Assembly (NCBI GenBank): GCA_964411255.1
Contig: CAYPKD010000006.1
Coordinates: 67,097-131,096 of the forward strand
DNA: 64,000 nt
Direction of reading: 5' to 3'
Source: an uncultured Gammaproteobacteria bacterium
GTDB taxonomy: Bacteria > Patescibacteriota > Patescibacteriia > UBA11705 > DATKZF01
Shown: positions 1 through 64,000 of the stretch, one piece after another
How the letters are laid out: each line of letters begins with the position of its first letter
Position numbering within the stretch: position 1 is the first letter of the stretch
The notes under the pieces: model-generated
The model's database searches: none
Told to the model about the DNA's origin: nothing
The model's input: the letters and a program-made list of their open reading frames with translations, nothing else
Made by a program: the position numbers and the translations under genes

Positions 1-1782
1 CATATCAGCTTCCTCTTTTTCTTTTTTTACCTCTTCTTGCCTTGCTACAACTCTTTCCTGGACTTCTTTTTGCTGGCCAGAGCGCTTAAGGTCAAGAGCA
101 AGATTGTCAAATTCTGCTAACGGATATACATCTTCTTCTGTTTCAATGTATACGCCAGCCACTTCATCTCCGTCGCGGGTAAAAACCAGTTCAGAAGAGA
201 GCTGAGACATGCCACTCAGAGCATGCTGCTGGCCTTCAAGCAGCAGGAAGTAAACTGTATTATCACCGGTCATTTCCGTTGACACTCTTCGCACCCTGCC
301 CTTGAACGATCGGCGTTCTTTGCCCGTAGTCGGCGCGATCAGCTGACCAGCAAGGCCGGTCTTGTTCTGAAGATTACGCAGAGCAATGTGCTGATCATCA
401 CCGATGTAGAGCTCATTGGTTTCAGCATCGACCATGGCAACAGACTTGAAAGTACCGTTCTGACCCAACACTGTGGATACCCACACCTTTCGGCCATAGA
501 AATTGTACAGAATCGGGTCTGAACCAGTCCAATTCTTATAAGCAATTTCATTATTGATAACTTTCAAAACCGCCTGTTCATTCAAACCAGAGGTCTTAAA
601 ATACATAACAGCGCCGGTTCGAGAATGAAGATACATCAGGCCGACAAGCGCCTCGTCCTTTGAGCTTGAAGAAGTGATGCCTGTAAACCAATACGGCTCA
701 CCATCACTGCCATATACGAACATGACAGCATCAGCCACATCATTCATTGGAGTAGGATCAACCAGGCCTTTCTTGCCCCACCAGGAATTCCACCAGCCTT
801 GGCCGTATTTACCCCATTTGGCCATGTACTCCCGGGCAAAAGACTTAGGTACTGCCCGGTCAATCCACTCAGGGATCTCGTCCTTTGGATGGAATGTAGT
901 TTCTCCGTTTATCGGATCAACCACAGCCACACCAGTAATTTTTTCTCCGCTAAAGCCGATTGTTGGTTCGAAAACTGACACCACCCACCAGCCTTTACCA
1001 TCTTCATCTACTTCAAATGAGTATTCGGTCAAGCCTTTACTCATGTATCCATTACTCCAGAGATAGCGCTGCAGGTTATCCCAAAAATACGCACCTGGAG
1101 TATAGACATATTTTTGATCAGATACCAGTTCGACCGGACGTTTTGGATCTTCGGCATGAACCTTGACATAGCCAGGAACAAATCCCTCAGATGTCCAGAT
1201 AGAAAATCCATTATAGTCAAGCGGTACAACCCACCAAAGTTCGCCATTGATCTTCTGACGGGTCATATAGTCGTAAGCAACCTTATACTGGCTGCCCAAG
1301 GCCTGCTCAGCATCTCCGAGCTGTTTATCAGCCATGAACTGGGCCAGCTGCCGAGGAACAATCATAATATGAGCAGGATCAGCCTGCTGCATATCTGTTG
1401 TCCATTCACTGGTTTTCACATCACCAATCAGTCCATGGTAATCACCAGACCGAAAAGCAGGGCAACCAACAAAGTATGCCACCACAAAAGACACGATTCC
1501 AACAAGTGGCATAGCAATAGTCCAGTTGGTTTTCCAGTCCTGTCCAAACCCTTTTAGATCTAAGCATGAAATTATTGACGAAATTGTCACATTGAACACT
1601 ACTGCTCCGCCAATCCAGCCGAAAAGCATCCAGACAGTGGATGGACAGAACACATAGAAACAAAACCACCATAAAAGTAGAGAAATTACTCCAAAAACAA
1701 CAGAACCCACCTGCATTTTTTTGTAAATTAATGGAATAAGTCCAATAATTGTAACTGCTAGAGCCAAAAGAAGTGCATACAT
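1..1782 (-). CDS. Partial CDS for a membrane-anchored, Trp-rich protein of unknown function. The N-terminus is in the window (ATG at 1782) and the C-terminus lies beyond the left edge.
   Basis: I translated the minus frame whose codons end at position 1. It is open for about 594 codons with no stop, and the sequence is plausibly protein-like: 2-3 N-terminal TM helices (MYALLLALAVTIIGLIPLIY...) followed by a large W/G-rich soluble domain. I spot-checked codons at 600-660 and 1200-1260. A GGAGA sequence sits 7 nt upstream of the ATG at 1782. The ORF is absent from the supplied track, presumably because it has no in-window stop. The other five frames carry only short, mutually overlapping ORFs. 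Confidence 0.6.
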   Translation of the reverse strand, partial: MYALLLALAVTIIGLIPLIYKKMQVGSVVFGVISLLLWWFCFYVFCPSTVWMLFGWIGGAVVFNVTISSIISCLDLKGFGQDWKTNWTIAMPLVGIVSFVVAYFVGCPAFRSGDYHGLIGDVKTSEWTTDMQQADPAHIMIVPRQLAQFMADKQLGDAEQALGSQYKVAYDYMTRQKINGELWWVVPLDYNGFSIWTSEGFVPGYVKVHAEDPKRPVELVSDQKYVYTPGAYFWDNLQRYLWSNGYMSKGLTEYSFEVDEDGKGWWVVSVFEPTIGFSGEKITGVAVVDPINGETTFHPKDEIPEWIDRAVPKSFAREYMAKWGKYGQGWWNSWWGKKGLVDPTPMNDVADAVMFVYGSDGEPYWFTGITSSSSKDEALVGLMYLHSRTGAVMYFKTSGLNEQAVLKVINNEIAYKNWTGSDPILYNFYGRKVWVSTVLGQNGTFKSVAMVDAETNELYIGDDQHIALRNLQNKTGLAGQLIAPTTGKERRSFKGRVRRVSTEMTGDNTVYFLLLEGQQHALSGMSQLSSELVFTRDGDEVAGVYIETEEDVYPLAEFDNLALDLKRSGQQKEVQERVVARQEEVKKEKEEADM

Positions 1783-2005
1783 GTGCTGTCTCCTCTTTCC
1801 CTTTGTCAGGGATTGTTTGTCAAAAAACACTGCAAATCATAATATTATAGTCCTTTTAACTCAATTTGTCAACATGCATCCTAAATCCTAAAATCTTTGA
1901 TCCTGAATCTTATATCCTAATTACAAATTACTGATTACTGATCTTGTAATCTCCTACAAGTTGTCTTTTGCAAAACAATCTTATACTAAAAAACTGAGTA
2001 AGGTG

Positions 2006-2683
2006 TTACCCAGCTTGATGCCATAATTTACATTTATCAGCAGGAAATTCAAATACGTGAATCAATCTCCCGCTTTTGAAGTCACGCTTATAATAAGCGT
2101 CTTCTGATTTTTCCCATAGATTAAATGTTTCAATAAAACCCCTAATTAACCTTTCTGAAATGCCGAAATCAGTAGATACTTGGAGCTGCCACATGCCCTC
2201 TTTGTCTATATTTTCCGGCGAAACATCAAGTAGCATTGACCAATCTGGTTTGACAAAAGCTGGTAAAAGATCTATCTCAAACTTAACTTCATAAAACATC
2301 CCCTCTCTGGTATTTTCATCTACAGTAACAATTTCATAATCCTCTGTATCATTTCCAATGCTTTGCTCTTTCGCAACTGGAAAATATTTTTCAAGTTCAT
2401 CTGGAGAACCAAATAATTGCAATACTAAATAATTCTTTTGAGCTTTGGTTGTTCTTTTGGTTACCCAATCCCAATTTAGGAATGAGAAACCAACAAAACT
2501 AAAGCCCAATACAGCTAAAAATATCCTACCTGAAAGTATCAGATCCAGTCCCAATATGATACTGGCAAATGTTACAACAGCTAATGCAAAACGGAGCAGG
2601 ATTATATTTTTCTTTTTGAATGCGAAAAGCTCAATCCCTCCACCGATTAGGATAATGATGATGTACAGGTATGATGCAGACAT
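2006..2683 (-). CDS. Hypothetical multi-pass membrane protein.
   Basis: The track ORF is 2006..2713 and starts on TTG. An internal ATG at 2683 is preceded by GGGAGG 5 nt upstream, so I place the start there. The product has several hydrophobic helices and no recognisable family. Confidence 0.55.
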   Translation of the reverse strand: MSASYLYIIIILIGGGIELFAFKKKNIILLRFALAVVTFASIILGLDLILSGRIFLAVLGFSFVGFSFLNWDWVTKRTTKAQKNYLVLQLFGSPDELEKYFPVAKEQSIGNDTEDYEIVTVDENTREGMFYEVKFEIDLLPAFVKPDWSMLLDVSPENIDKEGMWQLQVSTDFGISERLIRGFIETFNLWEKSEDAYYKRDFKSGRLIHVFEFPADKCKLWHQAG

Positions 2684-2842
2684 TATTAGCCTCCCATGAT
2701 CTCCCCCTTTCAAATATGAGTTAAGGTGATGACAAGGCTAAAATATCTATGTAATCTACAAGATTTATAAAATTTTGTCAAATTCGCCCAGAGGCGCGGC
2801 TTCGTGTAGGGACAGAACAATGTTCTGTCCTATAAAAAAGTT

Positions 2843-2864
2843 AAAAAACAGGGCCTGCGCCCTG
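2843..2864 (-). terminator. Intrinsic terminator for the helicase gene.
   Basis: The hairpin is cagggc-ctgc-gccctg. On the minus strand it is followed by a T6 run (plus-strand A6 at 2843-2848), just downstream of the helicase stop at 2895. Confidence 0.55.
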
Positions 2865-2894
2865 TTCCAATACGAATTCGCGCCTCTGCGCCTC

Positions 2895-4892
2895 CTAATC
2901 ATAATAAATAACCTCATCATCCTCTTTTTCTCCAAAATATGTATTAAAATAATCATCACCGCCAACGGTTACATACAAGGATGGATCAACTTCACGCAAA
3001 AACATTGACGGTTTATTTACAATTTCTCCATATTCATAACTGATCGTTTTGATCGGAAAAGTCATGGCCAGCTCTTCTTTTGCTCTGGTAACTGCCACAT
3101 AAAAAAGCCTGCGCTCTTCTTCAAGCTGCGACTTGTCTTCCATTGACTTATGATGGGGAAAAGCGCCGTCGCTCAGGCCAATAATTATTACATATGGCCA
3201 TTCAAGACCTTTTGCCTGATGAATGGTGGATAATACAATTTCATCTTTATCTTCTTCTTCCTGACCACGATAACCTTCGCTTAACATAATATCTGCCAAA
3301 AGCGTTTCCAAACTATCATAAGTAATTACAAAATTCATCAACTGCCTGATATCATCAATTCGGTCTCTATAATTGTCAAAAGTATTCTGTGCATATTCTT
3401 TATAATCTACATCCAAAACATGTTTAATCATTTTAGAAATATTTCCTTTTTTATCATCTTGAATTTTGATCAATTCCCGAAAAATATGATTTAAATCACT
3501 CCAACTGGCATCAGCTCTGGCGCTAACTTGGATTTTTATTTCTAAAGATTCACGAAGCGAATTATATTTCATGATTTTTTTCCAAATTTTTTCAGCACTG
3601 GCCGGACCAATACCTTCTCTCATTTTTAAAAGACGCTTCCATGAAATTTCATCTCGAAAATTTTCTAGAATTTTCAAATATGAAACAATATCCTTTACAT
3701 GAGCTTGTTCAAAATATCTTAATCCGCCGCGAACAACATAAGGAATATTTTGCTTGCTTAACTCAAGCTGCAGTTCTGCTGACTGATAAGTCGATCGAAA
3801 TAAAACAGCAATATCTCTCAAATCATTGCCTTTATCATGTATTTCAATAATTCTATTTACTACCATTCCTGCCTGCTGATAAGCATCCCTGGCCGGGATT
3901 AACATTGGCAAAATACCGTCATCCTTATGGGTATTCAAAACTTTTTCATACTGGTCCTTATTATTTTTAATACTTTCATTTGCCAAATCTAAAATTTGCG
4001 GTGTGCAGCGATAATTGGTTTCCAGTTTATAAATTTTCGTATTTTCAAATTTCTTTGGAAAATTTAGAATATTTTTAATATCAGCTGCTCTAAATGAATA
4101 AATACTTTGAGAATCATCTCCCACAACCAAAACATTGTTATGATAACTGGCCAATTGATGAATTATTTCTGCTTGGATATGATTTGTATCCTGATATTCA
4201 TCAACCAGAATATATTCAAATTGTTTGGACAATCTTTCTCTGACTTCTGGAAAATTCTTCAGCAATTCAAACCATTTATTTAAAAGATCATCAAAGTCCA
4301 TCAAATTTGCCGTTTTCTTTTTTTCCTGATAACTGGCCGCTACTTCATCAATTTTATGGCTAATATTCTCTGGATACCCATAATTAATTTCAGCTATTTC
4401 CAAAACTGATTTGTGAGTATTAAAAGCATATGAAATTAATTTGTGAACCAATTCTGCTTTTGGAAAATCATGGCCTTTTGTTTTTATGCCAAAGTCTGCG
4501 TAGACAGATTTTAACAAAGAAATGCTGTCTTCCTGGTCTAAAATATTAAAATTCCTTTCATAACCAAGCTTGTCAGCATATTTTCTTAAAGTAATATTTC
4601 CAATATGATGAAAAGTACCCGCCCAAAACTTTTTTGGCTCAAATCCTAAAAGTTTTTTAATCCTGTCAGTCATTTCATTTGCTGCTTTATTTGTAAATGT
4701 AACTAATAAAATATTTTCCGGACTTACTCCTTTTTCAATTAAATAAGCAACCCGATACACCAATGTCCGGGTTTTTCCACTGCCAGCGCCTGCCAAGACT
4801 AAACTAGGCCCTTTGGCTTCAGTTACTACCGTAAATTGTTCTTGATTTAATTCTTTTGCAAAATCAATCATAATCAAAGTATAAAATACCAA
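2895..4892 (-). CDS. uvrD: ATP-dependent DNA helicase of the UvrD/PcrA/Rep family.
   Basis: Walker A GAGSGKT is present, along with VVGDDSQSIYSFRAAD and TNYRCTP, the typical SF1 UvrD motifs. The product is about 650 aa. The start is probably the internal MIDFAKELNQEQ. Confidence 0.9.
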   Translation of the reverse strand: MVFYTLIMIDFAKELNQEQFTVVTEAKGPSLVLAGAGSGKTRTLVYRVAYLIEKGVSPENILLVTFTNKAANEMTDRIKKLLGFEPKKFWAGTFHHIGNITLRKYADKLGYERNFNILDQEDSISLLKSVYADFGIKTKGHDFPKAELVHKLISYAFNTHKSVLEIAEINYGYPENISHKIDEVAASYQEKKKTANLMDFDDLLNKWFELLKNFPEVRERLSKQFEYILVDEYQDTNHIQAEIIHQLASYHNNVLVVGDDSQSIYSFRAADIKNILNFPKKFENTKIYKLETNYRCTPQILDLANESIKNNKDQYEKVLNTHKDDGILPMLIPARDAYQQAGMVVNRIIEIHDKGNDLRDIAVLFRSTYQSAELQLELSKQNIPYVVRGGLRYFEQAHVKDIVSYLKILENFRDEISWKRLLKMREGIGPASAEKIWKKIMKYNSLRESLEIKIQVSARADASWSDLNHIFRELIKIQDDKKGNISKMIKHVLDVDYKEYAQNTFDNYRDRIDDIRQLMNFVITYDSLETLLADIMLSEGYRGQEEEDKDEIVLSTIHQAKGLEWPYVIIIGLSDGAFPHHKSMEDKSQLEEERRLFYVAVTRAKEELAMTFPIKTISYEYGEIVNKPSMFLREVDPSLYVTVGGDDYFNTYFGEKEDDEVIYYD

Positions 4893-5019
4893 TTACAACC
4901 ATATTACCACGCAAATATAATAATTCCAATAATAATCTTTACTGTATTCTTGACATTTTTATTATATAATATATAATTAATTCTGCTCTTGTGGTTCCAA
5001 AAAAGGAGGAGGGGAACAA

Positions 5020-5232
5020 GTGCCGCAACAAATCCAAACTTATCCTGAAGGCAGAAGATGCACTATATGTAATATGCGTTTAAGTATTTATAATAAGCAA
5101 GATATATGCTATTCTCATCAGGAAGGTAAAACCATTACTATTTCTGACCAAAGCAGCCATCCAGTATCAAGATCCACTGGACCAGGATCTCCAACTATTC
5201 GGTCTTCAATACAATTTGACGGCTGGTTCTAG
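5020..5232 (+). CDS. Small zinc-ribbon-like protein.
   Basis: The start codon is GTG, preceded by a strong RBS (AAGGAGGAGGGG). The pattern C-x2-C ... C-x2-H suggests a zinc ribbon. The product is 70 aa. Confidence 0.45.
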   Translation: MPQQIQTYPEGRRCTICNMRLSIYNKQDICYSHQEGKTITISDQSSHPVSRSTGPGSPTIRSSIQFDGWF

Positions 5233-5329
5233 TGAACTATTAAGATCATTTTCTTAATAGTTTTTTAATACAAAGTTTAGCCAGTTATGCTTGTTATTTT
5301 TATCAACGCTTATATTCGCTTATAGCAAC

Positions 5330-5600
5330 GGGGGTCTGGGGGGCTGATTGCCCCCTGCACGATATTTGGACTCAATCACTGCTTCGCATTTGAAGCCCCC
5401 CAGCGGTTTTTGGTTACTTTTTGGCCGCTAAAAAGTAACTTGGCGCAAGCCAACATTGGAAAAGACAAAGCAGGCTTTGGCCTGCATTGGTAAAGATGAT
5501 ATTTAAATTTACTAGGGCTATGCCATTAAACGCCAGCTAGACGAAACTTCAGTGCAGGATGGTACACCCCAGCTGACGCTGAGAGTTTTTTATCTTAATA
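5330..5600. ncRNA. Candidate structured non-coding RNA of unknown class.
   Basis: This is a GC-rich non-coding stretch of about 270 nt in an AT-rich genome. It has multiple hairpins, some with GNRA loops (ttggc-GCAA-gccaa and gcaggc-tttg-gcctgc). Long-range complementarity exists between ctgggggg and ccccccag, and between ctgcac and gtgcag. No ORF of 60 aa or more is present. Its 50-nt core motif is repeated at 6800-6850. Confidence 0.3.
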
Positions 5601-5623
5601 AAAAACAGACTTAATTAAGTCTG
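5600..5623 (-). terminator. Intrinsic terminator overlapping the stop of the 5615..5887 gene.
   Basis: A perfect palindrome (cagacttaattaagtctg) is followed by a T6 run on the minus strand. Confidence 0.55.
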
Positions 5624-5887
5624 CTTATCACTATCAATTCCAAAATCTACTGGAATTACTTTTTTGTTTAACAATCCTGATACATCTTTTGGGCTGCAAT
5701 CAATTCTTCGACCGCAAACAGTAGTAAATGTACTATTTTTTTTCATATGAAATCTATCAGAAAACACTAACCCATCTTCTCTAACAGTTGCTTCGTCTTC
5801 AAAAACAAACAAAGTCTCAGTCGGCAGCTCAGCATAGGTCAATTCATTATCTGCCACAGTTCCCCTCCTCTGTATCATCTGTGACAC
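5615..5887 (-). CDS. Small hypothetical protein. The start is probably a GTG near 5863.
   Basis: The ORF is about 80-90 aa. An AGGAGGGGAAC sequence lies 1-2 nt before a GTG, and the same 11-mer precedes the GTG start of the 5020 gene. Confidence 0.4.
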   Translation of the reverse strand: MSQMIQRRGTVADNELTYAELPTETLFVFEDEATVREDGLVFSDRFHMKKNSTFTTVCGRRIDCSPKDVSGLLNKKVIPVDFGIDSDKQT

Positions 5888-5979
5888 AGCTGAAACATTT
5901 TTATACTAATATTTTTTTCAAAATCTGTCAAGCAATAAACAAAAATCCTCGTCTATATTAATAACGAGGATATATTATG

Positions 5980-6507
5980 TCAGAAGGATATTGGAATACG
6001 ATACCTTGGCTGATGATCGTGTTCGATCGGTTGTAGATGGGATGCTTTGAGGAGACTCAACACAAGATCTTCATATGGAAATTCCAGAATTGGAGTAGTG
6101 GTCACCACTTTGATCACTTTGATCTTAGGTATTTGAGTGTTCTTTGGTTTTGGACGGATCTTTCCTCTATTTCTGCGCATTTGCTCAAACGAAGGCTTTT
6201 CTCTTTTGCCTTCATCCAAAAGACTGGGCACGTCTACTTGTAAATTTTCCACCCTTACGTCCAGTTCTTCAATGCTTTCTGCATTATCTTTGAAACGGAA
6301 ATCACTTGCCAGAAGACATATAACCGTATAACGTGCTCTACCATCAGAGTCATGATATTTTTGTGTCGTTGGGATAAATCCATTCAGACATCCCTTAAAA
6401 TTATAGACTGAAGGCGCTGCTACATATTCCAGCGGCTTTTTTTGCTCTTGTGCAGAGCATGAAATCATCATGTAAACTGCAAAAAAACATGCTACTAATA
6501 CTCTCAT
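5980..6507 (-). CDS. Secreted lipoprotein of unknown function.
   Basis: A GGAGG RBS is present. The signal peptide has a lipobox-like ISC motif (MRVLVACFFAVYMMISCSAQ). The product is 175 aa. Confidence 0.7.
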   Translation of the reverse strand: MRVLVACFFAVYMMISCSAQEQKKPLEYVAAPSVYNFKGCLNGFIPTTQKYHDSDGRARYTVICLLASDFRFKDNAESIEELDVRVENLQVDVPSLLDEGKREKPSFEQMRRNRGKIRPKPKNTQIPKIKVIKVVTTTPILEFPYEDLVLSLLKASHLQPIEHDHQPRYRIPISF

Positions 6508-6644
6508 TATGCCCTCCTCTGGATTAGATTATTTGCCCCTGTCAGTCCCACATCTGAATACAATATCATAACAGAAAAAACACTACATGTCAATATTAAA
6601 CAAAAAAACGCCTTTCAGCGCTCAACTTTAATCTTTCAACTATA

Positions 6645-6685
6645 TCGAAAACTCACATCCGCAATAATTCTGCCTGTGAAAAAAG
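6645..6685. repeat. About 40-nt duplicate of the 3' end of queH; the second copy is 6913-6953.
   Basis: The sequence gaaaactcacatccRcaataattctgcctgtgaaaa occurs twice, about 268 nt apart. Confidence 0.7.
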
Positions 6686-6799
6686 TAAATATTGAAAAAT
6701 TTGTCGATCATTCATATCATCAGGTTTGGGGTGGTCACTAAGCGTCATGGCAAGAACATAACTCGTATTATTTGCAATAGCGCATTGGCCACCCCAGAA

Positions 6800-6850
6800 C
6801 TTTTTGGTTACTTTTTGGTTACAAAAAGTAACTCGCCGTAAGGCGAAATT
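6800..6850 (+). repeat. Second copy of the structured motif tttttggttactttttgg...aaaaagtaac...GNRA hairpin; the first copy is at 5405-5445.
   Basis: About 50 nt are shared with the 5405-5445 region, including a ttactttttgg / aaaaagtaa stem. A hairpin follows with a GNRA loop (cgcc-GTAA-ggcg here, ttggc-GCAA-gccaa in the first copy). Confidence 0.5.
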
Positions 6851-6865
6851 GAATAAAAATAAAAT

Positions 6866-6884
6866 CAGGCCCCAGGCCTGTTTT
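6866..6884 (+). terminator. Plus-strand hairpin followed by a T run.
   Basis: The stem is caggcc-cca-ggcctg followed by tttt. This implies that a plus-strand transcript ends here, possibly a small RNA containing the 6800-6850 motif. Confidence 0.35.
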
Positions 6885-6902
6885 GTATAATTATTTTTTT
6901 TA

Positions 6903-7439
6903 TTAATCCCGTATTGAAAACTCACATCCACAATAATTCTGCCTGTGAAAATGTTCTTTTTCACACAACTGGCAAGACTTTTTAAACCCTTCTCCTTTTC
7001 TCCAAACATTATCAATAAATTCTAATCCATACATCTGTGCCATTTCATGCCCAATCTCATTTATCATTTCTGCAGGCTTATGCGGACTGATTGTTAAAGT
7101 GGTGGCAATGGCGTTAAAATTTTTTTCCTGCGCCACCTGCGCAGTTTCAGAAAGCCTTAAAGTAAAATCTACTTCGCATCTTTTTCCTTTTTCTGGTTCC
7201 TTTTCAAGTCCCTTTACTTTTTCCAGCCAGCCCTCATGATCATATTCACCTTCAATCAATTTAATTTTATATTTTTCACAATATCTTTTAACTTCATTAA
7301 AACGCAATTCATATTCTTCTTTTGGAAAAATATTTGGATTATAAAAAAATGAGACTACTTCATAGCCCATTTGTTTTAGCTGTTCAATAACATAGCCCCC
7401 GCAAGGTGCGCAGCAGGTATGAAGTAAAACTTTTTTCAT
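6903..7439 (-). CDS. queH: Epoxyqueuosine reductase QueH (DUF208 family).
   Basis: The HTCCAPC motif and the later C-rich cluster (CQLCEKEHFHRQNYCGCEF) are typical of DUF208/QueH. The product is 178 aa. Confidence 0.6.
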   Translation of the reverse strand: MKKVLLHTCCAPCGGYVIEQLKQMGYEVVSFFYNPNIFPKEEYELRFNEVKRYCEKYKIKLIEGEYDHEGWLEKVKGLEKEPEKGKRCEVDFTLRLSETAQVAQEKNFNAIATTLTISPHKPAEMINEIGHEMAQMYGLEFIDNVWRKGEGFKKSCQLCEKEHFHRQNYCGCEFSIRD

Positions 7440-7442
7440 AAC

Positions 7443-7790
7443 TTATTCCTCTTCCTTTTTCAAAAGCCAACCTGTCAAAGTCGTTACCACTGTATATAAC
7501 AGCGCGCCCAAAACTGCAATCCAAAATCCGCTGACTTCAAATCCTTTGATAAAGGTGGATACAAACCAAAACATCAATCCATTCACAACCAAATTAAACA
7601 ATCCTAAAGTTAAAATTGTAATTGGCAAGGTCAAAAGCTTTATCAAGCCGCCTAATGCTGCATTTACAATACCAAGAACCACAACTAAAATCAAGGCAAT
7701 GTAAAGCCGGTCTACTTCAATGCCTGGCACTAAATAGGCAATGCCCAATAGACCGAGAGCATTTATTAACCATCGCAATATCAGATACAT
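7443..7790 (-). CDS. Phage-holin-4_2 / DUF360 family membrane protein.
   Basis: The product is 115 aa with 4 TM helices. The stretch LINALGLLGIAYLVPGIEVD...LTLPITILTLGLFNLVVNGLMFW matches the family pattern. Confidence 0.75.
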   Translation of the reverse strand: MYLILRWLINALGLLGIAYLVPGIEVDRLYIALILVVVLGIVNAALGGLIKLLTLPITILTLGLFNLVVNGLMFWFVSTFIKGFEVSGFWIAVLGALLYTVVTTLTGWLLKKEEE

Positions 7791-7799
7791 ATTTTTTAA

Positions 7800-7972
7800 A
7801 ATTAATAATTAATGATTTCTAATGTTTAATTTTCCGTAATATCCGTAACATTCCGTAAATCCGTCACCTCAATCCCCTTATTTTCGTAGCATTCGTAGAT
7901 CTTTCGTAGTCTTCTATAATTCCGTATCCCCTTTCCGTAGCTTCCGTAAATTTCTGTAGGTCCGTATCCCCC
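7800..7972. repeat. Array of about 11 heptamers T(C/T)CGTA(A/G/T), spaced 9-13 nt, between two minus-strand genes.
   Basis: Read directly from the sequence: ttccgtaa x3, ttcgtag x3, then tccgtat, tccgtag, tccgtaa, tctgtag and tccgtat. The array lies upstream of the DUF360 gene. Confidence 0.6.
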
Positions 7973-8500
7973 TCACATCTTACTCTTTATCGCCTTAGTC
8001 AAATTTTTCCAAAAACGAACATCATCCAAACTCTCAAAAAAAGTTTCAACATGTTCTCTTATTATTTTTTCGTTTGCTCTGTAAATTAATTTTGCCATCC
8101 AGTAATAAACAATCAGCAATAAAATAATTAAATATAGAATCCCCCAAAACCATTTGTTCATAATCGTCCAATATGCCACATATACTTTAGCTGTTTGAGA
8201 ATAATACCTGCCATAATAATCCACTGCAGTTAATTTTACAATATAATCCCCTTTTTCAAATGTTCTAATAAATTCCCTCTGCGTTGTTTTATAACCATCG
8301 CTAAACTCCCAGATATAACTCATGTCTCCAGGTTCTAAATTATTCAGTCTTGGTTCAAAATTATATGTATTCCAATCAAGCTGATGAACTCGTAAATACA
8401 CATCTCCAACAGGTAATGCATTTTCAAACGCAAAGATTACAAAAGGCAGGCTTATCACAACCAAAAGAACAAGGAAAATAATTTTATTTTTATAAATCAT
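7973..8500 (-). CDS. Membrane protein with a PKD-like domain.
   Basis: There is an N-terminal TM helix. The stretch IWEFSDGYKTT...DYIVKLTAVDYYG resembles the PKD WxFGDG signature. A second TM helix follows. Confidence 0.45.
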   Translation of the reverse strand: MIYKNKIIFLVLLVVISLPFVIFAFENALPVGDVYLRVHQLDWNTYNFEPRLNNLEPGDMSYIWEFSDGYKTTQREFIRTFEKGDYIVKLTAVDYYGRYYSQTAKVYVAYWTIMNKWFWGILYLIILLLIVYYWMAKLIYRANEKIIREHVETFFESLDDVRFWKNLTKAIKSKM

Positions 8501-8510
8501 GTTTTTTTGT

Positions 8511-8598
8511 TTTTCTGTTTCTATGTCTCTCTGTTTCTATGTCTCTCTGTTTCTTTGTTTCTTTGTTTCTCTGTTTCTTTGTTTTTCTGTTTTTATGT
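8511..8598. repeat. Tandem 8-nt repeat (TTTCTNTG)x~11, reading CANAGAAA on the coding (minus) strand, directly upstream of the 7973..8500 start codon.
   Basis: The units are visible by eye. There are no spacers. Confidence 0.8.
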
Positions 8599-9036
8599 TT
8601 ATAATGCCTTCAATTCAGACAATGCCGCATGAAAGCTCCTAATCGCTTTTTTCGCTTGCCCCTGAGACAATTTAACATGTGCCTCATGAACAATATTATT
8701 TCTCAATTTGTGAGCCCCCCATACCTGCCGAAGTTTTGGATATTTATAACAGGCCACTTTTAGGCGCTGGCCCATAGTTTCTCCTGGAAAAACTTTTCCC
8801 TTGAGAACAAAATCCAATAGTTTATCAGCATCAATAATTGCCACCCGCCACATTGCTTCACTATCTTTGTTTATTAATACTTCAATTTCCTGCCATCTTT
8901 TCTGTATTTGAGCTAAATCTAAAGTGTCATCTCTTCTTCTTTTTTTTAAAATAACCAGAAATAACCAAATCAAAAAAATAACAATTACTCCTATGAGCAA
9001 GTCATACCAAGAAGCTTCCCAAGTTATATCAAACAT
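8599..9036 (-). CDS. Small membrane-anchored protein with a possible HEPN-like R-x4-H motif.
   Basis: There is an N-terminal TM helix. The C-terminal part contains KLRNNIVHEAH, an Rx4H motif. The product is 145 aa. Confidence 0.5.
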   Translation of the reverse strand: MFDITWEASWYDLLIGVIVIFLIWLFLVILKKRRRDDTLDLAQIQKRWQEIEVLINKDSEAMWRVAIIDADKLLDFVLKGKVFPGETMGQRLKVACYKYPKLRQVWGAHKLRNNIVHEAHVKLSQGQAKKAIRSFHAALSELKAL

Positions 9037-9039
9037 ACA

Positions 9040-9167
9040 TTTCTATGTTCTTATGTTTCTATGTTCTTTTGTTTCTCTGTTTCTTTGTTTTTTTGTTTCT
9101 ATGTTTCTTTGTTTTTCTGTTTCTCTGTTTCTATGTTTCTATGTTTCTTTGTTTTTCTGTTTCTCTG
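9040..9167. repeat. Tandem 8-nt repeat (TTTCTNTG)x~16, between the gatA stop and the 8599..9036 start.
   Basis: It has the same unit as the 8511-8598 tract. The supplied ORF 8924..9283 (+) is merely a translation of this repeat. Confidence 0.8.
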
Positions 9168-10592
9168 TTAAAAGGATTGTTCAAAATGATGCGCAATCCT
9201 TAAAATATTTGCTTCATCAAAATAATTCCCGTATATTTGTAAACCCGTTGGAAATTCGCCAGGTCCGTTCATTGGCACGCTGATTGCTGGCAAACCTGCT
9301 ACATTTGCTGACACAGTAAATACATCTGCCAAATACATCTGCATTGGATCTTCTGTTTTTTCTCCAATATTAAAAGCAATAGTTGGCGCTGTAGGCATTA
9401 CAATCGCATCCACTGATTTATAAGATTTGTCAAAATCATGTTTTATCAAAGTCCGCACTTTTTGAGCTTGTTTATAATATGCATCGCTGTATCCTTCTGA
9501 CAAAATAAAAGTTCCCATCATGATTCTTCTCTTAACTTCATCACCAAAACCCTTTTGCCTTGTTTTCAAATACATGTCCTGTAAATTTTTTATTTCTTTT
9601 TCTCGCAAACCAAACTTAACTCCGTCATATCGAGCTAAATTTGATGAAACTTCTGCTGGCATCAAAATATAATAAGCTGCCAGGCTGTGTTTGGCAGTTG
9701 GCAAATCAATTTTTTTTATTTTGACATTTAACTGCTCCAATATTTTCAATGCTTTTGAAAAATCTTCTGCCACATCATGATCAAGTCCTTTTAAAAATTC
9801 TTCACCTGGAACGCCAATTTTTAATCCTTTCAATGGCTGATCAAAATTTTCGAAATAATTAAATGACTGGTCAACTGATGTTGAATCAAACCTGTCATGT
9901 CCGCTGATTAATTGCAAAAGTATGGCTGCATCTTCCACTGATTTTGCAACTGGACCAATTTGATCAAAGCTTGAAGCCATGGCCATTAATCCGTGTCGTG
10001 AAACTCTGCCATATGTTGGTTTTATTCCAACAACTCCGCAAAAAGCAGCCGGTTGGCGAATTGATCCGCCAGTATCAGAACCTAAAGCAGCAATACACTG
10101 GTCATCTGCAACTGCTGCAACGCTGCCGCCAGAAGATCCGCCTGCAACTTTCTCCAGATTAAAAGGATTTTTTACTACGCCATAAGCTGAATTCTCAGTT
10201 GAAGAACCCATCGCAAACTCATCCATGTTTGTTTTTCCTAAGAATATGACGCCTGCTTCTTTTAATTTATTAATCACGGATGCATCATAAGGCGCCCGAT
10301 AATTTTCTAAAATTTTCGAACCCGAAGTGCAATTATAATCTTCAATTAAAATATTATCTTTGATAGCCAAAGGAATGCCTTCTAACTTTTTCAAAGGTGA
10401 ATTATTTTTAATCTTATCATCAATCTCTTTTGCTTGCTCCATTGCACTTTCTTCCATCACATTAATAAAAGCATTAACCTCTGGCTGCCTTTTTTTAATC
10501 TTATCCAAACAAGCCTGTACTAATTCTGTACAAGTGAATTCTTTCTCTTGCAAACCCCGTTGAGCTGATTTTATGGTCAACTTATTTAACAT
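9168..10592 (-). CDS. gatA: Glutamyl-tRNA(Gln) amidotransferase subunit A.
   Basis: The amidase signature GGSSGGSVAAVA is present, and the N-terminus is typical of GatA. The product is 474 aa. Confidence 0.9.
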   Translation of the reverse strand: MLNKLTIKSAQRGLQEKEFTCTELVQACLDKIKKRQPEVNAFINVMEESAMEQAKEIDDKIKNNSPLKKLEGIPLAIKDNILIEDYNCTSGSKILENYRAPYDASVINKLKEAGVIFLGKTNMDEFAMGSSTENSAYGVVKNPFNLEKVAGGSSGGSVAAVADDQCIAALGSDTGGSIRQPAAFCGVVGIKPTYGRVSRHGLMAMASSFDQIGPVAKSVEDAAILLQLISGHDRFDSTSVDQSFNYFENFDQPLKGLKIGVPGEEFLKGLDHDVAEDFSKALKILEQLNVKIKKIDLPTAKHSLAAYYILMPAEVSSNLARYDGVKFGLREKEIKNLQDMYLKTRQKGFGDEVKRRIMMGTFILSEGYSDAYYKQAQKVRTLIKHDFDKSYKSVDAIVMPTAPTIAFNIGEKTEDPMQMYLADVFTVSANVAGLPAISVPMNGPGEFPTGLQIYGNYFDEANILRIAHHFEQSF

Positions 10593-10652
10593 AGAAATTA
10601 GTTGTTTAGAAATTTGAAACTGGTATTGGAAATTGGAAAATTGAAATTAGAT

Positions 10653-10985
10653 TTATTTCTTCTCATGAAAATTTTGCCAAACCCTTGATAATTTTGCCAT
10701 TTGCCTACAACTTAAATCATATAAATCAATTGCCTTTTCACAGGTATCTTTATTCACAAAATCACCGTATAAATCAATACATGCTGATAAATGATGAATC
10801 ATTTCATTGGATTCTCCAAGTGCATCATCCAAATATTTTTTCCAATTTTTCTTTTGATATCTTTTTGCAAAACCTTCTGCAATTAATGCTGGGCCTGCTT
10901 TTGAGGCTCTGCTCATTTGATTAACCAAATCATATTTTTCTTCTTGTAGAAGTGATGGAATTATTTTCTTGTGAACCAAAATCAT
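10653..10985 (-). CDS. Four-helix-bundle protein of the 23S rRNA intervening-sequence protein family.
   Basis: The stretch QMSRASKAGPALIAEGFAKR matches the family motif QLxRAAxSIxxNIAEG. The product is 110 aa. Confidence 0.7.
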   Translation of the reverse strand: MILVHKKIIPSLLQEEKYDLVNQMSRASKAGPALIAEGFAKRYQKKNWKKYLDDALGESNEMIHHLSACIDLYGDFVNKDTCEKAIDLYDLSCRQMAKLSRVWQNFHEKK

Positions 10986-11095
10986 TGCTTTATATAAATT
11001 CTGATAAGCTCTTTAATCTTTATAACTTTTAATTGGCTGATAATCACTATTTTCCATTTTCTATTACGAATTTCTATTTTCCAAACAACCATTTT

Positions 11096-11389
11096 CTATT
11101 TCTTGCCCTTCATTACCCCTGGCACCTTCACCTGTTCTCCCTCAACTTCAGGCGCTTCGCGCATAAGTTTTTTAATAGAATAAATTAAATGAACTTCATC
11201 ATCACGAACCACATTTTTTAAGCCAGTTATTTGTGAAATCTGCTCAATCTGTGTCAAATCAAGCCCTTTTATCTCTTCAAAATACTTAAAAATATCTGAA
11301 ATTTGTTCAGTATATTTAGCCTTTTCCTCTTCAGTTATGCCCAATCTGGCCAATTCAGACACTTTTTCCACTAAATCTTTATTAATCAT
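11096..11389 (-). CDS. gatC: Asp/Glu-tRNA amidotransferase subunit C.
   Basis: MINKDLVEKVSELARLGITEEEKAKYTEQ is a typical GatC N-terminus. The track start at 11422 is probably too long. Confidence 0.8.
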   Translation of the reverse strand: MINKDLVEKVSELARLGITEEEKAKYTEQISDIFKYFEEIKGLDLTQIEQISQITGLKNVVRDDEVHLIYSIKKLMREAPEVEGEQVKVPGVMKGKK

Positions 11390-11797
11390 ATATTGAATAA
11401 AATAACAAAAATCAAGCACCAAAAATCAAATAAATTACAAGTTCCAATTTTCAAATCACCAATCGAATTATTTTGAATTTTGATCATTGTTATTTGGTTC
11501 TTATTTGAAATTTGTTATTTGTATTTTGGTACTTAAATATTAATCTTAATTTAATTGAATTATATCATAAAATGTCAAAAAAAGCTCTAAATTTGATTTA
11601 ATTTTATTTTTTTCATTTTATAAAAAAAATTCAAACTGCTTAATTTAGCAAAAAATTTTCAAATCAAATTCTAATTCTTGACTTTTGAAAAAATTTATGC
11701 TAGGATATTTAATCATGCTGCGAACAGGAAATTGTTTGCTTAAAAGTAAATATTTTTTTGTTCACAACAACCAAACACACCATTTTAGGAGATACTG

Positions 11798-12304
11798 ATG
11801 AAAAATCCGAAAACTCCGTCTCAGGCACTTCGCCGAATCAAAGAAATCAAGGGTAGAATTTCCACGCTGACCATGCGCGTTCGTCAGAGCGTGTGCTGGG
11901 AAGGTGAGGATAAGCCTACCTTTGAGTTCAAGGCAGTGCTTGAGCAGCGTCAAGAGCTGGTGGCAGAGCTGGTTTCTCTGAAGACCCGTCTGATGAGAAC
12001 CAATTGCTCAGCCACACTCGAGTTCGAGGGCAGCACTCTGACCATTCAGGAAGCAGTTTTCCTGATGGCTGAGATGAAGGGAGAGCTTGAGCTCTACTCC
12101 AGTCTCAGAATCTCAGAGGGCGTGCGCAAAGAACACGCGGGGCATGATCCGAACACTGGCCGGACGATCTTCGATGATATCAAGCTTCACTCAGCAATGA
12201 GGGAGATTGAGCGACTCGAAAAGGTCGAAAAGCTCGAGGAGCGGATCAGTCAGCTCAACGACGCTGTGGAGAGCGCCAACCACCGGACCGATCTCGTTGA
12301 GTAA
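11798..12304 (+). CDS. Coiled-coil cytoplasmic protein, tentatively of the DIP1984/septicolysin-like family.
   Basis: A TAGGAGA RBS is present. The product is 168 aa. The stretch SQALRRIKEIKGRISTLTMRVRQ...LVSLKTRLMRTN is consistent with the family, but the assignment comes from memory only. G+C is visibly higher than in the flanking DNA. Confidence 0.4.
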   Translation: MKNPKTPSQALRRIKEIKGRISTLTMRVRQSVCWEGEDKPTFEFKAVLEQRQELVAELVSLKTRLMRTNCSATLEFEGSTLTIQEAVFLMAEMKGELELYSSLRISEGVRKEHAGHDPNTGRTIFDDIKLHSAMREIERLEKVEKLEERISQLNDAVESANHRTDLVE

Positions 12305-12638
12305 GGTCTAGGTTGACCATTTGGGGCTTGGCAGCATGTTTCAGATTTTCCAGAGTCAAAGCACTAATAGGCAAATCCTTTTGGATGTAGCCTAGGCTGC
12401 GACAGGGTGTGCAAAAATTTATCAATTGCCTAACTAGCAATTGAAGACTGCAATAAAATTATTTATTGCAATGACAACGACAGCGATGCTGGGCAAAGAT
12501 TATTATATCCGCCTCAGAGTTCAGGACTCAGATGGTTAGGATTTAGTAATTAGAGCTTAAAGCTGAGCTGTTAGCACTCAGATAGCACCCACTGGAATTT
12601 GACGAAACTGCTGCCTTGCTCCATCCCTTTAACATTAA

Positions 12639-12672
12639 CCCCAGTCATACATTATGGCTGGGCTGTTTTTTT
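12639..12672 (+). terminator. Intrinsic terminator after the 11798 gene.
   Basis: The hairpin ccagtcata-cat-tatggctgg is followed by gctgttttttt. Confidence 0.55.
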
Positions 12673-12921
12673 AAAAAAATTGGTTATTGGAAATTGGAAA
12701 AAGCCTTTTCACTTTTTAAATCTACCAACCGAAGCCTCTATTGCTGAGGGGTAGCTCTGCTGCCCCGCCCCTATCAGTGCGAAGGCTGGCTTATGTGTAA
12801 GAAAACACATAATATTAGGTCTTTATAAATAATAAAATAAATAGCCTTTTCTCCACACTTTTTCCCCTAACCCACTTTTTCATTATTTGTCTAAATTTAG
12901 CCTAAAAAACCTCTTTTTCCA

Positions 12922-12950
12922 TTGACTTTTACCTAAAAATATGATATAAT
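12922..12950 (+). promoter_or_regulatory. Near-consensus sigma70 promoter (TTGACT-17-TATAAT) reading into the array.
   Basis: TTGACT lies at 12922-12927, followed by a 17-nt spacer and TATAAT at 12945-12950. Confidence 0.55.
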
Positions 12951-13000
12951 ACAATATTCAAGAATGAGGGGGAGAATCTTTAAATCTTGGACCTCTCTTT

Positions 13001-13026
13001 TTGAGAGGTTTTTTTCATAGTCATTT
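13001..13026 (+). terminator. Terminator-like hairpin with a T7 run inside the leader, between the promoter and the first array gene.
   Basis: The hairpin is acctctc-ttttt-gagaggt followed by ttttttt. It lies 50-75 nt downstream of the predicted -10 and 25 nt upstream of the ATG at 13049. Confidence 0.45.
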
Positions 13027-13048
13027 AACCCAAGTGGGAGGATAAATA

Positions 13049-13528
13049 ATGCATCAAGGAAACAGCCAGAAGTCCGTATTCATTGCCCCTATCACCTTTG
13101 GCATCAGCCTGATGATTTCAGTGGTCATGCTCACCTACTATGCCAATGAGGGCTATGAACAATCGCTTCAGTCAGCGGCAGCAGCAGATGACGATCTCTA
13201 TGGTTGTCTGGACTCCAGCGACTGCGAAATCGGCGAATTCTGCTACTACGGCCAATGCATGGAGGATTACTGCCAAACTGATCTGGATTGTGAAAATGGC
13301 ATGATCTGTAACGATGCGCAATTCTGCGAGCTTGGACAGCGAGAGCCTGAATGCCTCACTGACTCTGATTGTGGAGATAACGAATTCTGTTTTGACAAAT
13401 TCTGCTCGCGCTACGGCGCTGATGAATTCACTTGTCAAGACGATTCCTACTGTTTGCCTGATGAATGGTGCTGGCACGGCATCTGCACTCCAAACGATTA
13501 CGTTCCTGACCAATCCTTCCTTCTCTAA
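13049..13528 (+). CDS. Secreted or membrane-anchored cysteine-rich protein with DxDCxxGxxC repeats.
   Basis: A GGGAGG RBS is present. An N-terminal TM or signal segment is followed by repeats such as DSSDCEIGEFC, TDLDCENGMIC, TDSDCGDNEFC and QDDSYCLPDEWC. The product is 159 aa. Confidence 0.7.
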   Translation: MHQGNSQKSVFIAPITFGISLMISVVMLTYYANEGYEQSLQSAAAADDDLYGCLDSSDCEIGEFCYYGQCMEDYCQTDLDCENGMICNDAQFCELGQREPECLTDSDCGDNEFCFDKFCSRYGADEFTCQDDSYCLPDEWCWHGICTPNDYVPDQSFLL

Positions 13529-13593
13529 CCCAACCGCGCACCTGCAGTTGGGTTCCCAGATTTGTTGATTAGAAATAATTAATAAATCTGGGA
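13528..13593 (+). repeat. Array element copy 1, the two-hairpin intergenic element.
   Basis: Hairpin 1 is ACCCAAC-cgcgcacctgca-GTTGGGT. The linker is TCCCA. Hairpin 2 is cccagattt-(20-nt AT loop)-aaatctggg. The element starts at the last A of the stop codon. Confidence 0.8.
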
Positions 13594-13630
13594 AATTTGC
13601 CAGCTTTTGAAGCGGGTATATGGAGAGAAA

Positions 13631-13981
13631 ATGAATCAAACAACAAAAAAAGTACTGACGTATCTAGCTGCATTGCTGACTTCTTGTGTGATTGGCTTAA
13701 TTGCTACATACAAGACATCTCCCTTCTTTGATGGAACAGCTCATCACTTGAGCTCTTCAGAGTTGACCATATGGCTTTCTCTGATGATCATTTCCCTACC
13801 CCTTTCTCTTTTTATCTTCGTTTGTATGATCTCCTGTATTTTGAAACATATGAATATACGTAAATTCATTGATTTCGCTACAGGAGTTTCAGCAACAGAA
13901 GATTTTGTCAAAGGGATAACATCACTTGCCAAAGCAGGGATTATGATCCTAAAAGAACACCATCAAAGAAAAACAGAGTAA
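13631..13981 (+). CDS. Small 2-TM membrane protein.
   Basis: A GGAGAG RBS is present. The track ORF starts at 13607, but the ATG at 13631 is the likely start. The product is about 116 aa. Confidence 0.55.
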   Translation: MNQTTKKVLTYLAALLTSCVIGLIATYKTSPFFDGTAHHLSSSELTIWLSLMIISLPLSLFIFVCMISCILKHMNIRKFIDFATGVSATEDFVKGITSLAKAGIMILKEHHQRKTE

Positions 13982-14028
13982 CCATATTTCTTGCGCCGGC
14001 TTTTAAAGCGGGCAATCTGGAGGGACAA

Positions 14029-14304
14029 ATGCACAAGGAAGATAAGAGAATAATTCTCCACATCTTCGGCGTAATCTGCACATGTGTTCTGGCTATTCCA
14101 TTTCCGGTATTGCTTTTCAATGGAATCTGGTTCGATGACATGCCTGCTACGCAGGCACAGATGGTTTTCAATCTAGTTATGACTTTTCTGACTACCCCTC
14201 TCGCTCTAATTTGCTATATGAAATTCCTCAAACTAATGTGGAAAGCAAGCAAAGAAGACCGACGATATCTTCACAAGCCACTCCGCACTGCATCCCAGCA
14301 GTAA
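14029..14304 (+). CDS. Small 2-TM membrane protein.
   Basis: A GGAGGG RBS is present. The gene shares the 5'-UTR motif gcttttNaagcggg-N6-tggagRg with the 13631 gene. The product is 91 aa. Confidence 0.55.
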   Translation: MHKEDKRIILHIFGVICTCVLAIPFPVLLFNGIWFDDMPATQAQMVFNLVMTFLTTPLALICYMKFLKLMWKASKEDRRYLHKPLRTASQQ

Positions 14305-14308
14305 ATTC

Positions 14309-14374
14309 ACCCAATCGCACATCTGCAATTGGGTTCCCAGATTTGTTTAGCATGAAATATTAAACAGATCTGGG
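14309..14374 (+). repeat. Array element copy 2.
   Basis: Hairpin 1 is ACCCAAT-cgcacatctgca-ATTGGGT, showing the compensatory C-to-T / G-to-A change. The linker is TCCCA. Hairpin 2 is cccagattt...agatctggg. Confidence 0.8.
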
Positions 14375-14414
14375 AATATAGTTTGAACTTTCCACATATC
14401 TTTGGAGAATTATC

Positions 14415-14630
14415 ATGAAGACAACCTCTCCCCATTGGGATGAAGTAAACGGTGTTTGCCTCAAGCATGAACTTCCCTCTATCCCTTGTCCAGCCTGTCT
14501 GGCTGGCGAAGGTGATGAGGATCTAGAGTTCGTAATCACCGAATCTGACCAGGCAGCTATGGATTGGGATCCTGATCTTCGTCCAGAAGACCTGGTCCCG
14601 GCCAACATCACCAATCCCACCATTATCTAG
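14415..14630 (+). CDS. Small acidic Cys-containing protein.
   Basis: A GGAGA RBS is present. The product is 71 aa. Confidence 0.45.
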   Translation: MKTTSPHWDEVNGVCLKHELPSIPCPACLAGEGDEDLEFVITESDQAAMDWDPDLRPEDLVPANITNPTII

Positions 14631-14658
14631 GGACATAACTAGAAAACTCCTACCTTTT

Positions 14659-14723
14659 ACCCAACCGCGCATCTGCAGTTGGGTTCCCATCTTTGTTTAA
14701 TAGAAATAATAAATAAAGACGGG
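14659..14723 (+). repeat. Array element copy 3.
   Basis: Hairpin 1 is ACCCAAC-cgcgcatctgca-GTTGGGT. The linker is TCCCA. Hairpin 2 is cccatcttt...aaagacggg. Confidence 0.8.
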
Positions 14724-14758
14724 AAGTACCTTTGGTATCTTAACGACAGGAGACTGAA

Positions 14759-15028
14759 ATGGACAGATCTGAAAAGTTGCAACTGCTCTGGATCACTTTG
14801 ATGTGTATTTTCGGAGCTCTAACAATGACTTCTCTACTTGCACTCACAATGTATGCCAGTGGAGATCTACCCAATGAACACATTGCTGCTCTTATCATTC
14901 ACTCCGTCATCGTAGGTCTGTGTGCACCAGCAACTGCTCTTCTCGGCGTCAAGGCATACCGCTACAAACGCACCTCCCAGCATCTACCTCAACCGCACTC
15001 CTGCAATATGGAAAGGTATTCGTCATGA
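14759..15028 (+). CDS. Small 2-TM membrane protein.
   Basis: An AGGAGA RBS is present. The stop overlaps the next gene's start (ATGA). The product is 89 aa. Confidence 0.55.
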   Translation: MDRSEKLQLLWITLMCIFGALTMTSLLALTMYASGDLPNEHIAALIIHSVIVGLCAPATALLGVKAYRYKRTSQHLPQPHSCNMERYSS

Positions 15029-15507
15029 TGAAATGTGAACAGTTTGAAGCACTGAATCTGAGGCTGCAGCATATCCGCGCAATCAAAGGCCGAAATGATG
15101 GCTATGTTGCCGGATTCAAGGAAGATGCGTTCGCTGCAGGCTTTTGCCTGGAGGATTTCGGCATTACTGAAGATGAGCTCAATGAGCTTGTCAAACTCGG
15201 ATTTCGGGCAGAGGCTGAAAGGCGCCTGGCTCTGACAATCTGGCCAATTCCAGAAGAAGGCATTTTCATCACCCCTCCAGAAATGGAATTTGAATTTTTC
15301 GTCCATTTCATGGAAAAGGGAGATCTGGCCTTCAAGGACTTTGGTATCACTCCTCTGCAGCTGGCTGAGCATCTGGTTCGCATTCATCAACTCTTCGATG
15401 GCTGCGTAACTGATGAAGAGAAAGAGTTGGCTCAAAGGCAGCTCTGCCAGCACGTTGAACTGGAGCCAAACTTCCTCTTCCATCAGCCAGAACCACCAGG
15501 CTACTAA
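15025..15507 (+). CDS. Cytoplasmic hypothetical protein with an internal duplication.
   Basis: The ATG at 15025 overlaps the upstream TGA stop, which suggests translational coupling. The FGIT-x-(D/L)-x-L motif occurs twice. The track start at 14920 is probably too far upstream. Confidence 0.5.
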   Translation: MMKCEQFEALNLRLQHIRAIKGRNDGYVAGFKEDAFAAGFCLEDFGITEDELNELVKLGFRAEAERRLALTIWPIPEEGIFITPPEMEFEFFVHFMEKGDLAFKDFGITPLQLAEHLVRIHQLFDGCVTDEEKELAQRQLCQHVELEPNFLFHQPEPPGY

Positions 15508-15533
15508 AACCTGCATAACTACCCTACCCTTTT

Positions 15534-15598
15534 ACCCAACCGCACTTCTGCAGTTGGGTTCCCATCTTTGTTTGTTAAAAATAATGAGCAAAGACGGG
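15534..15598 (+). repeat. Array element copy 4.
   Basis: Hairpin 1 is ACCCAAC-cgcacttctgca-GTTGGGT. The linker is TCCCA. Hairpin 2 is cccatcttt...aaagacggg. Confidence 0.8.
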
Positions 15599-15653
15599 AA
15601 TAATCCCAAATTGACAACAAGTGCCTATAAAAGGCACTCAAGGGAGACAAAGA

Positions 15654-16013
15654 ATGAATTTTACCAAAACCCTGATTCTGACAATCTCTGCAATGGCAGT
15701 TTTCAGCTGTTCCAGCCAGTCTGAAACAGCAAAGACTGACAGTGCGCAACAGAAAACTCAGACTGTCAGTGGCTGGGCAATCGAACCTGGATCGTCTGGG
15801 ATCTATTCAGCTCCAGTCAAACTGATCTGGGGAACTTACAGTGGCTATGGCAAATTCCTGGTAGAGCCAGCCAGTGACAGCTGCCACTTTGCTTCCAAAA
15901 AAGTGGGAGTGGGCAATCCCACTGGGATTGCCAGTCACAAGCAGTTTGGTCCCTATATTTTCACAGGCAGTTCAGACTGCCAGGTAAAGCTCACCAAAAT
16001 CTATCACTTGTAA
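15654..16013 (+). CDS. Lipoprotein.
   Basis: An AAGGGAGA RBS is present. The signal peptide MNFTKTLILTISAMAVFSCSS carries a lipobox. The track start at 15621 is less likely. Confidence 0.6.
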   Translation: MNFTKTLILTISAMAVFSCSSQSETAKTDSAQQKTQTVSGWAIEPGSSGIYSAPVKLIWGTYSGYGKFLVEPASDSCHFASKKVGVGNPTGIASHKQFGPYIFTGSSDCQVKLTKIYHL

Positions 16014-16038
16014 AACTGTAATAAAAAAAGGAGAACTG

Positions 16039-16197
16039 ATGAACACTGACCAGGTTCTTCGTCTGTTCGAGCTGCTGATTCTGCTGGCCATTATCATTGC
16101 GCCAGGCGGCTCGCTTCTCATTCCTGCTCAGTTGGGAGTGAGAAAATACAGGAATCATAAGCTTCAGAACAACCTTTCCCAACAACCTGCCCTTTAA
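16039..16197 (+). CDS. Small hydrophobic peptide of 52 aa. It falls below the track's size cutoff.
   Basis: A strong RBS (AAAGGAGAA) lies 5 nt upstream of the ATG. A single TM-like segment is present. Array element copy 5 begins at its stop codon. Confidence 0.4.
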   Translation: MNTDQVLRLFELLILLAIIIAPGGSLLIPAQLGVRKYRNHKLQNNLSQQPAL

Positions 16198-16263
16198 TCC
16201 AATCAGCAAACCTGCTAATTGGATTCCCAGCTTTGTTTGTTAATAATAATTAGCAAAGCTGGG
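16197..16263 (+). repeat. Array element copy 5.
   Basis: Hairpin 1 is ATCCAAT-cagcaaacctgct-AATTGGA. The linker is TTCCCA. Hairpin 2 is cccagctttg...caaagctggg, with co-varying stem positions. Confidence 0.75.
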
Positions 16264-16316
16264 AGAAGTTCAATTACAATTCAATCATTTTCCCCAAAAT
16301 GGGGAGGAGGACACCA

Positions 16317-18017
16317 ATGAGCACCATTTTCAAGAGCATTCTTGTCTGCACACTGATTTGGACTGCCAGCTGCGCTGGCGAGGAAGGCATTACGCTTTCC
16401 AATGACTGTAGCAGTGACTATGACTGTCCGGAGAACTCTTTCTGTTCTCAGAACGGTGAATGCATGGAAAAAATAGAAACGATCGTCCCAGCCTACATCT
16501 ATACCACCGGACAGAACGTCCGTAGATCTGGGGACAATCGTATCGACCTGTGCGATGGCCAGGACAATGATGAAGATGGTCTGACTGACGAAAATGATCC
16601 CAATGTGATGCAAGACTGCACTGCTTTGGTCATTTTCGAAGGCAATATGGTTCATGTCCAAGGTTATCTGGCCTGCAGTTCACTCGGGCTGGTCTGCGCC
16701 CCTCCGCCAATCGAACTTTGTCAGTTGAATTCTGAAGTCTGTTCTAACGGACTGGATGACAACTGCAATGGACTCGAAGACGAGGGCTGTAACAATTCCG
16801 AACCTGTCGATGACGACAACGACAATGACGGATACAGTCCCTCTGATGGCGACTGTGATGACAACAACCACAATGTCAGCCCTGCAGCTGTCGAATACTG
16901 CGATGATATTGACAACAACTGTGACGGGCAGACAGACGAGAGCGATCCGCAAGAAGGTTTGATCTGTATCGATCTAACCACCATCAATGGCAATGTTGTG
17001 CCGGTTGTTGGCCTGTGGGAATGTGCTCCAGCAAGTGAGCTGCGGTGCAAATTCAGCCCTGAGCACTGCCGGAATTACGAAATCTGCAACAACGGCTTTG
17101 ATGATACTTGCGACGGCGTCATTGACGACGGCTGCGATCAGACAACAGTCTCTTCTGACTGCGATGATAATGATCCCTGCACGCACGATGTACCAACCTC
17201 TGACGGGGTTTACCAGTGGTGCGAACACATCATGATCTGCGACGAGGACGGCGATGGCCAGGTAAATAACCAAAACGGTGGAGCTGACTGCGATGACAAT
17301 GACCCCTCTGTTGGCATGTGGTTTCCAGAGCTCTGCGATGGCAAAGACAATGATTGCGACGGCTTAATGGACGAAGGATGCTGTCCTGAAGGCTATCAGT
17401 TGGTCGAAGATGCGTGTTTCCCTATCGAACAGGGCACTCCCTGCAATGGCGAATATGATCCGTACGTTGGGGCCGAATGCGAAATCGTCTACTGTCTTCC
17501 CTCTGAAGACAGTGAGGTTTGTGAGGAAACCGTACTCCAGGGTTCATGGGTCTGTGGCATTGATGGCTATTTCATCTGCCAGGCAAATCCCAATACCTGT
17601 ACTGACGACTACTACATGTTCATCTCAGCAAACACACCTTCTGGCATGGCTGCTCCCAGTCCAGAAATGAAACTGGCTGAGCTCTGGATCGTAGCTATGT
17701 CTGATGACATGTATGTCGAATCGCTCACCTTCAATGTAGCCTCATTGGTTTCCTATCCTGATAACAACGATGAAACATGGGTTCTGCGAGACAAGGCTAC
17801 TTCTGAAGTGATCGCCCTGGAAATCGAAGACATCACTGGCAATGAAAATGGCCAGGTGGAATTCATTCTGAATCCACCCGCTTTCATTGCCAAAACCGAT
17901 GAGTTGGTAGTCGAAGTCTATGCAGACACGACTGAAATGTCCTTCAATGACATGATCCAGCTCTACACGCCAAACCCCTGCGGAGATGACATCTACGCTG
18001 GCGCCCTGCTCTTCTAG
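16317..18017 (+). CDS. Large secreted cysteine-rich lipoprotein with MopE-type putative metal-binding repeats.
   Basis: A GGAGGAGG RBS is present. The signal peptide is MSTIFKSILVCTLIWTASC. At least five repeats of the form ExCxNGxDDxCDGxxDEGC appear: IDLCDGQDNDEDGLTDEND, EVCSNGLDDNCNGLEDEGC, YCDDIDNNCDGQTDESD, EICNNGFDDTCDGVIDDGC and ELCDGKDNDCDGLMDEGC. The track start is 16299. Confidence 0.75.
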   Translation: MSTIFKSILVCTLIWTASCAGEEGITLSNDCSSDYDCPENSFCSQNGECMEKIETIVPAYIYTTGQNVRRSGDNRIDLCDGQDNDEDGLTDENDPNVMQDCTALVIFEGNMVHVQGYLACSSLGLVCAPPPIELCQLNSEVCSNGLDDNCNGLEDEGCNNSEPVDDDNDNDGYSPSDGDCDDNNHNVSPAAVEYCDDIDNNCDGQTDESDPQEGLICIDLTTINGNVVPVVGLWECAPASELRCKFSPEHCRNYEICNNGFDDTCDGVIDDGCDQTTVSSDCDDNDPCTHDVPTSDGVYQWCEHIMICDEDGDGQVNNQNGGADCDDNDPSVGMWFPELCDGKDNDCDGLMDEGCCPEGYQLVEDACFPIEQGTPCNGEYDPYVGAECEIVYCLPSEDSEVCEETVLQGSWVCGIDGYFICQANPNTCTDDYYMFISANTPSGMAAPSPEMKLAELWIVAMSDDMYVESLTFNVASLVSYPDNNDETWVLRDKATSEVIALEIEDITGNENGQVEFILNPPAFIAKTDELVVEVYADTTEMSFNDMIQLYTPNPCGDDIYAGALLF

Positions 18018-18032
18018 AACTCCTTCCCTAAT

Positions 18033-18097
18033 ACCCAATCAAGCATCTTTGATTGGGTTCCCATCTTTGTTTGTTAAAAATAATAAATAAAGATGGG
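18033..18097 (+). repeat. Array element copy 6.
   Basis: Hairpin 1 is a 9-bp stem, cccaatcaa-gcatct-ttgattggg. The linker is TTCCCA. Hairpin 2 is cccatcttt...aaagatggg, a perfect stem. Confidence 0.8.
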
Positions 18098-18120
18098 GTT
18101 TCACTGCAAAAGGAGGAAGA

Positions 18121-18525
18121 ATGAACGAAAGGAACAAATATTTAATTTGCCTTTTGTTTTTAAGCTTTCTGATTATCCTAATGCTGACATTTGTCTGCAT
18201 TGGGGTAAATTTTGCGCAGAAAATACCCCAATATGCAGTCAAAATTGTACTGTCAATGTTCTTATCACTTGTTTGCTTAGGTTGCTTTTATGGAACGCTA
18301 TATGTAACTTTGCATTTTCATAAAACTCAAAAAATAGAAAAAGCACTCCAAAAAGCTGCCCAAGAACAAGCAAACAGATCAACCATCCATCCAATAGACG
18401 ACCCAACGAGGTCACAAGTCATTCAATTACCAGCTTACAACACATATGACTGCCAGCTTAGCTGGGATATTGAGATGGAATCTTTAGAGCTAAAAAAACG
18501 TGTATCTACTTCAGACATAGATTAA
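18121..18525 (+). CDS. Membrane protein with 2-3 TM helices.
   Basis: An AAGGAGGAAG RBS is present. The product is 134 aa. Confidence 0.55.
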   Translation: MNERNKYLICLLFLSFLIILMLTFVCIGVNFAQKIPQYAVKIVLSMFLSLVCLGCFYGTLYVTLHFHKTQKIEKALQKAAQEQANRSTIHPIDDPTRSQVIQLPAYNTYDCQLSWDIEMESLELKKRVSTSDID

Positions 18526-18533
18526 ACCAAGAG

Positions 18534-18597
18534 TCCTAACTGTACACTAACAGTTAGGATTCCAAATTTGTTTGTAAAATATTTATAAATAAATTTG
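18534..18597 (+). repeat. Array element copy 7, the most divergent copy.
   Basis: Hairpin 1 is cctaactgt-acacta-acagttagg, a perfect 9-bp stem of different sequence. The linker is ATTCCAAA. Hairpin 2 is ccaaattt...aaatttgg. Confidence 0.7.
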
Positions 18598-18636
18598 GGA
18601 AATGAACATTCGAAATTGATATTTTTGGAGGATAAA

Positions 18637-19863
18637 ATGAAAACGCTTGTCGATTATCTCAACAAGCATTATCCACAAGGCTTTTGTTCAGCCTTAGAGG
18701 ATGATTTCAGGAAAAAGCACAGTGTCAGAATCAGACGCCAGGATGAACTGTTCCAATTCAAGTACTGGCTATTCGATTCTTCGTTTTCAAACGAAGTAAC
18801 TGGCCAAAGCAGAGGGCACATTGTAGCTTTTACAAACGGCAAGTGGGTATTTCGCTCGCGACCGTTTGACAAATTTTTCAACCGACACGAAGGTTTCTGC
18901 CCGATCAATGCAAAAGGTGAATTCGAACGGCTAATGCCAGAATTTACCTTGATTGAAAAGGCAGATGGCACAATGATCCAGCTCTGGTGGGATCCAGAAA
19001 GACAAATCTGGAGGCTTTCCACAACCGGTAGGATCAATGCTGAGGCATTGGATGACTTTCCAGACCTAATCATTGATCAGCTCTTTCTTCGAGTGCTTGG
19101 CAGAAAGCTGGAAGATTTGGACAGCATCCTCGACAAGAACAATACGTATCTTTTCGAGCTCTGCGCCAAAGAAAACGCCATTTTGACCAAGTATCCAACT
19201 GATCGAGCTTATCTGCTTACCTACAGAAACACACAAAATGGAGACTATGCCACCCTTCAGCAGGTCGCTGATCTGACCACAATTCTCAAGCAAACTGGCT
19301 GCAATCTGGGCCAGCTGTTCACAGCAAAACTTTCTGATCTGGGCCTGTCTTCTCTCAATGAACTCGCTGATTTCATTGACCAGCAGTCGAAAAATCCAGA
19401 ATTCCCAGATCCGCTTGAAGGTTTTGTCATTTGGCATGAGAACATGCCTGTGGCTAAGATGAAAACCGCGCTTTACAAGCAGTTTTTCTCTTTTTCCGGT
19501 GGAGACATGACATTTGCCAGAAAAAAAGTTGTCGAAGCGTTCTTTCAAGAACAGCTCGATGATGTCTGGCATGTGCTCAATGAAAGGCTGCTGGAACTGG
19601 CTGATTCACTTCCCCAAAAGGTACGGAAAATCGCAGAGCAAATCGAAAGACTTGCCAAAGAGCTATTTTCCAACACCTATCCAGACCGCAAGTCCTATGC
19701 TCAGGCAGTATTGGCCTTGCCAATGGACAAGAGGTTCAAAGACATTTTCTTCCGCCATCATGAGCAATTGCAAGCTGACCCCTCAAGAGCCTTTGAGTTT
19801 TTGATGGAAAAGCTGCAAAACCATGAGAACTGGAAAAAATTCATGGATCTCTGGCTCACCTAA
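18637..19863 (+). CDS. Putative ATP-dependent RNA ligase (KxDG nucleotidyltransferase, Rnl-like).
   Basis: Motif I is KADG, within LIEKADGTMIQL. Motif III-like is YLFELCA. Motif IV is EGFVIW. Motif V is AKMKTALYK. A GGAGG RBS precedes the ATG at 18637. The track start at 18595 is a TTG. Confidence 0.5.
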   Translation: MKTLVDYLNKHYPQGFCSALEDDFRKKHSVRIRRQDELFQFKYWLFDSSFSNEVTGQSRGHIVAFTNGKWVFRSRPFDKFFNRHEGFCPINAKGEFERLMPEFTLIEKADGTMIQLWWDPERQIWRLSTTGRINAEALDDFPDLIIDQLFLRVLGRKLEDLDSILDKNNTYLFELCAKENAILTKYPTDRAYLLTYRNTQNGDYATLQQVADLTTILKQTGCNLGQLFTAKLSDLGLSSLNELADFIDQQSKNPEFPDPLEGFVIWHENMPVAKMKTALYKQFFSFSGGDMTFARKKVVEAFFQEQLDDVWHVLNERLLELADSLPQKVRKIAEQIERLAKELFSNTYPDRKSYAQAVLALPMDKRFKDIFFRHHEQLQADPSRAFEFLMEKLQNHENWKKFMDLWLT

Positions 19864-19866
19864 TCA

Positions 19867-19930
19867 CCCAATCAAGCATCTTTGATTGGGTTCCCAGCTT
19901 TGTTTAGTATAATTACTGTGCAAAGCTGGG
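19867..19930 (+). repeat. Array element copy 8.
   Basis: Hairpin 1 is cccaatcaa-gcatct-ttgattggg. Hairpin 2 is cccagctttg...caaagctggg, with TATAAT in its loop. Confidence 0.8.
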
Positions 19931-19962
19931 CAAAGTTGACACAATACAAAGGAGACGATATA

Positions 19963-20244
19963 ATGGGAAATTCGTTTGAGGAACTTGAAAAAAAAGTGAT
20001 GCAAGACCAGGTTGCCAGAACAGCAGCCATTGAAAACCGCCTGCGTCGAAAATTCGGAGAAAAGTTTGAGATTCGTCGCAGACAGCAAGGCCTAAGTATC
20101 AAAAAGCTGGCTAAAGCAGCCAAAGTTTCAGAAACTCAGGTCAGACGGGCGCTCCATCGAGAACTCGGCGGCAATCTCCAGCTCAAAACCATTGTCCGAA
20201 TCGCTGATGTTCTTGGTTTGAATATCTCTATTTCTGCCAGGTAA
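19963..20244 (+). CDS. XRE-family helix-turn-helix transcriptional regulator, HigA-like with an N-terminal extension.
   Basis: An AGGAGA RBS is present. The HTH reads QGLSIKKLAKAAKVSETQVRRALHRE...LKTIVRIADVLGL. The track start is 19882. Confidence 0.6.
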   Translation: MGNSFEELEKKVMQDQVARTAAIENRLRRKFGEKFEIRRRQQGLSIKKLAKAAKVSETQVRRALHRELGGNLQLKTIVRIADVLGLNISISAR

Positions 20245-20251
20245 ACATCAA

Positions 20252-20315
20252 ACCCAACCGCACTCATGCAGTTGGGTTCCCAGTTTTGTTTGCTAATAAT
20301 AGTAAATAAAACCGG
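20252..20315 (+). repeat. Array element copy 9.
   Basis: Hairpin 1 is ACCCAAC-cgcactcatgca-GTTGGGT. The linker is TCCCA. Hairpin 2 is cccagtttt...aaaaccggg. Confidence 0.8.
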
Positions 20316-20360
20316 GACTTGTTTCTTGACAAACAAATCTTTCCAAAGTAGGAGGAAAAG

Positions 20361-22331
20361 ATGAGAGCTTTTTACACCATTCTTATGTCTTTTTTAATCT
20401 GCAACTGCGGTGGCGGAGATTCCACTCCGCCCACATCAGAAGAAACTGATGCTGGCCCGCAGATTTCATGCGGACCCAATACTATTCTGATTGACAATGT
20501 CTGCTGGTCAAAGGATGAAGCCTGCGACGGTGAAGACGATGACGGCGACGGAGAGACTGATGAAGGTTGTCCCAATTGGGATGAAATCAACATTACACTC
20601 CATTGCGACGAGGGGTTTGCATTTGAAAACGGACAATGCGTTCCACAAGAAGTGTGTGACAGCATTGACAATAACGGAAACGGAAGCATAGATGAAGGCT
20701 GTTATATTGGCGGGGCACTTCTCTGCCATTCTGATGATGACTGCGTTGACGCGCCCTGGGGGCCGTTCTGCGTTCCAGAGCTAATACTAGGAGTAAATAT
20801 TTGTCAGGCATGTCTTCAGGATACGCCAAGCGGGCAACATTCAGTTAATGGTGTCAGCCCTGGCTGCAGCGGCGATCTGCTTGTCTGCGCCTGGGGAGTT
20901 CAAGATGTGCCAGTCACAGATATCACGCCTGATGGTTTTGCTGGATTCTACTGGTGCGTCGAGTGTGTCAATAGCACAGATTGCCCAGACAACTACTTGT
21001 GCCTTGAGCAAGAATGCATTCCAAATTTCGAGGATGCTGACAGCGACGGCTATCCCAGTGACGTAGACTGCAATGACTCAGATAGTTCTATCCATCCAGA
21101 TGCTTTAGAAATCTGCGATGGGATTGACAACGACTGCGATAATGCCACTGATGAAGGCTGTCCTGTCCAAAACCACGACCAAGACAATGATGGTTACTCG
21201 CCGTTTGACGGCGACTGCGACGATGATGATCCCAATGTCAATCCAGGCGCTATTGACTGGTGCGACCAGCTCAATAACGACTGTGATGACCTAATGAATG
21301 AGGATGATCCAAACATTGGACATCCTTGTACGGCAGATCTTTACGATCCAGCCACTGATACGTATTTTATCGTCCAGGGCAGCTATGTTTGCGGCGAAGG
21401 CGGCATTGTCTGTGCTCCACCCACGCTCGAAGAGTGTCAGTTGTCTGATGAAATCTGTAATGATATCTTCGACGACAACTGTGACGGTCAGGTGGATGAG
21501 GGTTGCGAGCAACTCTCATGTGAGACAGATGATGACTGCGGTGCTGGTGGCGGCTGCGGCTGTGATCCAGACGGCAACTTTGTCTGCTCTGGCCAATCTG
21601 GCCTGTGTGTAGACGGAATATGCGAAACCACTCAAAACGTGATGGAATGTGAGCTCGGCTGCAACGAACTCGGCTGTCTTTCTGAATGCACAGAAACACC
21701 AACCGGACCAGCTGAGCCAGGCGATGTGGTCAAAGGCACATTTGATGCTCTCTACTTCATCTCCCAGGAGGTTTTCAGATATGTTGTACCCAATGAGACA
21801 ATGTATCTTTCCTGGCATTATGACAACTCCTGTGTCAAAACCATCACTGATCAGGAACTGGCTGACATGCCTTTGGCAGCAAATGTGTGCATGAGATATG
21901 GCACGCATCTGGTCAAAATCCAGTCCATTCCTATTGTCTATGCGGTCAGCACAAACTGCAATATCTACGAAATTGCTGATGAACAATCAGCTCAAGAACT
22001 TTTTGGCACAAACTGGCAAGATCGCATCTATGATGTACCTGATTCATTCTGGCCAAACTACACCATCATAGGAATTGATCTGTTCGGCAGTTGGTATCCT
22101 GATGGCTTTGTGCTACAGGTTGCTGGAAGCGATGATGTTTACCTGATCTGGAATGAGCAAAAACGACTTTTTGCCTCAGAACAGGCTTTCATTGATAATC
22201 GTTTCCAGGAAAGATTCATCACCATGGCAACTCAGGAAACGCTGGACTTTTACCCTGATGGACCAGACATCACAGGCTGCGAGCCTGATTTGGTAGATGA
22301 TTCTCAGGGCGGAGGAGGCGTTTGCCTCTAA
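20361..22331 (+). CDS. Large secreted cysteine-rich protein with MopE-type repeats and a C-terminal domain shared with the 2676-aa giant protein.
   Basis: A TAGGAGGAAAAG RBS is present, and the protein has a signal peptide. Repeats include EICDGIDNDCDNATDEGC, DWCDQLNNDCDDLMNED and EICNDIFDDNCDGQVDEGC. The C-terminal stretch IPIVYAVSTNCN...GTNWQDRIYDVPDSFWPNYTIIG aligns with the giant protein's IPKVYAVSANGT...GENWASYVDDVPDAFFINYKIG. Confidence 0.75.
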   Translation: MRAFYTILMSFLICNCGGGDSTPPTSEETDAGPQISCGPNTILIDNVCWSKDEACDGEDDDGDGETDEGCPNWDEINITLHCDEGFAFENGQCVPQEVCDSIDNNGNGSIDEGCYIGGALLCHSDDDCVDAPWGPFCVPELILGVNICQACLQDTPSGQHSVNGVSPGCSGDLLVCAWGVQDVPVTDITPDGFAGFYWCVECVNSTDCPDNYLCLEQECIPNFEDADSDGYPSDVDCNDSDSSIHPDALEICDGIDNDCDNATDEGCPVQNHDQDNDGYSPFDGDCDDDDPNVNPGAIDWCDQLNNDCDDLMNEDDPNIGHPCTADLYDPATDTYFIVQGSYVCGEGGIVCAPPTLEECQLSDEICNDIFDDNCDGQVDEGCEQLSCETDDDCGAGGGCGCDPDGNFVCSGQSGLCVDGICETTQNVMECELGCNELGCLSECTETPTGPAEPGDVVKGTFDALYFISQEVFRYVVPNETMYLSWHYDNSCVKTITDQELADMPLAANVCMRYGTHLVKIQSIPIVYAVSTNCNIYEIADEQSAQELFGTNWQDRIYDVPDSFWPNYTIIGIDLFGSWYPDGFVLQVAGSDDVYLIWNEQKRLFASEQAFIDNRFQERFITMATQETLDFYPDGPDITGCEPDLVDDSQGGGGVCL

Positions 22332-22336
22332 CGACA

Positions 22337-22369
22337 AAACCTGCTAGTTAATTACTGGCAGGTTTTTTA
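22337..22369 (+). terminator. Intrinsic terminator T1 (aacctgc...gcaggtt + T6).
   Basis: The hairpin is followed by a U-tract immediately after the 22331 stop. Confidence 0.6.
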
Positions 22370-22392
22370 TTTTAGAAAACTGATATCCAGGT

Positions 22393-22421
22393 TTGACAAA
22401 ACTTAAATAATATGCTATTTT
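22393..22421 (+). promoter_or_regulatory. Sigma70-like promoter (TTGACA-17-TATTTT).
   Basis: The hexamers and spacing were read directly from the sequence. Confidence 0.45.
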
Positions 22422-22461
22422 ATTATGATATTACTGAAACTAACATTTAATAGGAGTTATC

Positions 22462-22842
22462 ATGTTTTGGATGGCAGAAGGCGACTGGGGAGGCCAGATC
22501 TACTTTACTGTAGATCAGGATATGGTAAAAATTTCAAACAAACAACTCGTAGAGCTGGTTCGAGAACTGGACACCTATGCCTGGGATTGCAATGAGGGTC
22601 AAGGCTGGGATATCCGTCTGATGGAAATCATAAAAGAAGAATTCGACGGCATTATCCCAGGCGGCATGGGTGGCGGACGATATATTCCTGGTGAACTCTG
22701 GGTGCATAAGGCATTTGACCCTATCAAAGAGCATATCCTCCAAGTTCTTCAGGGAAAACTGGACAAACTGTCTGATAAGATCAATATCCCGCCTACTGAA
22801 CTGGAAAAATGGCAAACCGCAATGAGGCTGCTAGAAGAATAA
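22462..22842 (+). CDS. Small cytoplasmic protein; paralog of the 22931 gene.
   Basis: The two share QIYFTVD..LVKIS and YIPG.(L/I)W(V/I)H motifs. The product is 126 aa. Confidence 0.55.
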   Translation: MFWMAEGDWGGQIYFTVDQDMVKISNKQLVELVRELDTYAWDCNEGQGWDIRLMEIIKEEFDGIIPGGMGGGRYIPGELWVHKAFDPIKEHILQVLQGKLDKLSDKINIPPTELEKWQTAMRLLEE

Positions 22843-22847
22843 CTTTC

Positions 22848-22877
22848 AAACCTGCTGAAAAATTTAGCAGGTTTTTT
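22848..22877 (+). terminator. Intrinsic terminator T2 (aaacctgctg-aaaaattt-agcaggttt + T).
   Basis: A hairpin is followed by a T6 run. Confidence 0.6.
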
Positions 22878-22930
22878 GATTAAATAAAATAAGTATGATA
22901 ATCTTTTTTAAGTAAGACCTAGGAGGAATC

Positions 22931-23296
22931 ATGGGCGTCTGGATTGTAAAAAGCAGTGATGAAAGTCAAATTTATTTCACTGTTGACGAATCATTAGTAA
23001 AAATTTCTGAAGAAAAACTGCTTGAGCTGGCTCAAGACATTGATCAAATGGCAATGCCAACAACACCTGACAAAAACGTAAATCTTTTTAGGATTAAATC
23101 TGATAATCCAGCAACTATTGAATGGGTGCTTAATAAAAGTCAGGCTAAGGGCCAATATATTCCAGGACAAATTTGGATTCATCCGGATTTACTGGTTATA
23201 AAAAGCAGGATAATAGCGGTCGTTCAGGGCACAAAACGTAAAGTGACGCGACAATTGATTATTCCAAAAAAAGTTAGAGAAATAAAAATTGATTAA
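22931..23296 (+). CDS. Small cytoplasmic protein; paralog of the 22462 gene.
   Basis: A GGAGGAA RBS is present. The product is 121 aa. Confidence 0.55.
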   Translation: MGVWIVKSSDESQIYFTVDESLVKISEEKLLELAQDIDQMAMPTTPDKNVNLFRIKSDNPATIEWVLNKSQAKGQYIPGQIWIHPDLLVIKSRIIAVVQGTKRKVTRQLIIPKKVREIKID

Positions 23297-23303
23297 AAAT
23301 AAT

Positions 23304-23332
23304 TCACCTACCAAACACTTTGGTAGGTTTTT
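23304..23332 (+). terminator. Intrinsic terminator T3 (cacctaccaaa-cac-tttggtaggt + T6).
   Basis: A hairpin is followed by a T run. It is followed by ttaattcgaaa..gcgag, which is also present after T5. Confidence 0.6.
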
Positions 23333-23372
23333 TAATTCGAAAAGCTAGGTAGGAAATGCGAGATACGACTTA

Positions 23373-23401
23373 TTTGACAAAATTATCCCATTCTGCTATA
23401 A
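23373..23401 (+). promoter_or_regulatory. Consensus sigma70 promoter (TTGACA-17-TATAAT).
   Basis: TTGACA lies at 23373-23378 and TATAAT at 23396-23401. Both hexamers are perfect and the spacer is 17 nt. Confidence 0.6.
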
Positions 23402-23449
23402 TTTCTAATTATCTGTTCTTTCCAATCCAAAACAGAAGGAGCGCAAAAC

Positions 23450-24481
23450 ATGCGTAAAATCAGCCTCGCATATATTCTAATTCTTATTTTTTCAGCTTGT
23501 GGTGTATCTGGAACAACAAAACCAACTTGTGAATCTGACGCAGGAAATGAATGCGATTGTAATGAAGAAGATGTTTATTCACTTGCACCTGAAACGCAGC
23601 AAACTGTGATTTGTAGCGAAAGTACTCATCTTGAGGGCGATGAATGCGTTGCCAATGAGGTCGAAGGACTTGATCAAGATGGTGATGGATTCCCCTATCC
23701 TGAAGACTGTGATGACAGACGCATTGATGTTAATCCTGAAGCTGAAGAAATTTGTGATGCCAGAGATAATGATTGTGATGGTGAGATGGATGGTGAAGGC
23801 GTGTGTGCCTATGAATGTACGAATACATTTGTAACATATGATCAATCACATTCAGAAAATGAAGTGAATATCAACCTAGCATATACGACTGATTATAGTA
23901 CTGAATCTTCTGTATTCATAATCATGAGTGGATGTCGTCCTAATTATTTGCGATTTGAACCTCCTTTTATGATTATTGGAGACGCCTACAAAATGAGATT
24001 TGATGTATCCGGATTAGAACCTGGGGATGTCATTGAAAGATTCGTAGTCAGACAGATTATTGGTGAAACACCAATTCCGTTATTCTACGATGAAAGTAGT
24101 GGAATCGAAGGACGACTTGAACTTCGTACTTTGCATTATGAAAATGACGAGGGAGTACTAGGAGAACAAACCTATTCAACTTATCAAAACAATGACGGAA
24201 GTTTTATTTTTGAATATATTCCAATTCCAAATAATTTCTCCCCATACCTTACTTTTTCTCTAGGCCTACGTCACGGATTCGCCGGATCTCTTCAAATCTC
24301 ATTTGAGGGACTTGAGGATTTCATCGTAACAGGCAAAGATACCATTACCGGACGGCCTTTCCCTCAGCAAGGTGAATATGTAATGGTCTTGTGTCCAGAT
24401 AGAGACAATGACGGCGAAGATGATCACAGATGCGGTGGAACCGATCCTGATGACAAGTCTCTCTATCCTGACAATCTTTAA
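23450..24481 (+). CDS. Secreted lipoprotein with one MopE-type repeat.
   Basis: An AGGAG RBS is present. The signal peptide with lipobox reads LILIFSACG. The repeat is DCDDRRIDVNPEAEEICDARDNDCDGEMDGEG. The product is 343 aa. Confidence 0.7.
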   Translation: MRKISLAYILILIFSACGVSGTTKPTCESDAGNECDCNEEDVYSLAPETQQTVICSESTHLEGDECVANEVEGLDQDGDGFPYPEDCDDRRIDVNPEAEEICDARDNDCDGEMDGEGVCAYECTNTFVTYDQSHSENEVNINLAYTTDYSTESSVFIIMSGCRPNYLRFEPPFMIIGDAYKMRFDVSGLEPGDVIERFVVRQIIGETPIPLFYDESSGIEGRLELRTLHYENDEGVLGEQTYSTYQNNDGSFIFEYIPIPNNFSPYLTFSLGLRHGFAGSLQISFEGLEDFIVTGKDTITGRPFPQQGEYVMVLCPDRDNDGEDDHRCGGTDPDDKSLYPDNL

Positions 24482-24483
24482 TT

Positions 24484-24512
24484 GCCTGCCAAACATTTTG
24501 GCAGGTTTTTTT
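24484..24512 (+). terminator. Intrinsic terminator T4 (gcctgccaaa-catt-ttggcaggt + T7).
   Basis: A hairpin is followed by a T run. Confidence 0.6.
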
Positions 24513-24543
24513 GATATAATAAAAGTAGAGATATACATAAAAT

Positions 24544-24572
24544 TGACAAAACCATACAAATCTGTTAATATT
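24544..24572 (+). promoter_or_regulatory. Sigma70 promoter (TTGACA-17-TAATAT).
   Basis: The hexamers and spacing were read directly from the sequence. Confidence 0.5.
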
Positions 24573-24608
24573 TAAAATTGAAAACGTTAGCTGTTATATG
24601 CTGCTTGT

Positions 24609-25283
24609 TTGGTAATATTACTAAATAATATGGATCTAACAGATCTTTCCAATCATCCATGGGAGACACTAATGCAAAATGTCTACCTCACACTAATTCT
24701 GTTTTCTTTTTCAGCGTGCTATGTAAATCCAAATCAATCAACCCGATTGACACAAAGCAATAATTATATTCCAACTCATGGATATAGTGGCTCGTATGAA
24801 TATTTTGATGAAACAAATCATGAAGATTTTGAAATATTTGTTGGAGAGGATACTATACTATATCCAGATACAAACACTTTGCCTGAAGAAATTGAAGAAA
24901 CTCAGAAAGATATTTACATGACAGATCGGATAGATCCCTTGATGTGCGGAATTTGCGTACAAGGGCAAACACCAATAGAAGAATCATGTAATGGGCTGGA
25001 CGATGACTGCGACTGTGAAATCGACGAAAATTGGGCAGATAAACTTGGTACTCCTTGCAGAGGCTATTATCTGGAAGGAGAAATTTTCCTTGACGGATAC
25101 TGTACTGACTTAGGAGAAATTATTTGTAACTCAATACCTGGCCATGGGTATATGTATCTTCAATGCTCCACTGCTGATCCAACATCAGCTTTCACAACAC
25201 CTGCTTATTGGGATAAAAAAGACGGATGTGATAATCTTGATGCTGACTGTGATGGAGAGATTGATGAAGATTGCGTGGAATAA
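24609..25283 (+). CDS. Secreted lipoprotein with MopE-type repeats.
   Basis: The signal peptide and lipobox FSAC are present, and the likely start is the ATG at 24672 (GGGAGA RBS). Repeats include CNGLDDDCDCEIDEN and GCDNLDADCDGEIDEDC. Confidence 0.65.
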   Translation: MVILLNNMDLTDLSNHPWETLMQNVYLTLILFSFSACYVNPNQSTRLTQSNNYIPTHGYSGSYEYFDETNHEDFEIFVGEDTILYPDTNTLPEEIEETQKDIYMTDRIDPLMCGICVQGQTPIEESCNGLDDDCDCEIDENWADKLGTPCRGYYLEGEIFLDGYCTDLGEIICNSIPGHGYMYLQCSTADPTSAFTTPAYWDKKDGCDNLDADCDGEIDEDCVE

Positions 25284-25289
25284 AACTAA

Positions 25290-25318
25290 TCTGCCAAACA
25301 ATTTGGTGGGTTTTTTTT
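25290..25318 (+). terminator. Intrinsic terminator T5 (ctgccaaa-caa-tttggtgg + T8).
   Basis: A hairpin with G-U pairs is followed by a T run. The flank ttaattcgaaatgcgag matches that after T3. Confidence 0.55.
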
Positions 25319-25391
25319 AATTCGAAATGCGAGAGGCAAAAGGTGAAAATTGCATATTTTACTAAATTTAGACAAAAAATACAAAAACAAT

Positions 25392-25420
25392 TTGACAAAT
25401 CACTATATAAATGCTAAAAT
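25392..25420 (+). promoter_or_regulatory. Sigma70 promoter (TTGACA-17-TAAAAT).
   Basis: The hexamers and spacing were read directly from the sequence. Confidence 0.5.
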
Positions 25421-25465
25421 TACAATCCATAACTACACTGAAAAAGGCAAAACAGGAGCAGGAAA

Positions 25466-26314
25466 ATGCGAGAACAACGAAACAAAGCAAGTAATGTTAT
25501 TATTTATGTTGGACTAATCGGAATAATAGTCGAGTTGATTATGCTTCTGGTTGTGATTCGTACACATTACTCTTCAACAGATTTTTCAATAGAAAATCAA
25601 AATTTCTTTACAAGGATTTTTTCAACAGAAAACCCAGAAATAAAACGAGAAAAACAGGCTGGCGAATCAACATACAATGGCAGAGACGATGACGGTGACG
25701 GCTTCGTTGACGAAGACTATGTCTGTGATCCTTCAAAAGACGTCAAAATGCTTTGCTTTGCCGGCGATGATGAAAAAATTGGAACCATGAGCTGCAATGA
25801 CAACGGTGTTGGTTTTACCAAATGTGAAACCAACTGCACTATTGGTGATGCTATGAACATACGCATGATGCATAGTTATCCCATGGGATCTCCTCTGTAC
25901 GTAGAATATGATCATACATACCGCTGCGTCAGGGCAGGCAGACTGGGTGAAGGCAAAACCCAATGGAAAACTGCTCAGCTGAAACAAGTTCCTTTGGAAG
26001 AAACGTATAGTCCTGCCGCCCTTATGAGGATGGGATTGTCCAAATCAGATTACAGGAAGCATTATGACAATCCACAAGAAGGACGAGTGGCACTTGCTGA
26101 AAATCAGTATCTAGGAGAATGCACTATTAGCGAGACCCGCAACTGCGGCACAAATCTCGGCCAATGCGTCAAAGGCACACAAATTTGCCAAGACAATGGC
26201 CGAGGCCAAGGCATCTGGTCAAAATGCGGTGGTGAATTTGTAGGAAGAAGCATCGAGATCTGCCTTGACGGTCTGGACAACGATTGCAACGGCCAAATCG
26301 ATGAAGGCTGTTAG
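25466..26314 (+). CDS. TM-anchored extracytoplasmic protein with MopE-type repeats.
   Basis: There is an N-terminal TM helix. Repeats are GRDDDGDGFVDEDYVCDP and ICLDGLDNDCNGQIDEGC. The product is 282 aa. Confidence 0.65.
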   Translation: MREQRNKASNVIIYVGLIGIIVELIMLLVVIRTHYSSTDFSIENQNFFTRIFSTENPEIKREKQAGESTYNGRDDDGDGFVDEDYVCDPSKDVKMLCFAGDDEKIGTMSCNDNGVGFTKCETNCTIGDAMNIRMMHSYPMGSPLYVEYDHTYRCVRAGRLGEGKTQWKTAQLKQVPLEETYSPAALMRMGLSKSDYRKHYDNPQEGRVALAENQYLGECTISETRNCGTNLGQCVKGTQICQDNGRGQGIWSKCGGEFVGRSIEICLDGLDNDCNGQIDEGC

Positions 26315-26324
26315 CAGTTGACAA

Positions 26325-26351
26325 CCTGCCAAACAATTTGGTGGGTTTTTT
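26325..26351 (+). terminator. Intrinsic terminator T6 (cctgccaaa-caa-tttggtggg + T6).
   Basis: Its sequence is nearly identical to T5. Confidence 0.55.
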
Positions 26352-26362
26352 GATAAAAAAAT

Positions 26363-26426
26363 AACAAACTAAAGTTTGTCAATCCTTATTTAAAAATTAG
26401 AACCAGGTCTGACAAACTTTAGTTTG

Positions 26427-26428
<2 letters not shown>
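26363..26428 (-). terminator. Perfect 19-bp inverted repeat (aacaaactaaagtttgtca / tgacaaactttagtttgtt) with a 28-nt loop and a T7 run on the minus strand; likely the ligA terminator.
   Basis: The right arm overlaps the ligA stop. On the minus strand a U-tract follows the stem. It is convergent with T6. Confidence 0.5.
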
Positions 26429-28505
<2,077 letters not shown>

Positions 28506-29006
28506 TTAATACTGATCCACAACCTCCTGTAACTCTATTTTACCATTTCTCTGTGTAAACCTAAACTCAATTGCCCTGCCAGTTTTTATATCTGAAATTA
28601 AAACTGTTGGATGAATGTCATCAAAACACCACCCGTTTGAATCACAAAATTCAATATTTTCCTGATAGGGGATATAGTATACAATCCGTTTCTGATTCAG
28701 TCTCACCTTCTCATTCAATATATATTGATCAATTGCATTATCATCAAAAATTTTATTTTCATTTTTATCAGCAAATAAAATTGCTTTATCAAAATCAAAA
28801 AAGACTCCATAAGATACTGGCTTTGGTCTGGCCTTTTCAGATTCTAAAGCCTTTTCCCCTGCCTGATTTATTAATTTTAAAATCTCTTTTGCTTCAGCCT
28901 CAACCAATTCAAATTCATTTTTTCTTTTTTCATTAAAAAAAATCAGAACTCCTATCAAAATTAAGATTGTTATAATTAAGAATATTTGAAATTTATTTTT
29001 CTTCAT
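28506..29006 (-). CDS. Hypothetical membrane-anchored protein.
   Basis: There is an N-terminal TM helix. The product is 166 aa. Confidence 0.5.
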   Translation of the reverse strand: MKKNKFQIFLIITILILIGVLIFFNEKRKNEFELVEAEAKEILKLINQAGEKALESEKARPKPVSYGVFFDFDKAILFADKNENKIFDDNAIDQYILNEKVRLNQKRIVYYIPYQENIEFCDSNGWCFDDIHPTVLISDIKTGRAIEFRFTQRNGKIELQEVVDQY

Positions 29007-29421
29007 GTAATATTTTTTTCTTTCTTCTATACAAAACTATTGAATAAATTATTCCAAATATTAGATAAATAAAATTTCCAATAACTAAAAGTATTATGTC
29101 TCCTACTCCTTCTCCAGAAAGCTCTTTTATTAATGACCCAAGAATGAACAACAAAAGTGTGAATGCTGTAAACACGGCGATGGATATTAAAGGCAAAAAA
29201 AATAAAAATTTACTAGACCTTTTAGAAAAAAACAGCATTTTCCCAATCATTATTACCACAGCAAATGGAAAAACAAAATAAAAACTCCCTACGAATGCAT
29301 TTATTATTATATCTCGTTCGTTTGGCTGTGATAAATATAATAAAATTGCAACAATCAGTACAATAATCATTCCTTTACCCAATGTCTTCAAAGGATTATA
29401 TTTTATTTGCTTTTCTTCCAT
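28993..29421 (-). CDS. Hypothetical 4-TM membrane protein.
   Basis: The product is 142 aa and hydrophobic. Confidence 0.5.
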   Translation of the reverse strand: MEEKQIKYNPLKTLGKGMIIVLIVAILLYLSQPNERDIIINAFVGSFYFVFPFAVVIMIGKMLFFSKRSSKFLFFLPLISIAVFTAFTLLLFILGSLIKELSGEGVGDIILLVIGNFIYLIFGIIYSIVLYRRKKKILHEEK

Positions 29422-29492
29422 ATAAACTATATTTGAAAAAAGGCAGTAAAATTTCAGTTACTGCCAATATTCAATGTAATATAGCACATTTT

Positions 29493-30491
29493 TTACAAAA
29501 AATCAACCATTTTCACTAAGTGATATGCATATGCATACTCATTATCATACCAGGCTAGAATTTTGACTAGATCTCCATCAACCACTTTGGTAAATGGCAA
29601 ATCAACAATTGCTGAATATTTTGTTCCAACAATATCAGAAGAAACCAATAGTTCACTTGAAACTCCTAAAATCTCTTTATATCTAAATGTTTTTGAAGCA
29701 TCAATAAATGCTTTATTAACCTGCTCAACTGTTGCTTTCTTTTTCAAAACTAATGTAAAATCTGACAATGAACCGCAGGGCACTGGGACTCGAATTGAAA
29801 TACCATCGAATTTATTTTCTAAACTTGGTAAAGTCTTTGTAGTAGCAATTGCAGCACCAGTTGTTGTTGGAAAAATATTTTCAGCAGCTGCTCTGCCCCG
29901 CCTTGGATCTTTTGGACTTGGACCGTCAACTAATCTTTGAGTAGCTGTATAAGCATGAATTGTGGTCATCAAAGCTTTTTTAATGCCAAATTTTGATTCT
30001 ATTACTGCCATTACAGGTGAAACACAGTTTGTAGTGCATGAGGCATTTGATAAAACAACATCTTTTTTTGTAATTTTATCTTCATTAGCGCCGGCAACAA
30101 AAGTATTTAAATCTTCAGACTTTGTGGGTGCAGAAATAATTACTCGCTTTGCTCCAGCCTTAATATGCTTGGTCGCTCCTTCTTTATCTGTAAAAAAACC
30201 CGTACATTCTAAAACTACATCAATGCCCAGTTTTTTCCACGGCAATTTCGCTGGATTCTTTTCAGCAAAGGCTTGAACCTTTGCGTTGCCCACCTGCAAA
30301 TACCCTTTACCAGAGACAACCTGCTTGTCATATCGACCATAAACTGTGTCATATCTTAAAAGATATGCAAGATTTTCAGGATCAACCAAATCATTGATGG
30401 CAACCACTTTTATATTTTTATTTTCTAAGGCAGATTTAAATGCTGCCCGGCCGATCCGGCCAAAGCCATTGATGGCGATTTTTGTTGGCAT
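29493..30491 (-). CDS. gap: Glyceraldehyde-3-phosphate dehydrogenase, type I.
   Basis: The NAD-binding motif INGFGRIGR and the active-site motif SNASCTTNC are present. Confidence 0.9.
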   Translation of the reverse strand: MPTKIAINGFGRIGRAAFKSALENKNIKVVAINDLVDPENLAYLLRYDTVYGRYDKQVVSGKGYLQVGNAKVQAFAEKNPAKLPWKKLGIDVVLECTGFFTDKEGATKHIKAGAKRVIISAPTKSEDLNTFVAGANEDKITKKDVVLSNASCTTNCVSPVMAVIESKFGIKKALMTTIHAYTATQRLVDGPSPKDPRRGRAAAENIFPTTTGAAIATTKTLPSLENKFDGISIRVPVPCGSLSDFTLVLKKKATVEQVNKAFIDASKTFRYKEILGVSSELLVSSDIVGTKYSAIVDLPFTKVVDGDLVKILAWYDNEYAYAYHLVKMVDFL

Positions 30492-30598
30492 ATTGAATAG
30501 TTAAATTAGTTAAAAAAGTTATAGAAATGAAAAAAATTATGACGTTACGACGTTATAAAATTCTAAATAAGAAATTAATAAATGAATCTCATAACAAA

Positions 30599-31021
30599 TC
30601 AGGCAGCCGCTTCTCTTTCCTGGCTGACTTTTTTCAATTTCAAAATCATTTTCCGAGCCAAATCTTCAGCTTCATCAATCATTTCTTTTGTAACATTTTT
30701 TACTCCAAACCATTTTTTTTCAGCTTCAGCAATTTGCTTTTCAGTTTCAGAATCATCATCAAAATACATCATATTTGCAATGCGTATCCAATTGAACACT
30801 ACTGAACCCCATGTTCTTCTGTATTTATTAAATCTTTTCTTATCCAAAACTTCCTTACTGGAATAATCTTTTTCAATTGTGCCAACCACTTTTTTAATTC
30901 TCATTTCAGGTTTTTCTTCCCACATGCTCATTGCTTTTTCTAATTCATAAATATAATACTCTGGAGTATCCTCTTCAATTTGCTGTGGAGGAAATTCCAT
31001 TTTTTTCGCAGCTTCTACCAT
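30599..31021 (-). CDS. Hypothetical protein.
   Basis: The ORF is 140 aa. No family was recognised. Confidence 0.45.
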   Translation of the reverse strand: MVEAAKKMEFPPQQIEEDTPEYYIYELEKAMSMWEEKPEMRIKKVVGTIEKDYSSKEVLDKKRFNKYRRTWGSVVFNWIRIANMMYFDDDSETEKQIAEAEKKWFGVKNVTKEMIDEAEDLARKMILKLKKVSQEREAAA

Positions 31022-31032
31022 ATTTTTTTAAT

Positions 31033-32145
31033 TTAATTCGTAAATTTATCCCAAACATTTACAAAAACATCTTTGAATTTGAAAATGTCCCTTCCTGTTA
31101 TAATTATAATCAATAGAATCAATAAAGCAAAGCCAATTGTATGAATCAGATTTTCAACTCTCTGCTTAATTGGCTTGCCGCGCAGCTTTTCAATGATTAA
31201 AAACAATACTCTGCCTCCGTCCAAAGCAGGGATTGGCAAAAAGTTAATAATCATTAAATTAATGGATAAAAGAGCTGCAAACTGAATTAAATAGGTTATA
31301 CCCATTCTGGTAAACTGACCAGTCAAAACAGCAATACCCACTGGACCAGCCACATCCAAACCTGCTTTTCCAGTGGTTACCAAATTCTTTACAATAACTG
31401 CCAAACCCTTAACAATCTGGCCGGTCATTAATACACCACTCTTTGCGCCAAGCCAAATAGACTTATACCATGGATAAGAAACAACTGCTGTTTTTACCAC
31501 ACTCACACCAATGCCTGCGCTTTCTAAATCTTCATAATAAATTGGTGTAATAGCAAATTCTTTTTCTTCATCCAATCTTTTTATTTTTAAATTCAATTCT
31601 TCATCTTCTTTATCCTTTAACGAATCTCTTAAAATATCAATTGAATCAATCTTTGTATCATTGACTTGCAGAATTGAATCTCCTGCCTTTAAGCCTATTT
31701 CCATTGCTGGTGAATCTGCCAAAACTTCATAAACCTGTATCTGCGGATTTTTTAATTGGCCATTATCAATATCTGTTTCCACAATTTGAGGTGCACCTAT
31801 CATAAAGCCAATTGAAAGCAGCACGCAGGCCAAAACAAAATTCATAAATACACCCGCTGAGACAATTACAATTCTTTTCCAGATTTTTTGATAGGAAAAA
31901 CTATCCTTATCCTCTCGGTTCTCGCCGTCTTCACCCTTAATCTTCACAAATCCTCCCAGCGGCAGCCAGTTGATTGAATAAGTGATCCCTGTCTTTTTAC
32001 TTTTGATTCCAGTTGCTTTTGGCGGAAAGCCAATACCAAACTCTTCAACTTTTACTTTAAATTTTCGAGCAGTATAATAATGGCCCAATTCATGAACTAA
32101 AACCAATACTGATAAGATTATGATAAAAACGATTAAAGTTAACAT
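31033..32145 (-). CDS. rseP: RIP metalloprotease RseP (site-2 protease, M50).
   Basis: The HELGH motif lies in the first TM helix (HELGHYYTARKF). A PDZ-like segment is present. The product is 370 aa. Confidence 0.85.
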   Translation of the reverse strand: MLTLIVFIIILSVLVLVHELGHYYTARKFKVKVEEFGIGFPPKATGIKSKKTGITYSINWLPLGGFVKIKGEDGENREDKDSFSYQKIWKRIVIVSAGVFMNFVLACVLLSIGFMIGAPQIVETDIDNGQLKNPQIQVYEVLADSPAMEIGLKAGDSILQVNDTKIDSIDILRDSLKDKEDEELNLKIKRLDEEKEFAITPIYYEDLESAGIGVSVVKTAVVSYPWYKSIWLGAKSGVLMTGQIVKGLAVIVKNLVTTGKAGLDVAGPVGIAVLTGQFTRMGITYLIQFAALLSINLMIINFLPIPALDGGRVLFLIIEKLRGKPIKQRVENLIHTIGFALLILLIIIITGRDIFKFKDVFVNVWDKFTN

Positions 32146-32379
32146 ATTTTATAAAATTTCTAATTATTAATTTCTAATGAAATCCTAATGACTAATGTTC
32201 CATGTCTAATGATCATAATAAAAGTCTTTCATATCTAAAAATATCTTCTTTTTTATAAAATTTTGAAAAGTATTTACTTATTACAAATGCCACAAAACTG
32301 GCAAGCACATTTAGCTGCATGCCTAAGATTAAAAATAAAATTTTTAGTCGTTTACACATAAGAATTGATACTGATAGTT

Positions 32380-32475
32380 GATTGCTACATGTTACATGCT
32401 ACAGGATACAGGATCTAGGATTCAGGATCCAGGATATTCGGGGCATTCGGGTTGAAATTCGGGACATTCGGATTA
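32380..32475. promoter_or_regulatory. Heptad direct-repeat cluster, (CAGGATN)x5 then (ATTCGGG)x4, upstream of rseP.
   Basis: CAGGAT occurs at 7-8-nt spacing. ATTCGG occurs at 32435, 32445, 32457 and 32466. The same ATTCGG array lies upstream of the clpC-like gene. Confidence 0.5.
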
Positions 32476-32477
32476 TT

Positions 32478-33566
32478 CTAAATTCTGGCCGACGATCGAA
32501 CGCCCTTATTGGCATTGTGACCGCCCGGAGAGTCCCAACCCAGGCCCATCCGTCCAGTGCCCAGATTCCAAAACGAAAGACAAACGCCGCCCGAGGTCTT
32601 TAAATATCCGCCCAAATTCAAATTTACTTTGCCACTTCCTTCAAAATCATCAATTACCTTATTATTCCTCTGCAAATAATGCATAAAATAAGTTAATTCC
32701 CCCTCCGGCGTCATGCCGCTCTCGCCCTTATATTGCTCTTCTTTTTGCATTTTTTCCAAATACTCATTCGGACTTTCATTCGCTTCCAATTGCTTTCTGT
32801 TGCCAATTGTCTTTCCCTTTCCTTCTGCAGGTAAATCTGGCATATCTTCTATAAACATTATGTCCCAACCGTCTGTCTCTTTTAAAATCTCCTTCTTTGT
32901 TTTCCCTCCATGATTTTCCTGATCATACTTTTCCGGAAAATAAACTAAATCTCCGCTGATGTCCGCGTTTCCTTCCTTATAGTCCCCATTCATATAAACT
33001 GGATTATCATCATCTATTCCTATATAATTTCCGTTTGTCCCTTTCAAATTCCCTTCCTCATACTTTTTTAATATTAATTCCTTTGCTTTCTCAATCATAT
33101 CGCTTAATTTCATCCCAAACGGCACTATTAAAAACTGCGTAAAACCCTGTTCTTTCTTTTTTTCAAGCAATTCTTTTTTTGCTTCAACTTTTTTTAAAAT
33201 ATCATCATAGGATGGAATTGGTCTGAGCTGGTCTTTGATATCAACAAATCCCATTTCTCCACTTGGCAATTCTTTAATCAAGCCGTTCTGTTTTAAAGTT
33301 TCAATCTGATCTTCATATTGTTCTTTTAATTCAAAGATCTTTTCACCTTCTTTTTTTCCTTTTATCTTCAATAACTCGTTTTTATAGTCTGAATAAAATC
33401 CCAATGCCTTTTCCAAATCCCCGGCCTTTTCCGCTGCCACTGCCTTATCCATGATCTCACCGAGAAATTCCTTTTCTTCAACCGTTAGCGGCACACGCTT
33501 AACTTCACTCCGCCGCGGGCGGGCCATTTGGAGTTGGGATTCTAATGATTTTGGTTTTTCTGGCAT
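32478..33566 (-). CDS. Hypothetical protein; tandem paralog A of the 33622..34719 gene.
   Basis: Its first ~200 aa are nearly co-linear with the upstream paralog (MPEKPKSLESQLQMARP(R/K)R...). The track start at 33764 reads into the upstream gene, and the likely start is MPEKPK at 33566. Confidence 0.6.
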   Translation of the reverse strand: MPEKPKSLESQLQMARPRRSEVKRVPLTVEEKEFLGEIMDKAVAAEKAGDLEKALGFYSDYKNELLKIKGKKEGEKIFELKEQYEDQIETLKQNGLIKELPSGEMGFVDIKDQLRPIPSYDDILKKVEAKKELLEKKKEQGFTQFLIVPFGMKLSDMIEKAKELILKKYEEGNLKGTNGNYIGIDDDNPVYMNGDYKEGNADISGDLVYFPEKYDQENHGGKTKKEILKETDGWDIMFIEDMPDLPAEGKGKTIGNRKQLEANESPNEYLEKMQKEEQYKGESGMTPEGELTYFMHYLQRNNKVIDDFEGSGKVNLNLGGYLKTSGGVCLSFWNLGTGRMGLGWDSPGGHNANKGVRSSARI

Positions 33567-33621
33567 ACTGTAATGAGTAAAGGGTAATTTGTAATTCGTA
33601 ATTAGTAATTGGGCTTCAGGA

Positions 33622-34719
33622 TTAAGCCCTAACAGCTGTTCGAGCTGAGTATTTATTATAATCCACATTGCGACTATGCCGAACGATCGAATCAATATAC
33701 ATTGTCTCATGATCTCTATCCCATCCAGAAAAACATATGGTTCCATTGTTTTTAAAATATCCACCTAAATTCCAATTTACTTTACCGCTTCCCTGATAAT
33801 CGTCAATTACCTTATTGTTTTTCTGTAAATAATACATGAAATAAGTTAATTCAGCTTCAGGTGTCATACCATACTCTCCTTTATACTGCTCTTCATTTTG
33901 TAAATCATACAAATATACATATGGTTTCATACCTGGGCTAATCTGTGTTCTGCCTCCCTTTTCTCTTCCCTTAAATGGTAAATCTGGCATATCCTCTAAA
34001 AACAAGATATCCCAACCGCCTTCTTCTGCTAAAATATCTTGTTTAGTTTTACCACCATGATCATGTGGATCAAACTTTTCTGGATAATAGACCAAATCAC
34101 CAGTTAGATCTGCGCTTTTAAAATCTTTTTCAATACGAATCGGCAATGTTGTATTTAACTCCAGCGAATCTCCATTTGTTCCATTTAATTTCCCGTGTTC
34201 ATACTTTTCTAATATTAACTTTTTAATTCGGTTTTTAATGTCCGCTATTCTCATACCAAATGGAACTAAAAGAAGTTGGGTGAATCCTTGTTCTCGCTTT
34301 CTGTCAAGCAACTCTTTCTTCGCTTTAACTCGCTCTAAAATTTCTTCATACGTTGGAATTGGTCTTGGCGTACCAGTGATATCAATAAATCCTATTTCTC
34401 CGCTTGGTAATTTTTCAATCAGTCCATTCTTTTTTAAAATTTCAATTTGCTCTTTATATTGCTCTTTCAATTCAAAATTCTTTTCAATCTCTTTTTTTCG
34501 TTCTTTTACTTCTTTTATTTTAAGCAACTCATTTTTATAATCTGTATAATAATTTATTGCTTCCAGTAATTTTCCTGCTTTTTCCGCAGCCACAGCCTTA
34601 TCCATAATCTCACCTAAGAATTTCTTTTCTTCTGGGGTTAGCGGAACACGCTTAATCTCAGCCCGTTTTGGGCGGGCCATTTGGAGTTGGGATTCTAATG
34701 ATTTTGGTTTTTCTGGCAT
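33622..34719 (-). CDS. Hypothetical protein; tandem paralog B.
   Basis: The product is 365 aa with the same N-terminal block as paralog A. The C-terminal third has diverged. Confidence 0.6.
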   Translation of the reverse strand: MPEKPKSLESQLQMARPKRAEIKRVPLTPEEKKFLGEIMDKAVAAEKAGKLLEAINYYTDYKNELLKIKEVKERKKEIEKNFELKEQYKEQIEILKKNGLIEKLPSGEIGFIDITGTPRPIPTYEEILERVKAKKELLDRKREQGFTQLLLVPFGMRIADIKNRIKKLILEKYEHGKLNGTNGDSLELNTTLPIRIEKDFKSADLTGDLVYYPEKFDPHDHGGKTKQDILAEEGGWDILFLEDMPDLPFKGREKGGRTQISPGMKPYVYLYDLQNEEQYKGEYGMTPEAELTYFMYYLQKNNKVIDDYQGSGKVNWNLGGYFKNNGTICFSGWDRDHETMYIDSIVRHSRNVDYNKYSARTAVRA

Positions 34720-34861
34720 AAAATAGTAAATTTACTGCTGTCTCACTTGTCATCTCGAGCCCCTCGACTACGCTCGGGGCAGGCTCCGTCGAGAGATCTT
34801 TCATTTAGTTTTGTATAACCCAAAGCAGCGGTTATGATTCGTAATTATTTGTAATAAGATA

Positions 34862-35671
34862 TTACTTAATTTCCAAATCAGTTTTACCTATTTGTAATTT
34901 CTTTCCGAGAAATCTCACAGCCATTTTCTCAAAATTCTCAGTCAAATCTGTGACTAAATATTTTCTTTTTTTATTTTTACCTAATTTTGATTCAATATCT
35001 TCATGCCTTTTTAAATAATCCTTCAAAGACTGTGCCACAATTTTCGCAGGATTTGGCACTTCAACCTGCTTGCCCATCACTTGCCTGATCTGTTTAATTA
35101 ATAATGGATAATGCGTACAGCCTAAAATCAGACTTTGCACTTGTTTTTGTTTTAATGGCCGCAAATAATTTCGCAGGATCTTCATTGTTTCCGGCCGGTT
35201 TATATAATCCTCTTCAATTAAACAAACCAAAAGGGGAGTGGCTTGTGCAAAAATCTGAGCCTTTGAACCTAACTTTTCCAATTCTTTTTTATAAACCTCA
35301 GAACTTATGGTTCCCCTGGTTCCAATAACGCCAATCTTATCATAGGGTTTGTCAGCAAAAAATTCTGCCACTGGCCTGATCACTCCTAAAATCCTTTTAT
35401 CAGAATTTTTTGCTGACAAATATTCTTGCTGCAACCTTCTCAAAGCTAATCCACTGGCAGTATTGCATGCAATAATTATTAATTCACAACCCTGGTCAAA
35501 TAAATAATCGCATGCCTGTTTGGAAAAGTCATAGACTAAATCTTTTGACCTATTTCCATAAGGCACGCGCGCAGTATCTCCTAAATAAATATAATCGTAT
35601 TCTGGAAGTTCACGGATGAATTCTTTTAATACGGTTAAACCTCCTAGACCAGAATCGAAGACGCCAATCAT
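34862..35671 (-). CDS. murI: Glutamate racemase.
   Basis: The motifs VFDSGLGGLTV, ACNTAS and GCTHYP are present. Confidence 0.9.
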   Translation of the reverse strand: MIGVFDSGLGGLTVLKEFIRELPEYDYIYLGDTARVPYGNRSKDLVYDFSKQACDYLFDQGCELIIIACNTASGLALRRLQQEYLSAKNSDKRILGVIRPVAEFFADKPYDKIGVIGTRGTISSEVYKKELEKLGSKAQIFAQATPLLVCLIEEDYINRPETMKILRNYLRPLKQKQVQSLILGCTHYPLLIKQIRQVMGKQVEVPNPAKIVAQSLKDYLKRHEDIESKLGKNKKRKYLVTDLTENFEKMAVRFLGKKLQIGKTDLEIK

Positions 35672-35776
35672 AAAAAATTAAAAAGGAAAAAATAAAAAGG
35701 AAAAATTTTGGTGTCCTTTCACTTCGTTCAGGACTCTTTTTTTCATTGTCGTTTTTCACTTTTCATTTTTACTTTT

Positions 35777-37117
35777 TCATTTGATTAAATTAGATATCTC
35801 CTCCGTCTTCTCCCTCATCATCTCCTCAGTCTTTGCCTCTAAATTCAGCCTGATCACCGGGTCAGTATTTGATTTCCTGACATTAAACCACCAATCATCA
35901 AATTCAATCCGAATACCATCAAGCTCAGACACATCTTTTGCTCCTTGTGAATATTTTTCTTTTAATATATTCAAAACTGCATCTTTATTCTCTACTTCAA
36001 AATTTATTTCACCTGAACGGAAATATTTATCAACTTCCCCCACAATTTCTGATAATTTCCTTCCATTTTCTGATAATATTTCAAGCATTAGAAGCATTGA
36101 TAAATCTGCTGATTCTATGTTATAAAAATCTTTATAATAAAAATGACTGGACAACTCTCCAGCAAAAGCAGCTCCCTCATCTGCCATTTCTTTAATAATT
36201 AATGTTCTGCCAACCTTAAACATTATTGGAAAGCCTTTGGCTTTTTCAATCTGCTCTTTTACTGCCCAGCTTGAGCGCAAATCATAAATAACCTTCTCCC
36301 TCGGATGATCTTTTAAAATTTCAACAGCTAAAATTGCAGTAATAATGTCTCCTAACACAACATTGCCCTTTTCATCAACAAATCCAATCCGGTCAGCATC
36401 ACCGTCAAACGCCACTCCTAAATCTGCTCCAGTTTCTAAAACTTTTGCCTGAAGAGCTTTCAAAGTTTCAGTCTTAAGCGGATTTGCTTCATGATTTGGA
36501 TAATTGCCATCCAGTTCTTTATATAAATATTCAACTTCACATGGTAATTTTTCAAACACCTGCTCGATTAATAAGCCTCCGATTGCATTGGCTGTATCAA
36601 CCACCACTTTTAATGGCTTGATCTTCTCTACCTCAACCAATGAAAATATTTTTTCCAAATATTCTTTTTTATAATCTTTTGTTTCTACAGCACCCTTTTT
36701 TGCTTCAGCAAAGTTTCCTTCAACCATTATATCCCTCACTTTTGACAAACCAAATTCCAAACCTACTGGCATGCCTTCCCTATCCAAAAATTTAAATCCA
36801 TTCCATTCCTTTGGATTATGAGAAGCAGTGATCATGATTCCTAATTCTGCATAATCATCGAAAATTACAGAAAAATTAAAAAGCGGCGTTGATGCCAAGC
36901 CAATATCAATAACCTGCACTCCGCTGTCAACCAATCCATTTATTACCGCTTCTTTTATTTCCGGACTTGATAGCCGGTTATCATAACCTACAATTACTTT
37001 TTCCGGCTGATAAAATTGTACTGCTGCTCTGGCTAAATTATAAGCAAAGTCTTTATTTATCTGTTCAGGGTAAATTCCTCTGATGTCATAGGCTTTAAAT
37101 ATTGTTAAGTCAAACAT
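35777..37117 (-). CDS. Phosphoglucomutase/phosphomannomutase family protein (alpha-D-phosphohexomutase).
   Basis: The active-site loop is TASHNPKEWNG. The metal-binding motif is FDGDADR. Confidence 0.85.
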   Translation of the reverse strand: MFDLTIFKAYDIRGIYPEQINKDFAYNLARAAVQFYQPEKVIVGYDNRLSSPEIKEAVINGLVDSGVQVIDIGLASTPLFNFSVIFDDYAELGIMITASHNPKEWNGFKFLDREGMPVGLEFGLSKVRDIMVEGNFAEAKKGAVETKDYKKEYLEKIFSLVEVEKIKPLKVVVDTANAIGGLLIEQVFEKLPCEVEYLYKELDGNYPNHEANPLKTETLKALQAKVLETGADLGVAFDGDADRIGFVDEKGNVVLGDIITAILAVEILKDHPREKVIYDLRSSWAVKEQIEKAKGFPIMFKVGRTLIIKEMADEGAAFAGELSSHFYYKDFYNIESADLSMLLMLEILSENGRKLSEIVGEVDKYFRSGEINFEVENKDAVLNILKEKYSQGAKDVSELDGIRIEFDDWWFNVRKSNTDPVIRLNLEAKTEEMMREKTEEISNLIK

Positions 37118-37248
37118 ATTTTTAAATTAAAATTAGTGCTATCTTCACAACTATATCTAATTTTACAATAAATATTTTTTTTATACAAGAAAAAAAGAGC
37201 TTAATTTCAGCTCTTTCTACCCCCAAACTTCTGAAATCATATGAAAAT

Positions 37249-40200
37249 TTACTGATATTTATTCAATGCTTCTCTGGTGCCAGGCCCAACAAATCCTGCC
37301 ATATCGATTCCATGAGCTGCCTGAAATTCTTTTACAGCCTGCTCTGTTGTAGAGCCAAATTGCCCTGAAGCGATTACGTCTTCAGGAAAATACCCTAGAC
37401 ATTGAAGTAATATTTGCAATTCTTTTATTTCACTGCTATTCATTCCAATACTTAAAAATGATTTGAATTCTATATTTGATGCGCAACTCTGATCCTTTGG
37501 AACTGAAGCTGATTCGTTACTATCAAGTATAGGATTTTGAACAATTAAATTAACCCCCACTCTGGCTTCAGTCCCTGTAAAAGCCAAACCCTTATCAATA
37601 TCTATTGTTTCCGCAGCTAATATTTCTTCATTTACAATATAATCTAAAGAGGATTCAATATCCTTGCCTATTTTGTAATTTATAAAAAATGCATCAGGCA
37701 CATCATCAACATAAGACGCCCAATTTTCTCCATACAAAGCCACTGCTATTTCTTCAGTTGACAACCATCTCAAAGTGCCATTTGCGCTTACAGCATACAC
37801 TTTTGGAATTGAAATAATTTTTACTAATCTAATTCCGGGACGATACGTTACATTATCACTTATTGGAATGGATGCAAGATTGTTTGAGCTAATAATCTGA
37901 ATATTATCAAAATTTTCATACCATGTTTCATATACCAACGAATTTGGAAAAACATGTCTTTTGCAATCCTTGCCATAATAATACACAGCCGAATTATTTG
38001 GAGATTTTATTAAACTATTTGGATTAAGCCCATCTATTTTATATCCAATAACTTTTTTAATTGTCATATCGGCAATACCGCCGCCAATCCGATTTAAATA
38101 CAATTCAAAATCATTACAAATATTATTGTCTAAATCAACTTGTATGCGATCTGATACTTTGAGTATATAATCCTGCCCATTTGGCAAAGTGACTTTTATT
38201 GAATCATCATTTATCATTTTTATATTAATTTTTTGTGTTCCAAATATATCAAAAAGAGCTGTACTGCCTGTATCCGCAAGTATATTTACTCCCAGCATGC
38301 CGATGTCACCAATATTTATGCCAGAAAAATCAACGATGGAAAAAGTATCAATACCACTTCCAATACTTGATGTTAATGATGATGATGGAGCAGATGAACC
38401 TCCTCCACCGCCGCCGCCACCACCACCGCCGCCAGCGTCAGTGGTATAAGATATTATATTTGCGTCTTCCTCATTGCCCCAGTCATCAACAGCCCATATT
38501 TTTGCATAATACTGAGTGCCTGCAGCCAAATTTGTTATAACCGTAGAAAATGCACTCATATTTTGCAGATTTGCATCATTGTCATTATCCCATTCAAATG
38601 CGCCTGCTGATCTGTTTTGTACAGCAGCTTGCGCTGTCCCATACCAAAGTTCATAATGATTAAAATTTGTTTCTGTAGTTGTGGCTATCCAATTATAATT
38701 AATGCTATTTGAAGTAGATGATACGGCAAATAAAGAAGCTAAACCACTTGGAACTACATTATCTATTGAGAATGAAGAAGAATCAGTGTATGAACCTGCG
38801 CTAATTCCATCATATGCTCTCACCCGCACCTGAATAGTTGAAGATTCTATCCCGTCTAAACTGCCATTTTCATTTAAAGCTGATTTTGTGTCCCATACAA
38901 CTGTAACTGTTATTGGCCCAGTATCAGTGTCTATTGGATCGCCTGTTCCGATTTGATATGTATTTCCATTGATTAAATCAACCGTTCCAGAATCGACTAA
39001 TGCACTATCTAAACATGGATCATACCAATTTGCGCCATTATCGTCAGAATATTCCACCATTAGTCTGGTTGGTTCATTGTCAGCATCAGAAACATCTGTT
39101 TCAAAAGAAACAAAACCACTGCCATCAGTTGCTTGCATGATTGATGCAGGAGTAGTGGTTACTGGTGAATTATTGTTTGCATATTTATATTTAACACGAA
39201 TATTATCTAAATTTGGCGTAACTGATCCATCACTTCCTAAAAATGACCTAAATAATAACTGACTGTTCGTTGTTGGGAAATCTAAAATACTATTATTTAT
39301 TTCAATTGCAGAATTATATAAATTCATAGCTAAAATAATATCATCGGCTGTTCTTATGGAATTACTTATACGCAATTCATCTATTGTCCCCTCAAAAAAT
39401 CCATCATCCACTTCTTTTCCTATATATAACGGGTATAAATTCCCTAAAATATCATTAAAACTATCTGTTGTTATCAACTCACCGTCAATGAAAAAAGACA
39501 GTGAATCTGCTGAATCATCTGCAACAATGGCAATATATTTCCATTGTCCATCAGCAACATTAATACCGCTGTTTATCCAAGATGTGCCATCATAAAATCG
39601 TAAATTATTTGAGGCAATATCAACTGCCCAAGCGTCACCGCCTAATTCACCCGAATATTTTTTTAAAATAAAACCATCAGAATCTAATGTTTTTAACCAA
39701 AATTCAATTGAAAAATCAGTTGATTCTAAATTTAATTCTGCTAAGTATGGTGCTTCTAAATAATCATCTATCCCATCAAGATATATAGCATTACCAAATA
39801 CACCAATTACATCCTGAGATGCTCCATAATTCGTAGCATCATTGTTATAAGAAGAATTATCAATGATATCTCCAGAATCATTTGAAAAATGATATGAAAG
39901 AATTGTATCAGCACTACTGGTTTGGCCGTTATTGATGTCCATCCAGCTGCTGCCATCATTCCAATACCAGGTTGTACCATTATCAAATGAAAGTTGATAA
40001 TATAATTCTGATCCAGCAGGTTTTATTGCTGTTTCCTCAAAAGTCTGCCATTCGATAACACCAGGCACCTGCAATGAATTACTCGGATAAATAAATGGTT
40101 TAATCTCAGAATATGTGCCAAATGCGCTTACTGATAAATCTGAAAATTGCGGTGAAGTGCTTAAATTATTTTTATCTAAATAAATTTTATATTGAAAGTA

Positions 40201-43200
40201 TTGATTATTAGATACATTTGTTAAATTTAATGAGGGAGAAGAAGGTCCGATCACTAAATCATTATAATATGTGCTGGCAGTACCATCTGGTCCAATAAAA
40301 ATTTCTGTATCACAAGAGGCGTCATTACAAGACCTAACTTGCGCTTGAATAATAGTTGTATCCGCCACGTTTACAATAAATTCGCCTATCTGGCCAATAC
40401 GATTGCCTCCACCCACATTAGTATTATTGAAATGCAGTCTGGCTGAAACAATATTTGATTGAGTATCAAATGTATGAGTTACCAAAGTGTCATAGTCAGA
40501 TAATGCAAATCCTGTCACAATTGAATCTCCAGAAACCGAACCCTGATCAGTTGTCAAATTATCAAGACTTGATAAAGTTAACCATTTTGAATCATTTACT
40601 GAATCGGTTACAACTGCGCTGTCATTTGTTGAGACTTGAATCCTATAGCTTTTTGGCAAATATTGCGCACCCCAGCCACCCTGAGTTGAATCACCGCCAA
40701 AGTATATTTTTATTTCACCAATATCCTTTGCAGAGGCTAAATCAACCATTAAACGAGAATCAGTAACATTATCATTTCCCCAACCGTTCTGTGTGGCATC
40801 ATAAAGGCCATCATTGACCAATGTGGCAGCATTTCCAGCATTTGAATCGGACGCGGTGGCAACCCCTCCTGCAGACTGAAGAGCTTCGTTTAATGTCTGG
40901 CCTGTTAAAATCTGATCCCACGAAATTGAATCCCATGCTACTTGCGATCCGGCATCTTTTATCTCAGAAGTGTAATTACCACTTGTAATTGAAGAGTAAT
41001 CAGCTTGAACATCTGAACTGGCTAAAGCAACATTATAAATTTTTAATTCTTCAATTATTCCATCCATCGTGATATTTGTACTGCCGTCAATTATGTCCAC
41101 TTCAGTAGTTGTTCCGCCGATTCTCCATCCATTCCCAGGATTTGGAATACTGGCAATTGCTGTTATCTTTGTCGCTACCTGATTGCCATTAACATACAAA
41201 CTTAATTCACCGGTGCCACCGTCCCAAACTCCGGCCAGATGATACCATTCGTCAATATTTAAATTTGACACTGGGTATGTAATGACATCAGATGTACCGG
41301 CAGCGCTTCTAATTATGTGAGTAATATCGCCGGAATCGTCATTTAAATATAATCCATAACCATAAGTAGTTCCTCCTTCAATAAAAATAACTTGTCTATT
41401 ATTATTATTGTTTCTTTTTACCCACGCTTCAATAGTATGAGCAGTATGAGCATCAAGCATACCATCACCTTCACCTGTTGTTGCCAATACTATGCTATCA
41501 GAACCATTAAATTCCAATGCGGCTGTTCCAAATTGCCCAGATGTCCAAGTAGTATTTGACGCTATGCCATTATATAATGAAGTTTCTTCAGATATCGCAT
41601 CACCTGTAGCTTCATTAAAATGATACAATGCTTCGGTATTTGCATTTACAACCAATTCATTACCCACTGACAATTCAATATGATCTGTATTATAAGTTGT
41701 CTGAAGAAAAGTTCCTGTAAAGTCTACCTGATCTGAATCAGTAAATGACCCTCCCGATTGAAGAAGCCTTGCATTACTGACCGTTACCTCAATAAGACTT
41801 GTATCATATGTATATTCAGCAGGTGTTAAAAAGTGCCAATCTTTTACATCAACTTGCGTATTTAATTCTGAAACATAAGTGATCTTAACATTATCGAGCT
41901 TAACTTGACCTGAGCCATCGCTTACTAAAAATGCTTTAAATAATAATTGATTATTATCTGTTGGAAATGTATTTAAATTATTATTTATTTCTGTGGCCGT
42001 ATTATACGAAGAAATCGAAGTTCGTAATTCACTGACTGAACGAGATTTGTCTGAAATTTTCACTTCATCAATTTTTCCAGTAAACCTATCGCCAGCTCCA
42101 ATATTTTTTGCTCCCATTAACATTTGTACATCAGTAGCCTCAGTCACTGTTACCAGATTATATGAATCATCTCTGCCGACTTCGACACCATTACGATAGG
42201 CAACAATTGAATTACCATCTTTAACAATTGCCACATGCTGCCATGTGTTTAACTGAATAACCGCATTACTTAAATACTCACCTTGCGATGTCCAAAAACT
42301 AATTTGTCCTGTATTTTTTATCCCAAACCACCAATATGTATTAATTGAATTATTCCATTTTGTTGAAATGGCGCTATATGTACCAGCATAGCTTGTCGGG
42401 TATATCCAGGCTTCCCAGGTCGCATCTGCTTCACCATTTAAAATGGTATCTGTTCCAAAATTCACATAATCATCAATACCATCAAAACTATAAGCATTAT
42501 CATATTGCCCTGATACGCCGGTTGTAACTCCCTGATTTGTCCCATTATATCCATTTCCACTTGAGTCAATAACAGCGCCACTGGTTTCATCAAGATGCCA
42601 TAATGCCTTTGTATTACTGTCAGGTGTAGCTCCATGTGAAATACTGGTCCAATTTGATCCGTCATAATATTGCCAGGTTGCGCCATCATCATCAGATAAT
42701 TGGTAATAAATCTCAGCATTTCCAGTTTTTGTTGCTGTTTCAACAAAAGTATCCCAAGCATTTACTTCCGGAGCAGAAAAATTATTCATCGGCACTACTG
42801 TCGGGCTTTCGTCATTATAAATAGTTGAAGCAATATTTACAGAATTTATTTTTGGAGTTGAAAAATCAGGATCCATTGATGACAAGTATAATTTGTATTG
42901 AAAATATTGATCACTTGAAGCATTGATTGATTCACCGGAAGCAGTTGTATAATATGTTGATGACGAACCATCAGGTCCTATAAAAGTTTCAGTATCACAT
43001 AAAGCATCATTGCAAGAGCGAGTTTGGAATTGCGCATTTCCTATTGTTTGAGTTTGTTCAGAACCAAAAGCTGCAGTTGGTTCTGGATTCGTCCATTTGC
43101 GCACACGAGCATTATCAAATTCATGTGTACCGGAATAAAATGACCAAGACGGTTTCAAATCACTTTCTGTAGAATATGTGGAAGTATAATTTGTAGTCCA

Positions 43201-45279
43201 TGTATCCCCGCTATCAGTGCTTTGTTCATAATAGGCACCGCCACTGGCTCTCATTCTAACTCGTACATCATAATCAGTATTAACAGTCCATGAACCTGTA
43301 ACTCCAGGACGGCTGGTACCATCCTCATATACTGATGCATTAACAGTGGAAGCAGCGCCAGAACCTGGATTATAAAATGCATATACTTGATTAGGATAGC
43401 TTGAGCCTGTGCCGCTATCATGCCAGCCAACCATAATTGCGTCATAACTTGCATTATTCGCAGTCCATTCATAATCGTATTCAAATGAAATGTCGCTTCT
43501 TGAAAATGTTGCATTTGAAATAACACTTTTATTCCAAGATCCATTTGTTGTACGGATAAAATTTAATACTCCGCCTGCTTCAATAATTTCATTTTCCGGT
43601 ATATCCGTTTCAGTCCATTTTGCAATATCGATTACTCCGTCATTAAAATCATCAAATAATAAAAACGTATTATATCCATTAGAAGAAGATACTGCTGAAT
43701 CATTATCATAATACACATAAATAGTATGAAGAGAAGATGCAGAGATGGACGGAACTTCAACCCAAACCACAGCATTTGTTGATGCAGTAGATTCTTGAAT
43801 CCAATAGTCAAGTTCTGTCGTGCCATCAAAATCAGTAAACCTCAAATCACTAAAATCTGAATTCATATCTGCATCATATATTATTTCAATTCTTACTTGA
43901 TGATCAGATAATGAACTGCCATTTAATGTATTGTCAATTGTTATTGGTTTTCTTTTTTCCCATGAGTAGCTAAACCAGTTCGTTGATAACAAATCATCAG
44001 ACCACGAAATTTCATTCCAAGGAACTATTTGACCGGCATTAAATATATCAGAAGAATATTCTCCTGGTGACTTATAACCACCCTGAGCATGATCGCTGAT
44101 GGTTGTTTGATCTAAAACGGTATTCCAAATTGCTATTTCGTCCATATAGGCATCAAGGAATGTTACTCCAGTATATCTAGTACCGACCCTTACATTTGCA
44201 CCCAAATCAGGATTAAATCCTGAACCCGTATCAATTAAAGTTCCATCGAGGTATATTTTTGTCTCAGTAACGCTGGCAGTTAAAGCCACATGATACCAAG
44301 TATCATTAGACAATTGTGATGAGGGGATCTCTACCAATGAATTAAAACAAATATTTCCATTTGTGTCTGGACAATTAGCGCCTGAAGTATAATCCTGTAG
44401 AAACCACCAATTTCCGCCGCTTCTGCCATCCAATAAATATTCCGCTCCTCCATTTATATTTGATTTATTAAACCAAAATTCTAAAGTCATCTCGCTTGGA
44501 TTACCCAAATCATCTGTAATTTCCAAATAATCATCTATACCATCAAATTTTATGCCATTATTAAATTTTCCAATAACACCCTGGTCGGCGCCGTATCGAT
44601 CCGCATCATACCCATGCCCAGAATCATCAATTGCATCTCCGCTGGCTTCGTTTAGATGATATAAAACTAATGTGTCTGTAGTAGCTACAATTTCATTCGG
44701 GCCTAATTCCAGATGATCAGTGTTAAAAATAATATCTTCATAAGTGCCCAGATCAAATTCTCCCTGGGTATCATCATTGATATCGTTATTTATCGAAGTT
44801 AGCTGGGCTTTTCCAGAAACAAATTGAATTTTACCAGCGTCATATGAATATTCGGTGGCATCATTAAAATCCCAACTGGTTTGTTCAGTTGCGGCATTAC
44901 TAAAGAAGAATGGCACAGCAGATATTATTCCAGTCACCAATATAATAATTACAGCCAAACTAATTCCATGCAATCCGACCTTCCGTCTAATATGATAGTG
45001 TTTTTTCAATGCGCGAACTTTGTGATGTCGTCCGAGCCCAATATTTTTTGTAAACAAGTGAAGATTCTCCGGTTTATATAAAATATAAAATGGCAAAGAT
45101 AAAATTAATAGCTTCAATTCAAGTATTGCAATTATCCAAATGGAACTAAGACGATTAATAAATGATTGCTTATGTAATTGTTTTTGTTTTTTATGTATTA
45201 CATAAGCTAAATGAAGAATTGCATGTTTCCATTTTTTTAAAAATGCATTTGTTTTTCTTTTTTGTTTTCTTTCTGCCAT
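37249..45279 (-). CDS. Giant surface protein of 2676 aa with repeated LamG/concanavalin-like domains, a poly-Gly linker and a C-terminal peptidoglycan-binding domain.
   Basis: The ORF is continuous. There is an N-terminal TM helix. Several LamG_3-type blocks (L.HLDE..G...D.SGNG.NG....FDGIDDY) are present. A GGGGGGGGGGGG stretch is present. The C-terminal stretch LQILLQCLGYFPEDVIASGQFGSTTEQAVKEFQAAHGIDMAGFVGPGTREAL is a PG_binding_1-like domain. Confidence 0.85.
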   Translation of the reverse strand: MAERKQKRKTNAFLKKWKHAILHLAYVIHKKQKQLHKQSFINRLSSIWIIAILELKLLILSLPFYILYKPENLHLFTKNIGLGRHHKVRALKKHYHIRRKVGLHGISLAVIIILVTGIISAVPFFFSNAATEQTSWDFNDATEYSYDAGKIQFVSGKAQLTSINNDINDDTQGEFDLGTYEDIIFNTDHLELGPNEIVATTDTLVLYHLNEASGDAIDDSGHGYDADRYGADQGVIGKFNNGIKFDGIDDYLEITDDLGNPSEMTLEFWFNKSNINGGAEYLLDGRSGGNWWFLQDYTSGANCPDTNGNICFNSLVEIPSSQLSNDTWYHVALTASVTETKIYLDGTLIDTGSGFNPDLGANVRVGTRYTGVTFLDAYMDEIAIWNTVLDQTTISDHAQGGYKSPGEYSSDIFNAGQIVPWNEISWSDDLLSTNWFSYSWEKRKPITIDNTLNGSSLSDHQVRIEIIYDADMNSDFSDLRFTDFDGTTELDYWIQESTASTNAVVWVEVPSISASSLHTIYVYYDNDSAVSSSNGYNTFLLFDDFNDGVIDIAKWTETDIPENEIIEAGGVLNFIRTTNGSWNKSVISNATFSRSDISFEYDYEWTANNASYDAIMVGWHDSGTGSSYPNQVYAFYNPGSGAASTVNASVYEDGTSRPGVTGSWTVNTDYDVRVRMRASGGAYYEQSTDSGDTWTTNYTSTYSTESDLKPSWSFYSGTHEFDNARVRKWTNPEPTAAFGSEQTQTIGNAQFQTRSCNDALCDTETFIGPDGSSSTYYTTASGESINASSDQYFQYKLYLSSMDPDFSTPKINSVNIASTIYNDESPTVVPMNNFSAPEVNAWDTFVETATKTGNAEIYYQLSDDDGATWQYYDGSNWTSISHGATPDSNTKALWHLDETSGAVIDSSGNGYNGTNQGVTTGVSGQYDNAYSFDGIDDYVNFGTDTILNGEADATWEAWIYPTSYAGTYSAISTKWNNSINTYWWFGIKNTGQISFWTSQGEYLSNAVIQLNTWQHVAIVKDGNSIVAYRNGVEVGRDDSYNLVTVTEATDVQMLMGAKNIGAGDRFTGKIDEVKISDKSRSVSELRTSISSYNTATEINNNLNTFPTDNNQLLFKAFLVSDGSGQVKLDNVKITYVSELNTQVDVKDWHFLTPAEYTYDTSLIEVTVSNARLLQSGGSFTDSDQVDFTGTFLQTTYNTDHIELSVGNELVVNANTEALYHFNEATGDAISEETSLYNGIASNTTWTSGQFGTAALEFNGSDSIVLATTGEGDGMLDAHTAHTIEAWVKRNNNNNRQVIFIEGGTTYGYGLYLNDDSGDITHIIRSAAGTSDVITYPVSNLNIDEWYHLAGVWDGGTGELSLYVNGNQVATKITAIASIPNPGNGWRIGGTTTEVDIIDGSTNITMDGIIEELKIYNVALASSDVQADYSSITSGNYTSEIKDAGSQVAWDSISWDQILTGQTLNEALQSAGGVATASDSNAGNAATLVNDGLYDATQNGWGNDNVTDSRLMVDLASAKDIGEIKIYFGGDSTQGGWGAQYLPKSYRIQVSTNDSAVVTDSVNDSKWLTLSSLDNLTTDQGSVSGDSIVTGFALSDYDTLVTHTFDTQSNIVSARLHFNNTNVGGGNRIGQIGEFIVNVADTTIIQAQVRSCNDASCDTEIFIGPDGTASTYYNDLVIGPSSPSLNLTNVSNNQYFQYKIYLDKNNLSTSPQFSDLSVSAFGTYSEIKPFIYPSNSLQVPGVIEWQTFEETAIKPAGSELYYQLSFDNGTTWYWNDGSSWMDINNGQTSSADTILSYHFSNDSGDIIDNSSYNNDATNYGASQDVIGVFGNAIYLDGIDDYLEAPYLAELNLESTDFSIEFWLKTLDSDGFILKKYSGELGGDAWAVDIASNNLRFYDGTSWINSGINVADGQWKYIAIVADDSADSLSFFIDGELITTDSFNDILGNLYPLYIGKEVDDGFFEGTIDELRISNSIRTADDIILAMNLYNSAIEINNSILDFPTTNSQLLFRSFLGSDGSVTPNLDNIRVKYKYANNNSPVTTTPASIMQATDGSGFVSFETDVSDADNEPTRLMVEYSDDNGANWYDPCLDSALVDSGTVDLINGNTYQIGTGDPIDTDTGPITVTVVWDTKSALNENGSLDGIESSTIQVRVRAYDGISAGSYTDSSSFSIDNVVPSGLASLFAVSSTSNSINYNWIATTTETNFNHYELWYGTAQAAVQNRSAGAFEWDNDNDANLQNMSAFSTVITNLAAGTQYYAKIWAVDDWGNEEDANIISYTTDAGGGGGGGGGGGGSSAPSSSLTSSIGSGIDTFSIVDFSGINIGDIGMLGVNILADTGSTALFDIFGTQKINIKMINDDSIKVTLPNGQDYILKVSDRIQVDLDNNICNDFELYLNRIGGGIADMTIKKVIGYKIDGLNPNSLIKSPNNSAVYYYGKDCKRHVFPNSLVYETWYENFDNIQIISSNNLASIPISDNVTYRPGIRLVKIISIPKVYAVSANGTLRWLSTEEIAVALYGENWASYVDDVPDAFFINYKIGKDIESSLDYIVNEEILAAETIDIDKGLAFTGTEARVGVNLIVQNPILDSNESASVPKDQSCASNIEFKSFLSIGMNSSEIKELQILLQCLGYFPEDVIASGQFGSTTEQAVKEFQAAHGIDMAGFVGPGTREALNKYQ

Positions 45280-45435
45280 TTTTTTTATTTAAAACCAAAA
45301 ACTATCACTCAATGATTGGTATTTTAAAAAAGTTTTCTTTTCACAAAACAATTATTATTGTCAATATAATTATACCATAAATTTTTATTTTTAAAAGAGT
45401 TATCCTCATTGTTTTTTTTAGAAGTTTCTTATAAT

Positions 45436-45471
45436 AAAAAAACGCAGGACATAATAGCCTGCGCTTTTTTA
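45436..45471 (-). terminator. Bidirectional terminator-like hairpin (cgcagg-acataatag-cctgcg) flanked by A/T runs.
   Basis: It lies downstream of the 45483..46685 stop on the minus strand. Confidence 0.5.
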
Positions 45472-45482
45472 TTTATTTCAAT

Positions 45483-46685
45483 TTATTTTTTCTTTTTTGC
45501 CTCAGCCAATTCCTTTGCAATTAATACAAATGCTCCCACTGCAGTTAATGTGACAATAAACCAAATTAAACCGCCTAAAAATGGAATTAAACCAATTAAT
45601 GACAAAATGAAAAGTCCAACCAAAAATCCTAAATATTTATCAACTTTCTTTTGTCTAAATAATCCTTTTAAAATAAGATTACCGACCATCAAACTGGCAA
45701 AAACTTTACATATATAAAATAATAATATGTAGATTGTCATCGAAACCAATGCTAAAGGTATACCAATGATGGTTATCATCAATATAATAAAGGCCAAAGG
45801 AGTTAATATTAATACTAAAAATCCCACTCCAATACTGATACCAAACTTTGTCATACTTCTTTCAGCAACTTTTTCACTGAATTTTCCCCAAATCGCTATA
45901 ATAATCAAACCAATAAGCAAAAGCGCAGCAAAAGCAAATAATTTCATTCCCCAATAACCTTTACTTAATAATTTACCAGTATCTTTTTTTGACCAGGCTC
46001 CTTTTTTACCTGATTTGTAATCTTTTTTAACAACATCACCGCTAACTACAGCTCCTTCATCCATAATTACTTCTTTATCCCAGGTATAAGTGACATCGCC
46101 GCTTACTTCAGCATTTGACTGCATAATAAACCTTCCCTCTTTGTCAATATTGGCAACAATATTTTCAGCCACATATGAATTCAAGCGAAGCTCGCCTGCT
46201 GCCGCTTTCAAAGACCCGTAAATAGGGCCATTTATCTGTACCATTCCGCCGGCAACCATTAAATCCCAATAAACTTCAGAATTTGTTGAGACATTGACAA
46301 TTCCGCCAACCAATGAAGCGTTTTTTCCCACACTGGCATCCAAATCAACTGTGCTACCTGCAGCTCTGACATTACCTTTTACCTCACCAGAAATTCGAAC
46401 ATATGAACCTGCAGCGATAACATCTCCTTCAACAATTCCAGAAATATTAACTGTGCTACCAAAAGCATATACATCTTTCATGTAATGACCGGTTAAATTA
46501 ACACTCTCGTCAGCAACAAAATGATTTTCTAAAATTACTTCAATGCCTAATTCTGTTCCATCAATACAGTCCTCGCCTATGCATTCTGCCTCATCAATTG
46601 CTTCTGTTTGGGCATTTAAAGAAAAAGGCAGGACAAAAAGCATCATAAAAATGACACCTAAAAATAGAAATTTTGTTTTTGTCAT
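45483..46685 (-). CDS. Bactofilin-like (polymer-forming cytoskeletal domain) protein with a signal peptide and C-terminal multi-TM region.
   Basis: Repeated G(D/N)V.A.GS.V.I.G segments form a beta-helix-like pattern (GDVIAAGSYVRISGEVKGNVRAAGSTVDL...). Four to five C-terminal TM helices follow. Confidence 0.5.
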   Translation of the reverse strand: MTKTKFLFLGVIFMMLFVLPFSLNAQTEAIDEAECIGEDCIDGTELGIEVILENHFVADESVNLTGHYMKDVYAFGSTVNISGIVEGDVIAAGSYVRISGEVKGNVRAAGSTVDLDASVGKNASLVGGIVNVSTNSEVYWDLMVAGGMVQINGPIYGSLKAAAGELRLNSYVAENIVANIDKEGRFIMQSNAEVSGDVTYTWDKEVIMDEGAVVSGDVVKKDYKSGKKGAWSKKDTGKLLSKGYWGMKLFAFAALLLIGLIIIAIWGKFSEKVAERSMTKFGISIGVGFLVLILTPLAFIILMITIIGIPLALVSMTIYILLFYICKVFASLMVGNLILKGLFRQKKVDKYLGFLVGLFILSLIGLIPFLGGLIWFIVTLTAVGAFVLIAKELAEAKKKK

Positions 46686-46824
46686 AATTTATTTTTATTA
46701 ATTTTAAATAATACAAATATTACATAATTTGTATGCTTGCAATTCTTTTGACTTTTTGATATTTTTATTATACAATAAATTAAACCATTAACCAATAAAT
46801 TATTAACAATTAAGTGAAAAATTT

Positions 46825-47451
46825 ATGTTAGCACTATGGATTATCTTAGGCGTTGTTGCTGTTATAGCCTTCTGGCTTATAGGAGTGTATAACGGTTTAA
46901 TTAAGTTAAAAAACAGAACGAAAGAAGCCTGGTCAGATATTGACGTTCAATTAAAAAGACGTTATGACTTAATCCCAAATTTGGTTGAAGCGGTCAAGGG
47001 TTATGCTTCTCATGAAAAAGAAACTTTTCTTAAAGTTACTGAAGCAAGAAACATGGCAATGAAAGCTGACACACCTGAAGAAAAGGCTAAGGCTGAAAAC
47101 ATGCTTACTTCAACCTTGAAAACATTATTTGCCGTTGCTGAAAATTATCCAGAATTAAAAGCAAATGAAAATTTCATGCAGCTTCAGGATGAATTATCAG
47201 ATACTGAAAATAAAATTTCATCTTCAAGAAGATTTTACAATGGCAATGTTCGTGACTTTAATACAAAAATTGAAGTATTTCCAAACAATATGATTGCTGG
47301 AATGCTTGGATTTAAAAAGTTCGAATACTTTGAGGTGGCTGATGAAGAAAGAAAAAATGTTAAAGTCAGTTTTAAAGATGAGCCAAAAGCTCCAGCTGCC
47401 CCAGCGCCTGCTCCAAAAGCAGAAGAATCAAAACCAGAAAAGCCAGAATAA
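46825..47451 (+). CDS. lemA: LemA family protein.
   Basis: The N-terminal TM helix plus the LemA core (YNGLIKLKNRTKEAWSDIDVQLKRRYDLIPNLVE) is typical of the family. Confidence 0.85.
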   Translation: MLALWIILGVVAVIAFWLIGVYNGLIKLKNRTKEAWSDIDVQLKRRYDLIPNLVEAVKGYASHEKETFLKVTEARNMAMKADTPEEKAKAENMLTSTLKTLFAVAENYPELKANENFMQLQDELSDTENKISSSRRFYNGNVRDFNTKIEVFPNNMIAGMLGFKKFEYFEVADEERKNVKVSFKDEPKAPAAPAPAPKAEESKPEKPE

Positions 47452-47540
47452 AAATAAATCAAATCTGACAATATTGCAGGCAAAAGTGTTTTCGCTTTTG
47501 CCTGTTTGATCTTAATCCTAAAACCAAAATCCTGAATCGA

Positions 47541-48476
47541 TTGATACAGGTTTCAGGATTAAAAATCCAGGACTATATGTACAAACAAATTGATTCAAAT
47601 AAAAGACGAAGCACCCTATTAATTATCCTTTTTATTATAATTGTAATTGCCTTAGGCGTTGTTTTTGGTTACTTAACCGGATTTTTTTACGAATTAATCT
47701 TCTTTGCAGTAATCATTTCACTAATAATGACTTTAATCAGCTATTTCAAAGGTGATAAAATTGCGCTTAAATCAGCTGGTGCTAAAGGGCCAATAAAAAA
47801 AGAAGACAATCCTTATGTTTATCGAATGGTTGAAAATCTTTGCATAACCAGCGGCCAGCCAATACCAAAAATTTATATTATAAGCGATCCTGCACCAAAT
47901 GCCTTTGCCACAGGCAGAAAACCTGAATTAGCTTCAATTGCTTTAACAACCGGCATTATTGACATGCTTGAGAACGAAGAACTTGAAGGAGTCATCGCTC
48001 ATGAACTGTCACATATTAAAAATTATGATATTCGATTAATGATGATTGTGCTTGTTTTAGTCGGTACTGTTGCCCTAATGTCAAACTGGTTCCTGAGATT
48101 CTCATCCTTTGGCGGCAGAGGCCGCAGCAGAGGCGGGGGACAGGCAGGAGCAATTATTGCCATTGTCGGAATTGTTTTAGCTTTAATCTCTCCCCTGCTG
48201 GCTAAAATCATAAAACTTGCAGTTTCCAGAAAAAGAGAATTTTTAGCAGATGCTGACGGCGCTCTATTAACCCGTTACCCAGAAGGTTTGGCAAAAGCAT
48301 TGGAAAAAATTTCAAAATATGACAAGCCAATGATCAGGGCAAACAATGCTATGGCTCATTTATACATTGCCAGTCCCTTTTTCGGACAAAAAAAATTCAT
48401 GTCAAAACTATTTGCCACTCACCCGCCGATTACTGAAAGAATCTCAAAGCTTCGAGGCATGGAACGGAATTATTAA
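47541..48476 (+). CDS. htpX: Zinc metalloprotease HtpX (M48).
   Basis: The HELSH zinc motif (HELSHIKNYD) is present, along with multiple TM helices. Its position next to lemA is the classical arrangement. The likely start is the MYKQID ATG at 47577. Confidence 0.85.
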   Translation: MIQVSGLKIQDYMYKQIDSNKRRSTLLIILFIIIVIALGVVFGYLTGFFYELIFFAVIISLIMTLISYFKGDKIALKSAGAKGPIKKEDNPYVYRMVENLCITSGQPIPKIYIISDPAPNAFATGRKPELASIALTTGIIDMLENEELEGVIAHELSHIKNYDIRLMMIVLVLVGTVALMSNWFLRFSSFGGRGRSRGGGQAGAIIAIVGIVLALISPLLAKIIKLAVSRKREFLADADGALLTRYPEGLAKALEKISKYDKPMIRANNAMAHLYIASPFFGQKKFMSKLFATHPPITERISKLRGMERNY

Positions 48477-48482
48477 TAATAC

Positions 48483-48588
48483 GAATGATACGAATTTCCT
48501 ATCCACATACCCCAAATGACCCGAATAGACACAACCTCAAAGCCAGATTCAGGGCATTCGGATACATTCGGGGATTCGGATTATATAT
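48483..48588. promoter_or_regulatory. ATTCGG direct-repeat array (3 forward copies and 3 inverted CCGAAT/ACGAAT copies) followed by a TATA-rich -10, upstream of the clpC-like gene.
   Basis: ATTCGG occurs at 48556, 48566 and 48575, at 9-10-nt spacing. The same heptad array lies upstream of rseP at 32435-32471. Confidence 0.5.
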
Positions 48589-51018
48589 ATGCTAGAAGAC
48601 AAATTAAACAAAAACTTCAAAAATATAATTGCCAAGTCTTTTCAATTGGCAAAAGTCACTTCATGTCCTCAAGTTTTGCCTTCGCATATGCTTTTAGCTT
48701 TATTAAAGCAAAAAGGAACAATTGCCAATGAAATTTTGCGTAACAAATCTCTAGAAAATAAAATACTCAATTTATTAAATCAATATAAAAGTGAAAAACC
48801 AATACGATCAATGCCAAAACTAGCATTATCTTCAGAGCAAATTATCCTACGCGCAATAAAAACAGCTTATGAATTAAAACATCCGTACATTGGCACAGAA
48901 CATTTATTCTACGCTCTAATTTCAGATATTAACACTGATTTTAAAACTATTTTTACAAAAAAAATTAATCAAAAATACATTAAAAATCAAATTAAAGCCC
49001 GATTTAAGGGGACTTCACGATTTCCAGAAATAAGAGATATGTTTAACTTTTTACCATCAGATAACATTTCAGACTTAAGCTTATTAGAACAAGACAATAA
49101 ACAGGGATTATTAAGCTATTTTTCAATTGATTTAACAGATCTGAAAAATCAAAAAGACTTTGTACCTTTGATTGGAAGAAAAAAAGAAATTGAACAGATG
49201 ATTCAAATACTGTGCAGGAAAAATAAAAACAATCCTTTGCTTTTAGGAGATCCTGGCGTTGGAAAAACCGCCCTGGTAGAGGGTTTGGCGCAAAAAATCA
49301 CCAAAGGCGAAGTGCCGGAAGTTTTATTTGATAAAAAAATTGTTGCCTTAGACATTGGCTCATTAGTTGCCGGCACTATGTACCGCGGAGATTTTGAAGC
49401 TCGGGTAAAACAAATTTTAGAAGAAATTAAAAACGATCCAAAAATAATTCTTTTTATTGATGAAATTCACAATATTACAGGCGCTGGATCAGCCAATGGG
49501 TCATTAGATGCTGCCAACCTTTTCAAACCGCTTTTAGCCAGAGGCGATTTAAAATGTATTGGCGCGACTACAGACCAGGAATACAAAAAGCATTTTACAC
49601 GCGATGCTGCCCTGGCCAGGAGATTTCAGGCTTTGCATTTGGCTGAACCAAACAGGACTGAAACAATTGATATATTAACCGGATTAAAAACATGTTATGA
49701 AGATTTTCATCAGATAAAAATTACTGACAAGGCTATATCAGTAGCAGTTGATTTGAGTACTAAATACATTCCTGAAAGGTTCCAGCCTGACAAAGCCTTG
49801 GATCTTATTGATGAAGCAGCTGCCAAAATCAAAATTAATAACAATCAAATAAACGACAAGCTTAAAAAAATTAAATTAATTGAAAAACGCATTAATGAAC
49901 TGCATGAGCAAAAGGAAAAAGCGATTTTAGAAGAAAACTATCATCAGGCCATTAATATCCGGGATGAAATTAATAAAATGAAAAAAAGTCTTTCCATAGA
50001 AAAAAACAAGCAATCTCAACCTGAAACTTATCCAATTTTAACAATTGCTGACATTCAGCAAATATTAGCTCAAAAACTTGATATTGATTTGGAAAAAATT
50101 AATACTTTCGGACAGGGGAATTTAAATGAACTGCCGCAAAAACTAACTGATAAAGTAATTGGCCAGGACAAAATTATTGATAAAACCTGCCAAATTCTAA
50201 AAAGGTCATACACTGGCCTGCAAAACAATAATCAGCCACTGGCCACCTTTATTTTTGCCGGGCCAAGCGGTGTGGGAAAAACGTATTTAGCTGAAACCTT
50301 GGGTGAGACCTTATTTGAAGGAAAAAACAATCTCATCCGAATAGACATGTCTGAATTCACCGAGCGTTTTAATATGTCAAAATTACTGGGCGCCCCAGCT
50401 GGCTATGTGGGTTATCAGGAAGAAAATAAATTCACTGACCAGGTTAAGAAAAAACCTCACAGTATAATATTGCTGGATGAAATTGAAAAAGCACATCAAA
50501 GCGTCTTTAATATTTTTCTTCAAATATTTGATAATGGTCAGTTGACAGATGCTTCTGGACAAATCATTTCTTTCCGTCAGACAATAATTATTATGACTAC
50601 AAATCTGGGAAATAAAAACTCGCACAAAACCATTGGGTTTGGGAAAGAGTCAGCTCAAGAAACTCAAAACCAATCGTTGTCTGAAATCAAAAAATTCTTT
50701 TCACCTGAATTTATCAACCGAATTAACGAAATTTTAGTTTTTAACAGTTTAGACTTACAAAATTTAGAAAAAATAGCTACAATAGAATTAGATAAACTAA
50801 AAAAACAAACTGCCAATTCTGGTAGAAGTCTTAATTTTTCTTCAGGTATTTCCAAATTACTGGCCACTGAATGTGCTGAAAATTCAAATAATGCCAGGGC
50901 CCTAATTAAACTTATTGAAACAAAAATTATTACTCCAATCTCTGAGAATTTAATCAACAATCCTCAAAAAAAACAAATTGTTATTGAAACTCAAAATAAC
51001 AAAATAAATATAAAATAA
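48589..51018 (+). CDS. clpC: ClpC-like AAA+ chaperone ATPase with two nucleotide-binding domains.
   Basis: Clp_N-like repeats are present. The first Walker A is GDPGVGKTA and the second is GPSGVGKT. A short UVR-like linker (EENYHQAINIRDEI) is present rather than a long ClpB M-domain. Confidence 0.85.
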   Translation: MLEDKLNKNFKNIIAKSFQLAKVTSCPQVLPSHMLLALLKQKGTIANEILRNKSLENKILNLLNQYKSEKPIRSMPKLALSSEQIILRAIKTAYELKHPYIGTEHLFYALISDINTDFKTIFTKKINQKYIKNQIKARFKGTSRFPEIRDMFNFLPSDNISDLSLLEQDNKQGLLSYFSIDLTDLKNQKDFVPLIGRKKEIEQMIQILCRKNKNNPLLLGDPGVGKTALVEGLAQKITKGEVPEVLFDKKIVALDIGSLVAGTMYRGDFEARVKQILEEIKNDPKIILFIDEIHNITGAGSANGSLDAANLFKPLLARGDLKCIGATTDQEYKKHFTRDAALARRFQALHLAEPNRTETIDILTGLKTCYEDFHQIKITDKAISVAVDLSTKYIPERFQPDKALDLIDEAAAKIKINNNQINDKLKKIKLIEKRINELHEQKEKAILEENYHQAINIRDEINKMKKSLSIEKNKQSQPETYPILTIADIQQILAQKLDIDLEKINTFGQGNLNELPQKLTDKVIGQDKIIDKTCQILKRSYTGLQNNNQPLATFIFAGPSGVGKTYLAETLGETLFEGKNNLIRIDMSEFTERFNMSKLLGAPAGYVGYQEENKFTDQVKKKPHSIILLDEIEKAHQSVFNIFLQIFDNGQLTDASGQIISFRQTIIIMTTNLGNKNSHKTIGFGKESAQETQNQSLSEIKKFFSPEFINRINEILVFNSLDLQNLEKIATIELDKLKKQTANSGRSLNFSSGISKLLATECAENSNNARALIKLIETKIITPISENLINNPQKKQIVIETQNNKINIK

Positions 51019-52026
51019 ATGGCAGATGAAAATTCACGCCGCATTGATCCGAAAAAAAAAGCTGATATTCGAAAAAGAGCTGGAAAAGTCTTTGATGAAG
51101 AAACAAAAAAAGTAAAAAAACAGCAAGCTGGAGCTCAAAAGCCAAAAGCAGCCCCAGTTTCTTCTGATATGCCAAAGCCTGGTCCAGCAGCTATGCCAAA
51201 AACAGGATCTGCAGAACTGCCAGAAGACCAAGCCATGCAAGGAACCGCTGAAACGCAAACAGATCAGTCTATGGCTAAAGCCGCTGGAACGCCTGAAACT
51301 GGTGCGCAAGCAGCTCCATCAGAATATGAAGGTCCGCAAAAAGTTGGTAAAGGGCCTTTTGCTCCCAGTATTTCTAGAGTACCAGAAGCAGTAACCAAAC
51401 AACAACTAGAAGCACATGAAAAATTTAGGAAAGGGCTGGAAAAAAGGGAAAAAGAACGTGCGGAAAAAGGAACTGAGCCAGCTCCGCCCCCTACTCCTCC
51501 AGCTCAAACCCGGCCCAGACCAGGCATAGCGCCTGAAGAAGGAGGACCGCCAGGTACTAGCCCAGTAACTGCCTCAGAAAGACCAATACCGCCAGCTCCA
51601 GGAGTTAAAGAAACCACTCCGGCAGCTCCGGGTATTGTTCCCTCATATGAACCTGGGAAACTCGAACAAGCGAAAAAAGCAGGCCAGTTAAAAAGAGAAC
51701 AAGTTAAAGCAAAAAAAGACAAAAAAGCTGCCAAACGCCCTGGGCGACGAAAAAAAGCAGAAGGGCCAATCCCTGGCGGAATCAGCGCCAAAGGAGCTGT
51801 ACCCGGAACAAAAGGAGGAATAAAAGGAGCTTTGGGCTTAGGCAAAAAAAAGGGAAAACGAAGCGATACAGACTTGGCAATGGAAATCATAAAAAAACTG
51901 GCCAGAGCTATCGCAAGAATTATTGCCACCCTGGTGCCAATGGTTTGTTGCAACCCATGCTGCTGGTGGATTATTGCCGTTATGGCCATTGTATTAATAA
52001 TCGCCTCCTTACTCGGTCTTCTATAA
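51019..52026 (+). CDS. Low-complexity Pro/Ala/Lys-rich protein with a C-terminal TM anchor.
   Basis: The start abuts the clpC stop. Much of the product is PAPPPTPPAQTRPRPG-type low-complexity sequence. The C-terminal stretch VCCNPCCWWIIAVMAIVLIIASLLGLL is a TM anchor. G+C is higher than in the neighbouring DNA. Confidence 0.55.
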   Translation: MADENSRRIDPKKKADIRKRAGKVFDEETKKVKKQQAGAQKPKAAPVSSDMPKPGPAAMPKTGSAELPEDQAMQGTAETQTDQSMAKAAGTPETGAQAAPSEYEGPQKVGKGPFAPSISRVPEAVTKQQLEAHEKFRKGLEKREKERAEKGTEPAPPPTPPAQTRPRPGIAPEEGGPPGTSPVTASERPIPPAPGVKETTPAAPGIVPSYEPGKLEQAKKAGQLKREQVKAKKDKKAAKRPGRRKKAEGPIPGGISAKGAVPGTKGGIKGALGLGKKKGKRSDTDLAMEIIKKLARAIARIIATLVPMVCCNPCCWWIIAVMAIVLIIASLLGLL

Positions 52027-52054
52027 TTTTAAATAATAAAAATAAAAATTTTAT

Positions 52055-53323
52055 ATGGATTTATCAACCATTCCAATTAAAAAAGTAGCTGCTGGCGCAG
52101 CAATTCTAATAGTTGCCGGTGCTGCTGGATTTGGCATTTATTACTTATTCTTCCGGGCAGAAACCCCTACTCCGCCATCAAACGAGTTGGTTAATGAAAT
52201 TGGAGGACTGCCAGGCATTCCAACTGAACCTCCAACCAACCAAATTGTCAATGAAGTGCCAGTCAATGCCTTGCCTCCAACAGCTGCACTGCCACAAACA
52301 GTTACCAAAATCACAGTACCTGAGGAAACAGTATCTCGAGTAGCTCAAGGAGGAGTAACTAAGGTATCAACTACTTTTGCCAATATTTCAACTGGAATGG
52401 CAATTCCTAAAGGTGGAAATAATCCGGTTACGTATAATAAGGCTGATGGCTATTTTTATCAGGTTGATAATTTGGGAAATCTAAGCAAATTAACATCAGC
52501 CAGATATCCAAATGTTGATAATATTGCCTGGTCTCCAGATACAACCAAGGCAATACTTGAATTTCCTGACGGCAGCAATGTCATGTATGACTTTAGAAGC
52601 CAAAAGCAGGTTACTTTGCCAAAATCATGGCAAGACTTTGAATTTAATGATACTGGATCAAAGATCGCTTTCAAAGACATCAATACTCAACTTGATTACA
52701 ACTGGCTGGCCACAGCCAATCCTGATGGCTCGCAGCAAAAATACATAGAAGCGCTCCAGGACAAATCAGATCGGGTTCAGCCAAACTGGTCAAAAAGTGG
52801 CCATGTAGTTGCCACTTATTACAAAGCAGCTGACTCTACCAGCACATCAATACACTTAATCGGACAAAATAATGAAAATTATCGCGCGATCACCAGTAAT
52901 GGTTTTGGCGTACAGGCAAAGTGGGTACCTGATGGTAAAAGAGTGTTATACAATGCTTATAGTTTTGATAATAACAACAAACCAATGCTTCACATAGTTG
53001 ATGCTTATGGTGATAAAGTCGGATATAATCATAATTCATTAGGAATCAATACCTGGATTGATAAATGCACTTTTGAAGGTGAAGAAACCATGTACTGCGC
53101 AGTACCAAAGTATTTGCCAGATCATGCTGGATTCCAGCCTTCAGTGGCAGATGACATTCCAGATTATATTTATAAAATTGACCTTAAATCTGGAGCAAAG
53201 GCAATCATTGCTGAGCCTGAATTAACCTATACCATTGACTCAATGGAAGTATCTGTTGATGGAAAATATTTGTATTTTACAGACAAGGCAACTCAAAATA
53301 TTCATTATATACAGTTAAAATAA
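52055..53323 (+). CDS. Membrane-anchored TolB-like beta-propeller protein.
   Basis: There is an N-terminal TM helix. PD40-like repeats are present (NIAWSPDTTKA, NWSKSGHVVATY and AKWVPDGKRVLYNA). The product is 422 aa. Confidence 0.45.
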   Translation: MDLSTIPIKKVAAGAAILIVAGAAGFGIYYLFFRAETPTPPSNELVNEIGGLPGIPTEPPTNQIVNEVPVNALPPTAALPQTVTKITVPEETVSRVAQGGVTKVSTTFANISTGMAIPKGGNNPVTYNKADGYFYQVDNLGNLSKLTSARYPNVDNIAWSPDTTKAILEFPDGSNVMYDFRSQKQVTLPKSWQDFEFNDTGSKIAFKDINTQLDYNWLATANPDGSQQKYIEALQDKSDRVQPNWSKSGHVVATYYKAADSTSTSIHLIGQNNENYRAITSNGFGVQAKWVPDGKRVLYNAYSFDNNNKPMLHIVDAYGDKVGYNHNSLGINTWIDKCTFEGEETMYCAVPKYLPDHAGFQPSVADDIPDYIYKIDLKSGAKAIIAEPELTYTIDSMEVSVDGKYLYFTDKATQNIHYIQLK

Positions 53324-53330
53324 ATAATAA

Positions 53331-56048
53331 ATGAAGAAATTACTTAACATTTTTGTAATTGTATTTTTTTTAATAATACTGCAAACAAGCTCTGCTATAG
53401 CAGCTGATAATATTTTTTGTGATTGTCCAGCTTCTGGAGCGCCAGAGCAACCTGGAGGCAACTGTATTGGTCCCTGCCAAACGAATGCTGGCAATAAAGT
53501 GTGCCAATGCGCTGATTTAACCACTAAAACTGGGACTGAAAATCAAACCCAGTGCGATACAGCTTGCGGGCAAAAACCAGACGACGCACAATCTGTACCA
53601 ACAGATTATACAATATGCAACTGCAAATCTGATATTCCACACACCAGTGAACAAGACCCGTGTAAAATTCCGTGCAGCAAAGCTGAATTTCAATCTACTG
53701 CAGACAGCTTTGTTTGCGTTTGCAAAGATGCGCCCCTGACAGCAACAAAATTAACTGATGCTACTCAGCCAGAACGAGAAGATAAATGCAAAACCCAGTG
53801 TGTTTCTGCTGCAAAGCCAGCAACTCCAACTACAACGACTCCAGCTGGCCAGCCTGCAGCTAAAGTTTCTATAGAAGCGCCTAATTTATATTTTCCTATT
53901 CCTGATCTTCAGCTTTCTAATATTACTGTATCTAAAGAAGGCGGAGATAAAATATCAGTTCCCTGGATAGCAGAATACATAATTGCCATATATAAATATT
54001 CCCTTGGAATTGCATCAATATTAGCTGTAATAATGGTAATGATTGCCGGATTATTATATTTAACCTCTGCAGGGAATCCGCAAAGGATCGGACAAGCCAA
54101 AAATTACATTATTGGGGCAATTTCCGGGCTGGTGATTTTAGTCAGTTCATACATGATATTAAGTCTTATCAGCCCGAATTTAACTAAATTAGGACCAATA
54201 GTAATACAATCAGTTGAAGCAGAATCAATAGACGAAAGTGAATTTGGCCTTCTTGAAACAACTGATGTACCAGTTGCTGGTGATGTCCCATATTTTGCCC
54301 AAACTGATAAAAGATGGGCATGTTTCCCTTTTACAGGCAATGAATGCAGCTATCAGCTTGATGTCACGCCAAAGCTTGCCTGTGGCACTGATGGCTACTC
54401 TGCTTCATTCCCTGATGTAAGTTCACCACCTGAAAGAGGCATATTGGGATGCAAGCATAAAAATATTGAATTTAAGGGAATGAATTATTGTGAATGGCTT
54501 GAATCTCAATATCAAATTTCTGCAATGTGTAACAATCCAAACATGAAAGATTCTGCCTGGTGTGAAAACAACCCTTATGGAAAAAATAATTTTGTTGAAT
54601 ATTGCAAAAAAGTAACAATAAAAAATAAAGATGGTAAAAGCACCAATCTTAATGTTATTCAATCATCAGGCTGCGGAATGACTTCATCAGCAATGGTGCT
54701 GAATTTTTATGGCATATCGGTTACTCCGCCAGATGTTGCTTTATGGATTCAAGAAAATGGAATTCGCTCCCCAAGTCCAGGATCTTCTGAGCCTCCAACA
54801 TGCTGTGGATTTGTTCCTGTTGGAATGAAAGTATTAGCCCAGCATCATAGTCTGGATACAAAAAAAATGAGCAGCGCCAAAGAAAATCCTGAAGTAATGT
54901 CTCTTTTGCAAAAAAAGTTACCTTTGATTTTTCATGTATCAACCAGACAAAACCATCCAAACTGTAAATTTACCAAAGGAGGTCACTTTATTGTGGTCAA
55001 AAACTATGCTGGTGGTGTTTTCGGTATTAATGATCCAAGCCACCCAGGCATAAAAACTGCATCAGCTTCAGATATATGGGATGAATGTGCTGTTCACAGT
55101 GTCACTTATTTTTATAAACCTGGAGCGTATGGGGAATTTCCGAGCCTCCAAACGGCAGATACTCAGGGAACAAGTCAGACAAGCATAGTCGCTGGTGACT
55201 GCAAATCTGTACCTGATCTTTCTCCATACGATAAAAGCACTGGATGCTATAATGCTGACTTGCAATGTACACCTCAAGATATTAAAAACGTCGCTGAAGC
55301 TTGGGGGCAAACAAATATGATAACTGCGCCAAACAGTTGCGCCCGGACAGCTTCGAGAATATTACGAAATGCTGGTTGCCAAATTCCTGGATCACCATGG
55401 ATTAAATCATTAAAAACTCAGTTAAAAAATATTGGGTGGAAAGCATTAATAATTCATGGTAGTGCTTCTAGTAAATATCCAAACCAAATTCCGATAGGCG
55501 TCTTATTTCAATGTAATGCTACAGGAACTTTACAGCATGTATTTATTTCAACTGGACAAGGAAATATTGTTGAATCAGGCACTGACTGGAGCTCTGGTTG
55601 TACAGCAACCGGCTGTCCAAAACAAAATTCAAAAACTTGCGGACAAAATAATTTAAAAGACAAATGCGCACCAGATGATAATTCAATTCCAGGCATGAAT
55701 GCTTTAACCGGGTCTCCTTCTAAGAATTACAAAGACTGCGGTGAAGGGAAAAACCAATGTGTCAATACAAAATCAGGTGCTGCTTCAAAAGCAAGTATTG
55801 TCTTTTTCCCTCTATTAGATTCTGCCAATGAAGGCTCAGGATGCTGTAAAAGTGATTTAATTAGATATTCCAAAGGCATAAGTAATTCAAAAGATGGAAT
55901 TAAAACAAGTCAAGCTACATGCCAAAGCTTATCCGGATCATGGACGGCTGGGGGAAGCTGTTCAGAGCCGCTTAATCCAGTACAAGCTGTCTCAGGAGTT
56001 TTAGCACCAAAAGGATGTGGCTGCCAGGGACAAGGATGGTGTAAATAA
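53331..56048 (+). CDS. Secreted protein with a Cys-rich N-terminal region, a VirB2/TrbC (T4SS pilin)-like two-helix membrane domain and a C39-like cysteine peptidase domain.
   Basis: The signal peptide is followed by the pilin-like block EYIIAIYKYSLGIASILAVIMVMIAGLLYLTSAGNPQRIGQAKNYIIGAISGLVILVSSY. A papain/C39-like block SSGCGMTSSAMVLNFYG follows, with a downstream H-containing region. It is a paralog of the 56055 gene over the first ~280 aa. Confidence 0.6.
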   Translation: MKKLLNIFVIVFFLIILQTSSAIAADNIFCDCPASGAPEQPGGNCIGPCQTNAGNKVCQCADLTTKTGTENQTQCDTACGQKPDDAQSVPTDYTICNCKSDIPHTSEQDPCKIPCSKAEFQSTADSFVCVCKDAPLTATKLTDATQPEREDKCKTQCVSAAKPATPTTTTPAGQPAAKVSIEAPNLYFPIPDLQLSNITVSKEGGDKISVPWIAEYIIAIYKYSLGIASILAVIMVMIAGLLYLTSAGNPQRIGQAKNYIIGAISGLVILVSSYMILSLISPNLTKLGPIVIQSVEAESIDESEFGLLETTDVPVAGDVPYFAQTDKRWACFPFTGNECSYQLDVTPKLACGTDGYSASFPDVSSPPERGILGCKHKNIEFKGMNYCEWLESQYQISAMCNNPNMKDSAWCENNPYGKNNFVEYCKKVTIKNKDGKSTNLNVIQSSGCGMTSSAMVLNFYGISVTPPDVALWIQENGIRSPSPGSSEPPTCCGFVPVGMKVLAQHHSLDTKKMSSAKENPEVMSLLQKKLPLIFHVSTRQNHPNCKFTKGGHFIVVKNYAGGVFGINDPSHPGIKTASASDIWDECAVHSVTYFYKPGAYGEFPSLQTADTQGTSQTSIVAGDCKSVPDLSPYDKSTGCYNADLQCTPQDIKNVAEAWGQTNMITAPNSCARTASRILRNAGCQIPGSPWIKSLKTQLKNIGWKALIIHGSASSKYPNQIPIGVLFQCNATGTLQHVFISTGQGNIVESGTDWSSGCTATGCPKQNSKTCGQNNLKDKCAPDDNSIPGMNALTGSPSKNYKDCGEGKNQCVNTKSGAASKASIVFFPLLDSANEGSGCCKSDLIRYSKGISNSKDGIKTSQATCQSLSGSWTAGGSCSEPLNPVQAVSGVLAPKGCGCQGQGWCK

Positions 56049-56054
56049 AAAATT

Positions 56055-57737
56055 ATGAAAAAAACTTTTATATTTTTAATATTTGTCTTTGCTTTTATAT
56101 CAATCGCTCCTTTAGCAAGTAGCGCCCATATTTTTTGTAATTGCCCTGTACCTGCTGGCCATGATTGCTCAGCTGCTTGTCAAAATCAGCCAAACCAAGC
56201 CACAGTTTGCCAATGCGAGGGTGCGATGGTTACGTTTCCTTCTGTCAGCACTTCTGACTGTGTACAAAAATGTGAAAAAACCTATAACCCTCAAAATGTA
56301 GCTGAAAAAAAATACAAAATTTGTAATTGCACAGTCGGCACTCCATATGCTGATGATGATATATGCAAAAAAACATGCGCTGCTAAATCTGAATTTAAAG
56401 ACAAAACTGTCTGCGCCTGCACTGAATCAACGAAAGAACCAAAACTGGCAGAAGAAAAAAGTTTGCCAGAGAAAGAAACAGAATGTGAAAAATATTGTAA
56501 ACCAGAAGATAAGCCAACGCCAACGACCACAACTGAAGCAGCGCCGCCAGAATTTGGAGAAGCAATAAAGCCAAAAATTTATGTTGCTATCCCTGACTTA
56601 AAACTTTCAGATTTAAAAGTTCCTATTGGCGGTGATGAATCAGTACAGATTAGCTTTCCCTGGATTGCTCAATATATTATTGCTGTTTACAAATATGCAT
56701 TGGGCTTTGCCTCAATTCTAGCAGTTATTATGATAATGGCTGCAGGAATTTTATATCTTGTCTCAGCAGGCAATCCCCAAAGAATCAGTCAGGCAAAAAA
56801 TTATATTATTGGCGCAATCACAGGCTTAATAATCATTGTAGGTTCATATACAATCTTAAATTTGATCAGCCCCCAGCTAACTCAATTAGGCTCAGTTGAA
56901 CTAAAAACCGTAACTGAAGCCGAACTAGAAGAAGAATTTATGAATGCTGAAATCGAAGGACGAACCAGCTCTTCTCAAAATAATATTGCTTTTGCTTCTA
57001 TCCCCATTGAACACCGCGGCAAAGAATGCAACATTCCCAACACAGCTAGCGGTATTGGCGATCCGACTCTAATGGAAAAATATCCGGATACGGCATGTTT
57101 AGCAGTTGGGCACAGAAATGTAGCTTCAATTTCCCAAGTCACAATTCATGAAGGCAATACTGCTGAAAGAAATGTCAAACAATGGCTATATGGGAAAAAA
57201 GGATATGTTAAAACCGGAAAAGTAACAAGCAGCCATTACACTATTGAAAGAAGCGGCAAAATATATCAACATTTGGATGAAGCTAAAGTCGGAATTCATG
57301 CGCCAGGACAAAATTCAATTTCCATTGGAATTGATCTAACCACAAATGTATTTGCTGGATATAGATATGGAAAAATAGATGAATGCCTAGAAAACTGCAA
57401 AAAAGGCGTGTATCCCTGTAAAGGCGAAAAAAATAATAAAGAACTGGCTATTAAAAATTGCACGCCTGTTTATACAGCCGCTCAGATTTCATCTTTAAAA
57501 AAATTATTAAGTAATATTGCTGCCAGAACTGCATATAAATTTGATTTTCAACATACCTGGTCTCATTGCGAAGGAGGTGGCCATTCAGACCCTAGAAATT
57601 TCAAATGGGAAGATATTGGGCAAAACACTCAGCAACATAGTGATCGGGACAAACAAAAACCAAAAAGGTTATGCCGTTATTACCCAGAATACGAGGAAAG
57701 AGTAAGAGAACTGGCAGATCAAATTTTCGGACAATAA
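56055..57737 (+). CDS. Secreted protein with a Cys-rich N-terminal region, a T4SS-pilin-like domain and an N-acetylmuramoyl-L-alanine amidase (Amidase_2/PGRP) domain.
   Basis: The pilin-like block is QYIIAVYKYALGFASILAVIMIMAAGILYLVSAGNPQRISQAKNYIIGAITGLIIIVGSY. The amidase_2 signature is SSHYTIERSGKIYQHLDEAKVGIHAPGQNSISIGIDL, with an H...C zinc-ligand pattern (TWSHCEGGGHSDP) that parallels T7 lysozyme. Confidence 0.65.
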   Translation: MKKTFIFLIFVFAFISIAPLASSAHIFCNCPVPAGHDCSAACQNQPNQATVCQCEGAMVTFPSVSTSDCVQKCEKTYNPQNVAEKKYKICNCTVGTPYADDDICKKTCAAKSEFKDKTVCACTESTKEPKLAEEKSLPEKETECEKYCKPEDKPTPTTTTEAAPPEFGEAIKPKIYVAIPDLKLSDLKVPIGGDESVQISFPWIAQYIIAVYKYALGFASILAVIMIMAAGILYLVSAGNPQRISQAKNYIIGAITGLIIIVGSYTILNLISPQLTQLGSVELKTVTEAELEEEFMNAEIEGRTSSSQNNIAFASIPIEHRGKECNIPNTASGIGDPTLMEKYPDTACLAVGHRNVASISQVTIHEGNTAERNVKQWLYGKKGYVKTGKVTSSHYTIERSGKIYQHLDEAKVGIHAPGQNSISIGIDLTTNVFAGYRYGKIDECLENCKKGVYPCKGEKNNKELAIKNCTPVYTAAQISSLKKLLSNIAARTAYKFDFQHTWSHCEGGGHSDPRNFKWEDIGQNTQQHSDRDKQKPKRLCRYYPEYEERVRELADQIFGQ

Positions 57738-57738
57738 T

Positions 57739-59037
57739 ATGATTTTTATTTGCAAAAAATGCGATTCGCAATTCACAAAGTGGTCAGGCAGATGCCCTGA
57801 GTGCCAGGCTTGGGGAACCATTGAAAAATCAAAAAGCAAAAATCAAAAAGTAAAAAAAGGTGATGCGAAAATTGTCTCACTTGACCAAATAGATAATCTC
57901 AAGCTGGAGCGCATAAAGACAGGTCTCGAAGACTTTGATCAATTTCTAGGTGGGGGGCTGGTAGATGGCAGCCTTCTTTTAATTGGCGGCGAGCCAGGAA
58001 TTGGTAAATCAACCATTGCCTTGCAGCTTTTAAGCAAATTCAATCAAGACTCTCTTTATGTCAGTGGCGAAGAGTCAGCGCAGCAAATCAAACTTCGGGC
58101 TCAAAGATTAAGCATTGATAAATTAAAAATCTTAAATACAAATTCTCTTGAAAATATTTTGTATCATTTGCAGACATCAAAACCAAAAATTGCCATCATT
58201 GATTCAATTCAGACAATTTACTCTTCAGAAATAGAAAGCGAACCTGGAAATGTCTCGCAAATCAAAGTAATTGCTGTTAAACTCTTAGAACTGGCAAAAA
58301 AACAAAATACTGCTTTAATCTTAATTGGACACATAACCAAAGACGGCGCAATTGCCGGGCCAAAAACTTTAGAGCATTTAGTTGACGCAGTTTTTTATCT
58401 TGAAGGCGAACGAAATTCTGATTTAAGAATTATAAGGTCAATAAAAAACAGATTTGGCTCAACTAATGAACTTTTAATTTTTGAAATGACAAATAGGGGA
58501 TTGCAAATAGTTGAAAATCCTTCAAAAATCTTTTTATCCCCTACTCCAATTGATGTTGCTGGCACTGTAACCAGCGCAGTACTTGAGGGTTCACGATGTT
58601 TTTTAGTTGAGGTTCAGGCGCTGGCCAATCAGACTGTTTTTGGATATCCGCAGAGAAAGTCCAGCGGCTATGATTTGAACAGGCTTCAATTGCTATTAGC
58701 TGTGCTGACAAGACGGGCAAATTTGAATTTTAATAATCAGGATGTACATTTAAATGTCACTGGTGGATTTAAAATAAAAGAAACTGCTCTAGACTTAGCA
58801 GTTGCTCTGGCCTGCGCCTCTGCCCTATCAAATCAGGCATTAAATCCAAAGACTCTGGTTTTTGGTGAATTAGGCCTTGCTGGAGAGGTTAGAACAGTTA
58901 AACAGGCTGAAAAACGCCTAAAAGAAGGCGAGAAATTGGGTTTTGAGAGCGCTATTGTTCCATTTAATACAAAATCACCTGCTAACCTTAAAATACATCA
59001 AATAAAGACAATTTCAGAAGGAGTGCAGCTTTTGTAA
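57739..59037 (+). CDS. radA: DNA repair protein RadA/Sms.
   Basis: An N-terminal C4 zinc finger (CKKCDSQFTKWSGRCPECQAWGT) is followed by a RecA-like Walker A (GGEPGIGKST) and a Lon-like C-terminal domain. Confidence 0.9.
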   Translation: MIFICKKCDSQFTKWSGRCPECQAWGTIEKSKSKNQKVKKGDAKIVSLDQIDNLKLERIKTGLEDFDQFLGGGLVDGSLLLIGGEPGIGKSTIALQLLSKFNQDSLYVSGEESAQQIKLRAQRLSIDKLKILNTNSLENILYHLQTSKPKIAIIDSIQTIYSSEIESEPGNVSQIKVIAVKLLELAKKQNTALILIGHITKDGAIAGPKTLEHLVDAVFYLEGERNSDLRIIRSIKNRFGSTNELLIFEMTNRGLQIVENPSKIFLSPTPIDVAGTVTSAVLEGSRCFLVEVQALANQTVFGYPQRKSSGYDLNRLQLLLAVLTRRANLNFNNQDVHLNVTGGFKIKETALDLAVALACASALSNQALNPKTLVFGELGLAGEVRTVKQAEKRLKEGEKLGFESAIVPFNTKSPANLKIHQIKTISEGVQLL

Positions 59038-59041
59038 AACC

Positions 59042-59150
59042 GCGCCCGCCATGCTGATGCTGAGGGGAAACTCTGTTTCCCCGACCATACGCGGGCGCTT
59101 TCCCTGGCGGTAACGACGAATTCGAATTCGTCGTTACCGCCAGGGATTAA
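59042..59150. other. GC-rich structured element. A nested hairpin (ccgcgcccgc...ggggaaac-tct-gtttcccc...gcgggcg) is followed by a perfect 44-bp palindrome (ccctggcggtaacgacgaattc|gaattcgtcgttaccgccaggg).
   Basis: The complementarity was read directly from the sequence. The element sits in an AT-rich intergenic region. The palindrome has no spacer. Confidence 0.6.
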
Positions 59151-59219
59151 AAAAATACAGAACTTATTTCTGCTGTTTTTTATTTTAAAAAAACCTGAAA
59201 AAAGCCTAAATTATTAGCA

Positions 59220-59248
59220 CTTGACATATTTTTTTAAATAATGTAAGA
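59220..59248 (+). promoter_or_regulatory. Sigma70 promoter (TTGACA-17-TAAGAT).
   Basis: It lies about 40 nt upstream of the 59288 gene. Confidence 0.45.
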
Positions 59249-59287
59249 TAAGTATGAAATATCTTAATTATCTTAATTTCAAAAATT

Positions 59288-59503
59288 ATGAAAAAAGGAA
59301 CCTGCAGTAAAAAAAAGAAATTTTACGGATTAATTACAATCACTGATAAAGGACAAATCGCCATTCCAATTGAATTGCGCAGAGATTTAGGTATTAACAA
59401 AGGCGACAAATTGCTTATTATAAAAAGAACTGACAACAAAGGAATTAATCTATTAAAGGCAAATACAATTGACGATTTTATTGAAAAATTATCAAAAGAT
59501 TAA
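59288..59503 (+). CDS. AbrB/MazE/SpoVT-type DNA-binding protein.
   Basis: The stretch GLITITDKGQIAIPIELRRDLGINKGDKLLI is a typical swapped-hairpin barrel motif. The product is 71 aa. Confidence 0.6.
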   Translation: MKKGTCSKKKKFYGLITITDKGQIAIPIELRRDLGINKGDKLLIIKRTDNKGINLLKANTIDDFIEKLSKD

Positions 59504-59527
59504 TTTTAATTATTAACATATATTTTT

Positions 59528-59716
59528 ATGTCTGATGAAGTAAATTATGTTGAAAATTGGGAAGACAAAGCGACTCAATGCCAAAGTTGTAAAAGCTTTC
59601 AGCAAAGAGAAGGCAAAAGCGCCTGTGTGCCTGAAGATAAAAGTTTTGAGCAGGCCTTATCTGAATACGGCGAGGTCTCACCAACAGGACATTGCAATTA
59701 TTTTAAAAGCAAATAA
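59528..59716 (+). CDS. Small Cys-containing protein (C-x2-C...C...HC).
   Basis: The product is 62 aa. The gene is co-directional with the AbrB-like gene, 24 nt downstream of it. Confidence 0.35.
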   Translation: MSDEVNYVENWEDKATQCQSCKSFQQREGKSACVPEDKSFEQALSEYGEVSPTGHCNYFKSK

Positions 59717-59740
59717 ACAATGAAAATCTTCTCAATATTA

Positions 59741-59767
59741 AAACAAGGCCTGATAGTCTTGTTTTTT
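59741..59767 (+). terminator. Hairpin plus T-run after the small-gene pair; convergent with recG.
   Basis: The stem is aacaagg-cctgatagt-cttgtt, followed by tttt. Confidence 0.4.
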
Positions 59768-59800
59768 GCTTAATGTCAAATATATTATAAAAATAAACAA

Positions 59801-61912
59801 TCATTCAAAATGCAGCGATATATCCATTCCCTCAACTTTCTTTTTCAACTCTTCAAACTCATCCAAACGATTTACATACTCAACTGCCTCATTCTGGGCT
59901 TTTTTTATTAATTCCAAATCAGTCAAACTGGCGATTTTCAAATCTGGCAAACCAGACTGGCGCGTGCCATAAACTTCGCCAGGTCCGCGCAATTCCAAAT
60001 CCAATTCTGCAAGCTTAAATCCGTCATTATATTTTTCTAAAGCTTTTAATCTTTTATAAGCAATATCAGTTAAATCTTCGCCAAACAAAAAGCAATATGA
60101 CTGCTCCTCTCCCCTACCTACTCTGCCTCGAAACTGATGAAGCTGAGCTAATCCAAATCTGTTCGCCCCTTCAATGACCATAATTGTAGCATTAGGCACA
60201 TCAACTCCAACCTCAACCACAGAAGTCGACACTAATATGTCGAATTTTTTATTCTTCCCGCCAGAGGCGGATCCGCCTTTGGCGGAGAAATTCCGCATAA
60301 TTTCATCTTTTTCTTTTGACTTTAATTTCCCATGCAGCATGCCAATATTTAAATCTGGAAAAATGTGTTTAGATAATTTTTCATATTCTTCAGTCACACT
60401 TTTTACTCCTAATTTATCACTTTCCTCAATCAATGGACAAATTACAAAAACTTGCTGGCCTTGCTTCACTTTATCTTTTATAAATTTATAGGCCTGGGCT
60501 CGCTTATCTTCAGTTACGAGCTTGGTTATAATCGGTTTTCTTCCTTTTGGCTTTTCCTTAATAATTGATAAATCCAAATCACCATATAAAGTTAAAATTA
60601 AAGAACGCGGAATTGGCGTGGCTGTTAGAGATAAAAAGTGCGGCACTAAATTTACTCCGGATTCTATCAATTTTTTCCTCTGTTCAACTCCAAATCGATG
60701 CTGTTCATCAACTGCCACCAATGCTAAATCCTTGATCTTAACCTCTTCTGTAATTAAAGCATGTGTTCCAATCACTAAATCAATTTCTCCACTGGAAAGA
60801 CCCTCTATAATTTTCTTTTTACTTGCTTTCTCATCACCAAAAATTCTTTTATCTGCTCTGGTCAGTAGTGCAACTTTTACTTTTGGTGATAAAAATTTTG
60901 ATAAACTTTCAAAATGCTGTTGAGCTAAAATTTCAGTCGGCGCCATTAATGCGCTCTGAAATCCATTTAATGCTGTATTTAGTATTGCCAAGCCGACTAC
61001 AATTGTTTTGCCAGATCCAACATCTCCTTCAAGCAGCCTGTTCATTGGCTTTTCTTTTTCCAGATCAAGTAAAATTTCCCAGGCAGTTTTTTTCTGATCA
61101 TCAGTTAAGGTGAAAGGCAATTTTTTTACAAAATCTTTTGTAGCTTTTTCTAAGAATTTCACTTTTGGAGACTCTGCTTTTGCTAATTGTTCACGGTATT
61201 TTTGAATTTTTAATTGAATTAAAAATAATTCGTCAAATTTAAGCCTGTCTTTTGCTTTTACTAATAAAGCTTTTGTTTTTGGAAAATGAATATTTTCAAT
61301 TGCTTGGCTTAAATGTAAAAACTTATTTTTTCTTGTCGTCCGAAGCCTTGGCGAAGGACGATTAATTAAATCTTCAGGTAAAAATTCTTTTAAATTCTTA
61401 ACCAAGGGCAAAGCTTGCTTTATCCAATATCTAAACTGCTTTTGAGTTAATCTTCCTGGCACAGAATATACAGGCTGCAGCCTCTTTGTTATGGTGCTAA
61501 AGCTGGTTGCTTTTTCGTAAAAAGGACTGACCATTTGCAAATTATAATTATCATGCACTTTACCAGCTAAATAAACTTCACTGCCAACAGACAGAGTTTT
61601 TGTCAAAAAAGGCTGATTAAACCAAACCACATTAAGCTGACCACTATCATCAGAGACAACAGCTTCAGTAATATTTTTTCTCTGCCTTGGACTTCTTCGA
61701 TTAGCTATCAAATCTACTTTAACCTTGATCGTTGCCACCTCATTTGGCGTCAAATCAGCAATTGTCCGCACTTTAGTAAAGTCATCATAGCGGAAAGGAA
61801 AATAATAAAGCAGATCTTCTAAAGTATTAAGACCTAATTTCTCCAATTGCTTCACTGTTGTCTTTCCAACCCGGTGAAGCCGTTCAATTGACTGATCTAA
61901 GCGCATATTCAT
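59801..61912 (-). CDS. recG: ATP-dependent DNA helicase RecG.
   Basis: The Walker A (GDVGSGKT), DEQH box and TATPIPRS motif are present. There is an N-terminal wedge domain. The product is 703 aa. Confidence 0.9.
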   Translation of the reverse strand: MNMRLDQSIERLHRVGKTTVKQLEKLGLNTLEDLLYYFPFRYDDFTKVRTIADLTPNEVATIKVKVDLIANRRSPRQRKNITEAVVSDDSGQLNVVWFNQPFLTKTLSVGSEVYLAGKVHDNYNLQMVSPFYEKATSFSTITKRLQPVYSVPGRLTQKQFRYWIKQALPLVKNLKEFLPEDLINRPSPRLRTTRKNKFLHLSQAIENIHFPKTKALLVKAKDRLKFDELFLIQLKIQKYREQLAKAESPKVKFLEKATKDFVKKLPFTLTDDQKKTAWEILLDLEKEKPMNRLLEGDVGSGKTIVVGLAILNTALNGFQSALMAPTEILAQQHFESLSKFLSPKVKVALLTRADKRIFGDEKASKKKIIEGLSSGEIDLVIGTHALITEEVKIKDLALVAVDEQHRFGVEQRKKLIESGVNLVPHFLSLTATPIPRSLILTLYGDLDLSIIKEKPKGRKPIITKLVTEDKRAQAYKFIKDKVKQGQQVFVICPLIEESDKLGVKSVTEEYEKLSKHIFPDLNIGMLHGKLKSKEKDEIMRNFSAKGGSASGGKNKKFDILVSTSVVEVGVDVPNATIMVIEGANRFGLAQLHQFRGRVGRGEEQSYCFLFGEDLTDIAYKRLKALEKYNDGFKLAELDLELRGPGEVYGTRQSGLPDLKIASLTDLELIKKAQNEAVEYVNRLDEFEELKKKVEGMDISLHFE

Positions 61913-62029
61913 ATTTTACTCTAATTTTCAAATTCTTCAAATCAATATTAGTATCCGTTGTATCTGTTACGATCCGTTAATCTGTTTTTATAAAACATGT
62001 AATCTTACAAAAAAAATCCCAGTGCAATG

Positions 62030-62314
62030 TCACTGGGAACCGTTTTCCTGATTTGCTCCGTTATGGCTATCCAAGAACGCAACAAATATGAGTGAGGCAA
62101 ATAAAGCTATAGCACATACTACAGCTATATGCAAGACATAATATACACCATCTGTAACAACATAATTTATAAAATCGACCGGTTCATATCCAAATTCTAT
62201 AATAATCATGCCTATAATATAACATCCGAAAACAAATACAAGGCTAAGCCCACAAATCACCGCTCCTCCCACCATTACCAAATATGGCAGATTATTTATG
62301 TCCCTTTTCATCAT
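62030..62314 (-). CDS. Small 3-TM membrane protein.
   Basis: An AAGGAGAG RBS precedes the ATG at 62314. It is a paralog-like neighbour of the 62311..62577 gene, and the stop and start overlap (ATGA). Confidence 0.5.
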   Translation of the reverse strand: MMKRDINNLPYLVMVGGAVICGLSLVFVFGCYIIGMIIIEFGYEPVDFINYVVTDGVYYVLHIAVVCAIALFASLIFVAFLDSHNGANQENGSQ

Positions 62315-62577
62315 GACTCTCCTTTTAGCTTTTTTTTCATAAACCATTCATACGACTCTTTTAAACCATCTAGGCATATCATTAAAATTCCTCCAAAATA
62401 CAACAGTGCCCCGCAGCAGCATATTGTTGCAAAAGAAGTATTCATAATCGTTTCAACTATTTCTTTATTAATAAAAAATCTCCCCAAATACCAACAAAAG
62501 GCAAATATTACCGCTGCAATAACTGCAACTACTAAAATTACTACTCCTGCAGATTCAATTCGGTCTTTTTTCATCAC
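62311..62577 (-). CDS. Small 2-3-TM membrane protein.
   Basis: A GGAGG RBS lies 5 nt before a GTG/ATG start. The N-terminus (MKKDRIES) resembles the N-terminus of its neighbour (MKRDINN). Confidence 0.5.
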   Translation of the reverse strand: MMKKDRIESAGVVILVVAVIAAVIFAFCWYLGRFFINKEIVETIMNTSFATICCCGALLYFGGILMICLDGLKESYEWFMKKKLKGES

Positions 62578-62696
62578 GCACCTCCTCTCGCCTATCCTAC
62601 TTTAACTGTCCCATAATACAAATTTTTTGTCAAAAAAAAAGCAGATTAAATCTACTTTCAAAATGGCCTGCCATCCGAAACCCAAAGGGTGAAGGA

Positions 62697-62773
62697 TGGC
62701 GTACCCGACAGGAATCGAACCTGTAACCTCCAGCTCCGCAAGCTGACGCTCTATCCGGTTGAGCTACGGGTAC
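62697..62773 (-). tRNA. tRNA with anticodon read as GCG (Arg) by manual folding, with encoded CCA.
   Basis: The acceptor stem pairs GTACCCG with CGGGTAC. The D arm is GCTC/GAGC. The anticodon stem is TCAGC/GCTGG with loop TTGCGGA. The T arm is ACAGG-TTCGATT-CCTGT. The discriminator is G, followed by CCA. Confidence 0.7.
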
Positions 62774-62833
62774 TTATTTTAAAAAAATTCCAAAAATGGA
62801 ATCTTTATTAAAGAATCAAATTTAATTTAGACT

Positions 62834-63334
62834 TTACATCTTTAAAACTTTTGCCAGTCTCTCAGACAATTCTTCTTCTTCTCTTTCCAAATCTTCTTCT
62901 AAATACTGATTTAATATTTCCCTTATCCTTATCGGATCAACATTTTCCAAAGGAATTGGAAGATTTTTCTTGAATTTATTTTTAAAATCAAGATAGAGTA
63001 ATTTGGCAATATGAGGTTTATAAATCATCCAAAAACCTTCAATTTCTTCATATCTATAAAATTTCCTGCCAACTATAATACCGTCTTCTGTAATTGCCGC
63101 TTCAACGTCATGAGGTTTTTGAAAATGCTGAATCACTCCAATAAATGCTGCTAAAATTAAAATAACTGCAAACAAAATATTTTTTGTCCAAACAGCATAA
63201 ATCACTAAAATACCCAAAACTATTACAGCTGCGATATACCACTTTTTACTTCTTTCATGCGTAGCAAACTCTGGGAAATGCCAATTAATTAGCAAGTCCT
63301 CATGCTCTGAATTTTTATCATTTATTTCCTCCAT
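62834..63334 (-). CDS. Hypothetical 2-TM membrane protein.
   Basis: The ORF is 166 aa and lies between two tRNAs. Confidence 0.5.
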   Translation of the reverse strand: MEEINDKNSEHEDLLINWHFPEFATHERSKKWYIAAVIVLGILVIYAVWTKNILFAVILILAAFIGVIQHFQKPHDVEAAITEDGIIVGRKFYRYEEIEGFWMIYKPHIAKLLYLDFKNKFKKNLPIPLENVDPIRIREILNQYLEEDLEREEEELSERLAKVLKM

Positions 63335-63409
63335 ATTTTTTATATTATTTTTTTTTATTTACAATATTGGCCTGCCAGCCGAAACTCGAACGTAAGTGAG
63401 AATGAAGGC

Positions 63410-63500
63410 TGGCGGAGAGGGCGGGAGTTGAACCCGCAAACCGTTTTTTACACGGTTACGGTTTAGCAAACCGCTGCCTTACCATTCGGCGCACCTCTCC
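63410..63500 (-). tRNA. tRNA-Ser (anticodon GCT), type II with long variable arm, with encoded CCA.
   Basis: The sequence reads GGAGAGG...GCGGT-TTGCTAA-ACCGT, then the variable stem AACCG...CGGTT, then the T arm GCGGG-TTCAACT-CCCGC, then CCTCTCC-G-CCA. Confidence 0.75.
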
Positions 63501-63575
63501 ATAAAAAGGGTATAAGTCATGAATAAAACTAAAGAAAAAATTGACTTTATGGTCTGCCATCCGTAGCTCCAAAAG

Positions 63576-63665
<90 letters not shown>

Positions 63666-64000
63666 CACCTCTCCAAATTTTGCTTTTGCAAAATTGGATG
63701 AAGAAGCGGAATTGATGTGAGTGAATATTTATATATATAAAATAAGGTAAAATTTTCCCACATCTGATATCCACGTCTTTTATCCAACTGTTACTAAATT
63801 TACAGTAAAATAACAAATTTTTCAACAGTTCAGCAAGATAAATCATTATAACACGAATTGATAAAAATGTAAATACTATACTCTTAAATATTTACTTATT
63901 GCAAGACCACTACTTATTGCAGTTAAAATTATCACACTTATCAATTCCAATCCGAAAACAAACAAAAAGTGACTGTTAAAATATGACACTAAATCAAATC

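Follow-up and report, generated by a model that had tools for sequence, protein, structure and literature searches.

The REP/BIME repeats of enterobacteria are transcribed as intercistronic hairpins that shield 3' ends against exonucleases and bring about differential expression within an operon; the malE–malF REP, for example, stabilises the upstream mRNA. Among the early genes of phage T7, RNase III cleavage at intercistronic sites yields individual mRNAs that are stabilised by 3' hairpins. Promoter-early stem-loop (PeSL) modules of T4-type phages combine a strong sigma-70 promoter with a terminating stem-loop (PMC2839356, PMC4122927). The attC sites of integrons each form one imperfect hairpin built of an R box, a 5–6-nt unpaired spacer, an L box, extrahelical bases and a variable terminal structure, and the AAC/GTT triplet is the sole sequence conserved in all of them (PMC5027507). 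Here we describe a new, lineage-specific structured element, found in nine copies on the + strand of a 64-kb stretch (the window) of DNA from an uncultured bacterium, within an array of 13 co-directional genes.

Element copies and the gene array

An earlier note on this DNA had reported copies starting at positions 13528, 14309, 14659, 15534, 16197, 18033, 18534, 19867 and 20252. All nine were recovered in three ways (repeat family D3, alignment and covariance model R1), confirming that the observation as a whole is real. The element is about 66–73 nt long and consists of two abutting hairpins, and each copy scores 76–92 bits with R1: E1 at 13526–13598 (92.4 bits; RNA fold −36.7 kcal/mol, z −9.8), E2 at 14307–14380 (82.6 bits), E3 at 14657–14729 (87.9 bits), E4 at 15532–15604 (91.0 bits), E5 at 16195–16269 (78.6 bits, with RNA fold), E6 at 18031–18103 (84.3 bits), E7 at 18532–18605 (76.1 bits, with RNA fold; the most divergent copy, TCCTAAC/GTTAGGA), E8 at 19864–19936 (78.5 bits) and E9 at 20250–20322 (89.3 bits). 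No tenth copy was present in the window, where the next-best + strand match to R1 with filters off reached 19.6 bits, and a richer covariance model, R2, likewise returned only nine. Further copies were absent from ~7 kb past the left end and ~10 kb past the right end of the window, giving zero additional copies in about 84 kb searched with a covariance model, and no Rfam family matched the element.

The array looks like a single operon. It begins with the promoter TTGACT-17-TATAAT with an upstream TG (12922–12950, + strand; 11/12 matches in the promoter scan), which is kept in the sister species (contig L052, 10484–10512), and the 5' leader before g1 contains a predicted terminator-like hairpin with a U-run (12989–13019, + strand; terminator scan and RNA fold) that is conserved in the same contig. 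An intrinsic terminator ends the operon (22336–22372, + strand; a 13-bp stem, then a T-run). The genes in the ORF list, all on the + strand, encode a 159-aa Cys-rich membrane-anchored protein with a DUF7107 Pfam match (g1, 13049–13528), small membrane proteins of 116 and 91 aa (g2 and g3, 13631–14304), a 71-aa protein (g4, 14415–14630), an 89-aa membrane protein (g5, 14759–15028), a 160-aa protein (g6, 15025–15507), a 119-aa lipoprotein and a 52-aa protein (g7 and g8, 15654–16197), a 566-aa lipoprotein with MopE-type metal-binding motifs (g9, 16317–18017; PF11617), a 134-aa membrane protein (g10, 18121–18525), a T4 Rnl1-like RNA ligase (g11, 18637–19863; PF09511, phrog_562), a 93-aa XRE-type helix-turn-helix protein (g12, 19963–20244; Pfam HTH_3) and, last in the operon, a 656-aa lipoprotein with MopE motifs in Pfam (g13, 20361–22331).

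Several features of this layout had been described before, with varying accuracy. The cargo is indeed heterogeneous: most genes lack a family assignment, g6 had no close homologue among 1.84 billion representatives, and public protein sets yielded hardly any homologues of g6 and g12, the two genes checked. The elevated G+C of the island also held up (0.43–0.49 versus 0.33–0.37 in the flanks), as did its counterpart at third codon positions (GC3), which is about 0.5 in the array (0.43–0.56, except for g2 and the host-like g10 at 0.34) versus 0.27–0.29 in core genes. The single upstream promoter proposed earlier is present and near-consensus, but it is joined by a perfect internal sigma-70 promoter, TTGACA-17-TATAAT (19936–19964, + strand), whose −10 hexamer shares bases with the start codon of g12 and which is conserved in L054; the promoter scan found no other strong promoter within the array. 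Similarly, an element follows the ORF at most junctions, but not at 3 of 12 (g2/g3, g5/g6 and g7/g8). Hairpin 1 starts up to 28 nt past the stop codon or overlaps it by 1 base, and 22–53 nt separate the element from the next start codon.

Fold, strand and likely function

Covariation was assessed in 23 distinct copies from three sources. Pairing was kept in 96.7% of 612 stem cells and both sides had changed in a compensatory manner at 12 of 27 pairs, or at 11 of 28 in the window's nine copies alone, bearing out the compensatory changes noted earlier. When the 3' partner was slid by 1–3 columns as a control, paired cells dropped to 32–53%, and none of 500 shuffles reached the observed values, apart from one for pairs changed on both sides. 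Predicted RNA folds ranged from −31 to −37 kcal/mol (z −8 to −10). In nine orthologous element pairs from two species, 36 stem pairs had changed and pairing was kept in 30, through compensation on both sides in 12 (as in the C-G to U-A change of E4 versus its orthologue) and through wobbles in 18, the other six having one unpaired state. The covariation and the orthologue test thus substantiate the earlier proposal that selection acts on the fold and not on the sequence.

The geometry of the fold required revision. There are two separate stems, as described, but that of hairpin 1 is not perfect: it comprises 7 bp, an often mismatched position and 3 more bp, and of the 23 copies 13 carry a mismatch there on the + strand (11 C·A and 2 C·C). 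Hairpin 2, previously drawn as 9–10 bp around an 18-nt loop, folds as RNA into a 17–18-bp stem that is rich in G·U pairs and closed by a loop of 4–5 nt. The motif GGGTTCCCA, previously taken for an invariant linker, is made up of the G-C-rich pairs that close the two hairpins; the hairpins themselves lie 0–1 nt apart.

Palindromic, intergenic and placed after stop codons like REP elements, the copies could be read as a selfish or neutral repeat (MITE- or REP/BIME-like) that spread between genes and has no host function. REPs, however, occur genome-wide in hundreds, in both orientations and linked to RAYTs, whereas all copies here lie in one orientation in one 7-kb operon, with none elsewhere in about 84 kb, and no RAYT or IS200-like transposase matched among the ORFs scanned or called. 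The copies also occupy orthologous positions, and compensatory changes have maintained their structure since the species split, making a selfish origin highly improbable.

Stem wobbles were one-sided (62 G·T cells versus 6 A·C cells), which argues that selection on the fold acts through the sense strand and therefore that the element most likely acts as RNA. Folds of the + strand were 0.5–10 kcal/mol more stable than those of the − strand, and the element was co-oriented with its genes in 24 of 24 copies across all sources. A counter-signal comes from hairpin 1, where the C·A mismatch of 11 copies is a G·T wobble on the − strand. The asymmetry would be meaningless for duplex DNA, and thus bears on the suggestion that the element is an operator or promoter module bound by the array-encoded XRE regulator. 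Both hairpins are palindromic as DNA, the XRE gene lies inside the array and the loop of E8 contains TATAAT. Nevertheless, the half-sites co-vary between copies (ACCCAAC, ATCCAAT, TCCTAAC), indicating that pairing and not a recognition sequence is preserved, and the promoter scan was blank in seven of nine elements, with weak 9/12 matches in E4 (+ strand) and E8 (− strand) and a total of 32 promoter-like matches versus 28.7 in shuffles, which is no excess. This alternative is unsupported and we give it almost no credence.

We favour, with moderate confidence, a dual role for the element, as an intercistronic mRNA structure that bounds cistrons through stability or processing and as portable homology for gene shuffling. 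Hairpins for intercistronic RNA processing or stability were also the best supported of the alternatives in the earlier note. Transcription would proceed within one roughly 9.4-kb polycistronic mRNA, from the promoter at 12922 through 13 genes to the terminator at 22336, and the most likely function of the element would be to punctuate this transcript. The upstream cistron would be capped at its 3' end by hairpin 1, and the downstream cistron at its 5' end by hairpin 2, an A-U/G·U-rich duplex; the hairpins may serve as exonuclease barriers, as substrate for a double-strand-specific RNase, or both, which would give each cistron its own stability and expression level. Such a role would be similar to that of REP/BIME hairpins, which also lie directly after stop codons, although the element has a second, 5'-proximal hairpin. 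It would likewise recall the repeated intercistronic stem-loops within one long T7 transcript, although each T7 site is one hairpin that contains an internal loop, and the 17–18-bp stem of hairpin 2 lies towards the lower limit of length for RNase III. Processing is disfavoured by the lack of a single-stranded gap between the hairpins for an RNase E/Y-type cut, and no known RNase recognition motif was identified in the element; the three element-free junctions, which work without it, also count against this reading.

Very stable hairpins directly after stop codons would also suit a transcription-level device, such as a pause site, an attenuator or a terminator that lacks a U-tract, which would grade expression along the operon by polarity. 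The terminator-like leader hairpin hints at antitermination control, and the distal genes could regain expression from the internal promoter at 19936. However, a U-tract follows neither hairpin in any copy, whereas canonical hairpin-plus-T-run terminators, along with sigma-70 promoters, occur a few hundred bases away in the same genome, and a series of nine leaky terminators would leave almost no expression of the genes at the far end, among them those for the two largest proteins. We therefore consider such a device unlikely.

Comparison with attC sites

The array had been likened to an integron, and it shares with attC-bearing integrons and with attC clusters that lack an integrase (CALINs) a co-oriented, mostly promoterless set of genes behind one promoter, a structured repeat after ORFs and a structure that is kept better than sequence; the total length of the element lies inside the 57–141 bp of attC sites and 13 of the 23 copies have outer 7-mers that match RYYYAAC/GTTRRRY (PMC5027507). 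The array is not an integron. The AAC/GTT triplet (C-G) is replaced by AAT/ATT (U-A) in 10 of the 23 copies, extrahelical bases and the 5–6-nt unpaired spacer are missing, and just 12 nt, with one mismatch, lie between the R-like boxes. Where attC is one imperfect hairpin that folds on the bottom strand and has its module boundary inside R', the element forms two separate near-perfect hairpins, its wobbles favour the top (sense) strand and its module boundary falls between the hairpins (PMC5027507). As noted earlier for the window, intI was not found: the ORFs scanned across the window and those called in its flanks (about 84 kb in all) matched neither integrases nor other recombinase families, in a scan in which several ORFs of 110–166 aa were covered through precomputed gene-call annotation only or left out. 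Thus, selection on the fold, heterogeneous cargo, an operon-like appearance and cassette variation survive from the earlier interpretation, but its integron/attC component does not.

Gene-level variation at element boundaries

Cassette-level variation at element boundaries in related genomes, whose absence the earlier note had set as a refuting result, was present in a sister species of ~86% identity, in which contig L052 supplies promoter and element orthologues. Relative to the window, g2 and g3 are replaced in this species, g6 and g7 are absent, and one extra cassette splits E9 at the junction of hairpins 1 and 2. Three between-species junctions map to this hairpin boundary. Hairpin 2 of E2 is orthologous to L052 12424, and the inner part of its hairpin 1 differs; at the g6 insertion point, the 3' end of g5 traverses a relic hairpin 1, ACCTCAACCGCACTCCTGCAATATGG (14986–15011, + strand; repeat family D6), that aligns to an intact hairpin 1 in the sister species. 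Two indels in the same locus bypass the element, namely insertion of g7 and truncation of the RNA ligase, which has lost its 5' two-thirds in the sister species. Similarity of hairpin 1 was not significantly linked to that of hairpin 2 across the nine copies (Mantel r 0.27, p 0.17), and E6 and E8 have identical hairpins 1 and 30% different hairpins 2. A third source, L055, carries four copies between three unrelated genes on a contig whose two ends each lie within an element. The array is stable across the five strains of the sister species that were sampled.

Together, these comparisons suggest that the element most likely marks sites of gene swapping between related species. Because these ~70 nt stand repeatedly between genes that are otherwise unrelated, the element also offers portable homology, and the sister species shows gene-sized modules inserted, lost or replaced; since junctions fall repeatedly between the hairpins, a module reads hairpin 2, ORF, hairpin 1.

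The recurrent junction point could instead mean that a site-specific recombinase is encoded elsewhere in the genome. The element would then serve a new cassette system, distinct from integrons, as its recombination site; the recombinase would recognise the fold either in single-stranded DNA of the top strand or in a cruciform, and strand exchange at the hairpin junction would move the same modules. The three independent junctions, the unlinked genealogies of the two hairpins, the compositionally foreign and heterogeneous cargo, the unrelated genes flanked by the same elements in L055 and the resemblance of the outer 7-mers to attC R boxes are all consistent with this possibility. Against it, the scanned and called ORFs of about 84 kb gave no match to a tyrosine, serine or HUH recombinase family, the AAC/GTT triplet varies between copies (13 C-G versus 10 U-A), wobble asymmetry favours the sense strand, that of the mRNA, other indels in the locus bypass the element, and the array is stable among the five strains. 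Gene order is also shuffled at ordinary terminator–promoter modules next door, so general homologous recombination at repeats suffices, and we regard a dedicated recombination site as quite unlikely.

By analogy, the outcome of shuffling at the element resembles PeSL-mediated modular shuffling in T4-type phages, where stem-loop repeats of ~50–100 bp lie between small genes with no known homologues in a hypervariable region, bound insertions, deletions and replacements between close relatives and move with a gene as a cassette, and where a dedicated recombinase is likewise not known (PMC2839356, PMC4122927). Unlike PeSLs, the element contains neither a promoter nor a U-tract terminator, resides inside one operon of a cellular genome and shows RNA-type covariation on the sense strand. 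A closer PeSL analogue in the window is found at 22.3–26.4 kb, where adjacent genes are separated by similar terminator–promoter modules and their order differs in the sister species.

Structure and strand of the intercistronic element

Repeat finding recovered, as family D3, the same nine copies that the earlier note had listed (E1–E9, window 13528–20252), which are 66–73 nt long and alignable across ~70 nt. All are co-oriented within a region (12900–22370) of 13 ORFs, g1–g13, which lie on the + strand and form one apparent transcription unit. A copy is present at 9 of the 12 gene junctions (all but g2/g3, g5/g6 and g7/g8), starting −1 to 28 nt after the stop codon, with 22–53 nt between its end and the start codon that follows. 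The nine copies were used to build a covariance model (R1), as the earlier note had asked, and each of them scored 76–92 bits; with filters off on the + strand of the 64-kb window R1 returned nothing else above 19.6 bits. A second model, built on 24 copies, likewise found no extra copy in the window, and none was present in ~10 kb past its right end or ~7 kb past its left end. We rejected a dispersed repeat, as the nine copies sit in one 7-kb operon with none elsewhere in ~84 kb. REP/BIME sequences, in contrast, are dispersed in both orientations and accompanied by RAYT (Y1 HUH), and no match to a Y1 transposase was found among the ORFs scanned or called. Confinement to one locus and one orientation makes it very improbable that the element is a selfish repeat.

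The consensus fold consists of two abutting hairpins. Hairpin 1 has an outer stem of 7 bp (ACCCAAY/RTTGGGT), followed by one position at which 13 of 23 copies have a C·A or C·C mismatch and the others a pair, and then by three further pairs and a loop of 4–6 nt. Hairpin 2 begins directly after it and forms, as RNA, a stem of 17–18 bp with a G-C base, A-U and G·U pairs above and a loop of 4–5 nt. Because the hairpins abut, the GGGTTCCCA that had been described as an invariant linker is in fact made up of the closing pairs of both stems. RNA folding energies range from −31 to −37 kcal/mol per copy, with z values of −8 to −10 against dinucleotide shuffles.

The proposal that the fold is under selection, made from co-variation between copies, held up. 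Across 23 distinct copies, both partners vary in 12 of 27 pairs, and standard pairing is kept in 96.7% of 612 cells. These values were never reached in 500 shuffles, except that one shuffle attained the number of pairs varying in both partners; with the 3′ partners shifted by 1–3 columns, pairing fell to 32–53%. A test independent of paralogy used nine orthologous element pairs from the window and a sister species: of 36 changed pairs, 12 had changed on both sides and 18 on one side while staying paired, and the remaining 6 had one unpaired state.

Wobbles in the stems distinguish the strands. On the top strand there are 62 G·T cells against 6 A·C cells, and + strand folds are more stable than − strand folds. 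The excess of G·T indicates selection of the fold on the + strand (sense for all array genes) and not through a duplex-DNA or strand-neutral constraint, since either would give similar G·T and A·C counts. However, the C·A mismatch in hairpin 1, present in 11 of 23 copies, would be a wobble on the − strand. Judged from the sequences, selection on the fold points to RNA, with single-stranded DNA of the top strand as the sole alternative, and we consider it probable that the element is a selected sense-strand RNA structure.

Comparison with transcription signals, known RNAs and attC sites

The element does not resemble the terminators of its own genome. Neither hairpin is followed by a T-run, a U-run 3′ of hairpin 2 is absent in all nine copies, and a terminator scan flagged E7 alone (E7 is followed by CAAATTTGTT), whereas each of the genes just 3′ of the array (22.3–26.4 kb) ends in a canonical hairpin and T-run. 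A device acting at the level of transcription in some other way, such as pausing or attenuation, seems unlikely. The operon has a 5′ leader (12957–13048) carrying a terminator-like hairpin with seven U (12989–13019) between the promoter and the g1 start codon; this hairpin is kept in the sister species and may be an attenuator or an antitermination target.

Nor does the element behave as a promoter. A promoter scan found no promoter-like match in seven of the nine copies and weak 9-of-12 matches in E4 (+ strand) and E8 (− strand), and promoter-like sites are not commoner in the region than in shuffles (32 versus 28.7). Only two strong promoters were detected, at 12922 (the array start) and at 19936 (after E8). 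The suggestion that each copy doubles as a promoter, with TTGGGT as −35 and a −10 in the loop, did not survive: by eye these sites mostly reach no more than 6–8 of 12 positions, they do not appear in the promoter scan list, and in one register the loop read as a −10 usually lacks the key final T. A protein operator was also rejected, because half-sites that co-vary between copies would ruin a recognition sequence. With those co-varying half-sites and a promoter scan at shuffle level, an operator or promoter role is extremely improbable. The promoter just 3′ of E8 (19936–19964) is a perfect TTGACA-17-TATAAT kept in the sister-species contig L054; its −10 hexamer and the XRE gene's ATG overlap, which would put the 5′ end of a transcript started here within the annotated ORF, ahead of an in-frame ATG at 19999.

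Known RNA families gave no match. At Rfam 15 gathering thresholds the window contains three tRNAs only, and at E-values up to 10 the region 12900–20400 yields only chance miRNA and lncRNA matches. A tRNA-like minihelix (hairpin 1 of ~12 bp, then N-CCA) was considered and set aside: the CCCA doubles as the hairpin 2 base, its place is taken by TCCG in one copy, and no tRNA-like model matches. Several minimum-energy folds pair the ribosome-binding site of the following gene with a CU-rich tract 5′ of hairpin 1; we rejected an anti-Shine-Dalgarno role, as duplex energies are no better than those of shuffled tracts (z −1.05 to +1.8).

The earlier note had likened the array to an integron. In attC sites the AAC/GTT of the R box is the only sequence conserved throughout, each arm has an unpaired central spacer of 5–6 nt, the L box carries 2–3 extrahelical bases, the terminal structure is variable and the length is 57–141 bp (PMC5027507). 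At the AAC/GTT position the element has C-G in 13 and U-A (AAT/ATT) in 10 of 23 distinct copies, with ATT in four of the nine window copies. An attC site is a single imperfect hairpin with its recombinogenic fold on the bottom strand, whereas the element comprises two independent hairpins and favours the top strand; only 12 nt separate its R-like arms, mismatches number one at most and one-sided bulges are absent. What the two share is generic: 66–73 nt falls within the attC length range, and the array has co-oriented, mostly promoterless ORFs behind one promoter, with the element at most junctions. A complete integron would also have an intI tyrosine recombinase, attI and Pc beside such an array. 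No match to Phage_integrase (intI), or to other integrase or recombinase families, was found among the window ORFs scanned or the called genes of the ~10 kb to the right and ~7 kb to the left, a screen in which several ORFs of 110–166 aa were covered by precomputed gene-call annotation only, or were unscanned. We drop the integron label: the element is not classed here with attC sites, nor the locus with integrons or CALINs (integrase-less attC clusters).

Gene turnover and module boundaries between the hairpins

The lineage carrying the element is rare in public data. An exact-pattern scan (17 specified bases) of 185,579 species-representative genomes, which do not include the source genome, gave 45 single matches, all of them chance, with about 70 expected. 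Scans of viral contigs gave three chance single matches to the 17-base pattern, none of which the covariance model supports, and none to a longer pattern. In a metagenome scan, three contigs proved to carry real copies, which the model scored at 54–91 bits; a further match (L053), within a G+C-rich coding region, is chance. Sequences L052 with L056, and L054, all from sample Ga0180437, hold the same locus in a sister species at about 82–91% nucleotide identity, with gatA, gatC and DUF6847 on the left and ligA on the right, as in the window. L055, from Ga0180007, is a 1.3-kb contig with both ends inside elements; it has four copies between three small + strand genes unrelated to any window gene. 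The window's own genome was found unchanged in several assemblies, and one array layout is common to five strains of the sister species. Samples containing the window's genome are represented by ENA assemblies ERZ27256770, ERZ27256796 and ERZ27256798 and by JGI 3300017963 and 3300017971. Among 5.8 billion proteins, DUF6847 has two homologues and the XRE protein one beyond the window's own sequences, and the element itself is carried by only two or three related genomes among billions of sequences.

Cassette gain and loss at element boundaries, as had been predicted for relatives, was seen when a composite sister-species locus was set against the window. In place of the stretch holding g2 and g3 (13637–14305), the sister species has a different gene for a small membrane protein, one element more and a gene for a 255-aa Cys-rich lipoprotein, and collinearity resumes exactly at ATTGGGTTCCCA of E2; hairpin 2 of this copy and the g4 5′ UTR are orthologous to the sister species, and inner hairpin 1 differs. 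The g6 gene, missing from the sister species, lies in the window directly 3′ of a relic hairpin 1 (14986–15011) that has been absorbed into the g5 3′ end, and carries its own intact hairpin 1 (E4). At the E9 junction one module more, of hairpin 2, a 73-aa gene and hairpin 1, is inserted in the sister species: window E9 corresponds to the flank and hairpin 1 5′ arm of one sister copy joined to hairpin 2 of the next, with the inner hairpin 1 of the former diverged. Two further differences fall outside the element. The window-only g7 has boundaries 16 nt after E4 and at the g8 ribosome-binding site, and the RNA ligase gene has lost its 5′ two-thirds in the sister species, where a new start codon gives the remaining 3′ third a 134-aa ORF (L054 7720–8124, − strand).

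Similarity of hairpin 1 and of hairpin 2 is not significantly linked across the nine window copies (Mantel r 0.27, p 0.17); E6 and E8 have identical hairpin 1 sequences and 30% different hairpin 2 sequences. Junctions at the hairpin boundary together with unlinked hairpins imply that the natural module is hairpin 2, ORF, hairpin 1. On these sequence comparisons, exchange would be placed at the G-C-rich hairpin 1/hairpin 2 junction, the longest stretch of identity among copies. It is decidedly unlikely that the element is the recombination site of a new cassette system in these CPR-looking bacteria, in which a non-integron recombinase cuts between the hairpins and modules of hairpin 2, ORF and hairpin 1 are excised and inserted.

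Our preferred reading is that the element would act in the mRNA of a mixed operon, where hairpin 1 would cap the 3′ end of the cistron before it and hairpin 2 the 5′ end of the cistron after it. The hairpins could block exonucleases, be the target of a double-strand-specific RNase, or do both, which would give every cistron a lifetime of its own; portable homology for gene shuffling would be a by-product of the repeats. As a full statement, an intercistronic mRNA element that caps cistrons and supplies portable homology, this reading stands in even balance. The RNA role, if true, would show how cistrons sharing an operon are tuned and insulated in a small-genome organism; if a DNA role is true, a cassette system exists outside the integron family, and under the excision-and-insertion reading reduced genomes would gain integron-like diversification of surface proteins. 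The hairpin 1/hairpin 2 boundary is the precise position at which RNA ends or DNA crossovers would be expected.

In T4-type phages, genes lacking known homologues undergo deletion, insertion and circularisation through recombination between PeSL repeats (promoter-early stem-loops; PMC2839356; PMC4122927). Similarly, copies of the element flank homologue-poor genes in a hypervariable region and bound indels between close relatives. Unlike PeSLs, the element contains no strong sigma-70-like promoter, and where the PeSL stem-loop terminates transcription its hairpins, although stable, lack the T-run. In architecture, strand and position it is unlike attC sites, PeSLs and REPs, and it fits no described family; it is a kind of structured intergenic repeat linked to modular gene turnover. 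It joins topics usually studied apart, an intercistronic RNA fold and gene-by-gene turnover, at a locus encoding secreted, lipid-anchored and small membrane proteins.

Reordering was also observed 3′ of the array. Five genes (22336–26350) are each bounded by similar intrinsic terminators (ACCTGCCAAACAnTTTGGCAGG followed by a T-run), four of them preceded by a sigma-70-like promoter, and gene order at 22.4–26.4 kb in the window is not that of the sister species (L060), with no two-hairpin element between the genes. Such reordering of terminator–promoter modules resembles that at PeSLs, though in a cellular genome, and the locus seems to recombine at whatever intergenic module is repeated. The gap between gatA and gatC holds a 23S-rRNA-IVP family gene in the window (10653–10985) and an Smr-domain gene in the sister species (L065 9005–9379), which also has an extra GIY-YIG gene adjoining ligA (L060 11077–11388). 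A 5′ UTR motif, GCCRGCTTTTRAAGCGGG, which can form a small hairpin, is common to g2 and g3 (13597–13630 and 13985–14028) and the replacement gene in L052, and looks like a second, smaller repeat family tied to gene starts.

Cargo of the array and its genome context

The cargo comprises one Cys-rich DUF7107 protein, five small membrane proteins, one small lipoprotein, two large lipoproteins with MopE-type motifs, two small soluble proteins without family assignment (g4 and g6), a T4 Rnl1-like RNA ligase (18637–19863) and an XRE-type HTH protein. For g6 there is no close homologue among 1.84 billion representatives. Scans of the cargo for defence systems and phage families matched only the RNA ligase and the XRE protein, the latter through weak matches to helix-turn-helix models and no other defence-system match. 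The nearest relatives of the RNA ligase (33–36% identity) lie on contigs that resemble jumbo phage genomes and do not have the element, which, on this comparison, would not have been brought along with the ligase from such contigs.

As had been noted, G+C is higher in the array (0.43–0.49) than in its flanks (0.33–0.37). Third-codon-position G+C (GC3) shows the same contrast, at 0.43–0.56 in array genes, apart from g2 and g10 (0.34), versus 0.27–0.29 in gatA, ligA, recG and clpC. The DUF6847 gene directly 5′ of the array (11798–12304) has the highest GC3 of the region (0.63) and may be part of the same foreign island.

The surrounding genome is cellular (gatCA, ligA, recG, radA, clpC). Elsewhere in the window are two large proteins (53331–57737) in which a T4SS_pilin domain occurs alongside a Peptidase_C39-like or an Amidase_2 domain, and a 2676-aa Laminin_G_3 protein (37249–45279). 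Large T4SS_pilin-domain proteins of this sort are typical of candidate phyla radiation (CPR) bacteria, and together with the Laminin_G_3 protein their domain content suggests a CPR-type episymbiont.

Follow-up and report, generated by a model that had tools for sequence, protein, structure and literature searches.

A hypervariable island of cassette-like PF11617 repeat protein genes separates ligA from gatCA in a Patescibacteria genome

In the vlp/vsa-type loci of Mycoplasma, paralogous lipoprotein genes form clusters in which gene number, gene order and internal repeats differ from strain to strain, and structured repeats between co-oriented genes are known as REP/BIME-type intergenic palindromes. 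The island described here, which lies in a 64-kb stretch of DNA (the window), shares features of both. However, the island gave no sign of phase-variation machinery, neither an invertase nor a site-specific recombinase being found, and its hairpin element is not dispersed across the window. The repeat of its proteins is that of Pfam family PF11617 (Cu-binding_MopE). The initial annotation had seen this repeat as one known for the most part from Myxococcota and a few further lineages, but we observed at least 3,419 significant PF11617 proteins among 8,000 candidates scored. These come from many phyla, CPR included (by name Myxococcota, Uhrbacteria, Bacteroidota, Desulfobacterales, Alphaproteobacteria and one Methanomicrobiales archaeon), and a Patescibacteria homolog (P0276) is named 'putative metal-binding motif-containing protein' at NCBI. 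The wider family and the island proteins are alike in being secreted, multi-repeat and very acidic, and have in common a 30-residue unit, DCDDxxxxxxPGAxExCDGxDNDCDGxxDE. The wider family has a regular repeat of about 60 aa (consensus YxDADGDGYG...GYV...DCDD...CDGxDNDCDG) in proteins of 800-1,200 aa, whereas those of the island are shorter, combine full with half units, and carry added Cys-rich modules (DUF7107/Dumpy-like), lipoprotein signals and fusions to Patescibacteria-specific domains.

Judged from its sequence, the host is a member of the Patescibacteria (CPR) with a tiny genome. The CPR-like origin had been suspected initially, and the best LigA match is indeed to a Patescibacteria MAG (78%), with other relatives from Buchanan-, Moran-, Uhr- and Falkowbacteria. 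The island spans about 11.5 to 26.4 kb (about 15 kb) on the strand opposite to its ligA and gatC flanks (Table 1). It interrupts a ligA-gatCA linkage that is conserved elsewhere: among 36 more distant CPR loci, 28 have gatC/gatA directly after ligA. Between ligA and gatC there are 15 kb here and 8.7 kb in the related locus L009, and PF11617 genes occupy both gaps. The GC content is 0.39-0.49 in the island as against 0.32-0.37 in the background, and such a contrast is likewise present in L009.

Table 1. Features of the island and its flanks, numbered from the first nucleotide of the window
Feature	Position	Strand	Evidence or remark
gatC, left island flank	11096..11422	-	PF02686 GatC on called gene
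DUF6847 / DIP1984-family protein, first island gene	11798..12304	+	Pfam PF20935 37.1 bits; NCBIfam NF038048 below cut-off
Signal-anchored acidic Cys-rich protein, DUF7107/Dickkopf-like repeat	13049..13528	+	PF23416 36.6 bits, PF04706 25.7 bits
Double-hairpin element copy 1	13528..13594	+	begins at stop codon of 13049 gene
Small 2-TM membrane protein cassette	13631..13981	+	hydropathy; no Pfam match; missing from sister strain L091
Small 2-TM membrane protein cassette	14029..14304	+	hydropathy; no Pfam match; missing from L091
Double-hairpin element copy 2	14309..14375	+	
Double-hairpin element copy 3	14659..14725	+	
Small 2-TM membrane protein	14759..15028	+	weak holin-like match below cut-off; 80% identical in L091
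160-aa protein	15025..15507	+	gene call; no Pfam, PHROG or PADLOC match
Double-hairpin element copy 4	15534..15600	+	
119-aa lipoprotein-like protein without Cys-rich repeats	15654..16013	+	MNFTKTLILTISAMAVFSC with RBS; no Pfam match
Partial element, second hairpin alone	16225..16264	+	52 nt upstream of 16317
PF11617 protein 1, 566 aa	16317..18017	+	lipobox-like signal, 6 acidic-loop units, 40 Cys, net charge -107
Double-hairpin element copy 5	18033..18099	+	
134-aa 2-TM membrane protein	18121..18525	+	hydropathy; kept in L006 (90%), L009 (32%)
T4 Rnl1/gp63-like RNA ligase	18637..19863	+	PF09511 61.2 bits; phrog_562 1e-33
Double-hairpin element copy 6	19866..19932	+	
HTH_3 (XRE-type) regulator	19963..20244	+	PF01381 27.4 bits
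Double-hairpin element copy 7	20252..20318	+	
PF11617 protein 2, 656 aa	20361..22331	+	signal MRAFYTILMSFLICNCGGG, 5 acidic-loop units, about 50 Cys, net charge -123
C-terminal triple-repeat domain of protein 2, residues 440-656	21678..22331	+	EccB-repeat-like
Intrinsic terminator after protein 2	22336..22372	+	weak Rfam match merely reflecting terminator shape
p126, non-secreted protein	22462..22842	+	p121 paralog, 31% identity, E 3e-19; no family match
Conserved terminator copy	22848..22880	+	
p121, p126 paralog	22931..23296	+	position in sister strain differs
Conserved terminator copy	23306..23334	+	
PF11617 protein 3, 343 aa	23450..24481	+	canonical lipobox FSA/C, one full PF11617 unit
Conserved terminator copy	24484..24512	+	
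Repeat protein 4, 203 aa	24672..25283	+	lipobox FSA/C, two acidic-loop units
Conserved terminator copy	25288..25318	+	
Repeat protein 5, 282 aa	25466..26314	+	N-terminal TM anchor, two units, PF11617 26.4 bits
Conserved terminator copy, island right end	26323..26351	+	
ligA, NAD-dependent DNA ligase, right island flank	26427..28424	-	Pfam domains on called gene; sister strain 93% identical

Five plus-strand genes, here named by their starts (16317, 20361, 23450, 24672 and 25466), contain 16-17 units of the form CxDGxDNDCDGxxDE. A strict regular expression for this motif gave 10 matches in the six-frame translation of the window, all of them within 16.5-26.3 kb on the plus strand, while a looser acidic-loop pattern found 16 units (5+5+2+2+2) and one extra at about 262 of g16317. 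The four repeat peptides quoted in the initial annotation were all present at the genes to which it had assigned them. We ran the Pfam check that it had suggested for the MopE-type repeats, and three of the proteins exceeded the PF11617 gathering score of 27 bits, namely those of genes 16299/16317-18017 (55.7 bits, E 5.6e-15, 3 stretches), 20361-22331 (52.1 bits, 3 stretches) and 23450-24481 (34.1 bits). The product of 25466-26314 fell 0.6 bits short. The gene at 24609/24672-25283 gave no match in the Pfam profile search; it has two clear repeat units, CNGLDDDCDCEIDE and CDNLDADCDGEIDEDC. The 13049 gene, which had been taken for a variant of the same repeat, turned out to be different: its product (16 Cys, net charge -27) matches DUF7107/Dickkopf_N, and an acidic-loop pattern scan found no DxDxDG unit in it. 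The span 16317-22331 also includes three unrelated genes, for a 2-TM protein, a T4 Rnl1-like RNA ligase and an HTH_3 regulator.

The first PF11617 gene starts at 16317 and not at 16299, as indicated by the RBS GGAGGAGGA, and gene callers give the 566-aa product. For the gene proposed to begin at either 24609 or 24672, the later start is most likely the correct one. An N-terminal hydrophobic signal was seen on seven island proteins, in line with the earlier count of at least seven signal-peptide or lipobox proteins. The calls were judged by eye, using hydropathy and regular expressions. They were lipobox-like for 15654 (VFS/C), 16317 (TAS/C), 23450 and 24672, non-canonical for 20361 (LICNC), and of the signal-anchor type for 13049 and 25466. 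These signals and lipoboxes stand behind good RBSs. The five repeat proteins are Cys-rich, with D+E at 15-21% and net charges of -12 to -123; K+R amounts to 11% in g25466 and to 2-6% in the other four, and there are 3-8 His in each and also few Met. The five main products would be extracellular and tethered to the membrane, four of them as lipoprotein-like proteins and the fifth by a signal anchor, and are predicted to be surface-exposed. Outside the repeats, protein 1 has at its C-terminus a domain of about 130 aa that is poor in Cys and has no assigned fold, and protein 3 has a Cys-free central domain of about 200 aa that is found only in this lineage.

We compared the repeats with proteins of known metal ligand. 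In MopE/CorA (PDB 2VOV), which like the island proteins is surface-associated or secreted, the one N-terminal PF11617 unit of MopE* matches g20361: residues 225-266 of g20361 align with MopE* residues 6-47 (E 9e-4), and no other part of MopE* aligns. This segment is cleaved or invisible in the crystal (PMC3423442), and is not a structurally defined metal site. The Cu(I) site (His132/His203/Kyn130) lies away from the PF11617 motif (PMC3423442). As the motif maps to a missing part of the crystal, away from this site, the 'copper' label is misleading. Moreover, the island proteins are without the beta-rich copper-binding body of MopE* and its His/His/kynurenine site. With Ca2+, MopE* is protected against proteolysis at its N-terminus (PMC3423442). 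An alignment by Tucker et al. matched the PF11617 consensus to the C-rich motif of teneurin (PMC3278476). The teneurin C-rich domain binds three Ca2+ via acidic residues that are conserved; its geometry is T3-like and LA-like, and it has three disulfides (PMC9058538). When a profile of 15 island units was searched against PDB sequences, the best match was the teneurin-4 C-rich domain (7PLP), and the next four were all known Ca2+ loops (EF-hands, a subtilase Ca site), though none was significant (E 0.45 for the best, range 0.45-4.4). The island units have the acidic loop CxDxxDNDxDGxxD with adjacent disulfide Cys, as do teneurin C-rich, thrombospondin type-3 and LDL-A domains; however, they carry a Cys inside the loop (DNDCDG) and differ in Cys spacing, and the likeness to teneurin is short. 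The full-length AF2 model was poor (pLDDT 52), and a fold search with it found nothing. The metal-binding role first proposed is thus better supported for calcium than in the copper form borrowed from MopE: calcium, and not copper, is the most likely ligand of the repeat, and the units are predicted to hold Ca2+ and to form disulfides.

The C-terminal triple repeat of g20361 has no Pfam model, and its AF2 model was good (pLDDT 91, pTM 0.85). Using Foldseek against the PDB, we observed EccB1/3/5 in 11 of the 12 top matches, with weak scores (E 0.026-0.2, probability up to 0.63). Like the periplasmic repeats of EccB, each repeat is a small beta-sheet with two helices. However, there are three repeats here and four around a core in EccB, and the domain lacks a T7SS context, an EccB core domain and a TM helix. 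Its family (3,838 cluster representatives) also differs from EccB in being fused to surface proteins: the triple repeat is mostly found at the N-termini of Patescibacteria proteins of about 1,200 aa, or fused to subtilase and Ig-like domains. One family member matches PF05108, and the viral matches include actinophage proteins (E 9e-7) and lysin-associated proteins. EccB repeats resemble the wall-binding PlyCB (PMC4769845), and their wall binding has been hypothesized in the literature. By analogy, the triple repeat of g20361 probably binds an envelope or cell-wall polymer.

A comparison across genomes, as the initial annotation had proposed, showed that cassette content and order differ between strains: between close strains, cassettes are gained, lost, reordered and module-swapped. 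Protein identity to the sister strain is 93-97% in the flanks and 59-90% in the island, with 90% for protein 1. In the sister strain L091 the DUF6847 protein is 98.8% identical. The fastest-evolving member is g23450: its sister-strain ortholog is 58.6% identical, and its alleles, of which there are at least five, are 57-64% identical. In place of the Cys-rich module at residues ~100-245 of g20361 the sister strain has a non-homologous module, and the RNA ligase is truncated there (L005/L006), with the C-terminal 136 aa left. Two L009 proteins are built alike, with the triple repeat placed after the repeats. The dN/dS values against the sister strain were 0.17-0.26 in the island and 0.03-0.055 in the flanks. 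As these are below 1 throughout, they do not demonstrate positive selection. The family had been described as multi-copy and diversifying; it is multi-copy and fast-evolving, and it diversifies through cassette turnover, module swapping and relaxed constraint, with dN/dS well below 1. We take the 11.5-26.4 kb region to be, most probably, a lineage-specific hypervariable cell-surface island.

The cassettes of the left half are separated by a covarying double-hairpin element that, within the window, is confined to the island. Its stems contain many G-U pairs (e.g. 9/16 at two positions) that are valid on the sense strand only, which points to a structure acting at the RNA level. In the right half, each gene has a consensus promoter and a conserved terminator of its own. 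A promoter scan also found a perfect TTGACA-17-TATAAT promoter for the HTH_3 gene, at 19936-19964.

The best explanation, to which we give somewhat better than even chances, is a hypervariable surface island of exchangeable cassettes encoding calcium-dependent PF11617 proteins. Each unit would be a small loop of the DxDxDG type, stapled by disulfides, in which Asp, Asn and Glu side chains chelate Ca2+ in the way known from LDL-A modules, thrombospondin type-3 repeats and the C-rich domain of teneurin. Several units in a row would make up an extracellular stalk or scaffold that is rigid, resists proteases and depends on calcium, and on which the non-repeat modules would carry out the specific work. 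In g20361 this module would be the conserved EccB/PlyCB-like triple repeat, and in g23450 and g16317 the lineage-restricted Cys-free domains. A polyanionic envelope layer, tethered by lipid at one end and by the wall-binding repeat at the other and serving mainly as a bulk Ca2+/Mg2+ sink or as a structural coat of the cell's own envelope without partner-specific recognition, appears unlikely to us. The net charges, the lipobox and putative wall-binding domain of g20361, the consensus promoters (which suggest high expression) and the frequent N-terminal position of the triple repeat in large Patescibacteria envelope proteins would all suit it; however, a pure coat is not expected to show cassette gain, loss and reordering or module swaps, nor alleles diverging to 57-64% while the flanks are 87-97% identical.

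Capture of copper or another transition metal as in methanotroph MopE/CorA, with the repeats as metal sites and the proteins scavenging or buffering Cu, would agree with the Pfam family name and with the g20361-MopE* alignment, yet we hold it to be very improbable. The Cu(I) site is outside the motif, His and Met are scarce, and the conserved ligands Asp/Asn/Glu are hard oxygen donors typical of Ca2+. Also, no copper enzymes comparable to pMMO are known from a reduced-genome CPR organism. IMAC results were taken to suggest that the N-terminal 24 residues of MopE* contribute to weak, low-affinity Cu(II) binding (PMC3423442), and by analogy the repeats may bind some transition metal. The lowest probability goes to a mobile element, either the remnant of a prophage or a cassette array of integron-like type (CALIN), in which the hairpins would be recombination sites and the Cys-rich proteins would be cargo or would bind receptors for a phage. 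The elevated GC, the insertion into a conserved operon, the same-strand cassettes each followed by a structured repeat, the variable cassette order, the RNA ligase and a weak 'tail fibre' PHROG match of the DUF6847 protein would fit, and the first hairpin (ACCCAAC...GTTGGGT) agrees with the attC R''/R' consensus RYYYAAC/GTTRRRY. Against this, 7 of 16 copies carry T/A where attC requires an invariant C/G, the first hairpin is 26 nt as compared to 57-141 nt for attC, and the sense-strand G-U pairs speak for RNA. Searches with Pfam, PHROG and PADLOC found no integrase, transposase, phage structural or packaging gene in the island. Among 2.9 million viral contigs the hairpin element had 0 matches and the RNA ligase only distant relatives. 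Finally, lineages with LigA identity as low as 78% have the island at this locus too, and it is therefore old and vertically inherited.

PF11617 proteins as a type were already known, and the island proteins are new members in an unusually cassette-like locus. What is new is the GC-elevated island splitting ligA-gatCA, its cassette turnover, the covarying double hairpin and the EccB-like repeat. For the calcium-dependent surface proteins that we favor, the pattern of variation fits exposure to host cells, phages or grazers, and we infer that they have a role in host or envelope interaction.

We observed that every repeat peptide reported in the initial annotation could be reproduced by ORF listing and translation, and its assignment of these peptides to a MopE-type family proved right. 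In a Pfam-A profile search, three proteins passed the gathering cut-off (27 bits, whole-protein score) of PF11617 (Cu-binding_MopE, 'putative metal-binding motif'), and the product of g25466 fell slightly below it (genes are named by their start coordinates, as listed in the table). The gene starting at 24609 or 24672 had no reported PF11617 match in this search, though two units are visible in its protein. An alignment of the units gave the consensus ExCDGxDNDCDGxxDEGC, with the core CxDGxDNDCDGxxDE recurring within single proteins. The six frames of the 64-kb window were further scanned with a strict core expression, C-x2-4-D-[DNE]-[DNT]-C-[DN]-[GDCN]-xx-[DN]-[EDG]. The 10 matches all fell within 16.5-26.3 kb of the + strand, with none elsewhere. 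A looser DxDxDG-type pattern gave 16 units over five proteins (5+5+2+2+2), plus one in g16317.

The gene at 13049 had been described as carrying a variant of the same repeat, which is not the case: its product has no acidic-loop units, and matched DUF7107 (36.6 bits) and Dickkopf_N (25.7 bits). It is an acidic, Cys-rich secreted protein of C-x-[ST]-D-x-D-C-x-x-G-x-x-C units (DUF7107/Dickkopf/Dumpy-like). Units like these also occur at residues ~120-220 of g20361, within its swappable module (weak match to Dumpy, 1OIG). Inspection of ribosome-binding sites, together with public gene calls, placed the first gene start at 16317 rather than 16299, and favoured 24672 as the start of the fifth gene. 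Hydrophobic N-termini and lipobox-like motifs sit behind ribosome-binding sites, by a heuristic location call. Using hydropathy and a lipobox expression (again a heuristic), the N-termini at 15654, 16317, 20361, 23450 and 24672 were predicted to be lipoprotein-like, and those at 13049 and 25466 signal-anchor-like.

Features of the island between gatC and ligA (positions in the window)
Feature	Position	Strand	Remark
Acidic Cys-rich secreted protein	13049-13528
Cys-free protein, predicted lipoprotein-like	15654
g16317	16299/16317-18017		PF11617, 55.7 bits, E 5.6e-15
T4 Rnl1/gp63-like RNA ligase	18637-19863		PF09511; phrog_562 at 1e-33
g20361	20361-22331		PF11617, 52.1 bits
Triple-repeat domain of g20361 (residues 440-656)	21678-22331
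p126	22462-22842		~125-aa paralog, 31% identical to p121
p121	22931-23296		~125-aa paralog of p126
g23450	23450-24481		PF11617, 34.1 bits
g25466	25466-26314		PF11617, 26.4 bits
DUF6847/DIP1984-family protein			Pfam
Four small 2-TM proteins
160-aa protein			Unknown function
XRE-type HTH regulator
Double-hairpin element, full copies	13528-13594, 14309-14375, 14659-14725, 15534-15600, 18033-18099, 19866-19932, 20252-20318	+
Double-hairpin element, half copy	16225-16264	+
Promoters	12922, 19936, 22393, 23374, 24543, 25392		TTGACA-17-TATAAT type
Terminators	22336-22372, 22848-22880, 23306-23334, 24484-24512, 25288-25318, 26323-26351

These genes lie in a ~15-kb island (~11.5-26.4 kb). The island genes are all on the + strand and the flanking gatC and ligA on the - strand, and the GC content is 0.39-0.49 in the island versus 0.32-0.37 in its surroundings. 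When we examined 36 more distant CPR loci, ligA was followed in 28 of them, on its own strand and within ~2.2 kb, by gatC or gatA, in most cases at a distance of a few hundred bases. The ligA-gatC gap is 15 kb in the window genome and 8.7 kb in a Patescibacteria MAG (L009), and both gaps are occupied by opposite-strand, GC-elevated PF11617 genes. The L009 gap holds four such genes, two of which encode proteins that terminate in the triple-repeat domain of g20361. Since the two genomes share a ligA-gatC gap filled in this manner, the island has long been passed on vertically within the clade, and is not a recent transfer.

A few other features of this neighbourhood were recorded. gatA and gatC are separated by a gene (~10650-10985; 293-625 in the related locus L001) whose product is a 23S rRNA intervening-sequence protein (PF05635), and a giant ORF of 2,676 aa is present at 37249-45279 on the - strand. 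In a locus of another CPR lineage (L033, 12130-18710), there is a ~6.6-kb ligA-gatA gap without the PF11617 motif; the ligA-gatC junction may be a place where insertions recur. In relatives, a GIY-YIG domain gene lies directly beyond ligA (L005 10023-10334, L006 11077-11388, L098 3367-3645). This gene is absent at the corresponding position of the window (28464-28505), and thus looks like a small mobile insertion.

We further compared the island with that of a sister strain (contigs L005, L006, L091 and L092). LigA, GAPDH and the M50 protease were 93-97% identical between the two strains, and the island proteins were 90, 68, 59, 74 and 87% identical. The dN/dS values were 0.17-0.26 for the island versus 0.03-0.055 for the flanks, and never above 1. 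The island evolves faster than its flanks. Positive selection was rejected as a reading of these values, with dN/dS below 0.4 in every measurable 50-codon window. The divergence of g20361 was concentrated at residues ~100-245, whose place in the sister strain is taken by a Cys-rich module that is not homologous; identity in the C-terminal domain was 88-94%. Gene order also changed, from p126, p121, 23450, 24672, 25466 in the window to p126, 24672-like, 23450-like, 25466-like, p121 in the sister strain. Four small cassettes of the left half are missing from the sister strain, which has a further PF11617 gene in their stead; of its RNA ligase, only the last 136 residues are present (L005 804-1211, L006 1858-2265). 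In a third lineage (LigA 87% identical), the g23450 ortholog (57% identical) directly adjoins ligA. Public data contained at least five alleles of g23450, at 57-64% identity, and its central Cys-free domain was not found elsewhere in these data.

The LigA flanking the island is 78% identical to that of L009 (a 'Patescibacteria group bacterium') and 45-60% identical to the Buchanan-, Falkow-, Moran-, Uhr- and Berkelbacteria ligases. From these identities, the earlier call of a CPR-like genome is correct. The repeat, however, had been thought to be known mainly from Myxococcota and a few other lineages, and it is neither rare nor specific to Myxococcota. A single search gave at least 3,419 significant PF11617 proteins among 8,000 candidates scored. 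These come from many phyla, and their source names include Myxococcus, Uhrbacteria, Ferruginibacter, Desulfobacterales, Alphaproteobacteria and a Methanomicrobiales archaeon. For P0276, a homolog of g23450 from Patescibacteria, the NCBI label is already 'putative metal-binding motif-containing protein'. Its gene (196 aa; L099 10001-10591, JBMORT010000002.1) adjoins gyrA in the same MAG as L009, and the PF11617 family is therefore not confined to the ligA island. In searches of the literature, no paper that deals with PF11617 in CPR came to light.

The copper flavour of the proposed metal-binding role was not borne out. The sole solved relative is MopE* (2VOV), and in a phmmer search against the PDB only its residues 6-47 aligned (with residues 225-266 of g20361, E 9e-4); its copper-binding body (~47-336) had no homology in g20361 in this search. 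For g16317, there were no PDB sequence matches. The N-terminal 46 residues of MopE* are absent from the crystal (cleaved or disordered), and the high-affinity Cu(I) site is formed by His132, His203 and kynurenine-130, elsewhere in the protein (PMC3423442). The addition of CaCl2 shields MopE* from the proteolysis that removes its N-terminal residues on storage (PMC3423442). The island proteins contain 3-8 His and 42-134 acidic residues. Being 'MopE-type' implies very little about copper, and copper binding by the units is unlikely. This corrects a database-driven misreading, as 'Cu-binding_MopE' repeats are not evidence of copper chemistry.

Calcium is a better candidate for these units. An alignment by Tucker et al. 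pairs the PF11617 consensus with the 'C-rich' motif of teneurins (PMC3278476). In the 1.5 A structure of the teneurin C-rich domain, three Ca2+ are held by conserved Asp/Glu/Asn; the domain has three disulfides, and its geometry is like that of thrombospondin type-3 repeats and LDL-A modules (PMC9058538). All island units share with these modules a Cys-flanked acidic ligand pattern of the DxDxDG type. When a profile of 15 island units (A2) was searched against all PDB sequences, the top match was the teneurin-4 C-rich domain (7PLP; E 0.45, not significant), and the next four were Ca2+ loops defined by experiment (those of two EF-hand proteins and a photoprotein, and the Ca site of a subtilase). 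No significant similarity to Ca2+ modules was found among these five best matches (E 0.45-4.4), which for this reason amount to a coherent resemblance and not to proof. From these observations, we infer that the units would be disulfide-stapled Ca2+-binding loops.

The full-length AF2 model of g20361 (18-sequence alignment) was poor, with a mean pLDDT of 52. This is expected, since the domain has little secondary structure. Only residues ~250-320, which hold two canonical units, reached pLDDT 71-88. Foldseek against the PDB gave nothing at E <= 0.001 for this low-confidence model, LRP2 and teneurin-2 being weak matches (E 1.7-4.8).

We also modelled the Cys-poor C-terminal 217 residues (the triple-repeat domain) separately. 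Here the AF2 model, from an alignment of 22 short family members, had a pLDDT of 91 and a pTM of 0.85, and consisted of three repeats, each made of a small sheet with helices. When 1.84 billion cluster representatives were scanned exhaustively with HMMER, 3,838 relatives of the domain were obtained (2,427 at E <= 1e-10). Most of them hold it near the N-terminus (~30-235 of ~1,200-aa proteins), the named ones are Patescibacteria hypothetical proteins, and other members combine it with Ig-like domains or with a subtilase and Big_1. Pfam has no model for the domain. A word-index search for homologs that used only the domain as query was empty; this is a limitation of the tool, since the related protein P0001 matches the domain at 90% identity. 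Among the 12 top Foldseek matches in the PDB, 11 were periplasmic repeats of EccB1/3/5, all of them weak (E 0.026-0.2, probability up to 0.63). In agreement with these fold matches, the family member P0138 matched PF05108 at 39.3 bits (cut-off 27). The EccB1 repeats resemble the phage wall-binding protein PlyCB, and peptidoglycan binding by EccB1 was proposed as a hypothesis only (PMC4769845). Against a viral structure library, the best matches were uncharacterised actinophage proteins (E 9e-7 and 4e-4), followed by weaker matches to amidase, CHAP, M23 and lysin proteins. Because of this EccB/PlyCB and viral lysin-type likeness, the modelled domain is read, with moderate support, as a probable envelope- or cell-wall-binding module.

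In the right half of the island (22.3-26.35 kb), a near-consensus promoter, often with an extended -10 TG, is present upstream of every gene. Downstream of every gene there is a conserved hairpin plus T-run, CCTGCCAAACAATTTGGTGGGTTTTTT, a near-identical intrinsic terminator (4 matches at <= 3 mismatches versus 0 expected). The same terminator is found 3' of the ortholog in the lineage with the 87% identical LigA (L098, position 1115).

In the left half (13.5-20.3 kb), a ~67-nt element of two adjacent hairpins was observed between nearly all genes. All copies in the window (seven full and one half) are in the same orientation and inside the island, with 0 expected by chance. Their starts range from 1 nt ahead of a stop codon to 28 nt past it, and their ends lie 21-53 nt ahead of the next start codon. 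Covariation was evaluated on 16 copies, drawn from the window, from two contigs of the sister strain (L006, L091) and from a more distant lineage (L094/L095, GatA 68% identical). Pairing was seen in 96.8% of cells versus 31-51% when the partner columns were slid by 1-3 positions, compensatory double changes in 41 cells versus 0-10 in the slid controls, and the covariation score was 0.354 versus at most 0.069 in controls. None of 500 shuffles reached the observed pairing or covariation values. G-U pairs, which are C-A mismatches on the opposite strand, were frequent, indicating that the structure is read on the sense strand. Rfam gave no known family for the element, at the gathering threshold or at E <= 1, and the element was absent from 2.9 million viral contigs. 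Most simply, it would act as RNA, as an intercistronic stabiliser, processing site or terminator.

A different reading of the element is that of an integron attC site. An attC site is a single imperfect hairpin of 57-141 nt with invariant R'' (RYYYAAC) and R' (GTTRRRY) motifs, and the first hairpin of the element, ACCCAAC...GTTGGGT, does fit RYYYAAC...GTTRRRY. However, this hairpin spans only 26 nt, and 7 of the 16 copies read ACCCAAT/ATTGGGT, which changes the 'invariant' C/G. We found no IntI or other recombinase among the island ORFs (Pfam, NCBIfam, PHROGs, PADLOC). CALINs are by definition without IntI, and so a missing recombinase alone is not decisive; it is the length, the changes at invariant positions, the G-U wobble and the missing integrase together that led us to reject the attC reading. 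The gp63-like RNA ligase had similarly prompted the idea of a prophage, which was rejected, as there are no phage structural genes and no viral contig carried the element or a close homolog. A defence system was likewise rejected, since PADLOC gave only generic HTH 'control protein' matches; no coherent defence or phage signature was seen in the island with PADLOC and PHROGs.

The RNA ligase gene is embedded among surface-protein genes. The paralogs p126 and p121 have a common IYFTVD...VKIS N-terminus and no signal peptide, are interspersed with lipoprotein genes, and gave no family match.

Together, these analyses have led us to conclude that a hypervariable surface-protein island is the best-supported description of the locus. 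Its products would be lipid-anchored stalks, rich in disulfides and stabilised by Ca2+, on which variable or wall-binding modules are carried. We consider it improbable that the locus serves an episymbiotic CPR bacterium as a dedicated system of cassette exchange by which its surface is varied, working without a recognisable recombinase. If this were true, the elements and the promoter/terminator modules would be swap substrates, beyond RNA punctuation, and whole lipoprotein cassettes as well as internal Cys-rich modules would be swapped, duplicated and reordered. Such a system would be a functional analogue of an integron or a variable-lipoprotein locus, tuning attachment to hosts or escape from phages.

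As a surface-protein island, the locus does not overturn current ideas; the domain family and the type of locus are both known, and new members and context are added to them. Two features without models merit models of their own, namely the intercistronic double hairpin and the triple-repeat envelope domain, which is present in thousands of Patescibacteria proteins yet missing from Pfam. The locus also provides a compact candidate set of strongly promoted, predicted lipid-anchored proteins with calcium-type repeats, whose variable parts differ between otherwise near-identical strains.

Follow-up and report, generated by a model that had tools for sequence, protein, structure and literature searches.

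A VirB2-pilin-like membrane hairpin joined to putative cell-wall hydrolase heads in two paralogous proteins of a Patescibacteriota bacterium

The VirB2-type pilin has both of its termini on the exterior of the pilus in F-type and T-type structures. Pilin arrays were reported to be essential for the epibiotic growth of a cultured CPR bacterium (PMC10633639, PMC12857230), only 1,135 of 1,948 CPR assemblies have pilin genes near virB4 (10.1101/2025.01.22.634366), and in most CPR classes VirB1 homologues show poor linkage to virB4 (PMC12102498). In the literature we found no published description of a family of hydrolases anchored by a pilin-like hairpin. Here we describe two such proteins, A and B, encoded side by side in a 64-kb stretch of DNA, the whole of which is referred to as the window. 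The features of the locus are listed in Table 1.

Table 1. Positions in the window of genes A and B, their domains and the neighbouring genes
Feature	Position	Strand	Residues or motif	Basis and remarks
ClpC-like AAA+ gene	48589..51018	+		Pfam, gene gaps, synteny; upstream boundary of operon-like block
Lys/Pro-rich protein with C-terminal TM	51019..52026	+	CCNPCCWW	Sequence; variable cassette member
Membrane-anchored beta-propeller-like protein	52055..53323	+	422 aa	PD40/Tricorn matches, weak
Gene A	53331..56048	+	905 aa	ORF, Pfam T4SS_pilin and Peptidase_C39_2, family alignment
A, signal peptide	53331..53402	+	aa 1-24	MKKLLNIFVIVFFLIILQTSSAIA followed by AD; hydrophobic segment 1-29
A, N-terminal Cys-rich ectodomain	53403..53864	+	aa 25-178	16 Cys; Cys count
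A, extended hairpin module	53865..54230	+	aa 179-300	Pfam PF18895, profile search, hhalign
A, C39-like cysteine peptidase head	54261..55148	+	aa 311-606	Pfam Peptidase_C39_2, PDB profile matches
A, domain X	55215..56045	+	aa 629-905	13-sequence alignment, AF2 model, Foldseek
Gene B	56055..57737	+	560 aa	ORF, Pfam, alignments, AF2 model
B, extended hairpin module	56559..56927	+	aa 169-291	Pfam, hydropathy, AF2 model
B, zinc amidase head	57072..57734	+	aa ~340-560	Pfam Amidase_2, alignments, Foldseek
radA	57739..59037	+		Pfam, synteny; downstream boundary, 1-bp gap after B

The first-pass annotation had described two paralogous open reading frames, and both were recovered with identical boundaries. 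BLASTP aligned their products over the first ~300 residues with 43% identity (E 3e-60) and found no similarity beyond this region. The common part comprises a signal peptide, a Cys-rich N-domain and the two-helix block; in A it is followed by a C39-like peptidase and a further domain, X, in B by a linker and an Amidase_2 head. The whole proteins contain 48 (A) and 24 (B) cysteines, 16 of which lie in the N-domain in each case. The N-domain of A had no match in Pfam and is apparently made up of two 8-Cys repeats; since the domain is missing from P0004 and P0005 in the family alignment, it is optional in the family. Hydropathy plots indicated for each protein two hydrophobic helices and an N-terminus resembling a signal peptide, and an A-x-A cleavage site could be read off the sequence of A as the probable end of its signal peptide.

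The extended module of A is composed of a pre-hairpin flank (PxL..IPDL...PWIAEYI), TM1 (~216-244), the basic loop TSAGNPQRIGQAKN, TM2 (~258-282) and a post-hairpin flank (ISPNLTKLG). The hairpin loop has a charge of +2 and no acidic residues. In the AF2 model of B, helices 205-236 and 241-271 are followed by a disordered, acidic linker of ~45 residues (277-320). The N-domain and all heads are predicted to lie outside the membrane, because the chain would both enter and exit it on the outer face, in agreement with the extracellular placement of the heads proposed earlier.

The block itself had been called pilin-like, and this was upheld. The Pfam family T4SS_pilin (PF18895, cutoff 26.6 bits) matched residues 212-280 of A with 33.0 bits and, marginally, residues 204-270 of B with 27.5 bits; the related protein P0007 scored 32 bits. 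A hairpin profile pulled in 107 short stand-alone proteins (E down to 7.5e-29), most of them carrying an independent PF18895 match and some also PF04956 (TrbC/VirB2). When the hairpin was compared with CPR VirB2-like pilins by hhalign, the probability was 98.8% (E 5.7e-17), and the alignment ran through the entire hairpin, the conserved SAGN...AK loop included. Judged by these profile comparisons, the module and the T4SS pilins of VirB2-like type in CPR bacteria are homologues. The fused proteins nevertheless form a distinct subfamily, because they have conserved flanks that are missing from the stand-alone pilins: the match covers profile positions ~4-120 in 118-120 of the 122 long proteins, against ~39-102 in the 107 stand-alone pilins. 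The hairpin cores of A and B are identical at 78% of amino acids, but the same codon is used at only 38% of the identical residues, and on this comparison the hairpin with its loop is under purifying selection while synonymous sites are saturated.

Both C-terminal regions keep their catalytic residues, as the first-pass annotation had expected, and the motifs that it quoted were found, SSGCG at A445 and SSHYTIERSGK... at B392-428. Pfam assigned Peptidase_C39_2 to A with 55.3 bits (cutoff 24, E 1.4e-14), and profile matches in the PDB were PeiR (8z4h, E 2e-4) and the C39-like 3erv. Cys448, His552 and Asp568 are conserved across six homologues, and a long Cys-rich insertion lies between the VPYFAQ start and the nucleophile. 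The earlier description of A, correct as to the pilin-like block and the C39-like head, had missed domain X. This domain had no match in a Pfam search; it stands as an independent module in P0007, and it contains Cys670 (in PNSCA), His736 (in QHV) and Glu748 (in VES), with a Cys-rich tail after them, the Cys and His being invariant in a 13-sequence alignment. Its confident AF2 model (pLDDT 83.6, pTM 0.87) gave Foldseek matches to NlpC/P60, CHAP and C39 proteins, all weak, which makes it a candidate papain-fold peptidase of the NlpC/P60/CHAP-like type. In B, Amidase_2 scored 47.5 bits (cutoff 26, E 2.9e-12); the head has SHYTI, HAPG and GIDL motifs and a Cys-containing insertion, and its zinc ligands His365, His504 and Asp512 are invariant in alignments. 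The best Foldseek match of its model was AmpD (2y28, E 2.6e-4, probability 1.00), with further matches to PGRP-LE, LysCS and T7 lysozyme.

Long fusions make up most of the top 150 profile matches, 141 of which reach E<=1e-30, and a C-terminal extension of at least 100 residues is present in 124 of 134 single-hairpin top representatives. Counted by Pfam, the heads are Amidase_2 (12), M15_4 (10), VanY (9), SLT (9), C39_2 (7), NlpC/P60 (5), M15 (5) and one each of M23, glucosaminidase, phage lysozyme and SLT_3; GDSL-lipase heads also occur. By domain assignment the heads are overwhelmingly peptidoglycan hydrolases, and the family, which is sizeable and carries most kinds of wall hydrolase, is apparently undescribed. 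The first-pass annotation had recognised neither this large family nor the conserved cassette around A and B.

The neighbours named earlier (a ClpC-like AAA+ protein, a Pro/Lys-rich protein with a C-terminal TM segment and a propeller) are real. Gaps between genes from the clpC-like gene, which directly abuts the next gene (0 bp), through radA are 0-28 bp, which suggests one operon. The Lys/Pro-rich protein had no Pfam match and has homologues in L005, L015, L017 and L018; a propeller homologue lies immediately 5' of the fusions in every cassette examined and in L006. The order propeller, two or three fusions, radA recurs across 7 genomes and 17 of 27 metagenome loci, and ftsEX, DPBB_1, divIC, murG and murJ are among the housekeeping and envelope genes near cassettes. 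Related fusions in L023 have a DsbA-like gene as their immediate upstream neighbour; in L020 such a gene lies at a distance of ~3 kb upstream. Heads swap at the same locus: the window has C39 plus X and then an amidase, the close relative L015 has an amidase and then X without C39, and other genomes have two amidases, or an amidase, VanY and C39 plus X.

We give about even odds (roughly 0.5) to the reading in which a pilin hairpin has been exapted to keep wall hydrolases tethered to the surface of the cell itself. A and B would then be Sec-exported, membrane-tethered cell-wall hydrolases with a cleavable signal peptide. In each, a disulfide-rich N-ectodomain would be followed by the extended hairpin module and then, after a flexible linker, by one or two enzyme heads. 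Two TM helices with a short basic cytoplasmic loop between them would make up the hairpin, and the N-domain and heads would lie next to peptidoglycan. Because it seems too conserved for a passive anchor, the hairpin may serve as a specific membrane dock, holding a changeable set of hydrolases together with the membrane-anchored beta-propeller partner, and the enzymes would locally open or remodel the wall of the bacterium itself, to let the cell grow, divide or pass surface appendages through it. Against the own wall as target count the fast head turnover at one locus, which suits effectors under diversifying pressure better than housekeeping autolysins, the GDSL lipase heads, which are hard to explain by own-wall remodelling, and the occurrence of core-only hairpin relatives within a genuine T4SS cluster (L013). 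The strong conservation of the cytoplasmic loop would be explained equally well by recognition through a T4SS ATPase and by a docking role.

Alternatively, the proteins could be true modular T4SS pilins, in which a VirB4-type ATPase extracts the hairpin from the membrane and a VirB2-type pilus takes up the protein as a minor subunit or at its tip, with N-domain and heads on the exterior, heads that digest the host wall or replace a poorly detected VirB1. The homology to CPR pilins and the selection on hairpin and loop are consistent with this, as are the diverse, quickly shuffled heads, lipases included, and the topology is compatible with VirB2-type termini that both face the pilus exterior. 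In L013, core-only hairpin relatives with large extensions lie directly downstream of PrgI, TraC-like and VirB4 genes; in L006, SLT-headed and NlpC/P60-headed hairpin proteins adjoin each other on a 7.6-kb contig with no T4SS gene, near the jag-yidC-rnpA genes that also occur by the L013 locus. The poor linkage of VirB1 to virB4 and the essential pilin arrays also favour it (PMC12102498, PMC12857230). However, the L013 and L006 proteins lack the N-flank that defines the A/B subfamily. VirB4, VirB6 and VirD4 were found neither in the window nor in the 10 kb that follow on its right, and no link to a pilus or T4SS was borne out. A homology search with the VirB4, PrgI and TraC-like proteins of L013, run on the 27 related metagenome loci and not on L009, L010 and L014, revealed no homologue, precomputed annotations of the cassette contigs of L004 and L005 and of the P0004 contig listed no T4SS genes, and T4SS genes, virB4 among them, were not detected near any extended-module locus examined. 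A lack of virB4 over 10 kb need not imply a genome without a T4SS, given the 1,135 of 1,948 assemblies cited above. The window has no stand-alone major pilin, ~170 residues at one end and 270-600 at the other would sterically bar a homopolymer, and the hairpin showed no significant similarity to solved pilin structures or to Agrobacterium VirB2 (queried with a sequence that may be approximate). We consider modular pilins unlikely, though deserving of serious weight.

It is distinctly improbable that the hairpin does no more than support Sec/YidC insertion and retain the protein for a time, after which cleavage in the linker or in the conserved segment behind the hairpin would free the heads to act in the host contact zone, either as soluble lysins or as enzymes for scavenging. 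A conserved INP.L..L motif right after TM2, the disordered acidic linker and the two peptidase domains within A itself would suit such release, and lipase and wall-hydrolase heads would fit the harvest of host material by a biosynthesis-poor organism (for general CPR biology, PMC11665869). Processing is without evidence, however, and a purely transient anchor would need neither the 78% paralogue identity at saturated synonymous sites nor conserved N-flanks.

There is very little chance that an ordinary TM hairpin of membrane-anchored hydrolases matched the pilin models through hydrophobic composition. B passed the Pfam cutoff narrowly, several family members fell below it (16-23 bits), solved pilins were unmatched and an NCBIfam pilin-like match scored under its cutoff, but the retrieval of annotated pilins and the hhalign result, together with the scores of A and P0007, largely refute this explanation. 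Least probable of all is a prophage lysis cassette (holin-like hairpin plus endolysin) or a bacteriocin-processing peptidase, suggested by the endolysin-like amidase and by the classical processing of double-glycine leader peptides by C39 domains (Pfam family description), but contradicted by synteny, the clpC-like/radA position being conserved in many genomes, and by the lack of phage genes nearby, of matches in viral contigs and of a fused or adjacent ABC transporter, and by a signal peptide and large ectodomains unlike those of holins.

Returning to hydrolases docked at the cell's own surface, the heads can be compared with described enzymes. The C39-like head of A aligns its Cys448, His552 and Asp568 with the corresponding motifs of PCAT1 and 3erv, and together with domain X it should cut stem peptides or cross-links. 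The zinc amidase identified in B by the first-pass annotation holds, except that H...C ligands had been proposed: the third ligand is Asp512 and not Cys, as in AmpD, and a head of this AmpD/T7-lysozyme type should cut the MurNAc-L-Ala bond.

Gene A and gene B, which the first-pass annotation had read as paralogous fusions of a pilin-like membrane block with hydrolase domains, occupy, as annotated, two reading frames of 905 and 560 residues on the forward strand. When their products were compared by BLASTP, they were 43% identical over the first ~300 residues (E 3e-60), with no similarity past there. All three of the proposed domain types were recovered by Pfam: T4SS_pilin in both proteins, although marginally in B, Peptidase_C39_2 in A and Amidase_2 in B.

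Positions of the features discussed (nucleotides refer to the window, residues to the protein named)
Feature	Position	Strand	Remarks
GC-rich stretch	12000-22000		GC 0.41-0.49, surroundings 0.32-0.37
ORF listed with the GC-rich stretch	16299-18017
ORF listed with the GC-rich stretch	18595-19863
ORF listed with the GC-rich stretch	20361-22331
ORF listed with the GC-rich stretch	23450-24481
ORF listed with the GC-rich stretch	25466-26314
Overlapping ORF	32478-33764	-	428 aa
Overlapping ORF	33622-34719	-	365 aa
Large surface protein	37249-45279	-	2,676 aa
Lys/Pro-rich protein (orf335)	51019-52026		335 aa
Beta-propeller-like protein	52055-53323
Gene A	53331-56048	+	905 aa
A, T4SS_pilin (PF18895)	aa 212-280		33.0 bits, cutoff 26.6
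A, TM helices (hydropathy)	aa ~216-244, ~258-282
A, Peptidase_C39_2	aa 445-569		55.3 bits, cutoff 24
A, domain X	aa 629-905		last ~277 residues
Gene B	56055-57737	+	560 aa
B, T4SS_pilin (PF18895)	aa 204-270		27.5 bits, cutoff 26.6
B, TM helices (hydropathy)	aa ~207-236, ~249-273
B, helices in AF2 model	aa 205-236, 241-271
B, disordered linker in AF2 model	aa 277-320
B, Amidase_2	aa 358-514		47.5 bits, cutoff 26
B, Cys-containing insertion	aa 430-500 (~57342-57554)
MazE-antitoxin-like gene	~59288-59503	+	mapped from locus L001, reverse orientation

To characterize the hairpin, a 122-column profile (A2) was built from 12 family members. Searched against a word-indexed database, it brought up another 107 proteins of short length (81-215 aa), with E-values down to 7.5e-29; nearly all carried an independent PF18895 annotation, and many were also annotated as PF04956 TrbC/VirB2. 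Aligned by hhalign with 26 CPR pilins carrying both annotations, A2 matched with 98.8% probability (E 5.7e-17) over its positions 35-107, which comprise helix 1, the SAGN...AK loop and helix 2. The earlier concern that the block might be a generic transmembrane hairpin fails, since the profile both retrieves annotated pilins and aligns with them at this level. In a Pfam scan, PF04956 was found in neither A nor B at E ≤ 1, and among PDB sequences the hairpin profile gave chance-level matches only, with no solved pilin at E ≤ 10. An approximate sequence of Agrobacterium VirB2 fell into register at a non-significant hhalign probability of 0.7%, a result that counts for little in either direction, and a Mycoplasma ICE pilin-like protein family of NCBIfam was matched below threshold. 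The tie of the hairpin to experimentally proven pilins is only indirect, running via the CPR pilins annotated with both Pfam families.

The hairpin cores of A and B are 78% identical in amino acids, and the same codon is used at only 38% of the identical residues. Third codon positions in the hairpin agree at 45%, against 31% expected by chance, and the N-terminal domains are 33% identical at a similar synonymous divergence. Recent gene conversion as the source of the likeness was ruled out by this codon analysis. The comparison shows purifying selection on the hairpin that goes far beyond the demands of passive anchoring in the membrane; for this reason, contact with a specific partner is probable for both the hairpin and its cytoplasmic loop.

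Stand-alone pilins are small (~100-200 aa) and end after helix 2; A and B exceed this size and carry large domains on either side of the hairpin. Word-indexed homologue searches understate the family: the A query gave 12 proteins and a query with domain X, the C-terminal module of A, gave none. When 1.84 billion cluster representatives were searched exhaustively with HMMER, A2 matched 56,175 of them at E ≤ 1e-3, 11,351 at E ≤ 1e-10 and 141 at E ≤ 1e-30. The top 150 matches were mostly proteins of 300-1,000 aa, and at least 100 residues (median 200) lay beyond the hairpin in 124 of the 134 top single-hairpin proteins. The 107 stand-alone pilins, with a median length of 142 aa, had a median of 2 aa beyond the hairpin match and spanned only positions ~39-102 of the profile. 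Nearly all of the long proteins also matched the conserved flanks outside this span, 118 of 122 the N-flank (PKL..IP.L...PWIA.YI) and 120 of 122 the C-flank (INP.L..L), and for this reason the fusions constitute a subfamily of their own, marked by an extended hairpin module, and not a series of accidental joinings.

The heads carried by this module were counted in Pfam scans of 144 representatives, in which the M15-type families overlap. Amidase_2 (12), Peptidase_M15_4 (10), VanY (9), SLT (9), Peptidase_C39_2 (7), Peptidase_M15 (5), NlpC/P60 (5) and GDSL lipase (2-3) heads were found, with one each of M23, glucosaminidase, phage lysozyme and SLT_3. T4SS_pilin was detected at E ≤ 1e-5 in only 73 of the 144, and several members from the gene cassette described below scored 16-23 bits; because of such sub-cutoff scores, much of the family goes without a pilin-related label in databases. 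We also found 'polypilins', single chains of 6-8 tandem VirB2-like hairpins with no other domain (P0128, P0133, P0176, P0179 and P0196). P0128 lies at 9925-12387 of homologous locus L012 and is followed by a short pilin, a pilin+PKD protein and PKD-repeat proteins.

The N-terminus of both A and B is a hydrophobic signal sequence whose cleavage motif is Ala-rich, and hydropathy placed two transmembrane helices in each, separated by a loop of 14 residues, two of them basic and none acidic. By the positive-inside rule this loop is predicted to be cytoplasmic, which would put the N-domain and the heads of both proteins outside the membrane. As predicted from sequence and from the AF2 model of B, the layout is of the pilin type: signal peptide, two transmembrane segments, a short basic loop and both ends out. 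The head of B was modelled with a pLDDT of ~90. Each N-domain contains 16 Cys, and the totals are 48 in A and 24 in B. A DsbA-like thioredoxin gene lies directly upstream of Cys-rich hairpin fusions in one homologous locus (L023, 7783-8529) and about 3 kb upstream of them in another (L020, 6489-7172). The Cys content and the nearby DsbA-like genes fit oxidative folding outside the cell.

The head of B scores above the Amidase_2 cutoff and has the fold and the zinc ligands of that family. An H...C zinc site had been proposed for it; both the conserved residues and the model match give instead a His/His/Asp pattern, as in AmpD. His365, SHY (393-395), His415, Asn420, Asp427, His504 and Asp512-Pro513 were invariant in nine divergent amidase-headed fusions. 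From motif comparison and the ligand set of AmpD, we take His365, His504 and Asp512 to be the AmpD-type zinc ligands; in a manual motif comparison, His510 appears to stand at the position of the catalytic Lys of T7 lysozyme and AmpD. The amidase-head profile matched LysT endolysin, T7 lysozyme and clostridial amidases among PDB sequences. In a Foldseek search the model of the head was closest to AmpD (2y28, E 2.6e-4, probability 1.00), then to PGRP-LE, LysCS and T7 lysozyme, the last two likewise at probability 1.00, so that the fold is shared with the AmpD, T7 lysozyme and PGRP enzymes. A Cys-containing insertion (CLxxCKxGxYPC...CTP) separates the central sheet and its motifs from the second ligand. 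Unlike cytoplasmic or phage-borne Amidase_2 enzymes, the head of B is tethered by a hairpin.

In the C39-like head of A, which scores above the Peptidase_C39_2 cutoff and has the Cys/His/Asp residues of that family, Cys448 (SSGCG), His552 (GGH) and Asp568 (NDP) were kept in six of six homologues with the domain. A profile of this head aligned these motifs with those of the C39-like protein 3erv and of PCAT1, and its best PDB match was PeiR (8z4h, E 2e-4), a pseudomurein endoisopeptidase of this fold, which is proof that the C39-like fold can cut cell-wall peptide bonds. A differs from C39-like peptidases by a ~110-aa Cys-rich insertion ahead of the nucleophile. Classical C39 peptidases process double-glycine leaders and have an ABC-exporter partner, whereas Pfam found no ABC transporter domain either within A or in the genes beside it, and a bacteriocin-processing role was ruled out on this ground; PF03412 scored 20.5 bits in A, below its cutoff of 22.

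Domain X is a separate module, because a homologous protein (P0007) has the hairpin and domain X without a C39 domain. No Pfam family matched it even at E 10, and full-length A had no match among PDB sequences. Local HMM searches located the core of the domain in another six fusions, in each case behind the hairpin, and in a 13-sequence alignment Cys670 (PNSCA/CHCA) and His736 (QHV/GHV) were invariant and position 748 was Glu or Gln in most sequences. In the AF2 model (pLDDT 83.6, pTM 0.87) the Cys begins a helix and the His lies in a strand. Foldseek gave no significant match (best E 0.1 in PDB and 0.035 in BFVD), and the weak neighbours were almost all of the papain fold and chiefly wall peptidases: NlpC/P60 autolysins, MepS/Spr, CHAP endolysins, the T6SS amidase Ssp1, C39 domains and phage tail lysins, besides cathepsins. 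The order of catalytic-type residues, with Cys at a helix start, a His-bearing strand and Glu/Gln, appears to be common to domain X and the NlpC/P60 and CHAP enzymes (MepS/Spr, Acd autolysins, CHAP endolysins, T6SS Tae/Ssp amidases), and its GHVG.S.G.G...ES motif resembles the NlpC/P60 signature, HVGIY.G.G. Unlike these enzymes, domain X has a long Cys-rich C-terminal extension, lies outside all Pfam families and was seen here only after pilin hairpins. We consider it probable that domain X, as a candidate, is a very divergent NlpC/P60/CHAP-like peptidase.

The genes from clpC-like through orf335, propeller, A and B to radA are separated by gaps of only 0, 28, 7, 6 and 1 bp. The same order, namely a ClpC-like gene, a variable unknown protein, a beta-propeller of ~425 aa, two or three extended-hairpin fusions, radA, and recG on the opposite strand, recurs in loci L004/L011, L005, L009, L010 and L014 and on the contig of P0004, and was present in 17 of the 27 loci of a metagenome scan. 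The heads change from one cassette to another: C39+X and then amidase in the window, amidase and then X without C39 in the close relative L015, two amidases in L005, amidase, VanY and C39+X on the P0004 contig, and C39+X followed by an X-like head in L004. Farther downstream lie ftsX, ftsE, a DPBB_1 protein gene, a gene for a SurA-like PPIase, divIC and murG, and the two non-cassette contexts examined were also of housekeeping type (DsbA, LeuRS, RecJ, LepA, MurJ, POR, UvrA). One of these loci, L020, shares a 763-kb contig with cassette locus L017, giving at least two loci in one genome. The adjacency of clpC and radA is ancestral in Firmicutes (ctsR-mcsAB-clpC-radA-disA), so the cassette looks like an insertion into this arrangement. 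Candidatus Kuenenbacteria and Candidatus Falkowbacteria, which we take to belong to GTDB class ABY1, are the relatives that bear a name. T4SS loci near recG and radA have been noted in ABY1 (10.1101/2025.01.22.634366).

The propeller protein is membrane-anchored and beta-propeller-like, with faint PD40/Tricorn matches and no match beyond chance among PDB sequences. It stands directly upstream of the fusions in all cassettes, a homologue also lies beside hairpin fusions in another genomic context (L006), and it is likely to be their partner. The product of orf335 has a C-terminal TM segment with CCNPCCWW and no family match; homologues of 220-321 aa take the same cassette position in some genomes. 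Between radA and recG there is a small MazE-antitoxin-like gene (weak Pfam match in the precomputed annotation of L001) together with a 62-aa ORF, and the two may be a toxin-antitoxin pair. Several CPR-type cassette MAGs are labelled 'uncultured Gammaproteobacteria' or 'Candidatus Bipolaricaulota' (L010 and L011, CAYSUN010000001.1 and CAZPYM010000001.1; P0012 and P0132, HUT22232.1), which are probably taxonomic mislabels.

The window as a whole is a low-GC (~0.35) chromosomal stretch with large surface proteins, three tRNAs and housekeeping genes (UvrD, GatA-like amidase, LigA, GAPDH, RseP-type M50 protease, Glu racemase, PGM, LemA, ClpC-like, RadA, RecG). Its GC-rich stretch, which may be a horizontally acquired island, contains a T4-RNA-ligase-like gene and the genes of several Cys-rich proteins that bear MopE-type metal-binding motifs. 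The 2,676-aa surface protein, a candidate adhesin or wall-binding protein, has four Laminin_G_3 domains, DUF2341, a galactose-binding-like domain and a C-terminal PG_binding_1. Two ORFs with no Pfam match overlap by ~140 nt, and the start of one of them is probably mis-set. A prophage or lysis-cassette origin was dropped, as no relative was found in viral contigs.

Placement of the enzymes at the cell surface or on a pilus-like structure had been suggested from the hairpin. No T4SS component was found near A and B, in the 64-kb window or in the 10 kb to its right. Precomputed annotation showed no T4SS gene in L004, L005 or the P0004 contig, and a homology search of the 27 metagenome loci with the VirB4, PrgI and TraC-like proteins of L013 found no homologue; among the cassette loci of relatives outside the metagenome scan, the annotated L004, L005 and P0004 contig were the ones covered. 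In L013 itself (1465-10463), genes for PrgI, TraC-like and VirB4-like proteins adjoin jag-yidC-rnpA-dnaA, and directly behind this T4SS cluster three long hairpin proteins are encoded, of 686, 370 and 891 aa; the 891-aa protein has three hairpins. In L006 (2-4495), the jag-yidC-rnpA genes come after those of a propeller homologue (E 2e-29) and of two hairpin proteins, one with a single hairpin and NlpC/P60 and the other with four hairpins and SLT; the 7.6-kb contig carries no T4SS gene, and we infer a T4SS link from the neighbours shared with L013. The L006 proteins look like a VirB1-type pair of SLT and peptidase split onto pilin hairpins. The hairpin proteins of both loci match the core only (positions ~26-120), without the N-flank, and the T4SS linkage is that of a different branch of the hairpin family than A and B.

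On the observed domain identities, conserved catalytic residues, family breadth and synteny, A and B would be surface-tethered peptidoglycan hydrolases, in which the amidase of B would cut the MurNAc-L-Ala bond and the two cysteine peptidases of A would cut stem peptides or cross-links. We favour, at a probability of about 0.5, the reading that the hairpin is an exapted dock and that the hydrolases act on the cell's own wall, because the flanks are found only in the fused subfamily, the context of housekeeping and envelope genes is constant, the propeller is at hand as a partner, T4SS genes are absent at every extended-module locus examined and the window contains no stand-alone pilin. Display of the hydrolases on a T4SS pilus and against a host seems rather unlikely; in its favour are the homology of the hairpin to pilins, the rapid shuffling of heads, the lipases among them, the T4SS-linked sister branch and the reported essentiality of pilin arrays for a CPR in culture. 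That the heads of A and B are released by cleavage, instead of staying docked, appears improbable.

The CPR, or Patescibacteria, make up a very large and mostly uncultured share of bacterial diversity, and those in culture live attached to other microbes. T4SS and pilin arrays are essential in the only genetically tractable CPR species (PMC10633639, PMC12857230), and in most CPR classes VirB1-type wall hydrolases show poor linkage to virB4 (PMC12102498). The family bears on how CPR pass cell walls, their own or a host's. It is recognisable in sequence, combining a pilin-derived hairpin with most kinds of peptidoglycan hydrolase, a conserved cassette and a beta-propeller partner, and it is partly invisible to annotation because many members do not reach the pilin cutoff of Pfam and some heads, domain X among them, belong to no family. 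A vague question thus becomes testable: whether the proteins are in the membrane or in a filament, which wall is cut, and whether the cassette depends on a T4SS. The family also adds a candidate new family of papain-fold wall peptidases, domain X, and an instance in which a pilin module has been redeployed to carry enzymes. It is doubtful that these are the first 'modular VirB2-type pilins', T4SS pilus subunits that carry enzymes; the filament of an ultrasmall epibiont, armed with amidases, peptidases, transglycosylases and lipases, would then breach or harvest the host envelope, and an enzyme-bearing pilin family would stand in for the VirB1 missing from CPR T4SSs.

Each domain family except X, membrane-anchored wall hydrolases and modular type IV pilins (PMC8179133) were already known. 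A full-text search, which covered little subscription literature and in which absence is not proof, found no published description of VirB2-type pilin-hydrolase fusions; the texts included a survey of T4SSs in Patescibacteria, a T4SS review and a paper on Southlakia genetics. The nearest mentions were of 'T4SS pilin' domains in highly expressed Paceibacteria proteins (PMC10936435) and of genes for a peptidase and a lysozyme function that are essential in Southlakia and lie downstream of virB4 (PMC12102498). What is new against the literature found is a VirB2-type hairpin carrying a whole wall-hydrolase repertoire in a conserved propeller-radA cassette.

Among known systems, the VirB2-like T4SS pilin arrays of Patescibacteria (PMC10633639, PMC12102498, PMC12857230) are from the same organism group and have the homologous two-helix hairpin, the short basic loop (SAGN..AK) and the signal peptide of A and B; frequent occurrence in tandem copies is likewise shared. 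These pilins often occur near virB4, whereas A and B lie in the propeller-radA cassette with no T4SS gene nearby; unlike the short pilins, A and B carry a Cys-rich N-domain and enzyme heads, and their hairpin is flanked on either side by conserved sequence.

The VirB1-like hydrolases of Gram-positive T4SSs have a single N-terminal TM or lipid anchor, and their genes lie within the T4SS operon. Like A and B they are membrane-anchored, extracytoplasmic and multi-headed, and work in monoderms; A and B lie outside any T4SS operon, their anchor is an internal pilin-type hairpin, and none of their heads (amidase, C39-like and domain X) is an SLT. The Gram-positive proteins, of the PrgK, TraG and CwlT/TrsG/CD419 types, combine a glycosidase with a cysteine peptidase (CHAP or NlpC/P60), a two-domain design echoed by the SLT and NlpC/P60 hairpin proteins side by side in L006 (PMC12102498).

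The modular type IV pilins, such as PilB and PilC of Streptococcus sanguinis, span 264 architectures and comprise more than 1,200 proteins (PMC8179133); our literature search found no description of a VirB2-type counterpart. Type 4 filament pilins are an unrelated superfamily with one N-terminal helix, whereas the hairpin of A and B is of the two-helix VirB2 type. The type IV grafts are mostly adhesive, in contrast to the wall hydrolases here, and the incorporation of PilB into filaments was demonstrated experimentally. The design is the same in both: a small pilin carrier onto which one of many alternative functional modules is grafted.
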